A DNA stretch of 57,712 nt, filler included, from Asterionella formosa (Eukaryota): NCBI GenBank assembly GCA_002256025.1. It is 5 parts of 5 records of this genome, joined end to end, with 100 filler letters (N's around TTAATTAATTAA, not from the genome) between each part and the next. Parts side by side here need not be neighbours in the genome. Positions count along the whole stretch, not along the records: positions 34,711 to 46,166 come from NKIB01008482.1; 4 more parts are not named here. One strand, written 5' to 3'. Below are positions 1 to 57,712 of the stretch, piece after piece. The translations under genes and the position numbers were made by a program. The first letter of the stretch is position 1, and the number at the start of each line of letters is the position of its first letter. The notes beneath the pieces were generated by a model, which saw only the letters and a list, made by a program, of their open reading frames with translations, did no database searches and was not told the origin of the DNA.

Positions 1-125
1 GGTATGTATTTAATTACAGGTACATATATAATAGTTTTTATCTGCGTGAAAAGATCTGAAAAGTCTTTTATGTCACATTTGTGTCGCTCAGTCCGACCAC
101 AGACACGACGCTAACACTATCACAA

Positions 126-683
126 CCAATGAGCACACTGGCATGGAAGCCAAGAATGCAAGTGAGCGTTGCAACAACAGAAGAAGATCGCACTGCAGAG
201 AATCGACAATATGAGATTGAGTTCAAGGCCGATTATGACACCTACAGTAAAAGGGTACAGGCCTACGAAAATAATAATACCAAGGCGTATGCATTGCTCT
301 GGGAAAGATGCAACAAAGCCATGAAGAACAAGATTGAAGCAAGATCCGATTACGATAGGATCAAATATAACCCAATAACATTGCTTATGGCAATTAAAGA
401 ACACGCACTAAATTTTCAAGAAAATCAATTTTCTATGTCGATCATTTTAGATGCGATGAGAACGCTTTTATTCAAAAAGCAAAAAGAAGGAGAAAGTCTA
501 CAAGACTACACCAAGAGATTCCGTGTGGCACGTGATGTGCTCATGTCACACATGGGAGGACCCATCATCCTCACCAAGTTTGTTGAAGCCATGGATGGAT
601 ACAACGAGACCAACATCAAGCAACGAGATAAATTTCGTGAACAAGCTTTCAGTCAATTCATGGCATATTTATATCTCAATAAT
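126..683 (+). mobile_element. Isolated Ty1/Copia gag fragment, a near-identical copy of 8571-9126
   Basis: Nucleotide and protein match (WKPRMQVS...YALLWERCNKAMKNKIEARSDY...QFMAYLYL) to the gag of the element at 7935-11478; no LTR adjacent. Confidence 0.9.
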
Positions 684-1159
684 TGAAAACTATCATATTT
701 CCATGATTCATCATAGGATTGTGATCATCTGATCATAATTTTTCGTTATATCATCTAATAATTTTGATAAATGCCTTTGTAATTTAAATAGTAACCCTTT
801 TGACTACATATATTTAATTATTATATGTATTCTTTCTATTTGATTCCTGTATTCGAATTTCTGGGTAGGATAATGTACCAGTTCAAGTAATGTAATTTGG
901 CTCGTCATTTCCATCCGTCATTACTCCGATTTTTGCAACTACAACGAAATACTAGCGATGACAAGCGGAATGAATGTTTGCGATAACGTCTTCAATTTGT
1001 TGGTCAAGTGATCTTTATATCTTCGAGTAATCGTCATGTGCAGTGAACCTTTGTTCATAATCATTCAATTAAGAGTTTACAGGAGAGAAGAAACCATGCT
1101 CATTCGAACTTGTAATGTTTCCGCACACAGCGCACAAAGTATATCCGTTTCGTCCACTT

Positions 1160-2260
1160 CAGCATGACAATCTTGCCAATCAACCCGTAAGCAAACACAT
1201 TCTACTTGTTCTCGTTGACATTTTCAATTCTCACATGATACTACATCTACTATTTCGATTCAGCATAGAAGGAGATACGAAAATGTGCGTAACAGACTAC
1301 TGTCCACATAGCTATAGTTATAGAATGATTCTGATTAGAATTTCATTTTCATATCGCTCGCTCGTTTCTGCATTTGGTATACTGTACTTGAATTAACTAT
1401 TGAACTTGTCCGCATCTTTGATACCATCAAGAGAGCGAAAGCAAGTGGCTCTTTTCATTGTTGTTTGCTCGTAGGAAGAATTTGATATCTGTATCGTCAT
1501 TTGCTTGTTGGAATTGTCCGTTGCCTCAAACTTGCTTGGCGTGTGCGTGCACACACTGTCGACTTGTTTTCAATGGTATGTTGTTCTTGTATTCACTGTT
1601 GAACTTGTCCGCATCTTTGTAACCATCGATAGAGGGACAAGTGGGTCTCTTCATTGTTGTTTGCTCCTGGAAAAGTCGGTGTCCGTGTCATCCTCATCAA
1701 TAGAGAGACAAGTTCTTTCGTTGGAAAAATTGGCACCCGTGGTATCATCACTCGCTCGTTCGAACCACTGTCCGTTGCCTCAAACCTGATTAGCGTGTGA
1801 GTACCGGTATGTGCACTGTCGACTTTAGTTCATTACAGGCGGAGTGACTTCGCTACTAAATTGCGTGATATAATATACCCTGTAGCACGATGCAGAATAC
1901 AGTTGCCTCCAAATCATCTCATCATGATTGATAAGATGATACTGTGATATCATGATAAGGTTACATCGATACATACATCACCAAAGTATGATACGAAATA
2001 ATGAATAAAGTACATCACATAGCTATGATACATTGATCATAGAACTGTGATGATTTTATGAAATGTATATGACATAATTTTGATCAAAATATGATCATAA
2101 AAAAATAGTACAATGACAATAAAATACGATAAAATATGTACGCAAGTGTTACCAAGACATCATAGAGTATAAATCAAGCAATCATAAAGTATTTTCATTA
2201 ATATAAATATGTTTGTTGTTTAATGTATACAGTTAAAGTCAACAGTTAATATGATAGTAT
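1160..2260. repeat. About 1.1 kb direct repeat, copy A (copy B at 6264-7375), with internal ~200-250 bp subrepeats
   Basis: Colinear alignment by eye from CAGCATGACAATCT to ATGTATACAGT; GAACTTGTCCGCATCTTTG recurs near 1402 and 1601, TGTCCGTTGCCTCAAAC near 1515 and 1769. Confidence 0.9.
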
Positions 2261-3010
2261 TATACAGTGGATAGGATCTAAGTATATGGATGCGTTGATA
2301 TGTACATCACTAAAATATGATTTGTGAGATGGATTGATGCATATCACATACCGGTATCCTCAACAACCAGCCATCACGTTCATTGTCGTGTCGTCTTTCC
2401 TTGTTTTAGTTATATATGTGCCAGCATGTGTATTGTGTAAACACTACGCTAGCGGAACATGCATATTACACTGTGCTCTGTTCAACAATTACTACACTCG
2501 GTTACCATCACACCAGTTCCACCTCCACAGGCGCCGCAATAAGCTCCGCGAAGAGCTCCGCGTTTCCCTTCCACTGTTTTACATCATTGTCTTCTGGCCC
2601 TTCGACAACTTTCCAAATGGAATTTCACGGATTTCATGGAAAGGATCATTCAAACAAGAAACGAGACTTACTTCCATTGTTTACACTACACGACTTTATG
2701 TTTTCGGAAAAGAAAATGAAGAAAGTTATGAAATCAATCGAAGATTCCTTTGAAATCACTCAAAGATCAAATGAATTTGAACAGATTCATAATACTCCAA
2801 AAAAATAATCAAGTATGCCGATACAATAGTGGCTGAGATTGAAAAGAAGGAAAGATTGCTTTCGAAGAGGAAACCCAAACAGTTGGTCTTCGTGGATGAA
2901 GACTCTATTCGTACAGAGTCACAGTTCCACCATCCATTATCGTATTTTGCTTATTCACCCAAAATCGCTGATAATGAAGAAGAACTCAGTGATTCTCATT
3001 TATTTGATTC

Positions 3011-4620
3011 GTTCTCCACAAGTTGTAAGTTTCACTTGTGGGTGACATGCAAAATGTTGCATGATATCGGAATCACGTAGCAATCCTGCCATGAGCTGTA
3101 CTAGTTCGAAATAATGGAGTGTGCGTGGGATGATCATTTTTGAATTGTTATCAATCTTTATTTTTTTTGTCAACAGTTGACCACCAGCTAATGCTGGTGG
3201 AAATGAAACATCCATGCGTTTTTTCAAAGTCTGGTAGGATGGATCTTGATACCTTCCATCAAAATATTTCATTGCTTTTGCCTTGAACAGCCATTTCATT
3301 AGATGATCAAAGTAAACTGGTGGAAGATAATTCTCGTTGAGGAATAACATGAGTTCTAATTCAATTGGATGCATGTTCAGAGAATGTTTACTTGGAAGTT
3401 GAATTTGAGGAGGAAGGGGCATTTCCATTGGATTTTCAGGGAGAAAGCCGGTGCAATCTTGAAAATCTGAATATTGCATGGTTTCTGAATTCAACCCTTG
3501 GAGAGTTTTTAGTCTCAATTGTTCGTCCTGTTGTGACTGAATATTGTTATAACCTGAATCGTCGCTGTCGTCATGGAGTGGATGATTGTGGTCACTTGAT
3601 TCAAGGATAGGACACATAATCTCTTCTTGTCTAATCTCCCCAAATGCTGCAGCACTTACACTGCCATCATTAACTTCTTTCCTTGACTGATTAGATGCAC
3701 TACCGCAATACATAGTTTCACTATGTATTCCAGGAACTCGATGTTCCTGCATGCAATGTCGACAGTGACCATATGCATAAAAAACACGGTTGCTACAATT
3801 TCGATTGTGAGACTCAGATGGGGATTTGTTCTTACGAAATGTGTAGTTATACAGATAACACCATTGCAATGTGCGCAAAGACATTGAAATTGCAAATGAT
3901 GACCAAGTCAGGATATGAAAAGGGTAGAATGAAAATGAATTAATATATTATAATAAATTGAGCGCCACTTCGAACATGCTGTGCTGGAAAATACAGAGTC
4001 GTGAAATTATCACTCCACCATAGTAGTAAAAATGGAGGTATACCGCTACATTTAGTACAGGCGGCACTAATAGTAATAGTAGTATAGTGCAGAATCAATG
4101 TTTTCCTATCATCTATGTTATGGCTTGCATTTGTAGAAGTCTCACACTAACTATAATTATTATGTAACTACTAAGTATGCATTGGATTCCATTAGATCCA
4201 TTCAAAATCATCATCGTCATCAATGTCCCGTTGATTAATGCGGTCATTATAATCAATATTCTGTTCAGGAACATTTGGTTGAAGTGATTCAACAAATTCA
4301 TGTATATCCTCTTTACTTACGTTGGGAAATGAGAAGTATGAGTGTGGGTAGATGATATTTGTGGTGGGAGTAGCAATTCGACTAGGATTCCTTCCATATT
4401 CAGATCGATTCTTTTGTGAAATTCCAGTGTAGATTTCCTTATAATAAACGAGTAAATCATCAGTCCATTGATCAGTAGGACCATTTGAAACTGAACTTTC
4501 TTCACTCACACTTTTTTTAATAAGTGGTTTCCCACCAATGTCGACAAAATCGGTAGAATGACGAATTTCGTTCTCTGAAATTTCATGGGTATCTGGATTG
4601 AAACCAAAATATTTTTGTTG
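3011..4620 (-). mobile_element. Partial copy of the Plavaka-like DNA transposon (3' end of accessory ORF plus N-terminal ~290 aa of transposase)
   Basis: Colinear with 36556-38075; ORF 3000..3884 matches the fragments at 36332-37432 and ORF 4192..4509 matches 37739-38078. Confidence 0.85.
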
Positions 4621-6132
4621 TAATATATATATGATATATTGTTATTGTCATATGATGTACCGGTACACATGAAGAGCTCTCAACCAAAAAAGGGGCTTAA
4701 ACAATTTGCTACCAAAACCCTTGCGGCAATTGAACGGTCTAAATAATTAGTTTCAACGGACGTGAAAAATATCGATGCAAACAAATTTCAGAATCAATAC
4801 CGGTACAGGTAGTCGTGGAAAACAATGGACGTATAGTGCATTGAGTATTTTCGAATTATGTATTTGCGAGTATGATCATCCCAACCATATCAGATGTTCC
4901 ATATCGAAAGGGCCTTTGAATTTTATTAATGTATAACACTTAATATATATATATATTTACAAATTTTATTACTATATTCATGGCCAATATATTTTTCAAA
5001 TCGTTCTGTCATGTTAACAAACAATGCCTGCTGCTTCATGAAAAGATATGTCGTAGTAAAGCAAATGACAATAAAAGAAAGTTTACGCAATACATAACGA
5101 AAAACATTGTGGCTTCGACACATTGCGTATTCGAAGGATGGAGAATGATTAAGGTAATGAAGCCATCAATGTGGTACTTGGATGACAATCGTTGGGAGGC
5201 AGGCAGCACAACAACAAATTGTTAACTAAACGCACATTTCCTTTTTTCTCAGTTGATTCAACAGCTCGTTTCGCTTGTTGGGGAGCACCAATGTAAAACA
5301 AAACCAAATTGCGTAAGTGCTCTTGTCGCTTGTTGGACCTATTCACTTCTGTTGGAACAAAACTGACAAAATGTTTACCTTCTCTCAAAGTTAAGCTGAC
5401 AAAAATGAACCGGTAAGTTTTATTCGACAACATTGGATACCCGAAACTTACTTATTCAAGAATTTACTGACAATTTACTGTAATAGACTTATGCATCATT
5501 TGCATTGATTTGTGGTAAGTGAAGCAAGAGGATACGGTGGAATTATGTGTCGTTGTGTCAATGTAACATGACTAGCTGACAAATCATTCCTTCTCATTGT
5601 TACTATAACTGCATGCATAGGAAAATAAAACCGATCAAACGCAATAGCCGGCGAGTTCACAATGACACTAACAGCAGGGAGAGAGACACAACATTAGTAA
5701 GGCATTGCTTGGCACAAGCTTGGCACAAGATTCAGAAAAGAGGAAGAAAAGGGTGAGACAGGAACAATATACATCGAGCCGAGTAGAGAGGGAAACGTTG
5801 GGTCGCTGGCATGTAGATTAATAGATAGCATTGCTTAGTAATTTGATAGTTAAATTACAATCCATTTCAATCTATTTTGAACAATGCTTGTGATTAGAAT
5901 TATGATCATGTTTACGATAGATTTACGATGAAACAATTCACATGATAGCATAGAGTTGAGCTGATTTTAGGATGCGTTGTAGTAATGATTTACATCGGGC
6001 GATCACGAGAAGTGAAAATAATATGAGAAGGTTTATGATATTGACGAGAAAAGTTGTTGATCAGTTTATATACATTGTGTGATGATAATGCTCTTATTAT
6101 CATTATACTTCAAGGTCGGTAACATATTAATA

Positions 6133-6260
6133 AATCATCATAGATACAAGATACCTTGATCATATTTTTGATCCAAAAATTATCATATATACGAAAATCC
6201 TGTGCCACTTAGCGTACGATACCCTTGATCCTATATGCATGATACTACTTATTTGCAGAC
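6133..6260. repeat. About 128 bp segment that is the reverse complement of 34483-34610
   Basis: AATCATCATAGATACAAGATACC...GATCCTATATGCATGATACT reads as an essentially exact reverse complement of the sequence just before the gap at 34611. Confidence 0.9.
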
Positions 6261-6263
6261 ACA

Positions 6264-7375
6264 CCAGCATGACAATCTCGCAAATAAACTTGTAAATCAA
6301 CACATTCTACTTGTTCTCGTTGACACTTTCAATTGTCACATGATACTTAATCTACTATTGAGATTCAGCATAGAAGGAGATACGAAAATGTGCGTAACAG
6401 ACTACTGTCCACATAGCTATAGTTATAGAATGATTCTGATTACAATTTCTTTTTCATTTCACTCGTTTCCGCATTTCTCATGCTGTACTTGTATTTACTA
6501 TTGAATTAGTCCACATCTTTGATACCATCAAGAGAGGGAAAGCAAGTGGATCTCTTCATTGTTGTTGGCTCGTAGGTAAAATTTAATATCCACATCGTCA
6601 TTTGCTTATTGGAATTGTCCATTGCCTCAAACCTGCTTAGCATATGCATACACACACTGGTTACTTATTTTCATTGGTATGTTGTTCTTGTATTCACTGT
6701 TGAACTTGTCCGCATCTTTAATACCATCAATAGCGCGACAAGTGGCCTGGCTCTCTTCATTGTTGTTTGCTCCTGGAAAAGTCGGTGTTTGTGTCATCCT
6801 CATCAATAGAGGTACAAGTGTCCATCATTGCGGTTTGCCGCTTGAAAAATTGGTACCCATGGTATCGTCATTCGCTCGTTGGAACCACTGTCCGTTGCCT
6901 CAAGCCTGCTTAGCGTGTGTGTAGTATGTACACTGTCGACTTGTGTACATTACAGCAGTGACTTAGCTACTAAAATGCATGTTATAATAATATACCCCAT
7001 AGCACAATGCAGAATACAGTTGCTTCCCAATCATCTCATCATGATTGATAAGATGATAATGTGATATCACGATAGGGTTACATCGATTCATACATCACCA
7101 AATATGATATGTAGTATTGAATGATGTTTATCACATACCTATGATATATTGATTCATGGAATCATGATGATTTCTTGAAATGTTTATGATATATTTTTAA
7201 TCAAAATAAGATTATGTTAAAATAATAAAATGATAATAAATACAATAAAATATGTACGCAAGTGTTATCAATACATCATAGAAGAAAGATTGAGCAATCA
7301 TAAAAAATATTAGATTATATTAATATTGGACTTTAAATGTATACAGTAAAAGCAAATAATTGATATTATAGTATG
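6264..7375. repeat. About 1.1 kb direct repeat, copy B of 1160-2260
   Basis: Colinear diverged copy with scattered substitutions and small indels. Confidence 0.9.
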
Positions 7376-7559
7376 AAATTCAACAACTCTCAATTCAGAT
7401 GAATCATTGCATAAGGTGTTGACTCTTGCAAAAAAAGAATTATGAATTTTGCAGCATGCATCCTCTGGTAAAGTCATTCAATGTTGAACAGCATGCACAG
7501 TAATATGGTGAAGACATGTATATAGTAGTGTGTGCTGTGGTATGACATGACAATCTCAA

Positions 7560-7934
7560 ATGGATGATTTGATACATTGAAGAAAGGATCTTGACTTGAA
7601 ATTACTTGGTGTGCAAAATACCACCATTAGTAACTGGTGCTTCCCATTTGTAAGTGCTTATACAAACTGACATCTCCAGAGATGTGCATCGAAAAATTTT
7701 CCTTTTCCTTCTCAGAATTATGACATTTGCAGAAAAGATGGATGAATATATATACATAGTGAGAGGGATGAGGGAGGGAATTAGCAGCTGCAACAAATTC
7801 TTAATGATTGCACCACTTCCCTTGGGCTTCCAGCATGTACAGGCTCAGTTGATTGTGTGCACATTGGGTGGAATCAATGTCCCTTGCCCTACCAAGCAAA
7901 TTAATATAATACTTATAAGGTGCCAAGTGGTACT
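7560..7934 (+). mobile_element. Degenerate PIF/Harbinger (Plant_tran-like) transposase fragment, cut off by a Copia LTR
   Basis: Broken frames give LKLLG...TDISRDVHRKIF...EYIY and LGLPACTGSVDCVHIGWNQCP, matching the GxPGxxGSxDCxHxxWxxCP catalytic-Asp motif of Harbinger transposases. Confidence 0.75.
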
Positions 7935-8200
7935 TGTTGGAGAAAATATTTTAGGAAAGAAAATCCCGGTATAATTTACCTACTCCATGTTGAATCGAAT
8001 AAATCAAGAAAGAATATGGTACCAGAGAATTCGAAAACAATCTACGCCAACAGTAAAAACCCATAATTCTATTAAAACTCTTAGGAATGATTACAATCGA
8101 TCATGGAGACATCGTTGTTATATCTATAGCCTATTTGGTCCCTGACGTGTCCTTACAGGAAACAAGAAATCATATAGTGCTTCGGGACGCAATTTCAACA
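7935..8200 (+). repeat. 5' LTR (266 bp) of Ty1/Copia element
   Basis: TGTTG...CAACA termini; homologous to the LTR at 54892-55166 (minus); lies 133 bp before the gag ATG at 8334. Confidence 0.9.
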
Positions 8201-11200
8201 GTTTTAATAGAATTAGCCGGCCAGGGAGAGCCGTGATACCACAATCAACAACAAGCGGACCATTGAGAGTCCGGAGTCAAGATCTGAGGGTACCAGACCA
8301 TCCAGAGTCTGAAGAAGTTGCACAGGGCGCATCATGAGTGGCAAAGGAAAGTTTACCAAGAAAACTCAAGCCAAGGGCAAGTTTCAAGCCAAGGGAGGGA
8401 GCAATATTGCTTCTCACTCCATCAAGAAGTCAGTCAATGACTATAACTACTACCTCGGATCATCGAAGCAGGCATCTGACTATAAGACTACTACTGAGTA
8501 TCTCATCAACTACATCAAGAAAGTGTTTGATTATGGCAGCAACATTGGAATCGCACTCAAGTCATTAGAACCAATCAACACATTGGTATGGAAGCCAAGA
8601 ATGCAAGTGAGCATGGCAACAACAGAAGAAGATCGCGCCGCAGAGAATCGGCAATTTGAGATCGAGTTTAAGGCTGACTATAACACCTACAGTAAAAGGG
8701 TACAGGCCTACGAAAATAATAATACCAAGGCGTATGCATTGCTCTGGGAAAGATGCAACAAAGCCATGAAGAACAAGATTGAAGCAAGATCCGATTACGA
8801 TAGGATCAAATATAACCCAATAACATTGCTTATGGCAATTAAAGAACACGCATTAAATTTTCAAGAAAATCGATATTCTATGTCGATCATTTTAGATGCG
8901 ATGAAAACGCTTTATTTACAAAGCAAAAAGAAGGAGAAAGTCTACAAGACTACACCAAGAGATTCCGTGTGGCACGTGATGTGCTCAAGTCACACATGGG
9001 AGGACCCATTATCCTCACCAAGTTTGTTGAAGCCATGGATGGATACAACGAGACCGACATCAAGCAACAAGATAAATTTCGTGAACAAGCTTTCATTCAA
9101 TTTATGGCATTTTTATATCTCGATAATGCCGATAAAGCCGAATACGGATCAATTATGACCGGGCTGAACACTCAACAATCACTCGGCAATGATCAATACC
9201 CGAAGACCATCACCGAATCAAATAATGTTCTCAGCAACCATCGGTTTGACATCACAAATAAATCTAACTACAAGAAACCAGAAGATAATGATAAAGAGAG
9301 GAAACAAAAGGATGCAGGCAAGGAAGATGAAGATGTGAACTTATTGTTTGCACAGTTAGAAGGAAAATGTTACTGCTGCGGAAAAGCAGGTCACAAATCT
9401 CCTTCGTGTTGAGACAAGAATAAACTCAAAGAGGAATGGGCAATTGACAAGGCCCAAAGCCATGCACAGGCACAGGCTAATACATACGACACAAGTACAG
9501 TTACCTCTGTTAATTTCAACAACCCGCCATCATTACAAGCTTCACAACAAGCAAATGTCAATCAATTTGGATGGACGGGAGCTCATATGAAACTACAATT
9601 TTACCAAGCATCTGAGATGCGTGACTGGATACTATTGGATAATAAATCAAGTGTCACAGTCTTTTGCAATCCAAAAATGGTTGAAAACATTCAAATGTAA
9701 ACCAACAGAAGCATGCACCTGGCCACAAATGGTGGATCCATGGTCACTAATATGAAGGCTGATCTTCCAAAATGGGGAGAAGTATGGTTTAATGAAAAGG
9801 CAATCACAAACATCTTCAGTTATGCCGAAATGGCAGATAGGTACAGAATTACCTATGACTCTGAGAAAGAAGATGCATTCATTGTTCATTTACCTGACAA
9901 GCCAGTTCGATTCAAAAGAATTGGGATGAACTTATATGTTTTCAAGCCAACTACAAGAATTAAAGCGGAGAATGCTCAAATGTTAAATACACTTGAAGAA
10001 AACAAAACATTTTACACTGAACGTCAATTTCAGAGAGCTAAACGAGCTCGTGATCTATTTCATGCCTTGGGTACACCATCAATTAATGATTTCAAGGCAA
10101 TAATTCGTATGAATACGATCAACAATAATCCAGTGACTACCGATGATATCAAAATTGCAGAGAAAATTTTTGGACCTGACATCGGGACACTAAAAGGCAA
10201 GACAACTCGTCGCAAGCCACTGCCAGTCATGAACGACTACATCGAGATTCCTAAGGAGCTTATCCAAGCTCAACGCGAAGTGATTCTTTGCATGGATGGA
10301 ATGAAAGTGAATGGACAATCATTTCTCACGACAATTTCTCGAAACATTATGTATAGGACAGCGCAATGGGTCAAGAATCAGACAGCTGAAGTCTATCGAG
10401 ATGCTTTGATTCAAGTATTTCGTGTTTATAATACTGGAGGATTTAAAATTACAACAATCCACTGTGACAATGAGTTTCGACCTTTGATGGAACAAATTTC
10501 CAATGAATTTCAAGTCACTATGAACTACGCAAACCCACAAGAACATGTTCCCGAAGCGGAGCGAAATAATCGAGTGATTAAAGAACGCGTGCGAGCAGCT
10601 TATCATCGATTACCTTTCAAACATTTGCCGCGACTGATGATTAAGATTCTAGTGACAGAATCTGCAAGGAAACTGAATTTCTTTCCGGCAAAGAACGGGA
10701 TATCCCCGTATTACAGTCCTCGTATGATTTTACATCAACGAAACCTGGACTATGCTCGACATTGCCAGTATACATTTGGCACTTATGTCCAAGCACATGA
10801 AGAACCTGTGTTTTCAAACACAAATGCACCTCGCAGCCTAGATTGCATTTTTCTACGCTACAATGACAATGTGCAAGGAGGTCATGAATTGTTACACCTA
10901 CCTACGAATTCATTGATCACTAGACGAACAATTACTCCTCTACCACTTACCCCAGCAATCATGAATCAAGTACACGCCCTTGCTGTGCAGGAAAATATGC
11001 CAGATGGTCTCAAGATAGCAAATCGAACGGGACAACTATTTTATGATAGTGCTTGGATTGCAGGAGTGGATTATGATAATGAAGCATTTGAAGATGCACA
11101 AGACGAAGATTATGAAGATCAAGATGCTAGTGACAACGAAAGCAATGATGAAATTCTCGGAGAAGAAGACTATGATGAAATGACTCCGGATGAAATAGAT

Positions 11201-11478
11201 GAAGCAGAACAGCTCGAATTAAATGACAATACTCAAGAGGATGACCCTGAACCTGACGAGGGCAACAATGAGAATAATATTGAAATGAATGCAGATGATA
11301 TCCAAGATGAGGATGAAGAGACAGCAAATGAAACTGAAAATGAAGAGGCATTGTTAGAAGTCAATCCAAGCACTCAGGATGACTCAGACCCAAATGTTAG
11401 AACTACAAGGTCTGGAAGAGTCTCAAGACCACCATCAAAACTAACTATGGTCCAAAATCATTTGCATACCCAAGCACA
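7935..11478 (+). mobile_element. Ty1/Copia (diatom CoDi-type) LTR retrotransposon: gag, zinc knuckle, protease, integrase; disrupted and running into the gap
   Basis: CYCCGKAGHKSPSC knuckle, WILLDN protease motif, integrase CMD...HCDNEF...EHVPEAERNNR. Frameshift near 8910, in-frame stops near 9410 and 9698. Confidence 0.93.
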
Positions 11479-11578
11479 NNNNNNNNNNNNNNNNNNNNNN
11501 NNNNNNNNNNNNNNNNNNNNNNTTAATTAATTAANNNNNNNNNNNNNNNNNNNNNNNNNNNNNNNNNNNNNNNNNNNN
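11479..11578. other. Assembly gap with artificial TTAATTAATTAA spacer (also 23050-23149, 34611-34710, 46167-46266)
   Basis: Four identical 100-nt N blocks with a central six-frame stop linker. Confidence 0.97.
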
Positions 11579-12110
11579 TCGACGAAGACATTTATATTGA
11601 GCCCCCAGAAGGATTGACAGGGATCGATCAGAATATACATATCTGCAAATTAATTAAGGCTATGTATGGAATTGTACAAGCTCCAAGATGCTGGTCCAAG
11701 ACATTTGCGAAATGCGTCACCAGCAAGAAAGGTATAACGAAAAGCGAAATAGACCCAATGTTGTTTATCTACCGTAACAACAATGGACAAATTGAAGGGC
11801 TGTTGGCAAACTATGTGGATGATGGAATTATTTGTGGTACCAGGAATGCAGTGGACTACATGAAAAATATGATCAAGGAGGATTTTAATATCACGGAACA
11901 AGGTCCACTACAAAAACACATTGATATTAAGTTTCATCATGTCAAGAACATGATAGATGAGGGTGAGTTGCATATTGTTTTTCTAAGATCAGAAAACAAT
12001 CCAGCAGACATTTTGACGAAGAATGTCAAAGAGCAGATTTTTACAAGGTTATCTGGACCCGTGCTGAGTGGTACAATTTTAGAACTTCTTGAACATGGTA
12101 ACGAGGAGGA
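11579..12110 (+). mobile_element. 3' part of a second Copia lineage: RT fused by internal deletion to the RNase H C-terminus
   Basis: DIYIEPPEG, KAMYGIVQAPRCW, YVDD, then directly KHIDIKFHHV...NPADILTK; purine tract AACGAGGAGGA before 12111. Confidence 0.88.
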
Positions 12111-12664
12111 TGTCAAGAATATAGCATCAATGGCTATAATGAGTCACAAGGACTGTGGACTCGATTATAGTCCAATGAGTCAAATGGTGCGTTCCCATGT
12201 CAAGAAGCTTGCTAACGAGATTGATGTCTTAGATCAATCAGAAGAAGGTTTACATCAACGAAAAGGGAACACGAAGAACAGGTTCTCGAAGTGTGATGAA
12301 TGGGATTGAAACTTAGTTTTAGTTTAATCTTATAATTAAGAAACAGTGAGAATTGACAGAGTAAGGTCAATAGCGAAAACTAGCACGAAGGCTAGCAGCA
12401 GAAAGAAGATAACAATACTAGTGGTATAGCAGGTAAGTTTTACGTAAGAGGAACCCGTCAGACGGGAAGGAGTACGAGACCTTTCAACATATGTATAGGC
12501 TAGATAATAATAAATAAAATATACATTAATGATCTCTCCAATTATCAACTTTATAGAGTTCGCCTTTGCTTGCTTTGTCTGAAAATGTACTGTACAATCT
12601 TGTCCCCATGAGACTGTGTTTATACACACACGTATGAAGGCTAACATTCGATGTACTGACGACA
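12111..12664 (+). repeat. Probable 3' LTR (~554 bp) of the second Copia lineage
   Basis: Starts TGTC right after the polypurine tract and ends GACA; unrelated to the 266 bp LTR. The end is inferred from the terminal repeat only. Confidence 0.6.
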
Positions 12665-13029
12665 GATGGACCAAGGTTCACAGGAAACGAAAATACGGCA
12701 TAGCAGGTACCAGCAGGTATGGATGTCTACCATTTTGTATCGTCATTGCTTAGTACCAGGTACCGTATTGTTGTTGTTTCAGCCAAACCCAGGTATGGGC
12801 ATCACCATGTTTTCCAATTTGTATAAGCAAGGTGTCTGTAATTTTTTAATACAAGGTAATATGCCATTCCCATAAAAGGTTCACCTTGTATTGGCAAAAG
12901 GTCAGTATCATGTCAAGTCCAATAAAACCATGCTCTTGCTTCTGTTGTTGCAGTCACTGTAAAAGTTTTCTCAGTGCTCCAATTTGCTTTGACTGGTGAT
13001 AAAGAATTGGTTAATTTCAATAAAGGCAA

Positions 13030-13225
13030 AGCTGTGGTTTGAGAACCAGCAGATGATTCAAACAGTTTCAGAAATTGGATATTTACGGGACTTTATAGGC
13101 CGCATTAATCTTCTGGAAAAAATGACAGCCAAACTGAAGAAATGGGGTGTGGTTTAAGCTAAATCCATATGATTGGTGTTCTATGAACAAGAATTTGACA
13201 GAGCCCAGCATGCCTTACTACTATG
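13030..13225 (+). mobile_element. Highly decayed Copia RT fragment
   Basis: Broken frames give IYGTL*AALIFWKKMTAKLKKWG...LNPYDWCSMNKN, resembling LYGTLQAALLFW...NPYDxCVxNK. Confidence 0.6.
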
Positions 13226-16200
13226 ATATATCAATTATATTATCTGAATACATCATGTTAATTATTTGATCAGAGTATCATGCATGCATTCCTTATCATC
13301 ACTATATTAAGTGATCATCTGCACGTAATTATTTGAAATACTTCACGTAATTCTGTAATATAGTTCATGAAATGTATCGATTCAGCTGACGGAATTCTAT
13401 TGTTTAGTTCACGTGACGTATTAATTGTTTTCACGTAACTCATTAATTTAGTTCATGTAATTTTCCGAAGGTCATTCAAGTATTTATCTGAAGGGTCATT
13501 CAACTAAAAATCAGGCGGTTCTTGTTCAACTAATTTTTTTTTTCAAATAATGTAGTTGAATAATTCAACTATTTCACTCAACATGGGAAACAAATCTCGA
13601 AATGCAATTAAGCCTATACTTTACGAATGGAATCTTCAGCTCTTGAAAAGGCAGGCATTTTGGGTCGTCGGTATGGTCAATACAAAAAAAGAAGCCATTC
13701 ATTCAGAATGAAAAATTTTTCACTCCTGAACAGGCATCATTGTGCGATCTTGTTGCAAAAAGAATGCACCACACTGGCTTTTTTCTTGTTCATTGACCTG
13801 CAAATATTTCATAGCAACAGTGTGTCAGTAATTCATTCGAGAGAAGTAGCTAAGCATGTGTCAGTTATTTCATACGCATTGATCCAACGAGGAAAGCACT
13901 TACAAATTTTGTTTTATCCGAATTAGCGATTTCCCGCCGAATGCAAAATGAGCTAGTGAATCACTTCAGAAGGAAGCGATCATGATTTAATCTTTGTGAA
14001 CCCAACAATCGATCATCGTGTCATATGCCCTTCTTGATGTACCATAGAAATAATATTTTTTAGCAGGTCATGTATAGATTGAATATATGCATGTATGTAT
14101 ATATATATCAATTCATTCTAAACTCATTGATCAAACAATGGTGTTGTAGTTAATAAAACAATGTTTTCCGAAAAGAACGCAAAAGAACCACAAGGAATTC
14201 TCCACACCATACCGAGGAAGTAGGTACGAATTTTCCCGTTCCAGCACGTGCTACAAGCTAAGAAGGAGGGAAACAGTGGACACTACCCGGGGAGCTCGAA
14301 GAAAAGGTGACGCAAGGAGGTTAACTGCGCGGTACGCCAACGGAGGTGGTACAGACTCCGCAGATGGTGGGAACACATCATCCATCTTGCAGAATTGTGG
14401 TATTATTCCACAAGGTATATGCACCACAATTCTTTGTTTTTCTGAAGAGCAGTTCGGACTGGTGTTGTTGATTACTGATCCTCTTCGGGAGCCATTGTCG
14501 GAAGAGCACTTGATCAGGCTGGTTGCCGATGGTTAGCAGTTGTGTGAAATAGATGTACAGTTCCATAATAAATTTCGCAATCATTCATCAAAATTTCCAA
14601 TACTTCAACATTTATGTATCATTTGCATCTCTGTATGTCTATAACCTTTTTCAAAGGATAATTAAATATCTTACAAGTATGAATGATAAGATAAAAATTT
14701 CAAGACTTGAAAGAACCTCGAACCTACTTGAAGGTAATCATATCCTTGGTATGGAGTAGTAAGCATCATTGGTACCTATGTATTCCTTCTAAGTACACTG
14801 GTTCTTACATGATATGGAGAATACGCACAGTCCATTACTGCTACTGAAGATATTGGAATGAATGATCAATTCTGGTAGGCATTTGATCATGATCAAACAC
14901 ATTATCACTTGTTATATATTGTTGTTATGTACTCAGATTACTTCTTCGAAGTAAGAAAAATAAATGAATGATCTATTAATAATTCTTCATGAACAACACA
15001 ACTAACGGTAACTTTTGTTGTTGGCGCACCAAAAATGAAAGTACTGGTAATATACTGGTAGATATGTTATTGATCATTGATTCAATCTTTGGTTTTAAGA
15101 CATCTACATTTATCTCACTCTTACTTCGTTATCATCATGTCGAACAAGTGAACATTATAACTTGTAAATGTGTTGATAACTTATCTCAAAAGAATTTGCA
15201 AAACAGCAACTATAATAACAATTCTCTGAAAAAGCTTTCCAAGTCATGTCAAAGACATTAGACGGTTGGTTACACTGTCAACAAAACTGTCTCATGCTTA
15301 CAATGACCATGCAAGTCATGCTTATGAAGACGATTCAAAAAATACAACATCTGCAAACAAGGAACGACCTCATCATCAAGATCCAGATTCTGACGAAGAT
15401 GTTATTGCTTTACTGTCTACTCATGGTAACAACAAGATGCCGCCTTTTTATCCACTCCTTCGAGGAAGAAGTGAGGATGCACCATCAGTCACCAATGATC
15501 CAAAGTCAAATATTATGGAGTTAGCTACAGCTTGCAACAGATGATGATCAAAAGAATGTCCCACAATTCCGCCTTAGTTTTGAGACATTGATTGAACAGA
15601 ATCATCATTATTCATTGCTGTTTTGTGTTCAAAATCTTCATAATAAGATTCCCCTGCTGAATATCATTTCTATTAGTGGGTACCATGATTACAGCCTTGC
15701 CACTACTGTCTATATTATTTCACAATAAATTTTAAATTACATTTAAACTGATGAAAAATTGCACTTGTGCCTTTAGGACACTCCAGTGAAATTAGGACTC
15801 TTCCTTGCAGACCGTGGGACGTCACCGTGACCACATTGCCATACTGGGCGAGGCAAAGCCAAGTTCCATCTGTGGTTTGTTGATTATTTATTTGTGTCTG
15901 GTGCCATGTGTTCAAAGCAAGATCAACTGTATGAACCCATTAGAGCATTAGTCTTATTTTAGTCTATTTTTACTTTAACCTTTAGGGAATCAATGTATGA
16001 GACATTATATCGAGATCAGACATTGTAGTAAGTGGTCTGAGGAGGTTATGCCTCTCACTACTAGGCTAAATATTTGTTCTAGTAAATGTCTATACTGAAT
16101 CACTCCTCTGGATTAGTTCATATTTTAACACTATCTTTACATGTCAGATCCATCGAGTTATTTGCTATTTACTTTAGTAGAGCTCTTGGATATAGTTAAC

Positions 16201-17456
16201 ATTGCTACATAGTTTTGGTTACTTATAGCTACTAATTTACATGGTCTGATGTATTGGTAATACTATTCACCTTCGGTCAAAACCAACAGACCAAAACCAT
16301 ATTAATGGCAAGTAGACAAGTTTTAAGTGTCTATATGAAGTGGGGTTTCAAGTGTTTCACATTATGAATGGATGGTCGATTTGAGTCAATCCAGTGTGAT
16401 TGTAAAGAAAAAATGCAATTACTCTCGATACAGGCTCCCATGATGAACAGAACAACTCCATGTACCAATACCAGGTACCGGTAGTTTGCTTGGTAAGAAA
16501 TCACTTCCTTGAAATGACTGTCTGATTTAAGAGGCATTGTGGTTTCGCTATCACAATAGAATCATTATTGCTCCCTGATTGGTTTATACCTCTACCGAAT
16601 ATAACTTCATAACGCATGTCCCAAAATGACGACGTGACGACTATACAAAAGACGATCTTGTATGTCGAAAAACCCAACAATTGCGATGCTTCCTCCAAAA
16701 ACGATGGATTGCAATACTTCACAAGATTGCTTTATGACCATTTGTGTGAAAAAGCCTCCCTATAACGTCGAATCAAATTACGAGTACCAGGTACCGTTAA
16801 AACAATACGAATGGCTGCACCAGTATATAAATTGAAACATTTACAATAACGTGAGTTTTTGCTCTATATATTCATTCGTCACATTTTTCGATTCGTGGTT
16901 ATGGTACCCTGAGAATTATTGAAATGAAATGACCAGCATATGGATGCTGTCTCTCGGACATCAATTTGTTGAAGAAACGACATTTTGTCATGTTGTACCC
17001 CCAGTGCTCCATCAATGATACCGGTATCTAAGTAAAATTACGTGGTAGGAATGATTGCCAAATTTACAGGTATACCGTTAGGTAAATTGTAAACTGTTCC
17101 ATTCACATGTCTCAGTAAGCATGTAGGAGCGATCAACAATGGATTTAAATAAATGACGGGACCAGGTCACTATTTATTAATCTGTATTTGTCCTTCTATG
17201 TAACTACAGCATTTACTGGTACTGATAGTGCAGAAACGAATACACCCCGGTAAATTAGAATCTATGTAATATTTTTCGATTTTATTGGAAGAAGCAGCTT
17301 GAGATCCCGCGGCTTGTCTCAGGGCCCTCAGGATTCCTCAAAGGAAAAAAACAATCAATCACAAAAACCAGAACAAATACAAGTAAACATACCGGTCGGT
17401 ATGTTTATCGGAACGCACTCCACATTTTTCGCATTCCCCACATCCCATAGCATCAA

Positions 17457-19087
17457 ATGTTTACGACTTTTGTTCTCCTACTCACTTCTGTTGTTTCGGT
17501 CCACGGCCATGGGTATCTCCAAACGCCTCGCTCCCGCAACTACGTTGCTAGTGTTGATGGAAAGGGAACATGGAATGGAGGTCCAACTGACCCAGCCATT
17601 GAATACGATGCTCAGAGTTTAAACGTTGTTGGTAAGAAACGTAATTCATCATTCACAATTGTATTTTTCTACCCTAATCCATCAACTCACTACTATCTTC
17701 CTGCTTTCCATCAAAAAACCACGACAGGACCTCAGTGTGGCCAGGTTGGTTCCAGAAACTATGATTTCCCGCTCTCTAGCACTGGGACACTCCTTGCTCC
17801 AAAAATCCAAGCCACATACACTAGAGGGCAAACCATCAATGTCGATGTCAAGGTAGGAACGATTCTACCACCATCATGCTGGCTTTTTGTCAGCCCATTT
17901 CATTAACATGCTGTACTTTTCCTTCAATTTCGTTCCACATGACACAGATTACTGCGCACCACAAAGGCCACTTTGAGTTTTACGCTTGCGCCATCACAGC
18001 TGGACAAAGTCCTACTCAAGCATGTTTTCGAGCAAATCCATTGGAGTTTGTGGAAGACTTGCTCTATGGGTCTCCAAAAGACGTCAACTACCCTTATAGG
18101 GCTTACATTGCCCCACCTGCCATTTCGAGCCCAATGAACAATATGTTCAGTTACCGCATGAAACTACCAGGCAATGTTGTGGGTGATTTAGTCTTAATTC
18201 AGTGGTGGTATTTGACTGGAAACACATGTGACTATGCAGGTTACGAACAGTACACCTGGCCAGCAAACTGGGGAAACATGGACTCACCCATCTCCAAATG
18301 CATTGCTCCGGCCTACAGTAGCGCTGAGCAGTTCTGGAATTGTGCTGAAGTGAAAATTGTTGATATCGGCCAACCCACTACCACACCAGCTCCAACGCCC
18401 CCTACTGCCACAGTTGTTCCCACTGTAGCAAAAACACCGGCTCCAACAGTGAAATTGACACCTGCTCCAGTATTAGCAACAGGCCAACCTACACCCACAC
18501 AAGCTCCAATGCCTCCTTCGACAACAGCCGCTCCCACTGCAACACTGACGCCAGCTCCAACAGTGAAAGTGACTGCTGCTCCAGTCCCAACTCCTGCACC
18601 CCAGATCTCGTCTACTTCCTTTCCTGTCGTGACACCCATTGTCAAGGTTGGTAATTTCTGTGGAACTTCATGGGCCAATGCTGGCCTTAAGTGTAGCATT
18701 TCTTGCAATGATGGAAACTCTACTGTCTGCAATGCTGGAGAGTATTGTTACGCAGGTGTTTCTTGTCCCGTAGCAACCACTGCCCCAACAAAAGCACCTG
18801 CAGTGGTGGTGGTTGGCACTTGCGGATCAGGTGTACGTGGAAATGGTATTTGTCCTGATGCTGCACTCTGTTGCTCTGCCTGGGGCTATTGTGGAACTGG
18901 ATCGCCATGGTGCGACACTACTGCTCCAGTACCCGCCCCATCGTCAGTTGGTACATGTGGTGGGGGTCAACGTGGAAATGGCATTTGTCCCCAAACTGGC
19001 TTATGCTGCTCAGCATGGGGATATTGTGGAATCGGTGCTCAATATTGCACTCGTCGTAACCTTCATGGCTATGAGGAACAAGAATGA
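17457..19087 (+). CDS. Secreted lytic polysaccharide monooxygenase (AA15/LPMO_10-like) with Pro/Thr linker, Cys-rich module and two hevein (CBM18)-like domains; join(17457..17631,17728..17852,17948..19087)
   Basis: Signal peptide then HGYLQTPRSRN (N-terminal His), TAHHKGHFEF, QWWYLTGN, EQFWNCAEV; two CG...C...CCSAWGYCG.G..C modules; GT-AG introns restore the frame. Confidence 0.9.
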
Positions 19088-19201
19088 AGTTTAGGCGCAA
19101 GGTACCGGTAGTTTGCTACATTCTGACTGCAGGCGAGAAGATGCACTTACGAAGTAAATTATATGTTTTAATATAAGAAATAAATTGACCAAACTCAAGC
19201 C

Positions 19202-22072
19202 TCAATTTGTCTTGGATCGAAGTAAGGTAACAGGAGCACTGGAAAGTGACTGTTCTGATCGATCATCCTTCTTTCGACGAAAACGAAGTTTAGGAAAGCG
19301 ACGTTTTTTTCTGCTATTTTCTGTGACTACAGTGGTTACCTCCGCCACTTCGGCGACTATTGATATGCTTACATCTTTGTCACTGGCATCCTCATCTGGG
19401 TGCTCGTCAACACGATCAATTCTTAAAACGCTTCGTGGGAAGGAATGTGGACTGTCGGGCACTTGCTCAGCTTCACTGAGCTCCTTAGACACATGAAAAC
19501 GTCGCTGTTGGGACTTCGCAGATGCAGTGAACAGAAATAGAAGGCACAGGAGGAAGACAGCAGTGTTACTTAGCAGAAAGCGGGATGTATCAATTGCATC
19601 AATTCTCCACGAAGGCATCATTTTGTCGTTCTCGAACACCTCCATCACGTGTTCCACATAGTTGATGAAGGCAGTCGACGGTGATGGAACCATCTGAAGG
19701 GTCTTGGTAACAAGGAAGCTTAGGAGACCACCCACTCCATTTGACTGTAGTAGCAAGAGGTCAAGTATCCAAGAAACGAAAAAGATAATAGAAGAGATCA
19801 TTCTAAAAAGAAGCGCTGCCGCGCTTACCATCAAAGATGCAAGAGTCATTGGGACTATCATCAGAACATTTGGAAAATATTTTGCAAATGGCAACTTCTG
19901 CAATGACGCACTTCCTAACATGACAAGTTCATTTCCGTGTTTGCCGGCTACAATTGTGAACCAGACGACATTCCGAAGGAACATTATCGACATGGCTTTT
20001 ACAATTGCAATCGCAATAAATCCTCCAGAGGCAACAGCAACGAGCACCCTAATGGTTCCATCGTAAAACTTCTTAGTATCACGACCGGTCTTCATCCCGA
20101 TCTCTAAAGCGTCAAAGGCATATACCAATGCCACGTCACAAAGCACAAAATGAGTCACCGCACACACAATCAGATACCCCAAGGTTCCAATATTGAAGAG
20201 AATCGACGTCAGCCAGCTGTGGTGGGTCGAAGCCAAGATGGGATGGAAACCTATAAATTCGTCAGCATACAGTATTGCAAACATAATCACCGTCAAACTG
20301 CAAATCATGAGGATTTGAGTATTCCGACCATGCTTGTGAAGCATGCCGATGGGGACTATTCCTCGTGATGGCGAAGCAGTCGTCACGTGGGTGTTGTTCT
20401 TGGTAGTATTCATTCTTGATTCCTTGAATTTTTTCAGTTCCTCTAATCTCACAATATCAACCTCATTAAATGCTTTTGGTTTGAGTCGATTCGCCGCTCG
20501 TTGACGAGCCAACTCGATCTTCCGTGCCTTGCGGGCCTCTGTCTTTTGTTCCAATTCTCTGAGGTAGTTCGAGAGCGGATTCTTGGAAAAAATGGTTCCA
20601 TTCGTCATGCCACTCATACTTGACATGGCAGCCGATACGTCATCCCCTGGATACATATCATGTGGTTCACTCTGAATTCCAAGAGAGATCTCGTGCTGCG
20701 TTGAGGAGTGTAGCTCTTCGAAACTAACTGCTTTTCGTGGCGACATGTGTATGTCTAGCCAATCGGCTTCATCATTTAGCTCAGTTTCCGTCAAGCTGAA
20801 AGCAGCGACTCGAGGCATGTCCCAATTCAAGTTGTTACAATATGCTTTGAATTTCGGGAGCAACCATCCGCGGTAAAATGCATCTTCTTGTCGCATCCTT
20901 CTAGCATGAACATTTCTGATTGGATGTTTGGCTGCCTTCTTCGCGGCGCCTTGCAGTTTTGATATTATAACTCCACAAATTTTGCGCATGATAAATTCCA
21001 GGAGCACCTGCGGAATCAATGGAATGTTGGGGTTTACGTTTGCGACGAGTGTGCTACGAACCGACGTGGGTGACAATACTTCGATACTGGCGGAAAAGCC
21101 TTTGATGGTCATGCGTCCACTTCCCAATCTGGTGGGTGGATCCGGAATGTCTAGTTCCTCGTGTACTAGTAAAGATGGCTCATCATATGCTTTATCTGGC
21201 CCTCGATCCTGTATGCCTTGACCGACAAGGAGAATTCGTCCATCTTCCATAATATTGTCACAACCAACAGCTCGAAAGCAGCCATCTCGGGCCAATCCAA
21301 GCTGCGGAGCTCCCAAACAAAACCATCCCACCGTATCAAGCTTATCGAAATCCTTGACGGTGAGAGAGGAGGTACAAAAGGGAGCCCATTTATAATGTAA
21401 ATCCACTTCTTTCAGTACAGCCAATTGTTCAAATATTGGACAGCCATGAATTTCCCCTTCCATTTTGATCGACAGAGATTGGTCCAATTCTTTGCGATAA
21501 TATGTGGTGATTCCAAAGAGAGTTTGCGACAAAATCCAGTTCTCATCGCTATCGAAACTTTGCTGGGCTTTTTGAAAGAGCTTGGCGCGCATCTATGGAA
21601 TGGATTTACATTTCAAATTTCAAGTCATGCAGCGACACAAATCAGAGTTAGTCACGCCAGCTTCCGTTGAACACAACAACAGGCATGCTGGCTATTCGAG
21701 TCTATGGATTATTCCACGTACCACCAGTTTCTCAATGGCGGCTTTGTTTTTCTCAATCAGTTCCGTGGCTTCCTTGTAGTCTTGTTCCGCAGCCAGCATT
21801 GCTGTAGTCACCTTCGGCTTGCGTTTCACGAATCCCTTCCTAGGCGAAGTCTTGGTCGTCGCGGCCGGAGGCTTCTTGAAGCGTTCCTTCACATCCTCTA
21901 GAAGCTTGTACGCTGTGAGATGCCGTTCGTCGTGTGCAAGTCGCAAGACGCGATCTACATCGTGCTTTAGGAACGTCGATGGTGTTCCATCATCTTCTGT
22001 TGTCGTCGGTTGACGAATGACGTAGCCAATGGAGCCTGCACTGGTGCTCCGTGTACTGTTCGTCAACATCAT
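19202..22072 (-). CDS. START/SRPBCC lipid-binding domain protein with C-terminal multi-pass membrane region; complement(join(19202..21592,21722..22072))
   Basis: START-like motifs (GITTYYR, KMEG, LKEVDL..KWAPFC, NVNPNIPLIPQVLLEF), several hydrophobic segments and a phase-0 GT-AG intron. Confidence 0.78.
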
Positions 22073-22468
22073 GGGGTTTGGAGTTCAATGGGCTTCACTG
22101 CAGAATGTCAATTGGGTTTCAAAGTGTTGGTTCGATGATATTACACGGTGATACTACTATAATAGAATTGCGCCTCTTGCTTGGTGCATGATTCGTTTTG
22201 TGTCCATTTCGTATGATGTATAACATGATGTACGGGAGTATTATTCTACCGGTACGCACATTTACAGCTTGCTTGCACTTTTGCTGCATGGCTATATACC
22301 GGTATATTAGTCAGTCCATAGTCGACATGTACTTACTATCTTTACTACTGGTATATACGCACCCCGGTAGTTGTGCGTGCTGTATGATTTCTACCAGGGT
22401 ACCGGTATACCAGGTGCCAGGTACCTGGTGAAGTATCTAACTAGAAGTAGTAGTATTTGTTGAATATA

Positions 22469-23049
22469 TGAGCTTATTTGTTAATCCTTGTGTGTAACTC
22501 GTTCTCCAAGTCGACACCAAAGTATACAATGAGGGTTAGTCGAGTTCTCTCATTATTGAGTTCTGATACATATATGATATAACACTAACCCTATATACAT
22601 CTGTATTGATGCGCAAGATCGCTCACTCTCCCACACCAAGGGAAAACCTTTTACCTTTGAAAAGGTTTGATGTAATGGATATTAATTCGTTCCGTTGTAT
22701 GCATAGTTTGTTGAAAAGTAACTGTACCATAGGATTCGATAGTGATGTAGGAATAACAATACGTCAAGTATCTCCTGGATTCTTTACAAAATACATGAAA
22801 TGTATATGATGAAAATTGATAGAGGGAAAATTTAACAGATGTGTTTGGTTTGTTGATTGAGAATGAGATGAGTTGTTTGATTGAGAATCAATTGTATATC
22901 CAGCAATTGTTTATCATGTATGGAGTAATATTCCAGAGGATATTGAATATTGTCTGCCAAAATTGGATGATTGAGGGAACAGGTAAACAAAGGTTCATCA
23001 TCTACTTCAATTGAGAAAGTAGAAATGGATGTTGATGCTGAAGATTTCG
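22469..23049 (-). mobile_element. Ty3/Gypsy remnant with internally deleted integrase, PPT and a 157 bp LTR (22469-22625)
   Basis: Minus frames give DDEPLFTCSLNHP...YPLEY..I...Q..D, NPGDT*RIVIP and GTVTFQ...ERINIHYIKPF; GGGAGAG tract then TGAGC...GCTCA termini. Confidence 0.62.
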
Positions 23050-23149
23050 NNNNNNNNNNNNNNNNNNNNNNNNNNNNNNNNNNNNNNNNNNNNTTAATTA
23101 ATTAANNNNNNNNNNNNNNNNNNNNNNNNNNNNNNNNNNNNNNNNNNNN

Positions 23150-24338
23150 GGGACTTCCTGATTTGTACGATACAGTTGGAGGAGCTGGTATTGGAACTTG
23201 GTGTCTTATGGGTACGTATTGTATTGATTACTTTCGTGAAATGGTTGCAGATGGCAACAATTCGTGTGCTAACAAGCAGCATCTTCTGCTTCCTTTCTTT
23301 ACAGCGAATATGTGGGGCTGGTATGGAGATCAACTCTACCCACCTCTCATGTCAGCTTGGGCCAAGATGCAGCTTGGTTGGGTCAATGTCGTGAAAGTCC
23401 TTGCGGCTGAAACCAATGTCAAAATCCTTGCAGCTTGTGAGGGTGACACTATTTACAAGATTGCCTACAATATGAAACCTGGGGAATTCTTCTTGGTGGA
23501 AAACAGATACCCATGCGGATACGATGCTAAATTAGCCCATCACCTGGATTCACCGAACAAGGATCGTTCTGGTATTGCTATTTGGCATATTGATGAGTCG
23601 GATGTTCTTGGTGTGGGTGTAATTGGATATCAAACAGAAGGTGTTTGTGGCGGTGGCACTTGCCGCATTCATTACCGTGTAGCTTTGGTCCAGGGCGACG
23701 GAAACTTCGACATGGAAAGGAACGTCAACAAGGGTGACCGCACTGATGCGTTCCGTCAACGCCCCGTTTCCGATACCTTAGGAGCCACTCAAGCATATAA
23801 GATTGATAACAATGGTGTCTACCTCAACAGTGGAGTGGTCTTACCAGAGCCCAACACCAAGGGCTATGCTGGTGCTACAGAATACCCCACTGGCATTTCG
23901 ATTGAAGTCGGTCCACAGGCCAAGAATATGATTCTGATAATCAAGTTGACTGGTGCCACTGGGAACAATAGTGGTAGCAGCACCGGTACGGTTCAAGAAA
24001 AAATCACACCGACGAAAGCCCCTACGATGGCCCCCGTTGTGTCACGAGGCGTTACTTGCACACGGCCGGATTATGTCCGACTTGCAGGTTACGGATGTCC
24101 CACACGACTTCCGATTGTCAAGACTTGCAATAATAGTCCAACCCAGACGTTTTTGGTCACAGGGGTCGGCATCACCCCTAAAAGTTGGAAGACCAAAACT
24201 TGTTCGTTTATTACAGCGAGCAACGCCTTCAAGTTTTGTCCACTCCTTGATTACTCGAAAAGGGATGCTCGAGGGAAGAATCATCCGTACATTTATTACA
24301 CATGTCAGATCCAGTGCAGAGATTGGTCGAAGTGCTAG
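23150..24338 (+). CDS. M6-family (immune inhibitor A-like) metalloprotease, 5'-partial; intron 23212-23304
   Basis: GLPDLYD...GIGTWCLMA, SAWAKMQLGW, EFFLVENR, GIAIWHIDE, VALVQGDG; the HExxH motif would lie in the gap. Confidence 0.88.
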
Positions 24339-24960
24339 TCGAACATACAACATGTTTCTTAGGAGTGTAGCGTCTCAGTTAGCGCTGTAATTTGTTTTTC
24401 TTCACTATTAGTAGTTCTTTTAGTCAAACCTTAATTTAATGAGACGAAAAGCCCTTTCGTGGTCTCCATGCAATAATAGGGCTCCAACTTGAGGCAACAG
24501 GAGTCAAGCATATATATTGCTTTGTTGCGAGTACCAAATCAAGAGACGTTTTAGTGCTCAGAGTAGTCACAAATTGCATGCCTAAGCCATATCCTTCTAC
24601 CTTGTCGGGTCCTCGTCCTTTTTGGACAGATGGTAAACATGCTGTTGACGATCCGATGAGATTGAGCGAAACGTCGTGGGCACTTGGCTCAACATTCAAA
24701 CCAAGGAAGCAAAGGATTTGGAATTGTACTGACGACCAGAGCACTGCCAGTCACCTCGCTATATTTTTTATGCGGGGTGGCTGTTCAATTGACTACCGGT
24801 ATACGCTTTTGAAGCATAATAGTAGCTTTCCAATGCGATCATATTGACTTGATGTAATTAGTGATATTTGCAATGTAGGTTTAATTGCAAAACTAGGTAA
24901 TCTAGGAAATCATATGCCTACGATACCAGCGAACTAAACTATTGAACTGCTGTTGACAAC

Positions 24961-25758
24961 TCAAAATTCGTCCATTTCTTCCTCATCCACCTCATAATGA
25001 ATATCGTCAGGACCGTATTGGAATTCCGGCAAAATATCACCATGATCTCGGAATTGCCAAATATCATGCTCGCCCTTTGCAATTCGCTCGTCTTCCAAAT
25101 CCGCGATTTGTGGAAGCAAAAACATTCTGTGCTGGTTCCATGTGTAATCATCGCGACTTTTAACGAATCCTTCAGCTTCGAGTGTACTAACGCGAATGGC
25201 TTCCTTACGTAGCTGGTCGGGAAATCCGTGCATGCTCAAGTGAATATTAGACGCGTACATCAACTCCCTTGGACTGCAATCTTCCTTTGTTCTCAAGTTA
25301 CACTTGAGAGCCCAAATCCTTTCGTCTGGATCATGTATATCGAGGAGCGTCATTTTCAGAGTGAATGGCTCACCGGGGTTTAATCCAGCAGGAAGGAGAA
25401 TAAAATCATACCCGAATTCTGCTGGGGCATAAATGTCAAACAAGTCCCCTTCCACCATGTGAAGAACGGCCAATCGCATAGCAGGAATAAACAAATCTTT
25501 GGCTAAACCATACGTAGGTTGCTCTGATTGTTCCACGTCTTCATTTCTAATGTTAACGACCTTCCACATGGTCGATACTGTCGCCGAATCAAGGGGATAA
25601 TGAGCACCATAGCCGGCTTCTAACCGCTTGTAGAAGAGACCTGTATTGCCGAGCGGGAGCACACCTTCTTCTTGAGACTTGGCAGTAATCCAGTCGTCTT
25701 CAGCGGCAACTAAAGTGAGGGAAAGGAGGAAACCGACGGTGAAGATGAGTAGATTCAT
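24961..25758 (-). CDS. Secretory-pathway FKBP/Mip-like protein with divergent active site
   Basis: Signal peptide; GLFYKRLEAG..HYP, IPAMRLAVLHMVEGD...IYAPAEFGY; C-terminal helical Cys-pair region ending MDEF. Confidence 0.75.
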   Translation of the reverse strand: MNLLIFTVGFLLSLTLVAAEDDWITAKSQEEGVLPLGNTGLFYKRLEAGYGAHYPLDSATVSTMWKVVNIRNEDVEQSEQPTYGLAKDLFIPAMRLAVLHMVEGDLFDIYAPAEFGYDFILLPAGLNPGEPFTLKMTLLDIHDPDERIWALKCNLRTKEDCSPRELMYASNIHLSMHGFPDQLRKEAIRVSTLEAEGFVKSRDDYTWNQHRMFLLPQIADLEDERIAKGEHDIWQFRDHGDILPEFQYGPDDIHYEVDEEEMDEF

Positions 25759-26329
25759 GGTGGCGGTGGGAAGGAATCTTTTGGTAGTATGAATTGTGAG
25801 TACCGGTAATTGGGATTTCTCATTGTTTGGCCTTTTATTATTCCAATCATTCCGCCCGTACATAGAGGTAATATCTCAGCCTCAGCCGTTTCAAGAGATG
25901 CATGAATTCCACCACTTTGCATTACTGTACGTAATGGTCGATAGTTCATTGGTTCTGATGGTGGTGACAATTGGTCATGCACAACAGCCACGTCTGAGAT
26001 TCATAGTTGAGATACCGGTACCGTACCTGGTGCCTGGTACCTGCTGAGTAAGTACCTGGTACCAGGTACCTGGTGAACTGGTACTCCGACATGCCGGTAC
26101 CTTCTACCTGGTACCAGGGTACAAGTAGCCTGTGTTCGCGCGTGACGTCATAAGTTTCAAATGTACGATTGGCAACTACCAGTACGGTACGGGCAACCAC
26201 TCGGCAGGGCACAGGATCACGAGTTTTGAGGAGTGAACGACAGACTCGATTGTTCCATCTTTGCTTTTCTCTCGGGGCCTGCGCGTCTTGTTCACTTTCG
26301 TTGGGTTTTTTCGTACACACCACAGCCTA

Positions 26330-26423
26330 TGCAAGTTGCGGTCATTTTGCTTAAACTAACTTTTTAATCTGGGATAAAGATAGCTAAATCTTTAGCTTCA
26401 GCAAAATTACCGCAACTTGCTGG
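26330..26423. mobile_element. MITE copy 1 (Tc1/mariner-type; left tip eroded)
   Basis: TIR GCAAGTTGCGGT.ATTTTGCT / AGCAAAATTACCGCAACTTGC-TGG then TA; colinear with 29086-29181. Confidence 0.8.
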
Positions 26424-26807
26424 TACCTGGTACCAGGTACCTGTTCCCATTGCACATGAAGTTCGCACATTGCTTCGGCTGGACTAGAACTAGTCTACCG
26501 TACTTATTAGGTAGTACAAGGTACAAGGTTCACCGTATCCATTGCGCACGTTGCAACTAAATAGGAATACAGTATAGAGCAAGCTGATGCCGTCGTAGGT
26601 TACTTGTACCAGGTACCAGTACAAATGTAGCGCTAGCTAAGAATTTAAAAAGATTTTACGAGTACCGGTATTCACATACCGTACCTGGTACCAGGTAGCT
26701 AATCATAGTCCTCACAGATACACTGGTATACGTAGGATCTTGTGATTATATTCATAAGCAATAAGTGTCACAACGACCCAACTATAAACTCGTATATCTA
26801 TGTAACC

Positions 26808-27308
26808 ATGAAACTTATTGGTGCATTTGCTGCTTCGTTGGTGATTCCATCCTTACGACAACAACAACAACGACGTTTCCTCATGTCCACCATAGCAATG
26901 AAAAAGCCATTTGCGGTTATTGTTCAAGCTGAAATTCAACCAGATCGAATGAACGAATTTCTCGCCATGATTGAGTTGAATGCCAAAGAAAGTCGCAAGG
27001 AACCAGGGTGCATGAGATTTGGTACGTTTTTGTATACAGGTTTTCTATATTTATTTAAAGATTATGGAGACTACCGGTAGTTCATTCTTTGTCTAATGCA
27101 CGTACACTTGCACGATAACTAAAACATAGATGTCCTTCGAGACCAATCTCAAGAAAATAAATTCTTTTTCTATGAGCTCTACCAAGGCCCAGAAGCCATT
27201 GATTATCACAAAGCTCAACCTCATTATGCAATGTGGGCAAACTTTAAAGAAAGCGGTGGAGTGGTCTCATCGGTTAGTTTCAAGACAGATGGTGAATTTT
27301 TGAGTTAA
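26808..27308 (+). CDS. Antibiotic biosynthesis monooxygenase (ABM)/LsrG-like small protein with N-terminal targeting extension; join(26808..27021,27130..27308)
   Basis: SRKEPGCMRFDVLRD...FFFYELY...AIDYHKAQPHY..W after splicing a GT-AG intron. Confidence 0.85.
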
Positions 27309-27520
27309 TTACTCCATCTGGTATACTGTCACACTTCGCTACCACACACTTCACTACTTAACCAACTCTAGTCGAATACATAAGGAGTACCTAAAGTCTA
27401 TAGAAATGAAAGTCAACGAAAGCACGGTTTGTGTGTGCCTAAAGTCTACTGGAATATGGATGTGTATATATATAGTACATTGGATACACTCCAGCTTTCC
27501 GAGTCACCTATTCGTTGCTT

Positions 27521-28516
27521 CTAATCCGCCTTGAGTGCAAACTTGACCGTTTCAATTCCACTGGAACGGATAATCATAATTTCCAACGTGTCACCGGTGT
27601 AAATGTCTCGTTCTCCCGCCGTGACAAAGGCATCTTTAACAATTTCCACCACTTCCTCGGCTCCCAAGTCTCGTTTAGGATCCAAACGTCCCTTGTGTCC
27701 AATAACATTGTCCAACAATGGAATAATGTATGCTTGTCCAGAACCATTGGCTGAATAGGTAGTACGTTCAAAGGATCCAATTGCATCATACGAATATACA
27801 GCTCCCTTGCCCTCGGCATCAATCCCACCCAAAACATTAAATGCATAATATGGAAAGAATCGTTTGTAATACAAGGTATTGCCCAACATTTGAGCGACAC
27901 TTGGTGTGGACATTGGTTTTCGAAGATTGTGTTCGTACACCTGCCAATGATTCACGGTGTGTTAGTCCACCTGTTATTTATAGAATGGTATCGTATGACA
28001 ACATGGGCAGACCGTCTGGTCTTGTCTAGTCCAGCCTACCCTACCCTACCCTCTCACGTACCTTGCAATTAATTCCCAACACACTGCGCAACTGATCGAC
28101 ATCTGTTTTACATCCAGCACTTCCCAAAACACACGTTCCTGTCAATGGGTAGAGTTTACTAACATTCCGTGAAAGAATTTCATATCCCGAGCTCAATCGA
28201 GTGTCAGCAGCTACAATGCAAAAGTCTGACCCACTAATGGCCACTGTGGTTCCACCGTTAAAGTCATACCTGTTTGATATTTTGTATTATAAAAGAGTGA
28301 AGAAGTGAGCAGATGAAGTGAGTTTCTATCAAACGAGAGAGAGGAGAGCGAATGTGTGATTAAGGATACGTACGGACTAAATCGATGTTCATAAGGAGCG
28401 TCCGTGACGCCATGATCGATGGAATCCGCATAAAGCGAATCGCCTTCTGTACTATGCACTACCATGGGCATGGTGGGCACTGCGGTTCGAAGCATTTTAG
28501 TACTTGTCGTCGTCAT
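27521..28516 (-). CDS. PSMB1: 20S proteasome subunit beta-6 (PSMB1/Pre7 type); complement(join(27521..27940,28062..28269,28374..28516))
   Basis: [51 protein letters not shown]; two GT-AG introns in frame. Confidence 0.95.
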
Positions 28517-29085
28517 TGTTGACTCTTTTATAGTAATAGTCTTTTGACTGGTGGACTGCGAAGAACTAGTGTGGGTGCTTCTTGAAATGTTATTGCATTA
28601 CGGTGCCAGGTAGTAGCTACCAGACAAAGATGAAACCAAAATAGGTAGACTAGCCTGGTACCAGGGTACCAGGTACCACCACTATGCCGTGCTCTCATGA
28701 TCATGCAGATCATCAGTGCCAGCACGATGCATCAAAAGCCAAACCTTTCATCCGGCTTCGGCACCCTTCGATGTTTGTTTCGTCTGACTCAAGATCATCC
28801 TCCAGCCAAACAGACAGACCAAAAAAGGGAATGATACTGTACAACGGACCGATAACGAGACACGCGGTAAATCATGATTGGGTTCTTGGCTGGAGAGCAG
28901 AAACCGGCAGTACTGGTGCGAGTGGGATGGCTTTTCCTGTATATAGGGCTCTGGGAGTATTCTGCTCTATACAGGGCAATACTGTCCGACCGTCGCGAAA
29001 ATTGCATCAGAAAGACAAACATTATACTACCGGTACGTGTGTATCCTGGTACCAGTAGCACGTGTCAGGCCGGGGGTACCAGGTA

Positions 29086-29181
29086 CCCGCACGTTGCGGT
29101 AATATTGCTTAAACTAACAATTTAATCTAGGATAAAGATAGCTAAACTTTTAGTATCAGCAAAATTAACGCAACTTGTTGG
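29086..29181. mobile_element. MITE copy 2, 96 bp, flanked by TA on both sides
   Basis: TA|CCCGCACGTTGCGGTAATATTGCT...AGCAAAATTAACGCAACTTGTTGG|TA. Confidence 0.82.
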
Positions 29182-29607
29182 TACTGTACATGGAATTTTA
29201 TTCAAATTTCTTTGGTAGAATATTTTACCAACGGATCCTGGTACCTGATAATGTGATACCTGGGACCAGTACCAGGGTACCAGGTACCAGGACCATGGAC
29301 CAGTAGTTTCTGATTGTATTCCGGTATGGGCATACTTCCCTGTACATATCATCAACATGCATGTACATTTTTACAGTACCCGTATGTAAATATGTAGCTC
29401 GACACTTTCAAATCGGGCTTATATCAAGTAGAGTGCGAGGTCCAATGTGTCTGTATGTAGGCGTATTGTACAAATATGTTGCTTCATATAACACCATTTG
29501 GCCCTGACGTACCGTGTGTTAGTTGTAAAACAATGGTACCCTGGTACCAGGGTACCAGGTACCTGGTACCTTGTAGACTACCAGTACCCTTGGAGTATTG
29601 TAATATA

Positions 29608-29687
29608 CCAGGGAGTTGCGGTAAAAGACGGTTTTTACTATAAAGAAACATAGCTAAATGTATTTCTCATTCACCGCAACTTGCAGG
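29608..29687. mobile_element. MITE copy 3 (80 bp related subfamily), flanked by TA on both sides
   Basis: TA|CCAGGGAGTTGCGGT...ACCGCAACTTGCAGG|TA; shares ATAAAGA and ATAGCTAAA internally with copies 1 and 2. Confidence 0.72.
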
Positions 29688-29851
29688 TACAGCTAGACTA
29701 CATACACTGGTACCAGGTACCAGGTACCAGTTAAAGACGAAAACAATCCTGGTTCAATCCTCCATTTTTACAATTTTTTGATTGTTCGCGTTTGAAATAT
29801 AGTCCATGCATAAATATCTTCTCTCCGCGCCCATCATTGTTGTTCGATTCC

Positions 29852-31135
29852 ATGCAGAGCATTAATACCACAGGCACTCCACGACAAGTAGCAATGCTCC
29901 CTGAACATGATATTTCTCATCGAAGTCGAGAAGTGGATGAGTTTCACAACATGGAACAACAAAGTATTCTCGTTCCATTGAAACCAAAACCATACGATGT
30001 AGCATTGGAGTTGGAGAAAGGTGAGTGTTTGTTAGCACATCTACTGCATTCATTCATTCATTCGATAACTCATCACTCCACGAAGAATCACCTCGCTCCG
30101 AGGCTGTTAAACTAATGATTGGCGCGGGCGGCATTTACATCGCCTTTTTGTGGTACGGATCTCTGCAAGAAGATGTTTTCTCGTTTCAAACGGCAGATGG
30201 AACCAAATTTACCTTTGTTTGGTTCTTACAATGCATGGAAGCATGTACCAACATCGTCGTCGGATTGGTAGGAAGACACTTCTGTGGAGGGGTTCCAAAC
30301 TTGCCACTGCGGCAATTTGCCCTCACTGGACTGTCGCAAGTCTTGTCCAAGGCTCTGACAGCCCTGTCCCTAGCGTCGGGGTTGTCCTTTCCAGTTGCAA
30401 CCTTGGCCAAATCGGGAAAAATGGCACCCGTCATGCTGGGTCAACTGATTCTGGGCGGGGCCACGTATTCCCTGCGAGAATATTCACAGGTAGCTGCAAT
30501 TATTGGGGGAACGGCAATGTTGAGTTTGGGAAAGAAGGTGCGCAAGTGTTATTATTTCTTCTGCCTGTTTCTGATTGTAAACTATAGTGTACATACACAC
30601 TCACCAGAGCGAATATCACCAAATGAAGGGTGGAGAATCAACGCTGCTTGGTGTACTTTTTATCATACTTTCCCTCGTTATGGATGGAATTACTGGGGGT
30701 GTGCAAAAGAAGTTAAAGGCCGACATGGCTCGCATTGGTTTGGCACCCAAACCATATGACTTTATGCTTTACACAAATATCAGTATGGCTACCATTGCAT
30801 TTATCATTTCCATTTCAATCGGGGACTTTGCACAGGGATGGAACTTCTGTTCGGCGCACCCACAAATATTGACATTAGTGATTCAATTTTCTTGTTGCTC
30901 GGCAATTGGACAATCATTCATCTTTTATACCGTGGCAAACTTTGATCCATTAGTGTGTTCGACTGTGACCACGACAAGAAAAATCGTCTCGGTTCTTCTC
31001 TCGATCATTCTCAAGGGACATACACTTTCGTTGCAGGGACTGGGAGGATTGTCCTTGGCGATTGGAGGAATTTTAAGTGAAGTGCATGCCAAAATCAATT
31101 CTTCAAGAAAGCTCAAATCAAAAGTAAGCATGTGA
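29852..31135 (+). CDS. UAA-family solute carrier (SLC35B1/HUT1-like); probable join(29852..30020,30086..30537,30608..31135)
   Basis: GIY..FL.YG.LQE, SFPVATLAKSGKMAPVM, SLVMDGITGGVQ, AIGQSFIFYT, TVTTTRK motifs; first intron acceptor is uncertain. Confidence 0.88.
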
Positions 31136-31466
31136 ATATGGAAGGGTGACCAACTACTAACTACCCTCAAGAGAAAAACAATGGTAGTAATACACTCAGT
31201 AACCGAACGCCAAACCTTAGTTTACGAGAGTGACTTGCAAAGGTATCTAAAAAAGTCGAGTGTTGGAGGCAAACATTATAACATTTTGCAATATAAAAAA
31301 ATAGTGTGACACTGATAGTTATTAATGATGACAAAGTGGGTACTACCGGTATTCAATCTTTTGAAAGAAGCAGTTACATGTTCCTTGCATTGATTCTACA
31401 TATATCTCCCAGTTCCTCATCAGTTACCGGTAGCTCGCGGTATTAATGGTGGCATTCTTTCCCTGC

Positions 31467-32211
31467 CTATGATGGATCTCTTTTATTAGTATAGTACATG
31501 GAATGTATTCGATATAATCCCAATTGACTCTCTGCATACGATTCAGTACATTGTTGCAGTTGAATGGCCAATTTCCGACATGCCAATTTCGTAGCTGTAC
31601 TAGTGATAGTAGTAGTAGAAGTACTACCGGTGGTCGTATATTCGTCCGACATCATGTCAATCAATTGTTGAAAAACAGTTCGTCGTTGTATGGCATCACG
31701 TTTGACCAAGGCTTGCCATGCATGCAATAACAATAAACAGCATGATTCCTTGCTCTTGATGGATACGATACAATCCATATAATGTTGACAACGTTCCAAA
31801 ACAACATGATGCGATACTTCATGACAAAGAATGGCTTGATGCAATTGGTTCATACTTGAAAGTATTTTGTAATTCGTTAGTTAGTTGGTTAAACAAAAAT
31901 GTAACATGTGTGGGATGCATTATTCGTACCTTGCCGGAGAAACACCTGAATCAATGAATACATGAATGACAAGTTGTAAACATGCCGATAATTGTTGATT
32001 GGCTTCCTTTAACGTCTTTTTTGGTTTTTGTTGTTCTTGTTGACGATATGTCATCTATTATAAAGAAATAGACATCATGGTGGTGAGTTTTTGAATTCAA
32101 AAATCAGAATCTTGATCGAAATGCATACAATAAAATGTAAACCAATCTCACCTTATTCTCGTCATCATTAGAAGACGAAGGATGAAACAAAAATGCAGCT
32201 GATGGAGGCAT
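31467..32211 (-). CDS. Hypothetical protein; probable complement(join(31467..31854,31930..32054,32152..32211))
   Basis: Three exons (MPPSAAF..., MTYRQQ..., SMNQLHQ...) join in frame through GT-AG introns; no family recognised; 3' end uncertain. Confidence 0.5.
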
Positions 32212-34170
32212 CTTTACATACTATACTCTCTACTAAGATGTGTTCCGTAGAGCGGAATGTTTGTTCGATGCAAACGAAAGGAATCAGAAATGGTTTTGAC
32301 GCTTGCTTGCTCAAGTTTTCGAACAAAGAAGAGAGTGAGAGTGAGAGTGCGAGATGAAACGAATGAACTGCGGTAAATCAATAATAATGAATCCCACTTT
32401 TGGTTCTTATCAAGTTTTGTTTCATTCTTGTACATATTATTAGTGTTCTTGGATTCTCCTCGCTCACACCACCACTCAACGCACCCACACATGTATTTTG
32501 TAACTATCATACCGGTATGTAGAGATAAATATCGAATACGATAAGATATATGGCTGCACCAGTAGACCTACCAGGTCCAAGGTAAGTATTTATGCTAGCT
32601 AGTGTGAGATACATTTCACAGCTACCGGTACGGAATACGAACCGTTAACACGACTCGCCGTTTATTACCGTACCCGGTAACTGGACCTGGTGCATGACGA
32701 GAAGAAAATTGTCCTTGTTCGCTCGTCCTGGCAATAATTTTGACCGGTATGCAGCTACCGCACTTCTGCATATTTGCCGGTAGACTAACTGGAATACATG
32801 TAGCAATAGTATATGCACAGGGAAATTGGTATGTTATGTAGAAGTGGCCGACGCACACGTAACTACGCCGTTTGCCTGGCTTCCGCTGCTTGCTGGTGCC
32901 ATGGTCCTGTTTAGATAACTCAAAATGCATGCATATATGTGTGATTATCAGGAGAAATAAAAATAGTTACCGGAATACAGGTGCTCAGCACCAGTAAAAA
33001 AATGCCATGTGACCCATTGAGTTACCGGTAGGGTGCTTGTTTGACTCCTCCGACTACTGGTAAATTTCTACCGAATTGCGGATCCGTTTGTTCGATAGTG
33101 TAAGTGCAGCATCCATCAATCAAGCTGGCTGTCGTGTTAGAATTCTGATAGAACGATTTCATCAGAAGAGTCGGCGATGATAATAAAACAGCTAAAAAGT
33201 GATTTCAATGGGTCACGGCAGTTCATACTTTTTTCTTGATAAACGACTATAAATTTATATACATTTTTGAGGACGGATTAGGAAGCTTTTCTAAAAATCT
33301 ACGATACATAACTGCCACTTCTCTCCAGAAGTTAACTCCTGACGTTATGGGCTACACGGCTACCTATTTTAATCGTCATGAAACCCCGTAGATGTAGAGC
33401 AATCCTTTTCCAAAAAGTCGACCCGATCGGTTTTTTCAACAGTGGCCAAAATATTGGAATCGGAATTAGTACATGCAAAAACGTCCTCGTAGACTTAGAG
33501 TCTTGCGTAGGTATGTTTCGCTGAATAATTCTCTGTCCGAAAAGAGTCCAGGGTGAGTTTTCGCATCACTACACATATTCTGATTGGTTGAATTGAATTT
33601 ACTCACCTGCTCCAGATCGGCCGAAGTATTCCGGTCTTATACAATTACGCCAGCCATACTTGAACCACATGAATTATATGTAATGTACCGTTACTCGGTA
33701 GGTGAAATAAGTACTACCGGTAGTTTCATCATCCGTCGTCATTAGGTAAGTACCTTGGTACACCGTCACTCCGGTATTGGTTAATGTACCGGTATGTGCC
33801 TTTGAGTGTAGGGTAATACCGATATGCCTTTTTAAATCTACATACAGCAACAAAGATTCAATACAAACGGATAAAAATTATCATGAATATAAATTTAGGA
33901 ATGGCGTGGAACAAAATTATGTCTACATTCAGCAACGTAGATATAATAAAAACGTTGAAATATCATTTTTGTTTGTTTAAAATTGAATTCTGTCTATCTG
34001 GCGCCAACACCTATTTAATTCAAATATTCAAATGGACACTCGAATCATGGGATCTCATAGCAGCAAACTCCCTGTTCCATTCAGTTTTTACAATCCTAGC
34101 GACGTTTTCTCCAAACTACAGTTGAGCCGAGGGCCACAACCTTAAAGCGCTTGTCAGGCCGTTGCTAACC

Positions 34171-34225
34171 GTTGACCCAAAAGTTTTTGGGTTTTGGTTT
34201 TGGTTTTGGTTTTGGTTTTGGTCAA
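34171..34225. repeat. (TTTTGG)5 tract closed by a short inverted repeat
   Basis: GTTGACCCAAAA at 34171 pairs with TTTTGGTCAAC at the end of the tract. Confidence 0.8.
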
Positions 34226-34482
34226 CTGACGCAAAAATGATGCTATCGGTTCTTGGGAAATCCTAAATGCTGTCAACCCCCCATCTACTGTGATGTAGGA
34301 TGACAAAACCATTATAAAAAAAGTAAATTATTTCTATTAGGCTGCTTTTATAAATGAATTCTTATGATTCCTATTAGGGAATGAGTTAGTTTTTCCCACA
34401 ATTTGAGCGATGCTGCTGTCTTGTTGTCATCCAACTACACACCAGTATGTATATATATATAGAATATAGAGTCGTAAATATC

Positions 34483-34610
34483 GTCTGTAAATAAAAAGTA
34501 TCATGCATATAGGATCAAGGGTATCGTACGCTAAGTGGCACAGGATTTTCGTATATATGATAATTTTTGGATCAAAAATATGATCAAGGTATCTTGTATC
34601 TATGATGATT
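34483..34610. repeat. Inverted copy of 6133-6260, truncated by the gap
   Basis: Direct reverse-complement comparison. Confidence 0.9.
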
Positions 34611-34710
34611 NNNNNNNNNNNNNNNNNNNNNNNNNNNNNNNNNNNNNNNNNNNNTTAATTAATTAANNNNNNNNNNNNNNNNNNNNNNNNNNNNNNNNNN
34701 NNNNNNNNNN

Positions 34711-37430
34711 GTACTAACCCTGACAACGAGGAACTCGTGGACGCTCTACAATATATTGCCGCCTGAATCGACTGTTTGAGATTTGGGATTCGGATGTAAG
34801 TTATAGGCAGGAAATTGATGACCTTTTTTGCCATGTATCACTTGCAAAAACAATTTTTCGTGCTAAGGAAAAATGCCTTGTTTCATATGACCTTGTTAAA
34901 ATGTCATGCTTTAATCAATGTAATTGTCTATTGACACGCTTACTGGGTCGTTTCAATTTGTCTTTCAAAAAAGACTCCAAATATCCACCAAAACAATTAA
35001 GAGGAGATCTGAACTTCCTAATCAGATGAGGGTAATGTTTCATTCCATGAAATTTTGCCATTCGTAAGCCAATTTGAGATATCATTTCCCATTGGGGGAC
35101 CAATCATAATCTTAGTAACTGACATAAATCTCTTAACCCTTTCCTCTAAAATATCAATACATGTTAATGTATACTGCGTTATGAATAGAGCTTCATTGAT
35201 AGATATACATAACCATAACAGCAATGTGAAATCCTTTTCTAGGTGCATGTTCTCTGAACCCATCATTCCACCCATTGAAAAAATAGTTAACAGACATAAT
35301 CCGGGAATTTCTTGCCCTGACATTTTTGACAAAGCTGTCATCCCAGATCTGAATGACAATTTTGGAATATCACAATCGCTTTGCCTTTCCAAATGACTAT
35401 TGATATATCTAGCACTTTGTTGTAAGTATAGTTTCGAAAATACATTTCTGGTGCTGGTACAAGTGTTGGGTCTTGATTTTTGCCAGTGTAGATATTTTTG
35501 ATAACTGGTGCGTGTGTCCTTTTTGGTCTTTGCCTGTTTCTTCAGTTGATCTTGATCAAGAAAAGCAGTGTCTGTTGTTTCAGTGATACGTTTCTGATCA
35601 GAGATGTTCTCTGGAATATCTGGAGATTTTCTTTCTTTAAAAAAACATGTCCATTCTTCAGGGATAGTCCGATAATTGTACAATGATTCCAAAATGTACT
35701 TAAATATTCCAAGTAGTAATTGATGAAGAACCTCAAATGGAGTTGCACCAAATAATCCTTCTAAGTCACCACCAAAACAACAAATGATTTATTAGTGCAG
35801 GCACAATAGGATTATGCGATATAACACTGCACCACTCGTTTGCTGTTGCGTATTTGCCATTAGATTGGGAGACACAATACACAGGTGGCTGGGATACATG
35901 GTAATTTTCCATCGGGATATGCATTTTTGTCAAGAAATTTGTTTAAAAACTTTTTGACATCTGACACTTTACGACGTTCACATCCAATATTGGGATTATC
36001 AGCATCTTCAGTTGAAACCAGGCAATCACGACAAACATATCGTCGATATTATCCATTACCACCCCTGAAACCACAAATTTGTTGTGCTCTTCTAAATCAC
36101 CAATGATCATTCCAATCTGGAAATAAAATTTTGTCATACCAAGACCATGAGCCCAAATATCGTATGACTTGTTTGGATCGCTCTTCGAATGGCGACAATA
36201 GAAATCCTGTAACAGAATGGTATAATTTGAGTCTACACAAGGACAAGTCATCACCAGATAACTTATTATTCATTTGTTTCTCCAGATCACTGACTTCAAT
36301 GTCTGGAAAAAGAGATACCAATTGCCATCCATCAACTTTTTTCATTCCTTCCTTCTAACGTTAAGTTTAACATTGTCAACAAAAACGGATGCTCGGAATG
36401 TTTCATTTGTTTATCAATAGGTGAACCATCACTGAAAACTGCTAGGGCAACAAATAAACACCCTGTCTTCAACACTCCATTTTCTGATGCAGGAGAATTG
36501 TTGAATCCATTTTCAAACCAAGTCGCGGAAGTTACTTCGTCATATATATGCATGCGTTCTCCACAAGTTGTAAGTTTCACTTGTGGGCGACATACAAAAT
36601 GTTGCATGAAATCGGAATCACGTAGCAATCCTGCCATGAGCTGTGCTGGTTCGAAATAATAGAGTATGTGTGGGATGATCATGTTTGAATTGTTATCAAT
36701 CTGTATTTGTTTGGTCAACAGTTGAACACCAGCTAATGTTGGTGGAAATGAAATATCCATGCGTTTTTTCAAAGTCTGGTAGGATGGAGCTTGATACCTT
36801 GCTTCCATCAAAATATTTCATTGCTTTTGCCTTGAACAGCCAATTCATTAGATGATCAAAGTAAACTGTTGGAAGGTAATTCTTGTTAAGGAATAACATG
36901 AGTTCTAATTCGATTGGATGCATGTTTACTTGGAAGTTGAAATTGAGGAGGAAGGGGCATTTCCATTGCATTTTCAGGGAGAAAGCCGGGTGATCTTGAA
37001 AATCTGAATATTGCATGGTTTCTGAATTCAATCCTTGGAGAGTTTTTAGTCTCAATTGATCGTCTTGTTGTGTCTGAATATTGGTATAAACTGAATCGTC
37101 GCTGTCGTCATGAAATGGATGACTATGGCCACTTGATTCAAGGATAGGACACATATTCTTTTCTTGTCTACTACTCTCCCTAAATGCTGCAGCAGTTACA
37201 CTGCCATTAACTTCTTTCCTTTAATGATTCGATGCACTACCGCAATACATAGTTTCATTATGTATTCCAGGAACTCGATGTTCTTGCATGCAATGTTGAC
37301 AGTGACCATATGCATAAAATACCCGTTTCTACAATTTCGGTTGTGAGAATCAGATGGGGATTTGTTCTTTCGAAATTTGTAGTTACACAGATAACACCAT
37401 TGCAATGTCCGCAAAGAAATTGCAAATTTC
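34711..37430 (-). mobile_element. Plavaka-like (CACTA-related) transposase pseudogene
   Basis: Across frameshifts: AVFSDG...HPFLLTMLNL, WQLVSLFP, LKLYH, IIGDLEEH..C...CRDC, GLFGATPFEVLHQLLLGIFKY, KMSGQE, KFHGMKHYPHLIRKF...N...LES...K.P.KR. This is the motif order of Plavaka transposases. Confidence 0.8.
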
Positions 37431-37738
37431 AAATGATGACCAAGTCAGGATATGAACAGGATAGAAGGAAAATGAATTACCGGTAATAATAATAATAATA
37501 ATAATAATAAACTTAGCATCACTCCGATCCTGCTGTGTAGGACAATACAGAGTCATGAAATTATCACTCCACCATTGTAGTAAAAATGGAGGTATGCCAC
37601 TACATATAGTACAGGCGGCACTAATAGTAGTATAGAACAGCGTCAATGCTTTCCCAACATCTATGATGTGGTTTGCACTGTAGAAGTCTCACACTAACTA
37701 TATTTATTATGTAACTACTAAGTTTGCATCGGATTCCA

Positions 37739-39538
37739 TTAGATCCATTCAAAATCAACGTCGTCATCAATGTCCCGTTGATTAATGCATTCATTGTAAT
37801 CAATATTCTTCTCAGGAACATTTGGTTGAAGTGGTTCAACATATTGATGCATATCCTCTTCACTTACGTTGGGAAATGAGAAGTACTTCCTTATACTAAT
37901 AAACGAGTATATCATCAGTCCATTGATCAGTGAGACCATTTGAAACTGAACTTTCTTCCCTCACACTTTTTTTGATAAGTGGTTTCCCACCAATGTCGAC
38001 AAAATCGGTAGAATGACGAATATCGTTCTCTGAAATTTCCTGCGTATCTGGATTGAAACCCAAATATTTTTGTTGCAATCGGAATTTTCATTTCAGCACC
38101 AAGAAGCAAAAGGCTTCTGTACTGGCATTGATCAGCGAACAAACAAAATGTGATTGCAATTCGCAGTGTGCCTTAAGACTGAGTTGAAATTTGGTCACAC
38201 CAGATTTGTCTCCTGTTAAAAATGGTTCTCCACGGCTTGTCCTGCCAATAAAATACACTGGAGCAAGAAAATCACGCCAGACTTGGTATCCTTGGCTTCC
38301 CCTGTCAATGTCCTTTGACTGCGCAAAACGATAAAGTGTGAACGCCCAACTAATAAAGTCATCAATATCCATATTCTAGAAGTTATATACTGTTAGAACA
38401 GCTGGTGTGTCATGAATTATGTCAGCATTTTTAAATTGAAACATATTTGATAAGAATACAATCACCGACTCAAAACATCATGCTTTCAGAGCATCTCCCG
38501 CCCTGCAAGAACTTACCTAAGATTCCTTTAAATTGATTATTCAATACATTCTGACATTCTCTCAACTTTTTATGCACATGCCACCAAATGTTGATTTGAT
38601 GTAATCTAAACATGCCTTGTTGGTACGTTCAATGGTCTGATTCATTGGAAGTACTAGTGCATCAGAACCATTCCATATGAAATCGGCAAGCTCTGGGTCA
38701 CTCTCGAATTCTTTGCCTAACTCCGGTTTCACTGTGTATAGCCGAGTTAGGCAACATTCGGCAAACCAATCCTGTTTGTGATTGGTAATGCCTTTCATAC
38801 TATTGGGACCGCCCAGATAGGGCGGGATGTTTGATTCTCTTATGGGACCAGAAAAAAGCACATTAGATTGATATTCTGTTTTACAGTACTAACTGCAATT
38901 CACGAACTATAGCTAACATCAAACTTACATGTTCACAGCAAAACTTCTTGGTCTTGAAAATAAAACTCACAACCTTTGTGACAATTGATGGTTCAATTTT
39001 AGCTAAGCGGGAAATTTCTGATAAGGCTGCTGAAATTGAAGATTCTTGATAACCTCGTATAGACGAGTTTTGAACCGAATTACGACCTTTGTAGTGATTG
39101 AGTTCATTGACCAATTGATAATATCCTTTGGCAAGTGCAAAATCTTTTTCCCTCAGTTTGTCATGTACTTGTTGGTCCGTGCGATTAGAAAATTTATGAT
39201 ATGGTACCATGTTGTCCATCTGCATCCGGGAGTTATTAATGGTATCATCGACAAGAGCAGTTTTTCTTGTATCAACAACTGAAAAAGAAACGTCGCTCAT
39301 CATCGCTTTCAGTATCAATTATGGGATCCTTTGTACTAGTAGCTGATGGTGTCCCCATCGACGATGGGGTAGTACCCCCAACGTCTCCCAATCGCCGATT
39401 GGGTTGCTTTGGATAATTGCCTATTCGCTTTTTCTTTGTTAACTCATTTTGGTACTTGCTTCTTCTTTGTTCCATACCGGCAGTATATGCCACATGTCGC
39501 TTGTTTCCATGAACCTCTTTATGGTTTTTTGAAGACAT
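37739..39538 (-). pseudogene. Fragmented accessory ORF (~600 codons) upstream of and co-oriented with the Plavaka-like transposase
   Basis: Abutting minus-strand ORF pieces from MSSKNHK to DDDVDFEWI*; its 3' part is duplicated with the transposase start at 4192-4620. Confidence 0.65.
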
Positions 39539-39744
39539 TGCTTGAACTACTAGATAACTGTTGTAGTTGTCTTCCTTAAAGTTCGATGATCTTAAAATCA
39601 GGTGTTGCTAGCTACAATGAAATAATCATCAGCTACTACATATAATATTTTACACTGTCTAGATATGATACCATAAAACCAACAGTGCTATTTACATTAT
39701 CATATACAAAATCAGAACCAAGTTTGAGTAATAGCATATCTTGT

Positions 39745-39935
39745 TTTCAATTTTACGATCATACAATCCTGAAACTATGATGTTTTACTGTCCCACTGTA
39801 GTAGCAACAGTCCTGAACATATGGTGTTCTGTTGCTTGCTTACTACTCCGACTACCCTCTTTCAATTGTACGATCATACAATCCTGAAACTATGATAATT
39901 TACTGTCCCGCTACAGTAGCAACAGTCATGAACAT
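39745..39935. repeat. Two ~75 bp direct repeats with 115 bp period
   Basis: TTCAATT.TACGATCATACAATCCTGAAACTATGAT...AGTAGCAACAGTC.TGAACAT at 39746 and 39861. Confidence 0.88.
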
Positions 39936-39939
39936 CAGA

Positions 39940-40530
39940 GGGAAGTCGGAAATGGTAGGCTGTAATTTGTTGAAAAAAGGGGAGCCAGTCACCTATTGAT
40001 GGAGATTGGAATGGCAGAAGGGGGGAGGGTTGGGTGGAAAGAATTTGAGATGGGGATGAATCGAAGGCAGGCATTTCGGTTGTATTGAGAAAACTGGGTA
40101 GGATCTTGTTGAAGGCGGCAGTAGACTATAAAGGTTGCAGGATGGTAGCAGGTTGGCAAGTTTTGGTGGGAAGGCCCATGTCGTTTCCAATCCTTAAGAT
40201 AATGGATGGATCGAAGGTAGGGGGAGCGGGATTTCACTGTGAAGAGATGGGAAAGAACACGGCGCCAGATTGTCCAAATGGCAGTACTGGGTCGTGGTTG
40301 TTTTGGCCAAGTGAGGGTTGAAGTGCATGAGGATTTAAAACCATTCCAGAAGTCAAGTGCAATGGATTTCCCTAACTTTCAGTGATATCTGAGAGGGTCA
40401 GAACTTGAACATAGATATGACAATGGTTGAATTTAACTAGATTCGGAGTTGAGAGAAGAGGGGTTGAGGCCATTGATGCCACTAGAGGCATTAGATGACA
40501 GTTATTGATTCTGTCTAGAGGGAGGACCCA
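39940..40530 (-). mobile_element. Non-LTR (Ambal-like) retrotransposon fragment, post-RT region
   Basis: WVLPLDRINNCHLM...FNHCHIYVQVLTLSDIT...STLTWPKQPRP...WTIWRRVL, resembling the region after RT in diatom non-LTR elements. Confidence 0.65.
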
Positions 40531-40531
40531 G

Positions 40532-40996
40532 CATTTAGGACACTATAAGGTGGCGGCTCTACAGGACACAGAACTCGAAAATGATTAATATGCCAGTCTG
40601 CCATGGATTTTCTCCAAATAAATGGCAAAATGCATCATTAGTATTTTTGGAAAAAGACAAAGGTGATCCAAAGCAAGATACACCAAGCAACTCAGGATTA
40701 TACACCTGTTTGAAGCCGACTATAACTTGATTTTGAAACTGATATGGGGATGCTGCATGATAGGAGGGCGAGCTGAAAAATCGGGGTCTTTAGGCGAAGA
40801 AATGCAAGGATCGAGGTAAAACAGATAAACGTTGGATGTGTTATTAAAGAAAACATTGGCGTTTGACATGATAGCAAGACAACAGTGATAGAATCTTTTG
40901 CTATTTGACAATGACACTGCAAGCTGCTTTGATAGAATACTGGTAAATCTACCTACTATGCTTTGTTCCATGAGGTTAGAGGTCCCTCAGAAAGCT
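40532..40996 (+). mobile_element. Non-LTR (Ambal-like) reverse transcriptase N-terminal fragment, decayed
   Basis: HLGHYK, KWQN...FLEKDKG.P, LRIIHLFEADYNL.LK..WG, QGSR, DNDTASCFDRI with stops. Confidence 0.85.
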
Positions 40997-41617
40997 ATAC
41001 TGGCTCCCTCAGAGACCCTATGTATGGTAGCTTTCCGTAGGATTACTGTGTGAACCGCCTCCATGACCACCAAAATGTCCTCATCTACGGAAACTGGAAT
41101 GGCCATGTCAATTATGATGACCAGCCATGCGACCTGCTCGACCACCTTGAGTACAAGGATTCTGAAAACAATTGCCCCAAGTGTGTGTACCTTCAGGATG
41201 TACCGGACAAGGGCCACGATAATCATGGTACATACGACTGGCTTGTAGAGCTTGATGACGAACAGTCGCCTGACGATCCCATGCGCGACCGGCTGCATTG
41301 ACAATAGCACGCGCTTGTCCACGACCACTTGGAGTAAAATTATTGTTGTAGAATTGACGTATTGGTGAAAGCTAACTTTACCTTTAACTATTTTATGTAC
41401 TTGTACATAATGTGTGGATTAAAGTACATCATAAAATTATTTTGGGAAAAAGCAGACCTCGCAATGTGTAACTGCAGGGCCGCAACCTTAATCTGTTAAT
41501 CGGCCAACATAAGATTTGTGGTAAAGAGATGTAAGTTTGGAGACCAGTATTTTTTGTTTGTGGTTCCGGTACATTCAAAGTGCTTGAAAGAGGGTCAACA
41601 CGGAACTCGGACCCCCA

Positions 41618-42600
41618 TCAAATCCCTTCCCTTACAGTCGCAACTAATAACGACATACATGGATCCTTAGAAAGTCTAAGCTTTCCTACATGTTTGCACA
41701 ATAGAAAGTGTTTGCAACCCTTGGTTGCTCCATCTTGCAAATTGAGCGATCTCATAAAGTCATGATACATTGAAATGGATTGGTTCACGCGTGAATAGCC
41801 AGCTTTCTCATAGAGTCCAATTGCTTCGGAGTTGGTGACATCCACATGAATATACAAGGATTCCACATTTCGCAATGTTGCCAATTTATCCACTCCCTGT
41901 ACAACACGAAGGAATAAATACATGGGATGGGTTAAATGACTTTGCAACTTATCCATTCTAATTTAAAACAATACAAAGGATCCATTGTAAATTTGTTCGC
42001 ACCTGTAATAGCTTCAAACCGATTCCACATCGTCGAGCAGCCGCTGGGTTTACCGCCACCTCGGTAAATTTACAATATCGAGTCTTCTGCAGATTTCTTC
42101 CCCAACTCACAGCCGAAAAACTCGTGAACACTCAGTTCCACACTCCACAGTACCATATCGGACCTCCCGTCTTTCTTGGTGCCACCAGCTGGGATCGACG
42201 CTACCAATGAGGTTGCACCACGAAATCGTCTGTTAGAAAGTGCTTGAATGGACCTTGAACAAAATTGCTTCTGAACTTCGGGGCTCAAGTCCCTTAACAC
42301 TGAAAGTCTGAGATTGGCAACACCAAAGTCATCTGCTGTAGTGGCCACGCGCATGGTGATGGTATCAAGCAAAATTGATCCCTCCTGCCTCCAGAAGACT
42401 AGAAAAGGGCATCAAGAGTACCGTATTGTACCTGGCATTGGATTCTGAAGTAGTCTACCGTATGCGAAGTAGCAGCTTCATCAGGGTCACCAAGCCGTCC
42501 CATACCCCGAGGTATACCCATGAATACAAAAGCGAAATCTGTGGGACCGGATCGGCAGGCGAGAAATTGCCTGCTGTCGCATCCAAATCTTAAGCATGTC
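41618..42600 (-). pseudogene. GNAT (RimI-like) acetyltransferase pseudogene retaining an intron
   Basis: VANLRLSV, SVELSVHEF, stop and frameshift at ~42070, TEVAVNPAAARRCGIGLKLLQ, intron, SLYIHVDVTNSEAIGLYEKAGY. Confidence 0.78.
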
Positions 42601-44917
42601 AAGCAACAACGAAAATCCACCAATTTTTGTGCCATCGGTTACGCACTAGGTAGACCACGAGGATGTCACTATCATACATTCATTTACAGATGGGTGTAGT
42701 TAGGACCAGCTTCTGTTGTTTCTATTCGAACTAATCAATCGAGAGATTTATATGTACCGGTATGTGCCTTTTTTAATTGTTGTCTACCAGTATGTATTTG
42801 TATACCTTTAATACTACCGGGTATACCGGTACTACCGGGAGTATATCTAAACGCATGCCTTTAACGGGGCTCCTTCTTTTGATGGGGGGTCGTGGAGGAT
42901 ACATAGCGATAATCGGCCTCGCCACAATTTGCTCACCATAAGTTTACTTACTCGGTAGCGTAGTCGGAGAAGTGCAATACGAAGATATTCTGCTACCTAG
43001 TACTTTGATGTTGACCTTCATAATCAATCCCACATAAATCATGTCGAATTAAGGACATTAAAGCATGATGCCAGCAAACGTGATGATTGCAAAGAAAGGT
43101 GCCTTTCCGGTTGCCGCTAAGGGATCTTTCCCAGTCCATTATCGTGATGAACTAGAGGAGCCAATTCGAGCGTATACGAAACGAAAAACGAATTATGGCA
43201 GACGAGGATTGAAGCGCATTTGCTGTTTTGCAACGGAAAATCGATCCACTGTTTACCCTTACTACATCACGCATTCGAAGAAGAGACTATTCCGTGTCTC
43301 GGACGACGCCTTGGCTCCCCTCCTTGAGTCGGTGGATAACTACTGATTCAGGATTAGTGAATGTGTATATGATTCGCGTAATTCATAATTGCACGACCAA
43401 CTAGAAAGAAGATCAGAAATCACAAATTCACGTACAACACCTAATCGCCCACCGATTTTTCGCGTTGAGTCATGAAGGGATGGAATCTGCTACTTGACAA
43501 CGAAATTTGTTTTACTTGTGGAACAACATTCATATATGATGAGTAAGCAAACAATAGAACAATAACTTTATATAAGATTATACCGAGCCCAAGGAATCAT
43601 ATTGAGATGAGCTTTACAATCCGGTAAGCTTGGAAGTTTAGATGTGAACTATCATTGCATGGAAGCATGTTGGGTTTAAAGTCCCAATGTTTCAACTTTT
43701 CAATATTTCGTGTATATCACTGATAGGCCATTTTCTGGTATGTCAATGAAAGGGCAAAGATTGGAAAGTCTATGACATTGTGATGTTGGGCTAGTGACTT
43801 GGGTACAGTCTCATGTGGGCGATTACCACCATCCCTGTTGCATATAATTTCATGACATGAAAATGAATTGATCCCTTCTCTTCATTTCATTATTCTGTGA
43901 AGCAACTTCCTCAAACCATAACGACCCATTCTACTCTCTATTTTATAGGCTCCTGTAACTACTGGTATACTATTAAAACCGGTGTTTGCTTGCTTATAGT
44001 ATAAGGTGTAAGGTAATGAGTGAATCAAGAAAAGTGCCATAATCATCATGTTCAAACACATTATAGCTCTATTATACAGAGTAACAACCAAAATGTATAC
44101 TGGCATTATCATAGAGGGAGGAGAGTATTAATTATATATTAATCATTTTTATAGCGCATTTGTGCTATTCTATTTCTAGAGTTGCTGTTGTTGTTGCGCT
44201 CCATGACCCATATAAGTTGGGGCAGTGGAAAGGTTAGGATGGAAGTCACTTCCCTGTGGAAGTGGATTTAAAAAAGTTGCGGTAGCTTTATTCTTGGTTC
44301 AGTTCTCTATAAATGCCCTTCTAAGGCCAGCCAGAGAATCGGATGGTGAGTGTAGATTGGGTTAAAAATTTCCATTTTGGCACCAATGCTGGTTGTTCTA
44401 TTTGAAGTATCCATAACAACTGGTGATTCCAGGGCTTCCAACTCATTGTTTTTGTCTTGTCTTCTTTGTCATCATAAAATTATTGCTTTGAGCAGCACAT
44501 CCAGCTCTGGCGCAATTTCTCCATCAGTGACTTCTTTTTTCTCTGTCTTCTTCATCTTTCTTTGTCAATAATGTTTAGCATGTCACCATTCTTGTATTCT
44601 TCTTCTTGCATTATTGTAATAGCGCTCACTGTCATGAAAAAGGGGTTCAACTTCTTCTTTTCTTTCCTCTTATGGTTGTCTTTGCATGGTTCTTCTTCTG
44701 TTTGTGTTGGGTTGATATGATTGCCATGAATTCCTCAATTGTAGTATTTATGTCAAATGCCAAATGGACATCCATGCAATGATCACCATTTCTCATTGTT
44801 GCTGCTCCTGCATTAAGCTTTGTCTGCTTATTCATCTCCTCCTCTTTCTGCATTCTGCATTCTCTTTCTATTGGATTTCATTACTATCTTATGGTTCTCT
44901 CCCACATGAATGATTTG

Positions 44918-45185
<268 letters not shown>

Positions 45186-46481
45186 CTGCTTGCTGGATAG
45201 CACCTTTTGTCATGGTAAATCGGCCGTTTTTAGGAATTATTAAGTATTACTAGAACCCAGAGGTCCCAGTTGCTTGAATACCACTAAATTCTGTGATAAG
45301 CACTGTGGTACTGTGTTAGTCTTTCGTTAACTCGCCTTCATACTTGTCAAGCAAAGGAGAAACGATTTAGAGAGTATACCAGTATTAATTAATTCGTACT
45401 CGTTGATGGTACATATTCAGAATTTGACATACGCACGGCAAGCACAGCCTTTCGTTTGCTTTCTCCAACAGCGGCAAACTGAATACCAGAAGATGATCAT
45501 ATGAACACACGTACGCATGCTCCTAAGTAGTACCATAGATACCATTGGTCTTGGCAGCAAGTTTTGAGCTATTTATGGTGTAAGACCACTTTGATGTGGC
45601 GAATGTCATCATCGTCCCGCAGCAAGCAACAAACGACCAAAATGCCTTTGATGATCAGCCATAATATATTCATAGCTGAATATATGCTTGCTTGCTCGTT
45701 TCTGTAGGCGTACATACTACGGAGTATATATATACCGGGTACCCGGTTGGTCATACCGGTATATATTTACATATGTATGCACACATCAAAATAAATGCAG
45801 GTTTATTTATTATTACATATTGTATCAAATCTCGTATTCATAATCCAAACTACAGGGACCCACCATTTCACTTGACCTCAATGATGCGAGAAAGAGTATG
45901 TTGGAACGGTCGGTCAACTGGTGATGAATGCACTGTGGACTTTGTTATTTGCAAACATAAAAATATAGATCTATACCAACATCGGGAGTACCTGATGGTG
46001 AACCCAAGCAAAGTGCCAACTTTTGAAACTTGAGTATAAGTATTTATTTTACACGTTGGAGGACAAAATAGTGAAGAAAAGGTGAATCGCATTGTTGTCC
46101 CTCGATTACTGGTCCTCCACTATACTCCTTGCGCCTTTCATTTAGAGCTTCTGTCCCTAAGGACATNNNNNNNNNNNNNNNNNNNNNNNNNNNNNNNNNN
46201 NNNNNNNNNNTTAATTAATTAANNNNNNNNNNNNNNNNNNNNNNNNNNNNNNNNNNNNNNNNNNNNCACCATGATTCGTCTATCGATATACCCGTACTGG
46301 TATTTGGTGTGCTGTTCTTACAAATTGGAAGGAAGCACAGTCAACAGTTACTGCTTTGCGGATTTTCTACAAGGATACCAGTAGATCATACAACAGATGG
46401 GTTTTTTAGAAACAATCGCAGATCCCCTGAGGCAAGGACAACGAAGAAGAGTCTCGATAACCAAAATCAGATAAAGAAGTG

Positions 46482-48641
46482 ATGGATCGAAGTGCAACGC
46501 TGACAACAGCGACCATGAAAACAACTGAGGATCCCGATATGGTGTTGGCTGCGAGGCAACGACGTAGGAAGCTGTTCGGAGATTGCGCTCTTGTGGAGAT
46601 TATTCACCTTCACGATTGTCTGCGAGGTGCTCTGAAAGCTCTTCAAGAAGATGTATCTCAGCTTAACCAATCTGTCATGACTGGAAGTCAGGTGGCTGGT
46701 GAGCTGGAGCGACGAGTGGCTGGACGATTCAAGGTGATTTGGTCTGTCTTTCGAGCACATTCTACAGCAGAAGACGAATTTATTTGGCCAGCTCTTCAGA
46801 GTAAAACGTCAAGAAAGATTGGATCTCCAAAGTGCAATAGCAATAACCACGAGGATACAGAACCAGGTCCTAGCGTAGTCGAACAGGAAGAATATGTTGA
46901 AGATCACGCCGACGAGGAACGCATGTTCAAAACGTTTGATGCACTTTTGTCCAAGCTCCGAGCGGGTCTCGTAAAGAATGATACAGAAGAGGCTTCAAAC
47001 CATGACATGGCGAACGCTATTCATGAATTGACGGCATCTTTGATGCAACATCTCATGGCTCACCTAGACAAAGAAGAGACGCAGTGCATGCCCCTTGTTG
47101 TCAAGCACCTCACAAAATCGGAAATTCATGATCTTGTGGGCCAAATCATGGGAAAACGATCCTCAGAGACCATCGCTCAGATCATGGCCATGGCTGTTCA
47201 AAATCTGAATGAATCAGATAGAGAGGATATGGTATTCTACATGAAGCAAGCGATGGTCGGGACGTTCTTCGAAAAGTGGCTTGCTATGAGTGGGTGGATG
47301 ACATCCAAAACGGGACTTCCACAGACCGAAGAAGAGGACGATAAAAAATTGAGTGCTCGCAAGCGAATCACAGAAGTGGCCGTGGAACGAGAAGAGACAT
47401 TCAAGCGAACGAGAATTGAAAGTAAATCTGACTGCAGTGATCAAGCGTCACTTGTTATCGACAGAAACAAAAAACAAGATGGGTCGGTAACAACTCAGGC
47501 AGATTTGGAAAAACTCATCCGAGCAATCGCTTCTAATCATGCTTTGACACCAATACAGAAGAATACTACCATCCAAGGTCTGCGTGACTCTGTTTGGAGG
47601 AGTAATCAACGCCTTTCCGAGGTTTGCGTTTCTTGTCCTACCCCTGTGACTGCAGCCTCTGGAAATGCTCCTAGTGTGTCACGATCTCGCAGAGAGACCC
47701 CACCTTCGAACTATTTTAAGAGAAATAGTGATGGGAAAGTCACACTAGAATGGAGCCGAGATGATTCAACATTTCCCCTTGCTGATTCGACTGTCCCCTT
47801 GTTCTCAGAGTCGGAGTTAGCTCCAACGCACCATGACGGAGCTAATGGTGCTGTTCTTGGCTGCCCTCATTATGCTCGCGCCGCAAAGCTTAGACACCCA
47901 TCCTCAGGACGTCTGTACACGTGCCGCCTTTGCTGTGAACAGGAACGCGAAAATCCTCTCAAGGATCAAGATTCTCCGCTCGATCGTTACGCTGTGGTAG
48001 AAGTACTTTGCATGCGGTGCTGTACATTACAGCCTGCTGGTGATCATTGCATCAACCCGAAATGCGATTCTCGTGGATCTTGTTTTGCCAAGTACAATTG
48101 TAAGATTTGCAATCTATATGATGATGGACCCACAAAGACTATTTACCACTGTCCTTTTTGTAACGTATGTCGATCTGGGCAAGGTCTTGGAATTGACTAC
48201 CGTCACTGCATGCGATGCAATGCGTGTGTCTCTCTGGCGGATGATCAGCATCACTGTATTTCACAAAAGCTGCAAGGAAGCTGTCCCATCTGTCACGAAA
48301 GTATGTTCCAATCTACGGAACCTCTCCGTGGCCTCAAATGCGGCCATGTGATGCATTTGTCGTGTTTTACTATGTACATGAGAGGGCAGGCATACACGTG
48401 CCCTCTGTGTAAAAAAAGTGTCGAAGACATGAAGGAATATTTTGCCATGCTCGACGCTGCTGTTCGAATGCAACCAATGCCTGCTGCATACTCTTCTACT
48501 ATGAGCAACATCTACTGCCAAGACTGTGAAAGCACTGGACAAGTTCAATATCATTTTGTTGGTTGCAAGTGTACCAAATGTGGCTCTTACAATACTCGAG
48601 AACTCGGGCGCGTCCAAGGGTCCCCTCGAACGGTTCCCTGA
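46482..48641 (+). CDS. Hemerythrin plus CHY/CTCHY zinc finger, RING-H2 and zinc-ribbon E3 ubiquitin ligase (BRUTUS/HRZ-like)
   Basis: HDCLR, HSTAEDEFIWPAL, DHADEE, HLDKEE (HHE motifs); GCPHYAR..CRLC; YHCPFCNVCR; CPICHE...CGHVMH..C...YTCPLC; C.DC...YHFVGCKC..CGSYNT. Confidence 0.92.
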   Translation: MDRSATLTTATMKTTEDPDMVLAARQRRRKLFGDCALVEIIHLHDCLRGALKALQEDVSQLNQSVMTGSQVAGELERRVAGRFKVIWSVFRAHSTAEDEFIWPALQSKTSRKIGSPKCNSNNHEDTEPGPSVVEQEEYVEDHADEERMFKTFDALLSKLRAGLVKNDTEEASNHDMANAIHELTASLMQHLMAHLDKEETQCMPLVVKHLTKSEIHDLVGQIMGKRSSETIAQIMAMAVQNLNESDREDMVFYMKQAMVGTFFEKWLAMSGWMTSKTGLPQTEEEDDKKLSARKRITEVAVEREETFKRTRIESKSDCSDQASLVIDRNKKQDGSVTTQADLEKLIRAIASNHALTPIQKNTTIQGLRDSVWRSNQRLSEVCVSCPTPVTAASGNAPSVSRSRRETPPSNYFKRNSDGKVTLEWSRDDSTFPLADSTVPLFSESELAPTHHDGANGAVLGCPHYARAAKLRHPSSGRLYTCRLCCEQERENPLKDQDSPLDRYAVVEVLCMRCCTLQPAGDHCINPKCDSRGSCFAKYNCKICNLYDDGPTKTIYHCPFCNVCRSGQGLGIDYRHCMRCNACVSLADDQHHCISQKLQGSCPICHESMFQSTEPLRGLKCGHVMHLSCFTMYMRGQAYTCPLCKKSVEDMKEYFAMLDAAVRMQPMPAAYSSTMSNIYCQDCESTGQVQYHFVGCKCTKCGSYNTRELGRVQGSPRTVP

Positions 48642-48686
48642 CTAAACCAACTAAAAATAGCTACGCTCATAATAATTTTTTAAAAT

Positions 48687-51248
48687 TTAGTCCTCGTCGT
48701 CGCCATCAGGGCCGCAGTCCACGATACCTGGCATCCATTCCTCAAATTCTCCCTCTTCTCCCTGATCAGCCGATGTTGATTCCGTGCTCATGAATCGTTC
48801 ATCGTCGGCAGTTTCAATAATCTCTACAAGAGGGTTTGTTTCCTGCGATGAAACCTCGGGCTCCACTGGAACTGGTTCTGTTGATTTGATCGTTGCTGTT
48901 ATGTGGAGATTCTCAGTTTCCACGGTTAGGAATGACGGAGGAGACTTCGCTTTCTTGTACTTTTGCATTCTATCATCATCACACTCCTTGGACGTTCGTT
49001 TTGGCTTTACTTTTGATTTCACATCGTCTTTGGCAATCTCATCTTTTGCCGCCTTTAGGCTGTCCACGATGATTGACGCGGATTCTATTTCAACACATCT
49101 GTCTGTTTGTCCACCAGGTGTGGACCTTGTGGCAACACAGAGAGGTGGAGCCCTAAAAGTAGACTGTAAATTGCACAGTTGTAGGCAGTGAAGGGCCAGT
49201 GCGGACACGCCGTGGTTACTGTCCTTAACTAGCACTCTTGCAGTCTCTCGCAAGACCGGTGTCAAGGCACTCATTGCTGAATCTTGCCAAGGAATGCTAA
49301 TGCAGGTGAGACCAAAGTTGAGAGCGGCAACCTTCGCCTGACTCCAACGGGAAACCTTACTGCTTGACTTTCCAACATATTCATTTAAACACGTGAGCGC
49401 TGTGGAATCTACCAAGGATCGCATCTTGAAGGGCAAGAAGCCCCCGCAACTATTCAGAGTTGCGGTGAGGGCATCCATTGCGGCGGTGGCTAGGCCAACG
49501 CGTTCTTTCAGGGTGCCCCAATCGTCATCGGTCCCGTCCCAGCCGACCTGTTCCAGAACACATCCTGCGAGAAGCAGAATCATCTTGCCTCCCTCATTTG
49601 AATTTCTGTTCCTCCTGGCATCCGAGCTGTTTGACGATTCTACGACCATATTCGAGCCTAAAACGACTATGACCGATCGAGCATTTTGAACTCCTTTGGT
49701 TCTCAGGAATACAGACTGGTGTAGCCAGCGCCTTCTCTTTACATCCAACCCGATTGCGCTACCTGGGTCAACAGCCTTTCTCAAAGCAGTTGAACAGGAG
49801 GTTTGAAAAGAGGCATGGCTAAGAGAAGTGATCCGTCTTCCGTACTGTAAAAGAGGAGATCTTCCAAGTCCATCCAAAACCACCTGGAATATGGTTTGAC
49901 CCATGGCCTTGATGAAGTTTGCGACATCGGTCGCAATGGCGTAGGGACTAAGAAGGCCATCTTGAATCGTCTCTAATCTTAAGCGTTTCTTCGTTCCGTA
50001 GTAGGCACTCTCAGCAGCAGAAGGATAGGACAGAAGATATTCCAGAAGCTCAAGGAGTTCTTCCATTGGGATAAGCGAAGCGTTCAACGCTGTTCTGCAA
50101 TGGGAATCGACGAATTCTCTCTGAAGTAAAGCAACGATGTATCCAACTAACCCATTAACACATGTTCTGAAGTGCAAAACCTTTGAGCCTTCGTCAGGTA
50201 ATTTCTCTCTTGTCTGATCAAGCCAATCACCAATAGTTGTCTGCGTCTTCGCTGAGAGCCGTAGGTCAAATTGGGATGTCTTACAATTCACAGGTGCAAC
50301 TGCCTTTATTACCATCATTATTGCTGAAACTCCATCAGAAAAAGCAATTGACCAAGCATCAGATGGTGCAACATTATCAATACCGGTCAATGTCAATGAC
50401 GACAACAAGCGGGCTGCACCTTGTTGCACATTCTCATTCGATTGGAGAATCGCCTGCCACCCAACGGAACGAAGACATTCAACTATTGGAGAGCTACGTG
50501 CAAGCTTGTTTCCAAATAGCGAAATTAGAGAAGTCGCACTTGTAAGGCAAAGTTTCAATGCTTCGTCGCTTTCGTTGAACCGTGTTTTGCCGCTGGAAAG
50601 CAGCCCTTTCATAGTTCGAGCGAATCCAGTAAGAAGGCATTTTCCAGATGTGGCTAGCAACTCATATTCCGCTAATGCGCAGGGACTCCCCGAGATAAAA
50701 ATTCGCACATGTTGCGAAATAGCTAAACAGACTCCAGCTGCCAATTGAATCGAAACCAAATCGGGGCCTTTGGCAAGGGTTCGAGGCGAGGCAAGGTCCT
50801 GGCCGCCCCCTAAAATTCTAGATAGAGCAGCGATGATGAGTTGCTCGCTATCGGCAATAGTTCCGTCGCCTGACTTTTCTAAATTTTCTGATTCGTTAAT
50901 GATTCGCAAGTCATCTCTGCCGTTGTTCCTAGCTTTATTCCCCATCCCCTTCTTCCTGCTGGTGCCACCACCAACTCCTGAAGATTGGGGTCTAGATGCC
51001 AAAAGCTTTTCTGCTTTTGATTTATTACCCTGTAGGAGACCCTTTCTCGAAAATAATTCCATCATGGCTCGCAAAAGGCAATGGAGATCACCCACCTTCT
51101 TGTGGTTGCATCTCTCACCTGACCTGACAAGCGCCATTAAGCGTGGACCAAGTCCATCATTGTTATTCGTATCATCATTAAGTTCCGCTGGTAGAGCAGG
51201 AAGAGGAGGATTCAAACCGTTCGGTATGGGGTAAATGTTAAGGTCCAT
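48687..51248 (-). CDS. Probable RIX1/PELP1-like HEAT/ARM pre-rRNA processing protein
   Basis: About 850 aa Leu-rich helical ORF with IPMEELLELL and acidic tail ending MPGIVDCGPDGDDED; product inferred from weak motifs. Confidence 0.6.
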   Translation of the reverse strand: MDLNIYPIPNGLNPPLPALPAELNDDTNNNDGLGPRLMALVRSGERCNHKKVGDLHCLLRAMMELFSRKGLLQGNKSKAEKLLASRPQSSGVGGGTSRKKGMGNKARNNGRDDLRIINESENLEKSGDGTIADSEQLIIAALSRILGGGQDLASPRTLAKGPDLVSIQLAAGVCLAISQHVRIFISGSPCALAEYELLATSGKCLLTGFARTMKGLLSSGKTRFNESDEALKLCLTSATSLISLFGNKLARSSPIVECLRSVGWQAILQSNENVQQGAARLLSSLTLTGIDNVAPSDAWSIAFSDGVSAIMMVIKAVAPVNCKTSQFDLRLSAKTQTTIGDWLDQTREKLPDEGSKVLHFRTCVNGLVGYIVALLQREFVDSHCRTALNASLIPMEELLELLEYLLSYPSAAESAYYGTKKRLRLETIQDGLLSPYAIATDVANFIKAMGQTIFQVVLDGLGRSPLLQYGRRITSLSHASFQTSCSTALRKAVDPGSAIGLDVKRRRWLHQSVFLRTKGVQNARSVIVVLGSNMVVESSNSSDARRNRNSNEGGKMILLLAGCVLEQVGWDGTDDDWGTLKERVGLATAAMDALTATLNSCGGFLPFKMRSLVDSTALTCLNEYVGKSSSKVSRWSQAKVAALNFGLTCISIPWQDSAMSALTPVLRETARVLVKDSNHGVSALALHCLQLCNLQSTFRAPPLCVATRSTPGGQTDRCVEIESASIIVDSLKAAKDEIAKDDVKSKVKPKRTSKECDDDRMQKYKKAKSPPSFLTVETENLHITATIKSTEPVPVEPEVSSQETNPLVEIIETADDERFMSTESTSADQGEEGEFEEWMPGIVDCGPDGDDED

Positions 51249-54200
51249 TGCGATGATGTTGATGATTCTCTTTTCGGTGCTACCAGATACTTGGAAACCA
51301 TAACAATCACGTGAAGGAAAATGTGAAGAATGCAAACAATCAAAGTAATTATCCTGGGAAAAATGATGGATGTAGACATTGAAGAGTATCAGCCAGTACC
51401 GCGTCCTTAGCTAGAATATAACACATGGTAACAAAAATTTATATAGCAATAAACTCCATAGTGCAAATTTGATGCACCAAAGCTCCCGGTAGGAGTATTT
51501 ACAAGATATATCGCATTTATATCCAGAACCAGTTGCAAAGGTAATAATGGGTGGCTATGAAAGGCTCGGAACGAAATCCAAAATTCTAATGTACCGGTAC
51601 TGTACCTGTAGACCGTTTTCTCTGTGTAGATCTAAAAATATAATACGTAAAGTGTATATTTGTTCGTATTTCATAAGATACACACTGGCACATTCGTGGT
51701 ACCAGGTACCTGGTACCGGAAGTCATTTATACTAACTAAAACATCTTTTTGGGGGCTAGGTGAAGGTGAGGGCTACAATGACTATTATTCATCGATGATC
51801 AGTCTCCCTTTTGAGGTTGCAAAGCGAGCAATCGACGATGGATTGAAATGTTTTGGTACAAATCCTTCATTTACTGCTCATTGGTTGTTAGCGAAGGGTT
51901 GAATGAAAAAGGGGCTCCAGATCAAACATTCCCAAGAGGGCATGATTCTACGAAAAAAGATCCCAAAAAGTAATCTAGGTCAGGTTCACCTATATCTAGA
52001 ATACCTAGAACATCTATTGCAATCTACACATTCGATGTAGAATAATACTTTAATAGGAAGGGCTGTTAGCTGGAGAATTATCAGAGCATTTTTTTGCTCC
52101 ATGAAAGCAAGCTCAGATGAAAAAGTTTGAATGCAACTACCAGATACTATTCCAGAACCACCAAGAGGGAATGGCTTAGTGATTAAATATGTTGCTTTTG
52201 ATCTGAAATTGCATGGTTTGATATCTGCAATTTTTTTAGATGCAATTGATGGTTTCGACTACCACACTCCTTACTGTCCGGCTCAGTGTTGCCTGGTGTC
52301 AAAGAAATAGTGTGTTGCCTCCCTACAAGCAGCTTGTCTCGCCTTTCTAGACAGTCAGAGCTTCCCCTACTAGCACTGCTGCGGCTAAGATGATCACCTT
52401 GTGCGAAAGAATATGGTTGGGGATACACCTAGCTACCACTCTAACAACAACCTCCATGATAAAATGATATGATGCCATCACTTTCGGTCACATTTTGTTG
52501 TTTCGTCACCGTTATTCCGTGATTCCTATTTTATGCGCACATGATTTATATGGGAGTACATGCAAAATAGTAATACTCCTGACAGTTGTAAAAATGACCC
52601 CGGAATGATTTACCCCTACTATTGGTAACATTCATGGGAATTCATATGATGCATTGTTTTCAATCCTCACACTTGTACACTTGGGACAAAAGTATAGAGC
52701 AGTGACGGTAGCTAATTTGTACTAAAATAGTGCAAATTTCCTAAAAAAAGAGTAGACAAAAGCTATATCTGAGTATGGGAGAAAACGAGCAAGCTTTAGA
52801 AAAGTACTCGCCACTATCAAAGGCAGACTAAAATTCTAGTCGGCCTTAGAGGCTCGAAAACTTGGAGTTGTAGGGAGGGTGAGATGGAAAACAAAGAAAC
52901 TAGTTTGATGAACGACAAAGAAACGCCAGCAGGACCGCAATGGGATCATTGCAACCTGATAAACATAATTCGCAAGCAGTGCAAGACAAGAAAGTGGGCA
53001 CTGGATGTGCATAATTTCCAATGAAGGAAAAACAGCTACCCAAGAATTTCTAGATCCACTATTACGGACAACTGACAGACCATTCAGCTGACCACAGAAT
53101 TTGCAGCACATCACCATTCAGGTGGTCTGACCGCACATGTGAAAGATATATTATTGGTTGAGCTTAGATAAAAATCAGTCATATTGTAGGATACAATCTG
53201 CAAATTATCCTGTTTTTCGGTACTTTCAAGGACTGTATTGTATCAGTTTGTAATGTTCTCTGGGTAGGTAGTAGTTGTACTATCAGGTATCCTGATCGCT
53301 TTCCCGTTAAAGTTGCTGCATTTGAAACCATAGAGAAAAATTAAAATATTGCTTAGCGTTGCCAAAATTCCCTGTAATTAAGGTTCCTGCATTTCAACCC
53401 TAGATTAGTGGTAAGGTTAAAAAAATAATATTGAATCAGACTAATCAAACACATACTTTTCATCTCGAAACTAAATATACACATCGCTACTCGGAGCATT
53501 CACCATTGGACACCCTTTCCATATGCTTAGATACTGTCATTGATCGATGTAGGGGTATAGGTCAACTCTATATAACGACAGTATGTCATATGATCTGGCG
53601 AAAAACTGCAGAAAAGAACTTCGGTTTTTAAACTACGCTGAAAATGGTTGATTTTACTATTCCAAAATTCTAGTCGCGCGTTCTTCTTCGAATTTCGCGT
53701 ACTTCTTGAAAAGTACGCGTGACCACCATTTCGTCAAATCGAGTTTGAGCTCTGATCAGGCATTAAACATCCACGGGCAATTCCTGCTCCAGCTATTGTC
53801 TTGCCATTTGGGTACTTCTAAGTAATTTTTAGGCTCTAAATAATTTTTATTTAAGGGCAATATGGGGCACATAGAATCTTTGGGCAATAAAATTGCCGAA
53901 TTTTAGCATGACAACCAGAATAGTAACGGTAATATGCATAGAGATGGTACAACAAGCGTAAAACACACAAGAAGAATGATTGTAACATGCAACATCAATG
54001 AAAATTGAACATGATGTTTGGAGCAACCAAAGTATGAAATGCGATGTAATAAGTAGCATCGAATGAGAAATAGATAAAATTGTTTTGGGTTAGAAATGAA
54101 ATAAAAATAAGAGTTCCAATGGAGTCATATGCATGCATTGTGAATCGTTGTTGTATTACTTACACAGGCAACATTGACTTTCCATCACCATACAATTGAA

Positions 54201-54891
54201 GACCGGAAGAAGAAGAAAGAAGCTCAGCCCAATGTAGACCTGCATCGTTATTTAGCATCAATGGTCTAGTTGCTGCAACCATGCGCATTGCTATATTAGC
54301 CTGACACCGGTAGCAGTATTTCCGCCACAGTCATTCCTCTCTGCCCACCAAACAGGCAATCCTGATCATTCCATTCTGAGCAAGCATGATCGCCACGCTG
54401 TTCCAGCACTATTGACTCTCTCTAGCTGAGTATTCATGTAGCTTCTGATACAAACTCGCAGTAGAAATGTAGCAAAGCGCGTAAGTACAAGAAAAGCATT
54501 GCTTGGCGGCAATATTGACATCATTGTCAATGACTATACAAATCAAAAACAGCAGAATTCCACATCTTCAATGAGTAGTAATTGATAAATGCATTGGTTC
54601 TTATGTAGATATTTACAATCGAAACAAAACGACATTGCGTAACGACAAACAACGATGGAAGCGATCAAAGCAAACCACTGAAGCAATCAAATCGGAAAGT
54701 CGATAAATACGATCTACAATCCACATTCAGTATTTCACTGTTGTACTCACCGATCCGCTTCAACTAGCATAACAAGCAGCAGACGATGGTATAAAAGAAA
54801 GACGAACGTTGCCTATTGCAAGCCCGAATAGATCAAAGGCAGGCAAGATAGAGTGAGAACTATATTTGTGAGGACGAAATCGGGCATATGG

Positions 54892-55166
54892 TGTTGAAAT
54901 TGCGTCCTGAAGCACTCTATGCTTTCTTGTATCCTGTAAGGACAGGTCAGAGACCAAACAGACTGTAGATATGAACAACGATGTTGCAGTAATCGATTGT
55001 AATCGATCCTAAGAGTTTTAGTAGAATTATGGGTTTTACTGTTGGTGTAGATTGTTTTCGAATTCTGAGTTTTCTCTGGTACCATATTCTTTTTTGATTC
55101 GTTCGATTCAATATGTAGTAGGTAATTTATACCGGGATTTTCTTTCCTAAAATAATTTCTCCAACA
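54892..55166 (-). repeat. 3' LTR (275 bp) of Copia element, same family as 7935-8200
   Basis: TGTTG...CAACA termini, preceded on the minus strand by CAGGAGTG; aligns end to end with 7935-8200 with many substitutions. Confidence 0.9.
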
Positions 55167-57712
55167 CACTCCTGCTGGACACGGATGCTCACTTTGAATT
55201 CATAATTTGCTGACGAAAATGAATAAATTTCGTTCCAACCAGTGGTTTCGTCATGTAGTCTGCTAACATTGCATCCGTTGGACAGTACTTAATTTGTACT
55301 TCCTTTCTTTCAATAAGATCATTAATTTAAAAATTCTTGATGTTGAAATGTTGCGTGCATTCTCCTGAACTTGCTTTTCCATTTGCTTCTAGCTTCATTG
55401 CGCTAGTGTTATCACGGTAAATGACATTCGTGGTCACCTTATGTCCTTGTGCTTCAATAAATAATTTCGTCCACAACACCTTTGATATAATGTCATCGAC
55501 ACCAACCAATTCTGCTTCAGTCGAACTTCTAGTGTTCACTTTCTATTTCGTGGACATAAAACAAATAATTCTGTCGCCAAGTGACAGTGTAGCTCCTGTG
55601 TGACTTTTAAAATCTTTGTGTACTGCAAACGCCGCATCAATGTACCATTTAATGCTCTGAGTGTCATCAGCACTCATAGATGAAGCCTCATTCTGACTTG
55701 CTTTCAAGAAATTCATGATCTTGACTAATTTTTCCCAATCACCTTCATTCGGTTTGTTAGTTTGGGTTGCCAGAAATGCAATGCCTAGTTGAATGTCCTC
55801 TCTTCCTCGCTTACATAGGAACATTCCTTTCATAACAAAAGTATGAAATATTTTCGCTTTTTCATATTCAAGCTTCTTTGATGTAGCTATCAACTGTGAA
55901 CAATTTATCTGTCCATGGGAATTTTTCTACTCCTTCAAGTTTGTCTGGGAAATCATCAATCTTTGATTTCACATATTTGGTCATGTCCACCCTCAACACT
56001 CCTGAAAGAGAGTAATCTAGTGTCATCGCCAAATAATCTGGCTTCTTTCCACGCATAACCTTGACTTCACCATTTTCGTCAGAAGCGTATTTCTTTTTGA
56101 GCCATTCCAAAAATTGATCATTCACTTTGCTGTCCACGAGACTAGATTTCAAATCGTCTACGTGCCAAGTAACTGTGTGCTGTTTGCCATTAACAATGCG
56201 ATTTGCAACGCATGGATCATATGGGTTGACCTTGAATCCAATTGACTCAATATCTTTCCAAACCATGTAATATAATAATGATGACTGTAACATGCCATAT
56301 AATGCCTTGATCATCCTAACATATAGGACCTTGTTGTATCCTTCATAAACAACATATTTTTCATAAGTCTCGGGGCTGAGTTCTGTCAACATATTGACAA
56401 GTAAACCTCTAATCTTCATAATGATTCGCTCCCCTTTTTCTTTCTCATCTTTATCCACCTGCACAAATGCATTGGGTATATCTGCAGTCATAACATCGCG
56501 ATTTTGCTTCGCATCAATTGTTGCTGTTATCATAACAGATTCCATCATGGCAGTTGGACTAGCTGCTTCATCTCTTTCCATTTTTCACGTTGCAAACTGC
56601 CATTGGCACATGCTCTGCCTTTAATGCTCTTGTCTCTCTTTTCAACCAAAAAAATTAGACTTTCCATTGCACGTCGCTTTTTGATATCGGTTAGGTCTTC
56701 AACCCTAATCGGTTCAAATACAACTCTATCATGTAGTTGTTTCATTTCTTTATAAGCAGCGTCTCTTCCTTTCTGGCCAAATTTCTTGAGGCCTTTCCTT
56801 AAGCTGTATGACTGAACAAAGTGAAATGCTTCTTTATCGATACACATCTCATTCATATAACACATTGTCATTGCGATCACTTTCGCATTATCAGTCGTGT
56901 ATTCTTCTTGACAGTGTGCTTGGGTATGCAAATGATGTTGGACCATAGTTAGTTTTGATGGTGGTCTTGAGACTCTTCCAGACCTTGTCGTTCTAAAATT
57001 TGGGTCTGTGTCATCATCCTCAGTGCTTGGATTGACTTCTAACATCGCCTCTTCATTTTCAGTTTCATTTGCCGGTTCTTCATCCTCATCTTGGATTTCA
57101 TCTGCATTCATTTCAATATTATTCTCATTGTTGCCCTCAGGTTCAGGGTCATCCTCTTGGATATTGTTGTTTAATTTGAGCTGTTCTGCTTCATATATTT
57201 CATCTGGAGTCATTTCATCATAGTCTTCTTCTCCGAGAATTTCATCATTGCTTTCATTGTCCTCACTAGCATGTTCTTGTGGGTTTGCGTAGTTCATAGT
57301 GACTTGAAATTCATTGTAAATTTGTTCCACCATCAAAGGTCGAAACTCGTTGTCACAGTGGATTGTTGTAGTTTTAAATCCTCCGGTATTATAAACACGG
57401 AATACCTGAATCAAAGTATCTCAATAGACTTCAGCTGTTTGATTCTTGACCCATTGCGCTGTCCTATACATAATGTTCCGAGAAATTGTTGTGCGAATTG
57501 ATTGTCCATTCAGTTTCAATCCATCCATGCAAAGAATCACTTCGTGTTGAGCTCGGATAAGCTCCTTAGGAATCTCGATGTAGTCGGTCATGACTGGCAG
57601 CGGCTTGCGATGAGTTGTCTTGCCTTTTAGTGTTCCGATGTCAGGTCCAAACATTTTCTCTGCAATTTTGATATCATCGGTAGTCACTGGGTTATTATTG
57701 ATTGTATTCATA
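54892..57712 (-). mobile_element. Ty1/Copia element (integrase, RT, RNase H, 3' LTR), disrupted and cut by the window edge
   Basis: ADIPNAF, KALYGMLQS, WHVDD, DAAFAVH, SSTEAE, YRDN motifs; several frameshifts and stops; integrase homologous to 10110-11478. Confidence 0.93.

Follow-up and report, generated by a model that had tools for sequence, protein, structure and literature searches.

The window, that is, the whole stretch of DNA analyzed, comprises 57,712 bases of Asterionella formosa (GCA_002256025.1) joined from five pieces of about 11.46 kb. Besides these ~57 kb, the material covered two short loci from other samples, L016 and L070, which are unrelated metagenome contigs, each with the same MITE and chains of short palindromic units. 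As seen in Table 1, copies of the palindrome TACCGGTA, chains of related units and three copies of the resident MITE are found in the window. Perfect palindromes lie at 26422-26441 (20 bp), 29534-29557 (24 bp) and 51698-51717 (20 bp), exactly where the first-pass annotation had placed them. That annotation had described the motifs as one span, 22390..29730; the motifs are present there, but the span is not continuous, as one of the joints between pieces (23050-23149; linkers N44-TTAATTAATTAA-N44) falls inside it. Contigs of other runs were used for comparison: X1, X2 and X9 are DNA from three different studies, and X10 is poly(A) RNA.

Table 1. Positions of TA-bordered units, chains and MITE copies in the window
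Feature	Positions	Strand	Remarks
TACCGGTA in repeated element	1802..1809	.	paralogue at ~6921 is TAGTA; older internal repeat at ~1545 has neither
Solitary TACCGGTA	2349..2356	.	
Solitary TACCGGTA	4658..4665	.	
TACCGGTA, TA in common with CAGG	4798..4811	.	
Chain CCAGG-CCG	12754..12767	.	
Chain CCAGG-CCGG	16469..16483	.	
Solitary TACCAGGTA	16785..16793	.	
Solitary TACCGGTA	17019..17026	.	upstream of LPMO10/chitin-binding gene
Solitary TACCGGTA	19103..19110	.	between ends of two convergent ORFs
Solitary TACCGGTA	22247..22254	.	
Solitary TACCGGTA	22297..22304	.	
Chain CCAGGG-CCGG, then decayed units (taccaggtgccaggtacctggtg)	22392..22440	.	piece 2
Solitary TACCGGTA	24794..24801	.	between two convergent genes
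Solitary TACCGGTA	25801..25808	.	43 bp upstream of ATG 25758, minus-strand gene
Chain cluster, divergent intergenic region	26013..26121	.	CCGG-CCG at 26013, CCTGG-CCAGG at 26053, CCTGG-CCAGGG at 26105
MITE copy 1	26328..26425	.	both TA duplications included; left tip damaged, TA-T-GCAAGTTGCGG (TA-T-GCAAG); right end CCGCAACTTGC-TGG-TA
Chain CCTGG-CCAGG	26424..26441	.	first TA is right TA of MITE 1; part of palindrome 26422-26441
Chain CCAGG-CCAG	26607..26621	.	
TACCGGTA, then chain CCG-CCTGG-CCAGG	26663..26697	.	upstream of ABM-domain gene
Solitary TACCGGTA	27072..27079	.	within intron of ABM-domain gene
Chain CCAGGG-CCAGG	28659..28675	.	
TACCGGTA	29028..29035	.	56 bp from MITE 2
Unit TACCAGGTA	29077..29085	.	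second TA is left TA of MITE 2
MITE copy 2	29084..29183	.	TA-CCC-GCACGTTGCGG...GCAACTTGT-TGG-TA; 88% identical to copy 1
Chain CCAGGG-CCAGG	29270..29286	.	
Four-unit chain CCCTGG-CCAGGG-CCAGG-CCTGG	29537..29568	.	includes most of palindrome 29534-29557
MITE copy 3	29606..29689	.	shorter, diverged core; TA-CCA-GGGAGTTGCGG...CCGCAACTTGC-AGG-TA
Chain CCAGG-CCAGG	29711..29726	.	22 bp right of MITE 3
Solitary TACCGGTA	31344..31351	.	in poly(A) RNA contig (X10 record 14), past transporter ORF stop
Solitary TACCGGTA	31425..31432	.	in poly(A) RNA contig X10 record 14
Solitary TACCGGTA	32510..32517	.	
Solitary TACCGGTA	32623..32630	.	
Solitary TACCGGTA	33023..33030	.	some X1 contigs 3 letters shorter (place 33025), read as TAGTA
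TACCGGTA in very high-copy repeat	33715..33722	.	
TACCGGTA in same very high-copy repeat as 33715 copy	33787..33794	.	
TACCGGTA in Plavaka-type transposon copy	37478..37485	.	plain TA at ~3943 in paralogous copy
Solitary TACCGGTA	42755..42762	.	
TACCGGGTA, then directly TACCGGTA	42815..42831	.	
Solitary TACCGGTA	45754..45761	.	
Solitary TACCGGTA	51592..51599	.	
Chain CCAGG-CCTGG, a 20-bp palindrome	51698..51717	.	piece without MITE

Enriched words and the resident MITE

The palindrome TACCGGTA has 28 exact matches in the 57,712 bases, compared to a mean of 0.22 and a maximum of 2 in 100 dinucleotide-preserving shuffles, which bears out the earlier estimate by eye of more than 25 copies against about 1 expected. 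The spectrum of all TA-spacer-TA words in the whole stretch was judged against 60 second-order Markov simulations. The spacer CCGG occurred 28 times (0.52 expected), CCAGG/CCTGG (CCWGG) 20 times (0.58), CCAGGG/CCCTGG 6 times (0.08) and CCAG/CTGG 15 times (2.65), and the remaining top rows were AT microsatellite words. TA stood on both sides of 28 of the 93 CCGG and 20 of the 79 CCWGG, and the flanks of the TA-bordered copies are unrelated. Every enriched spacer other than the microsatellite words is a 2-4-base prefix of CCWGC joined to a 0-3-base suffix of GCWGG; the proposal that the spacers combine the two tips of the inverted repeat was thus matched exactly. Strict units amount to about 1 per kb of the stretch, and their spread over pieces 1-5 is very uneven (4, 10, 33, 4 and 3; n=54).

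The element seen here is a Stowaway-like MITE of 84-100 bp with the ends TA-CCWGCAAGTTGCGG...CCGCAACTTGCWGG-TA. Five copies, the three of the window and those of L016 and L070, were aligned; TA borders both ends of 3 of them and one end of L016, and a unit adjoins an end in 3 of the 5. All three window copies had been said to end in TA-CC(A/C)G...(T/A)GG-TA, but the left CC is found only in copies 2 and 3, because the left tip of MITE 1 is damaged. Contigs of X1, X2 and X9 that exit the left end of the MITE read ...TACCA or ...TACC before (T)GCAAG, beyond which the flanks are otherwise unrelated (24-42 contigs per run and position, agreement ~0.4). In X1 the bin of MITE 1 has a summed depth of ~781,000 compared to ~1,100-1,300 alongside, and from this bin 24-56 contigs per run exit into unrelated flanks. 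The MITE occupies many loci in three independent runs; the diverged run X2 likewise carries MITE 1 and MITE 2, its contigs stopping inside them. Chains directly abut MITE ends, as had been noticed, with the MITE-end TA shared at 26424-26425 and 29084-29085. An autonomous Tc1/mariner/pogo element was also looked for in the window, and none of the 13 + 79 ORFs scanned there matched such a transposase; the superfamily is therefore read solely from the duplicated TA and the inverted repeats.

Two classes of units, their gain and their decay

The units fall into two classes, solitary TACCGGTA not associated with the MITEs and chained MITE-linked CCWGG, a division new in this analysis. TACCGGTA is solitary in 26 of 28 cases, whereas 22 of 26 CCWGG-type units belong to chains (Fisher p 5.9e-9). 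Within piece 3, 18 of 20 CCWGG-type units lie at most 400 bp from a MITE, compared to 24% of all TAs; for TACCGGTA the figure is 3 of 13, the same as for background TAs. Four TACCWGGTA and two TACCGGTA occur in the 1,003 bp of L016, and three TACCWGGTA in the 1,725 bp of L070. The earlier suggestion that one family wrote all of the motifs by serial re-insertion fits this division poorly, as such a split is not expected from one family with a single repair spectrum.

Gain of a unit can be seen in two copies of a Plavaka-type transposon, which read AATTA-ATA and AATTA-CCGGTA-ATA at a site adjoined by a length change of an ATA microsatellite. Compared to the older internal repeat, the motif at 1802 has 6 additional bases. 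Two or three differences between copies amount to 3 bases and not to whole units, TACCGGTA being opposed to TAGTA at 1802/6921 and at 33025 and TACCAGGTA to TAAGTA at 33748, and these would require either another excision or some further step. Among the high-copy repeat variants listed, no 6-base deletion of the TACCGGTA at 33715 or 33787 is well supported, so that some copies may be passively multiplied. The search for empty, MITE and footprint alleles at one site thus yielded a plain TA opposite TA-CCGG-TA in one paralogue pair, but none of the alleles and paralogues compared paired a MITE-bearing copy or strain with a footprint-bearing one at the same site.

The relationship of MITE and palindrome could be reversed: TACC(W)GGTA would pre-exist as an abundant palindrome, the MITE would be specialised to insert at its center, CC(W)/(W)GG and TA would belong to the target, and chains would attract MITEs. 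Co-localization of MITEs and CCWGG chains works in either direction, and chain clusters are present in MITE-free pieces (51698-51717, 22392-22440 and 16469-16483). W is the same top-strand letter at both ends in 3 of 4 readable copies (MITE 3 A/A, MITE 1 T/T and L016 T/T, with L070 T/A), resembling a 1-base direct repeat and not an inverted repeat, although 3 of 4 is not significant. Nevertheless, this explanation is unlikely. It does not account for where the palindrome came from, in the Plavaka pair the word is seen to arise at a plain TA through a 6-base insertion, and the left flank of MITE 1 is TA without CC. We know of no family of TIR transposons whose insertion targets a 9-bp palindrome and duplicates 0-1 bp. 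The standard Tc1/mariner pattern combines a duplicated TA with tips that derive from the element (PMC4561436, PMC7827188).

For the chains only, arrays of GGTACC(W) could have grown from a seed without any transposition, through slippage, hairpin-mediated slippage or tandem duplication. The palindromic units could form hairpins, and a tandem duplication (29 bp x1.9, 81% match) at 26023-26078 overlaps part of the cluster 26013..26121, in which decayed units (GGTGCC) are interspersed among the chains. This case demonstrates that chains grow also by duplication. As a general account of the chains it is quite unlikely, since the runs are short (30 singles, 10 doubles and 1 quadruple), units of 6, 7 and 8 bp are mixed, no 7-bp array was reported by Tandem Repeats Finder, and true microsatellites in the stretch are long and pure, such as (TTCT)55 and (TTGG)12. 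Both W letters are mixed as well, being the same in 7 pairs of neighboring chain units and different in 7, which fits independent repair outcomes better than slippage. Solitary units and the match to the MITE tips would also be left unexplained.

Decay of the units appears in the one-mismatch variants of TACCGGTA, which number 46 over all positions (9.6 expected). The ratio of this excess to the 28 intact copies is ~1.3, where a neutral steady state would predict ~8/7, so that the frequency of decayed copies is close to that expected under neutral decay. The words TACCAGTA/TACTGGTA (15 compared to 1.15 expected), previously listed among the relatives of TACCGGTA, need no event of their own; they are its CpG-transition products.

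None of the 54 strict units lies in a Pfam- or RNA-supported coding segment, and 11 are in unsupported ORFs or upstream of an ATG. In the ABM-domain gene, exon segment 26808-27011 corresponds to ABM profile positions 1-36 and exon segment 27129-27305 to positions 40-75. It is very unlikely that TACCGGTA and the GGTACC-rich chains are protein-binding sites (for a transcription factor, insulator or chromatin factor) selected in gene-rich intergenic DNA. Such sites would agree with the 33 of 54 strict units in gene-dense piece 3, with chains in two divergent-promoter regions and with the palindromic form, which dimeric factors prefer. The TACCGGTA at 24794..24801 has no listed base change in the diverged runs X2 and X9, compared to 15 listed changes across the surrounding 214 bp, but at ~7% divergence an 8-mer stays unchanged more than half the time. 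However, solitary copies also occur in an intron, in 3' untranslated RNA past a stop, between convergent genes and inside three different transposons, and the units are therefore not tied to promoters. Moreover, flanks are unrelated, chain spacing is 6, 7 or 8 bp, one copy came into being by insertion into a transposon, and the decayed copies are as frequent as under neutrality.

Artificial joints do exist in the stretch, yet an origin of the words from adapters, linkers or misassembly can be dismissed, because contigs of DNA runs from three studies, and of the RNA run, cover the chain and MITE regions (X2 record 19, for example, covers 26420-29167, differing in 9 letters and having 17 gap letters; chain-bearing bins have extra depth from other loci in X1, X2 and X9), and the same MITE with chains is present in two unrelated metagenome contigs.

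Probable excision footprints and known systems

The TA-CC(N0-2)GG-TA words are probably excision footprints of TA-duplicating cut-and-paste elements ending in CC...GG. This interpretation, already offered by the first-pass annotation, agrees with the enrichment of spacers that match the tips, with the presence of the MITE at many loci and its TA duplications, with the one empty-TA paralogue, with the clustering of MITEs with chains and with the decay spectrum; the MITE/footprint pair and the transposase were the parts of it not found. From these features we infer excision itself, the cut positions, the cycle of re-insertion and the existence of two donors. A Tc1/mariner-type transposase would insert the MITE at a TA, which is duplicated, and on excision the non-transferred strands would be cut a few bases inside the element, so that each donor flank keeps TA and a CC(W) overhang. 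End-joining of these overhangs would give TA-CCGG-TA, TA-CCWGG-TA or TA-CCAGGG-TA. Being neutral insertions, such scars would accumulate between genes, in introns and untranslated regions and within other transposons, and would then decay through point mutation, fastest at the central CpG. Chains would arise where an element re-enters the TA bordering an older scar and exits again, through either very local hopping or a preference for GGTA/TACC contexts, and an occasional tandem duplication would add to them. Behind the two classes there are probably two kinds of donor element, or else two ways of end pairing: overhangs ending in complementary bases would produce CCWGG, while copies or families with unpairable overhang ends, or ending in CCG, would produce CCGG.

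The HIP1 sequence of cyanobacteria is a highly iterated octameric palindrome, scattered genome-wide far above its expected frequency, which also occurs inside genes and whose origin is not known to be tied to a transposon. The comparison with HIP1 that had been drawn holds as far as both may be described as scattered 8-bp palindromes far above expectation. It is an analogy only and not a relationship. Unlike HIP1, the word here has no copy in supported coding sequence, and it agrees with transposon tips.

Closer parallels exist among Stowaway-like MITEs of the Triticeae. PMC1925063 describes footprints in beta-amylase intron 4 and DMC1 with 1-4 bp of TIR inside TA duplications, several different footprints at one site, including a minimal and widespread TA...GTA type, and a new element at the TA of an older footprint. 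TA duplications are likewise kept around few TIR bases here, and TAGTA corresponds to the TA...GTA type. In that account, single loci were traced over a phylogeny, whereas here the scars are among the most over-represented non-coding words and are joined through shared TAs into arrays of as many as four units.

According to PMC7827188, the cuts of mariner and Sleeping Beauty fall 3 nt within the element, so that the donor DNA keeps 3-nt 3' overhangs, and cut-and-paste elements in general hop locally. The TA target duplication, footprints from end-joining of element-derived 3' overhangs and local hopping are shared with mariner, Sleeping Beauty and Osmar as described in PMC7827188 and PMC4561436. 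Unlike in those accounts, the set of scars here (CCGG, CCWGG and CCAGGG), judged from the sequence, would imply 2-4 retained bases per side, and the chains would need hopping over tens of bases, a far shorter range than is quoted there for Sleeping Beauty.

The mechanism, that of Stowaway/mariner footprints, is already known; what appears to be new is the scale, together with the arrays. Most likely, a familiar by-product of transposition is here among the commonest words of the sequence.

Over-represented TA-flanked words and the resident MITE

The palindrome TACCGGTA occurs 28 times in the window against 0.22 expected, while the maximum in 100 shuffles of the window was 2. When all TA-N(0-8)-TA words were scored against 60 second-order Markov simulations, the spacer CCGG was found 28 times (0.52 simulated), CCAGG or CCTGG 20 times (0.58), CCAGGG or CCCTGG 6 times (0.08), and CCAG or CTGG 15 times (2.65). 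Otherwise, the enriched spacers of the window were AT microsatellite words. TA is present on both sides of 28 of the 93 CCGG and 20 of the 79 CCWGG (W, A or T) in the window. The flanks of the 28 TACCGGTA copies display no kinship, and their sole pattern is a scarcity of T just before or A just after the word (5/56 versus 24.5%, p 0.005). At 9 of the 56 half-sites the word is extended to ACTACCGGTA or TACCGGTAGT, and at three sites TAC-TACCGGTA forms a one-base TA-C-TA unit abutting the palindrome; these forms may represent a target preference or a mini-footprint. The three palindromes described in the first-pass annotation were all perfect when checked in the window, and its chains of units sharing a TA with the MITE ends at 26424 and 29084 were likewise confirmed.

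Five copies of the MITE can be aligned, three in the window and one in each of two unrelated metagenome contigs, L016 and L070. The consensus is TA|CCW-GCAAGTTGCGG ... CCGCAACTTGC-WGG|TA, with a length of 84-100 bp including the TAs, terminal inverted repeats CCWGCAAGTTGCGG / CCGCAACTTGCWGG, and no coding capacity. The TA target-site duplication is seen on both sides in three of the five copies and on one side in L016, and is degenerate on both sides in L070. The CC-tipped ends ascribed to all three window copies hold for the element generally; in copy 1 the CC of the left tip has been lost. The window was compared with contigs of three DNA runs, each from a different study (X1, X2, and X9). 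In each run, 24-56 contigs leave the MITE into unrelated flanks, and the element is therefore present at many loci. Those leaving its left end finish in ...TACCA or ...TACC before (T)GCAAG; therefore, both W letters are common. The summed depth of the MITE bin is several hundred times that of neighboring bins, a depth that is not a copy number. Given the TA duplication, short inverted repeats, small size, and many copies, the element is, judged from its sequence, a Stowaway-like MITE. It probably belongs to Tc1/mariner, for which the transposase would be the proof.

The scan of 92 window ORFs yielded no Tc1/mariner/pogo transposase, the Plavaka and Copia-type matches in the table being its only transposable-element hits. 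A 16-letter repeat-end pattern matched at least 120 metagenome loci; among the 120 listed, L016 and L070 alone were real MITE copies, the rest being chance matches in unrelated contigs, and neither of the two carries a transposase. A 17-letter MITE core matched 66 loci in prokaryote genomes and 7 in viral contigs, none of them a MITE, and the 20-letter end and 20-letter chain patterns each matched 0 viral loci. Within the window, no TA-flanked inverted-repeat element with CC tips was found besides the known three. The unrelated miniature element listed in the table has AT-rich tips, so its scars would be undetectable. At 1215-1520 of L070, a marine metagenome contig, a short inverted-repeat sequence of the GGGTTTAATTTT type is present in three copies and is possibly another miniature element.

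Coordinates of features in the window
Feature	Position	Observation
Solitary TACCGGTA	27072	intron
Solitary TACCGGTA	31344 and 31425	poly(A) transcript, past stop codon
Solitary TACCGGTA	24794, 19103	between convergent genes
MITE copies 1, 2, 3	26328-26425, 29084-29183, 29606-29689	
Tandem duplication	26023-26078	29 bp, 1.9 copies, in chain cluster
Plavaka-type copies	2996-4624, 36540-38079	~89-93% identical; several indels, including a ~90-base gap at 4339-4434
Plavaka transposase family match	36335-36817	ORF, E 3.4e-08
Miniature element	8064-8215	152 bp, TA-flanked, perfect 14-bp inverted ends (ATTCTATTAAAACT); related inverted copy 54892-55166
Non-coding repeat, very high copy	33108-34610, 6133-6260 (reverse)	summed contig depth 500-2,000 times single-copy bins in three runs, depth not a copy number; >100 contigs over many positions; (TTTTGG)6 array at 34186-34222
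Repeat common to pieces 1 and 5	10108-11478, 56915-57712 (inverted)	~1.4 kb, 92-94% identical
Copia-type reverse transcriptase fragment	55871-56584	RVT_2, below Pfam's cut-off
Microsatellites	44918-45185	perfect (TTCT)55, then directly (TTGG)12
LPMO10 gene	17254-19087	LPMO10 domain, two 114-bp proline/threonine-rich tandem repeats (18368-18585), C-terminal chitin-binding domain
Gene in JGI cluster	24961-25758	protein is a member of a cluster of 8 sequences
3' intergenic stretch	24656-24999	X2 versus window: 344 bp with 22 base changes plus 20 gap letters; just 9 changes over the following 2.7 kb (26420-29167)
Artificial linkers, N44-TTAATTAATTAA-N44	11479-11578, 23050-23149, 34611-34710, 46167-46266	between five pieces of ~11.46 kb each

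The sample for the scar reading comprises the 57 kb window and 2.7 kb of outside loci. Adjacency in the genome is not implied for neighboring pieces. The span 22390-29730, delimited in the first-pass annotation, crosses one joint, and its first 660 bases consequently belong to a different genome stretch from the remainder. The window DNA is eukaryotic, with split genes for a proteasome beta subunit, an ABM-domain protein, a UAA-family transporter, and LPMO10/chitin-binding and hemerythrin/CHY/RING proteins. Public runs containing this DNA are labeled as algae, freshwater, or lake-water metagenomes.

Excision footprints as the probable origin of the words

The formation of footprints is textbook knowledge for Tc1/mariner and Stowaway elements, and excision footprints are usually regarded as rare single-locus curiosities. 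In the window, the enriched spacers equal a tip prefix plus a tip suffix of the aligned MITE copies, as had been proposed from the sequence. Each such word has the form of a footprint, in which the retained target duplication encloses a few terminal MITE bases. According to two published accounts, the nick made by mariner and Sleeping Beauty transposases falls three nucleotides into the element, which leaves the donor flanks with TA and a 3-nt element-derived 3' overhang, and end-joining then yields the footprint (PMC7827188, PMC4561436). For this MITE, the overhang on both flanks would be CCW. Joining with a one-base overlap would produce TA-CCWGG-TA, trimming of the unpaired W would produce TA-CCGG-TA, and the retention of one extra base on one side would produce CCAGGG. 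These predicted products are exactly the enriched words, and the excision chemistry thus supports the footprint reading. In a study of Triticeae, the footprints deduced for Stowaway elements hold 1-4 bp of the repeat within the TA duplications, a minimal TA...GTA form occurs, and in one instance a new element has settled at a TA of a footprint that predates it (PMC1925063). Overall, the TA-CC(W)GG-TA words are probably excision footprints of TA-duplicating, CC-tipped elements.

Alignable paralogous DNA within the window holds only 2 of the 54 strict units (intact TA-spacer-TA words). In the pair of Plavaka-type copies, AATTA-ATA is aligned with AATTA-CCGGTA-ATA, beside an ATA microsatellite length change, and the TACCGGTA word here would have arisen by insertion at a TA. 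In a second repeat family, the TACCGGTA at 1802 exceeds the element's own older internal repeat by six bases, and TAGTA is found at the paralogous position, ~6921.

Several observations speak against the footprint reading. Between copies or between strains, no site was seen to alternate between MITE and scar, either in the window or in runs X1, X2, and X9, and no MITE-sized gap with a footprint was present among the best-supported indels listed. The diverged run X2 contains MITE 1 as well as MITE 2. Three of the differences between copies are 3-base changes rather than whole units (TACCGGTA/TAGTA twice and TAAGTA/TACCAGGTA once), so that a second event is needed. The TACCGGTA words at 33715 and 33787 may belong to the consensus of the high-copy repeat at 33108-34610, in which case they were copied passively. 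As separate observations, many gap letters distinguish X2 and X9 from the window in chain regions, for example 17 gap letters as compared with 9 base changes at 26420-29167, and the divergence between X2 and the window at 24656-24999 reflects a second haplotype or else strong polymorphism of the spacer.

Solitary CCGG and chained CCWGG units

The units divide into two classes, a split that the first reading did not foresee. TACCGGTA is present in all five pieces and is solitary in 26 of 28 cases. In piece 3, only 3 of 13 copies lie at most 400 bp from a MITE, which is the background level (24% for the TAs as a whole). Of the 26 CCWGG-type units (CCAGG, CCTGG, CCAGGG, or CCCTGG between TAs), 22 have a TA in common with another (Fisher p 5.9e-9); 20 are in piece 3, where 18 are no more than 400 bp, and all no more than 425 bp, from a MITE. 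The two metagenome contigs were picked by the MITE alone, yet chains are present there as well, with four TACCWGGTA and two TACCGGTA in the 1,003 bp of L016 and three TACCWGGTA in the 1,725 bp of L070. The same top-strand W is found at both ends in 3 of 4 readable MITE copies. A match between the W of a resident MITE and that of adjacent units was also sought by eye (6 of 8), and was set aside as too weak a link.

The co-localization of MITE and chains, together with the W shared by the two ends, could also be accounted for if the palindrome came first and served as a landing pad, the MITE targeting its center. This order of events is unlikely, since it leaves the origin of the palindrome unexplained and conflicts with the empty-TA paralogue of the Plavaka-type pair.

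The runs of units are short (30 singles, 10 doubles, and one quadruple), and neighboring units in chains have the same W seven times and a different W seven times. Tandem Repeats Finder reported no 7-bp array, although (TTCT)55 and (TTGG)12 were reported at other positions of the window. Independent repair events at neighboring TAs therefore fit the chains better than slippage. The 29-bp duplication in a chain cluster indicates that duplication also contributes. To regard the chains as a pure minisatellite would account for this single duplication and nothing beyond it, and is quite improbable.

Under the footprint reading, MITE copies with complementary overhang ends, as expected of the 3 of 4 readable copies with one top-strand W at both tips, would join cleanly to CCWGG, with a tendency to re-enter tens to hundreds of bases away. 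CCGG scars would derive from copies or related families with unpairable overhang ends or CCG tips, departing to distant sites. The split between solitary CCGG and MITE-linked CCWGG presents a concrete and testable puzzle.

Probable neutral decay and possible meaning of the proposed scars

None of the 54 strict units lies within a Pfam- or RNA-supported coding segment, and 11 of the 54 fall in ORFs without such support or immediately before a start codon. HIP1, with which the word had been compared, is a palindromic octamer over-represented throughout the genome, genes included; the window word is over-represented as well, but it lacks supported coding copies and is very uneven across pieces. 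Solitary TACCGGTA copies also occur within three different transposons. Words one mismatch away from TACCGGTA total 46, with 9.6 expected; the mismatches affect all positions, and 28 copies are intact. This ratio of intact to decayed copies is close to what would be expected of steady neutral birth and decay. Based on 28-54 intact units, each with 8-9 positions open to decay, and on ~2,600 TAs located outside long ORFs, our own steady-state estimate would place the scar rate per TA at about one tenth to one fifth of the substitution rate per base. Among decayed forms, TACTGGTA/TACCAGTA is the most frequent (15 versus 1.15) and is the CpG-transition product; because of this, CCAG/CTGG need not be a scar of its own, and the separate class suggested for it is not required.

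Selection for a binding site would match the over-representation of units in gene-dense DNA and at divergent promoters. Such selection fits poorly with the copies in an intron, untranslated regions, and transposons, the decay spectrum, and the variable spacing, and we regard it as very unlikely. Conservation of the TACCGGTA at 24794 in X2 and X9 was considered and given no weight at ~7% divergence. A library artefact, which the first-pass annotation had named as a possible refutation, is contradicted and can be practically dismissed, because the chain regions are covered by contigs of the three DNA runs, each of a different study, with added depth contributed by other loci that hold chains.

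The mechanism is known; we could not find a report, in the literature searched, of footprints as a dominant word or as palindromic arrays with shared TAs. Two 13-letter chain words gave no match in a search that left subscription journals and bioRxiv supplements outside. For TACCGGTA, which is present in 509 papers, the 20 matches listed were primer- or construct-like, and of the 70 that also contain 'transpos' none of the 20 listed was on topic. At the level of concepts, the footprint work matched was single-locus or assay work, as judged by its listings and abstracts.

Tentatively, cycles of MITE insertion and excision might constitute a mutational process that writes 6-8-bp palindromic scars into accessible non-coding DNA, with the scars as preferred re-entry points. 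As a consequence of such re-entry, promoters near resident copies would grow self-extending, GGTACC-rich palindromic arrays. If true, this would be an iterated palindrome written by a transposase in a eukaryote, and an over-represented promoter palindrome may be a scar rather than a binding site, a caution for motif discovery. The scars, which far outnumber the resident copies, would provide a direct sequence record of how frequently a MITE family moves, and a natural system for the end-joining outcomes and target choice of Tc1/mariner-type transposases. Footprints would then be a dominant source of insertion mutations and of palindromes in promoters, introns, and untranslated regions, and the setting would be a free-living eukaryote.

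What the first reader, a model, noticed from the sequence alone, without database searches (positions are those of the whole stretch)
34711..39935. Two-gene Plavaka-like DNA transposon in a diatom-like genome, with an unrecognised accessory protein
Seen: a transposase with Plavaka motif order and an N-terminal Cys/His cluster (CxxC...H...C, HCxHC...H), preceded by a co-oriented ~600-codon ORF with a basic N-terminus and acidic DDDDFEWI end. Both genes are duplicated together at 3011-4620, so they travel as a unit. Known: Plavaka transposases are described mainly from fungi, and related CACTA elements carry a second gene. Inference: a poorly characterised stramenopile family with a novel partner protein.
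Basis: partly seen in the sequence, partly recalled or inferred. Interest (0 to 1): 0.7.

Follow-up and report, generated by a model that had tools for sequence, protein, structure and literature searches.

The report
Three-gene algal transposon leaving GC scars
This stretch is a broken piece of an abundant 12-kb jumping gene that carries three genes (a transposase, an unknown spliced partner and a probable SUMO-type protease), and it is the best candidate for the tiny stereotyped GC scars that pepper this genome's repeats.

Summary
The two genes are real, but the window holds only a truncated, frameshifted 5.1-kb part (34833-39935) of a ~12.07-kb, three-gene Plavaka-type (CMCT) DNA transposon. 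The element has ~23-bp TIRs (CGTCTG..CAGACG; 824 core matches in the genome, 0 in the control) and 2-bp TSDs (5 of 9 end pairs). It encodes ORF1 (558 aa, two introns spliced in contigs of three studies, no family or fold match), a ~1165-aa transposase (Pfam Plavaka, CMCT motifs) and a convergent 720-aa ORF3 that is probably Ulp1-like (inconclusive). Homologues of ORF1 and ORF3 recur in sister families. The spliced allele matches a transposase-less ORF1+ORF3 copy. Copies carry about 1.4 insertions per kb of the form XY-GC-XY or XY-G/C-XY, whose flanks match this family's insertion-site preference (r=0.77; 1 of 2000 random sets). I read them as its excision footprints, made through flank hairpins; this is inferred. 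The scan noted the scars (source unidentified) and a Plavaka+Ulp1 element elsewhere in this genome; the link between them is tested here. Multi-gene Plavaka and CACTA-ULP elements are published, so this is a new variant of a known kind.

The parts
39744..39935 (-). Last 1.7 units of a ~115-bp tandem repeat array that lies upstream of ORF1; the window copy is 5'-truncated here (about 1.7 kb, with the left TIR, is missing)
38929..39538 (-). ORF1 exon 1 (ATG at 39538; basic then acidic low-complexity N-terminus), frameshifted in this copy
   Evidence: exon limits from L119 RNA joints
38839..38928 (-). ORF1 intron 1 (GTAAGT..AG; 83 nt in the near-intact copy, 90 nt here because of two small insertions)
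   Evidence: (joint 3075-3159 in X2, X3, X5)
38517..38838 (-). ORF1 exon 2: conserved ~105-aa all-helical domain (KHPA..DWFA..C..IWNG..TFGG.CI), no known fold match
38402..38516 (-). ORF1 intron 2 (GTAAGT..AG; 111 nt in the near-intact copy, 115 here)
   Evidence: (joint 3472-3584 in X2, X3, X5)
37739..38401 (-). ORF1 exon 3 with the STEAF..L and NGLT..W.D..L.YY motifs shared with a second family; acidic end DIDDDVDFEWI; ~96-nt deletion at 37886 in this copy
34833..37420 (-). Plavaka-type transposase pseudogene (residues 1 to ~860 of ~1165): Cys/His N-terminus, D in FSDGS (36422-36435), D in GD (36087-36101), CxxC (36022-36033), HxxxH (35035-35055), E in YLES (34972-34983); cut off at 34833
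35884..39546 (-). Seven XY-GC-XY 4-bp insertions in the window copy (at about 39541, 39296, 38912, 38811, 38500, 36801, 35888): proposed excision footprints
686..6261 (-). Second copy on another contig: 5.6-kb internally deleted derivative with left TIR (6239-6261, first base decayed), left arm, ORF1 end (4192-4624), transposase start (3007-3884), ORF3 start and right arm lacking the last ~13 bp
2617..3008 (+). First 132 codons of ORF3 (convergent, probable Ulp1-like protease gene); the catalytic part is not in the window
   Evidence: full ORF3 on L119 10465-8279 and L145
6262..7450 (-). Further fragments of the element's right arm and transposase 3' end
34482..34610 (+). Left TIR and first 129 bp of another copy, at the end of the preceding contig (not contiguous with the finding)

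Best explanation
The locus is a dead, doubly truncated copy of a ~12.07-kb cut-and-paste DNA transposon of the Plavaka type (CMCT clade). SHOWN: layout left TIR - 115-bp tandem repeats - ORF1 (3 exons) - transposase - ORF3 (opposite strand) - right TIR; ~23-bp TIRs starting CGTCTG; 2-bp TSD; hundreds of ends in the genome, shared with shorter non-coding elements; near-intact copies in metagenome contigs; spliced ORF1 and a long ORF3 contig matching a transposase-less copy. INFERRED: the DDE transposase pairs the TIRs, excises the element and inserts it with a 2-bp stagger at sites with a weak (T)-R-A-S|XY preference. Excision nicks the non-transferred strand one base inside the element and closes each flank into a hairpin whose apex is the terminal C; opening and end joining leave XY-G-C-XY or XY-G/C-XY (about 0.65 that this TIR family makes the scars, about 0.5 for this exact geometry). 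The scars land in the element's own copies and are a main cause of their frameshifts. ORF1 is most likely a non-catalytic partner that helps assemble the transposition complex, as TnpA does in CACTA elements (about 0.45; position, conservation and expression only). ORF3 is most likely a Ulp1/C48-type cysteine protease that removes SUMO or ubiquitin-like marks to counter silencing (about 0.6 for the fold, function from analogy).
For: 94 matches on the 40 contigs scored of 1045 candidates. Shared ends. 824 TIR-core matches against 0 for the reversed pattern. 2-bp TSD in 5 of 9 end pairs, no 3-bp match in those 5. Plavaka hits and intact relatives at 47-49% identity, both Plavaka-positive. Whole cassette on L119, ORF3 open for 729 codons. 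Both introns spliced in contigs of X2, X3, X5; homologues P0050 and P0053 lose similarity at the intron 1 position. G000:C14015 has the same 4452-8265 deletion joint as the X3 contig and the same seven ORF1 variants as X2, X3, X5. Sister families: ORF1 at 27-31% (L159, L161-L163) and 44-54% (L152), ORF3 at 46-51% (L146, L152); L168 joins an ORF1 homologue to a Plavaka transposase piece. ORF3: 17 of 30 Atlas hits carry Peptidase_C48; H398, D414, Q494, C503 in order, with H, Q and C kept in a sister family. Scars: against L119, 163 of 305 four-base insertions are exact XY-GC-XY, none is CG without a GC reading, and 129 of 179 three-base ones are XY-G/C-XY, in 215 kb aligned; 167 of 207 sites are seen once. 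In other repeats 107 of 201 and 224 of 354, against 1.5% and 12% for random deletions. Flank profile of 99 GC sites against 64 termini: r=0.77, reached by 1 of 2000 random sets.
Against: The full-length L118 and L119 transposase ORFs gave no Pfam hit at all; only pieces and relatives did, so the Plavaka score is marginal. No transposase tree or structure was made. 4 of 9 end pairs lack a matching TSD (two differ by one base). ORF3 has no Pfam or PDB hit; its Atlas score is 0.93 with 161 shared features, under the 170 that the tool gives as typical of true members, and the family is on only 28-38% of the cluster members; the triad Asp is Asn in sister families. No evidence for ORF1 function. 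Scars (1.36 per kb in the copies) outnumber TIR ends (824 in 68 Mb, 0.012 per kb) about a hundredfold, which needs very many excisions per element. No site was seen both filled by an element and scarred (4 nested insertions found among 65 termini flanks, 1 inside the scored range, not at a scar site). Residual end bases would give CG, not GC, so the hairpin step is an added assumption. The TSD dinucleotides of scars and termini differ in part (TA 14 of 86 against 3 of 55; AC 4 against 10). X2 is only guessed to be RNA.
Confidence: 0.8

Rival explanations
1. The element is as described, but the GC scars come from something else: another 2-bp-TSD element with G..C ends that leaves one terminal base per side, or a host break-repair process (2-nt staggered cut, fill-in, one non-templated G per end) aimed at repeats.
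For: Such routes give GC without a hairpin. Scars occur in other repeat families too and are far denser than TIR ends. No filled/scarred pair was found.
Against: The duplicated length equals this family's TSD, and the flank profile matches its insertion sites at positions -4 to -1 (r=0.77, 1 of 2000). I did not search the genome for G..C-ended elements.
Confidence: 0.3
2. ORF1 (and ORF3) are captured cargo or anti-silencing genes with no role in the transposition reaction; ORF1 could act like a VANDAL-type anti-silencing protein on the 115-bp repeats (VANDAL as cited).
For: ORF1 and ORF3 survive open in a transposase-less copy whose allele is the spliced one. Red-algal Plavaka accessory genes move between transposon classes. 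In sister locus L146 the ORF3 homologue lies upstream of and co-oriented with a transposase start, so the order is not fixed.
Against: ORF1 lies directly upstream of the transposase in this family and, by coordinates, in a second one (C13776: ORF1 homologue 50237-50656 minus, Plavaka hit 46728-47012 minus; the stretch between was not read).
Confidence: 0.4
3. The transposase-less ORF1+ORF3 copy (G000:C14015) is a domesticated host locus rather than a young non-autonomous derivative.
For: The same allele appears spliced in three studies; ORF3 is fully open; the contigs show non-element sequence before position 2407.
Against: It is 98% identical to the near-intact element; ORF3 has 21 replacement and 10 silent codon changes on about 1731 and 429 sites, a ratio near 0.5 on small counts; 4 of 60 sequences have ORF1 and ORF3 without transposase, so the deletion type is not unique.
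Confidence: 0.15
4. One reading: ORF1 is an unlinked host gene beside a transposase by chance.
For: 20 of 60 sequences hold ORF1 without the other genes.
Against: Most of those are short loci or contig ends; ORF1 lies inside the shared TIR-bounded unit and on L118-L120, and has well over 100 decayed copies.
Confidence: 0.02

Closest known systems
Fungal PlavakaA/PlavakaB (Kojima 2025, PMC12730594; passages; one supplement search)
   Same: Plavaka-domain DDE transposase with C(2)C and H(3-4)H motifs; TIRs; 2-bp TSD as in PlavakaA. The ends CGT..ACG differ from PlavakaA TGT..ACA only in the first base.
   Different: Ends are CG..CG, not TGT or CATCA; no TET/JBP hit; carries ORF1 and a protease-like ORF3; the transposase is only about 22-27% identical to other Plavaka families of the same genome. 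The passages read do not mention diatoms or stramenopiles (0 occurrences).
Giant Plavaka elements of Bostrychia and other red algae (bioRxiv 10.1101/2025.02.11.637652; passages; supplements not seen)
   Same: Large, abundant, mostly degenerate multi-gene Plavaka elements in an alga, with an accessory gene of unknown function (PAG1) and a tandem repeat array.
   Different: 17-19 kb with methylase/SET and ParB/2OG genes; here 12 kb with an orphan gene and a protease-like gene. ORF1 could not be compared with PAG1 (sequence not available).
CACTA-ULP and MULE-ULP (KAONASHI) elements of plants (PMC2528002; passages)
   Same: A DNA transposon carrying a ULP-like gene downstream of the transposase, in some MULEs in reverse orientation.
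   Different: Different transposase lineage, ends and TSD; ORF3 is too divergent for a Pfam hit.
Ac/Ds (hAT) hairpin footprints (PMC5873905; passages)
   Same: Joint centred on the complement of the base at the hairpin apex.
   Different: In Ac/Ds that base is flank-derived and varies; here it is a constant G/C that matches the element's own terminal C, with both TSD copies kept. In rice, footprints are heterogeneous and clean ones rare (8 of 94; PMC4423477, passages).

Membership tests
Plavaka (CMCT clade) | Pfam PF18759 Plavaka domain above the cut-off | tested here: met
   33.5 and 29.4 bits against 26.3 for pieces; relatives 50.6 and 59.3. Full-length L118/L119 ORFs gave no hit.
CMCT clade | [quoted passage not shown] | tested here: met
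   FSDG at 329, IGDT at 437, CRDC at 461, KFHGMKH at 784, YLES at 808, conserved in P0005/P0006. Assignment of the catalytic residues is by motif.
CMCT clade | TIRs and a 2-5 bp TSD | tested here: met
   ~23-bp TIR; 2-bp TSD in 5 of 9 end pairs.
PlavakaA or PlavakaB | Termini TGT..ACA (A) or CATCA..TGATG (B) | tested here: not met
   Termini are CGTCTG..CAGACG; TGT.. occurs as a minority form, read as CpG decay.
PlavakaA or PlavakaB | Placement in the transposase tree | not tested
   Reference transposases were not in hand as sequences.
DDE transposases | RNase H-like fold | not tested
Plant CACTA/EnSpm | Transposase_21 or Transposase_24 (TnpA) Pfam hits; CACTA ends; 3-bp TSD | tested here: not met
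   No such hit for any piece; ends and TSD differ.
Red-algal Plavaka with PAG cassette | PAG2 (methylase + SET) and PAG3 (ParB + 2OG) genes | tested here: not met
   No such Pfam hit on the three genes; only three genes in the 12-kb consensus. ORF1 against PAG1 not testable.
Ulp1/Peptidase_C48 (ORF3) | His-Asp-Cys triad with oxyanion Gln (pattern recalled) and similarity to the family | tested here: inconclusive
   H398, D414 (Asn in sisters), Q494, C503; Atlas 17 of 30 hits; no Pfam or PDB hit; model failed, pLDDT 31.
Any known family or fold (ORF1) | Sequence or structure match | tested here: inconclusive
   Exon-2 model pLDDT 79; best Z 3.4, Foldseek E 7.4; exon 3 was not modelled.

The most novel reading that the evidence does not exclude
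A CG-ended Plavaka lineage of diatoms, with its own orphan partner protein and SUMO-type protease, excises through flank hairpins that keep one element base, leaving a fixed XY-GC-XY scar. Those scars, more than one per kb in repeats, are a dominant frameshift mutagen that disables the genome's transposons, its own copies included, while a transposase-less copy keeps supplying the two accessory proteins. This would give a sequence-level readout of Plavaka cleavage chemistry and a countable record of past excisions.
Probability: 0.45. Interest if true: 0.72.

Novelty: new variant of a known kind. Interest (0 to 1): 0.52.

Why it matters
Plavaka elements have defined ends in fungi and red algae; I found no description of their cleavage chemistry or of a diatom family in the held library. 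This family gives ends, TSD, three genes, confirmed introns and near-intact natural copies, so it can be put into an excision assay. If the GC scars are its footprints, the cut positions of a RAG/Transib-related transposase can be read from the genome, and excision history can be counted in place. ORF1 is a conserved, spliced protein family with no match in the libraries searched. If the scar link fails, what remains is a well-annotated new family of a known kind.

Tried and rejected
Recurrent deletions at CpG sites as the source of the indels: rejected; the short allele keeps the reading frame and matches the near-intact copy, and insertions outnumber deletions at 4 bp by 305 to 33. A long-allele consensus broke the ORFs. 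By eye, ORF1's STEAF..L..W motifs resemble the ORF beside another Plavaka family (L109 7628-8671), but BLASTP gave E 1.1 and a small profile gave E 12 among 4590 ORFs: not supported. Word-index searches found nothing for ORF3 (longer proteins only) or the L109 ORF. Viral contigs: no relative. The ORF3 single-sequence model was unusable. No PDB sequence match for ORF3, the ORF1 profile or the ORF3 core alignment. No fold match for ORF1 exon 2, and no usable Atlas hit for ORF1 residues 314-474. The transposase part is thinly covered in X2, X3 and X5 contigs; that is no evidence on expression except for the X3 contig that joins across it. X1 showed no splice joints and probably holds DNA. The ORF1 exon-3 codon comparison failed twice through script errors; variant positions were read from the alignment string. 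Wider flanks of the second ORF1 family were not read, so its full layout is open. No complex prediction was run.
Full report
Observation. The window is five contigs joined by N spacers, and the finding starts at the edge of the fourth. On the minus strand lie two broken genes. The downstream one hits Pfam Plavaka above its cut-off (36335-36817, E 3.4e-8) and begins with CYLC..HNRNC..HCRHC..H. The upstream one ends DIDDDVDFEWI at 37739. Part of both recurs at 3007-4624.

The whole element. A search of the own genome gave 94 matches on the 40 contigs scored, of 1045 candidates. Twenty loci were read with wide flanks. Similarity between copies starts at one point about 1.7 kb upstream of the window copy and ends about 5 kb beyond it. 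The ends are inverted repeats of about 23 bp, CGTCTGCAAATAAAAA(G/C)TATCAT. The 15-base core occurs 824 times in 68.4 Mb, the reversed control 0 times. Of 9 places with both ends, 5 have a 2-bp direct repeat (GA, TC, TG, TC, AC), 2 differ by one base and 2 do not match. An in-script consensus is 12,074 bp: left TIR, 115-bp tandem repeats, ORF1, transposase, a third gene on the other strand, right TIR. The window copy covers consensus 1678-6967 (39935-34833). The copy on the first contig is a 5.6-kb deletion derivative running 6261 to 686. Shorter elements without these genes share the ends.

Near-intact copies. A metagenome scan returned 8 loci. L118, L119 and L120 are about 99% identical to each other; L119 holds all three genes, with ORF3 open for 729 codons and the transposase nearly open. 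They confirm the reconstruction independently.

Transposase. About 1165 aa, with D in FSDG (motif at 329), D in IGDT (437), CxxC (461), HxxxH (784) and E in YLES (808): the motif order given for the CMCT clade by Kojima 2025 (PMC12730594, passages). Two database proteins are 47-49% identical and Plavaka-positive. Other Plavaka families of this genome are only 22-27% identical. The full-length ORFs gave no Pfam hit, so the domain score is marginal. The ends fit neither PlavakaA (TGT..ACA) nor PlavakaB (CATCA..TGATG), though they differ from A only in the first base and share its 2-bp TSD. No tree was built.

ORF1. Two introns were predicted from conserved GTAAGT..AG sites and then seen as GT..AG joints of 83 and 111 nt in contigs of X2, X3 and X5, three studies; X2 is only guessed to be RNA, and X1 showed no joint. 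The spliced protein is 558 aa. A search of 1.84 billion representatives gave 53 hits, among them relatives at 31-59% over exon 2 (one hit, P0058, is a low-complexity match and was dropped); P0050 and P0053 break at the intron 1 position. A second family in this genome is 27-31% identical across residues 127-521. One of its loci joins it directly to a Plavaka transposase piece (L168), and on C13776 it lies co-oriented about 3.2 kb upstream of a Plavaka hit (the interval was not read). Exon 2 folds as five helices (pLDDT 79) with no fold match; Pfam, PDB and Atlas are blank. A partner role in transposition is my inference from position and conservation; an anti-silencing role is about as likely.

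ORF3. 720 aa, convergent with the transposase; only its first 132 codons are in the window (2617-3008). The Atlas puts its core next to clusters with Peptidase_C48 (17 of 30 hits, score 0.93, family on 28-38% of members). H398, D414, Q494 and C503 lie in the Ulp1 order (pattern recalled); a sister family at about 50% identity keeps H, Q and C and has Asn for Asp. Pfam and PDB give nothing and the model failed. ULP genes in CACTA and MULE elements are published (PMC2528002, passages).

The spliced copy. G000:C14015 has ORF3 fully open, ORF1 open as far as assembled, and lacks the transposase through a deletion joining L119 4452 to 8265. The X3 contig has the same joint, and X2, X3 and X5 share seven ORF1 variants with that copy. 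So the spliced allele is a transposase-less derivative. Its ORF3 shows 21 replacement and 10 silent changes, too few to tell domestication from youth.

The scars. Indels among copies peak at 3 and 4 bases. Against L119, in 215 kb aligned at 4.2% divergence, 163 of 305 four-base insertions are exactly XY to XY-GC-XY, and 129 of 179 three-base ones are XY-G-XY or XY-C-XY; that is 1.36 per kb at 207 sites, 167 seen once (events with another gap within 10 bases were left out). Among 4-base insertions with one possible reading, GC accounts for 75 of 102 and CG for none. The window copy has seven. Other repeats in the loci held show the same pattern (107 of 201; 224 of 354), against 1.5% and 12% for random deletions. 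The duplicated length equals the family's TSD, and the six bases flanking 99 GC sites correlate with those flanking 64 element ends (r=0.77; null mean 0.00, sd 0.22; 1 of 2000). Leftover end bases would give CG; GC follows if each flank is closed into a hairpin with the terminal C at its apex and opened on the 5' side. Ac/Ds joints are likewise centred on the complement of the apex base (PMC5873905, passages). Against this reading: scars outnumber ends about a hundredfold, no site was seen both filled and scarred, and a G..C-ended element or a host repair process was not excluded.

Earlier notes of the scan. One reports a decayed Plavaka with a SUMO-protease-like gene on another piece of this genome, another the same GC scars with no source named. 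I saw them after my own analysis; they are not independent support.

Comparison and novelty. Multi-gene Plavaka elements with an unknown accessory gene are described in red algae (bioRxiv 10.1101/2025.02.11.637652, passages; its supplements were not seen and may hold comparable proteins). Searches for a diatom family or for such footprints found no description (listings only, subscription papers and Repbase not covered). A distant relative's cluster holds Fragilaria crotonensis proteins, which fits a diatom host without proving it. Verdict: a new variant of a known kind. The element alone would rate about 0.4; the tested link to the scars and the orphan spliced partner raise it to 0.52.

Noticed in passing
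window 34713-34766 (+): End of a reading frame (TNPDNEELVDALQYIAA*) 66 bases before the element's break at 34833; X2 holds a contig that crosses this exact junction and X3 one that ends its match at the same place, so the window copy may lie in a host 3' UTR.
   Followed up: partly
L103-L116 (G000 contigs C14656, C15249, C14190 and others): At least two other Plavaka families with long open frames (up to 839 aa); neighbours include a 348-aa ORF with an SDEVF.LL.LEN motif (L109 7628-8671) and a 461-aa ORF that looks by eye like a 2OG-Fe(II) dioxygenase (L106 7038-8420), both without Pfam hits.
   Followed up: partly
L100, L101, L102 and the insertion at oriented C14337:7802: 2.0-4.2-kb elements that share the TIRs and ~165 bp of the left end but have unrelated interiors without hits to the three genes; one is nested in a copy of the main element.
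   Followed up: partly
L146 (G000:C13468): Sister-family ORF3 (51%) lies upstream of and co-oriented with a transposase N-terminus (42%): a different gene order or a rearranged copy.
   Followed up: no
window 17825-19087 (+): ORF with LPMO_10 and Chitin_bind_1 Pfam hits.
   Followed up: no
window 7935-11478 and 54892-57712: Inverted pair of similar stretches on two contigs, with weak RVT_2 and retroviral SH3 hits: probably a Copia-type retrotransposon.
   Followed up: no
window 19202-21592 (-), 46461-48641 (+), 48687-51410 (-): Long open frames (796, 726, 907 aa); the first and third had no Pfam hit, the second was not scanned.
   Followed up: no
window 26331-26434 and 29075-29184: Two copies of a ~96-bp palindromic repeat next to GGTACC-rich runs, possibly a MITE.
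   Followed up: no
window 30025-30759 (+): UAA nucleotide-sugar transporter domain.
   Followed up: no
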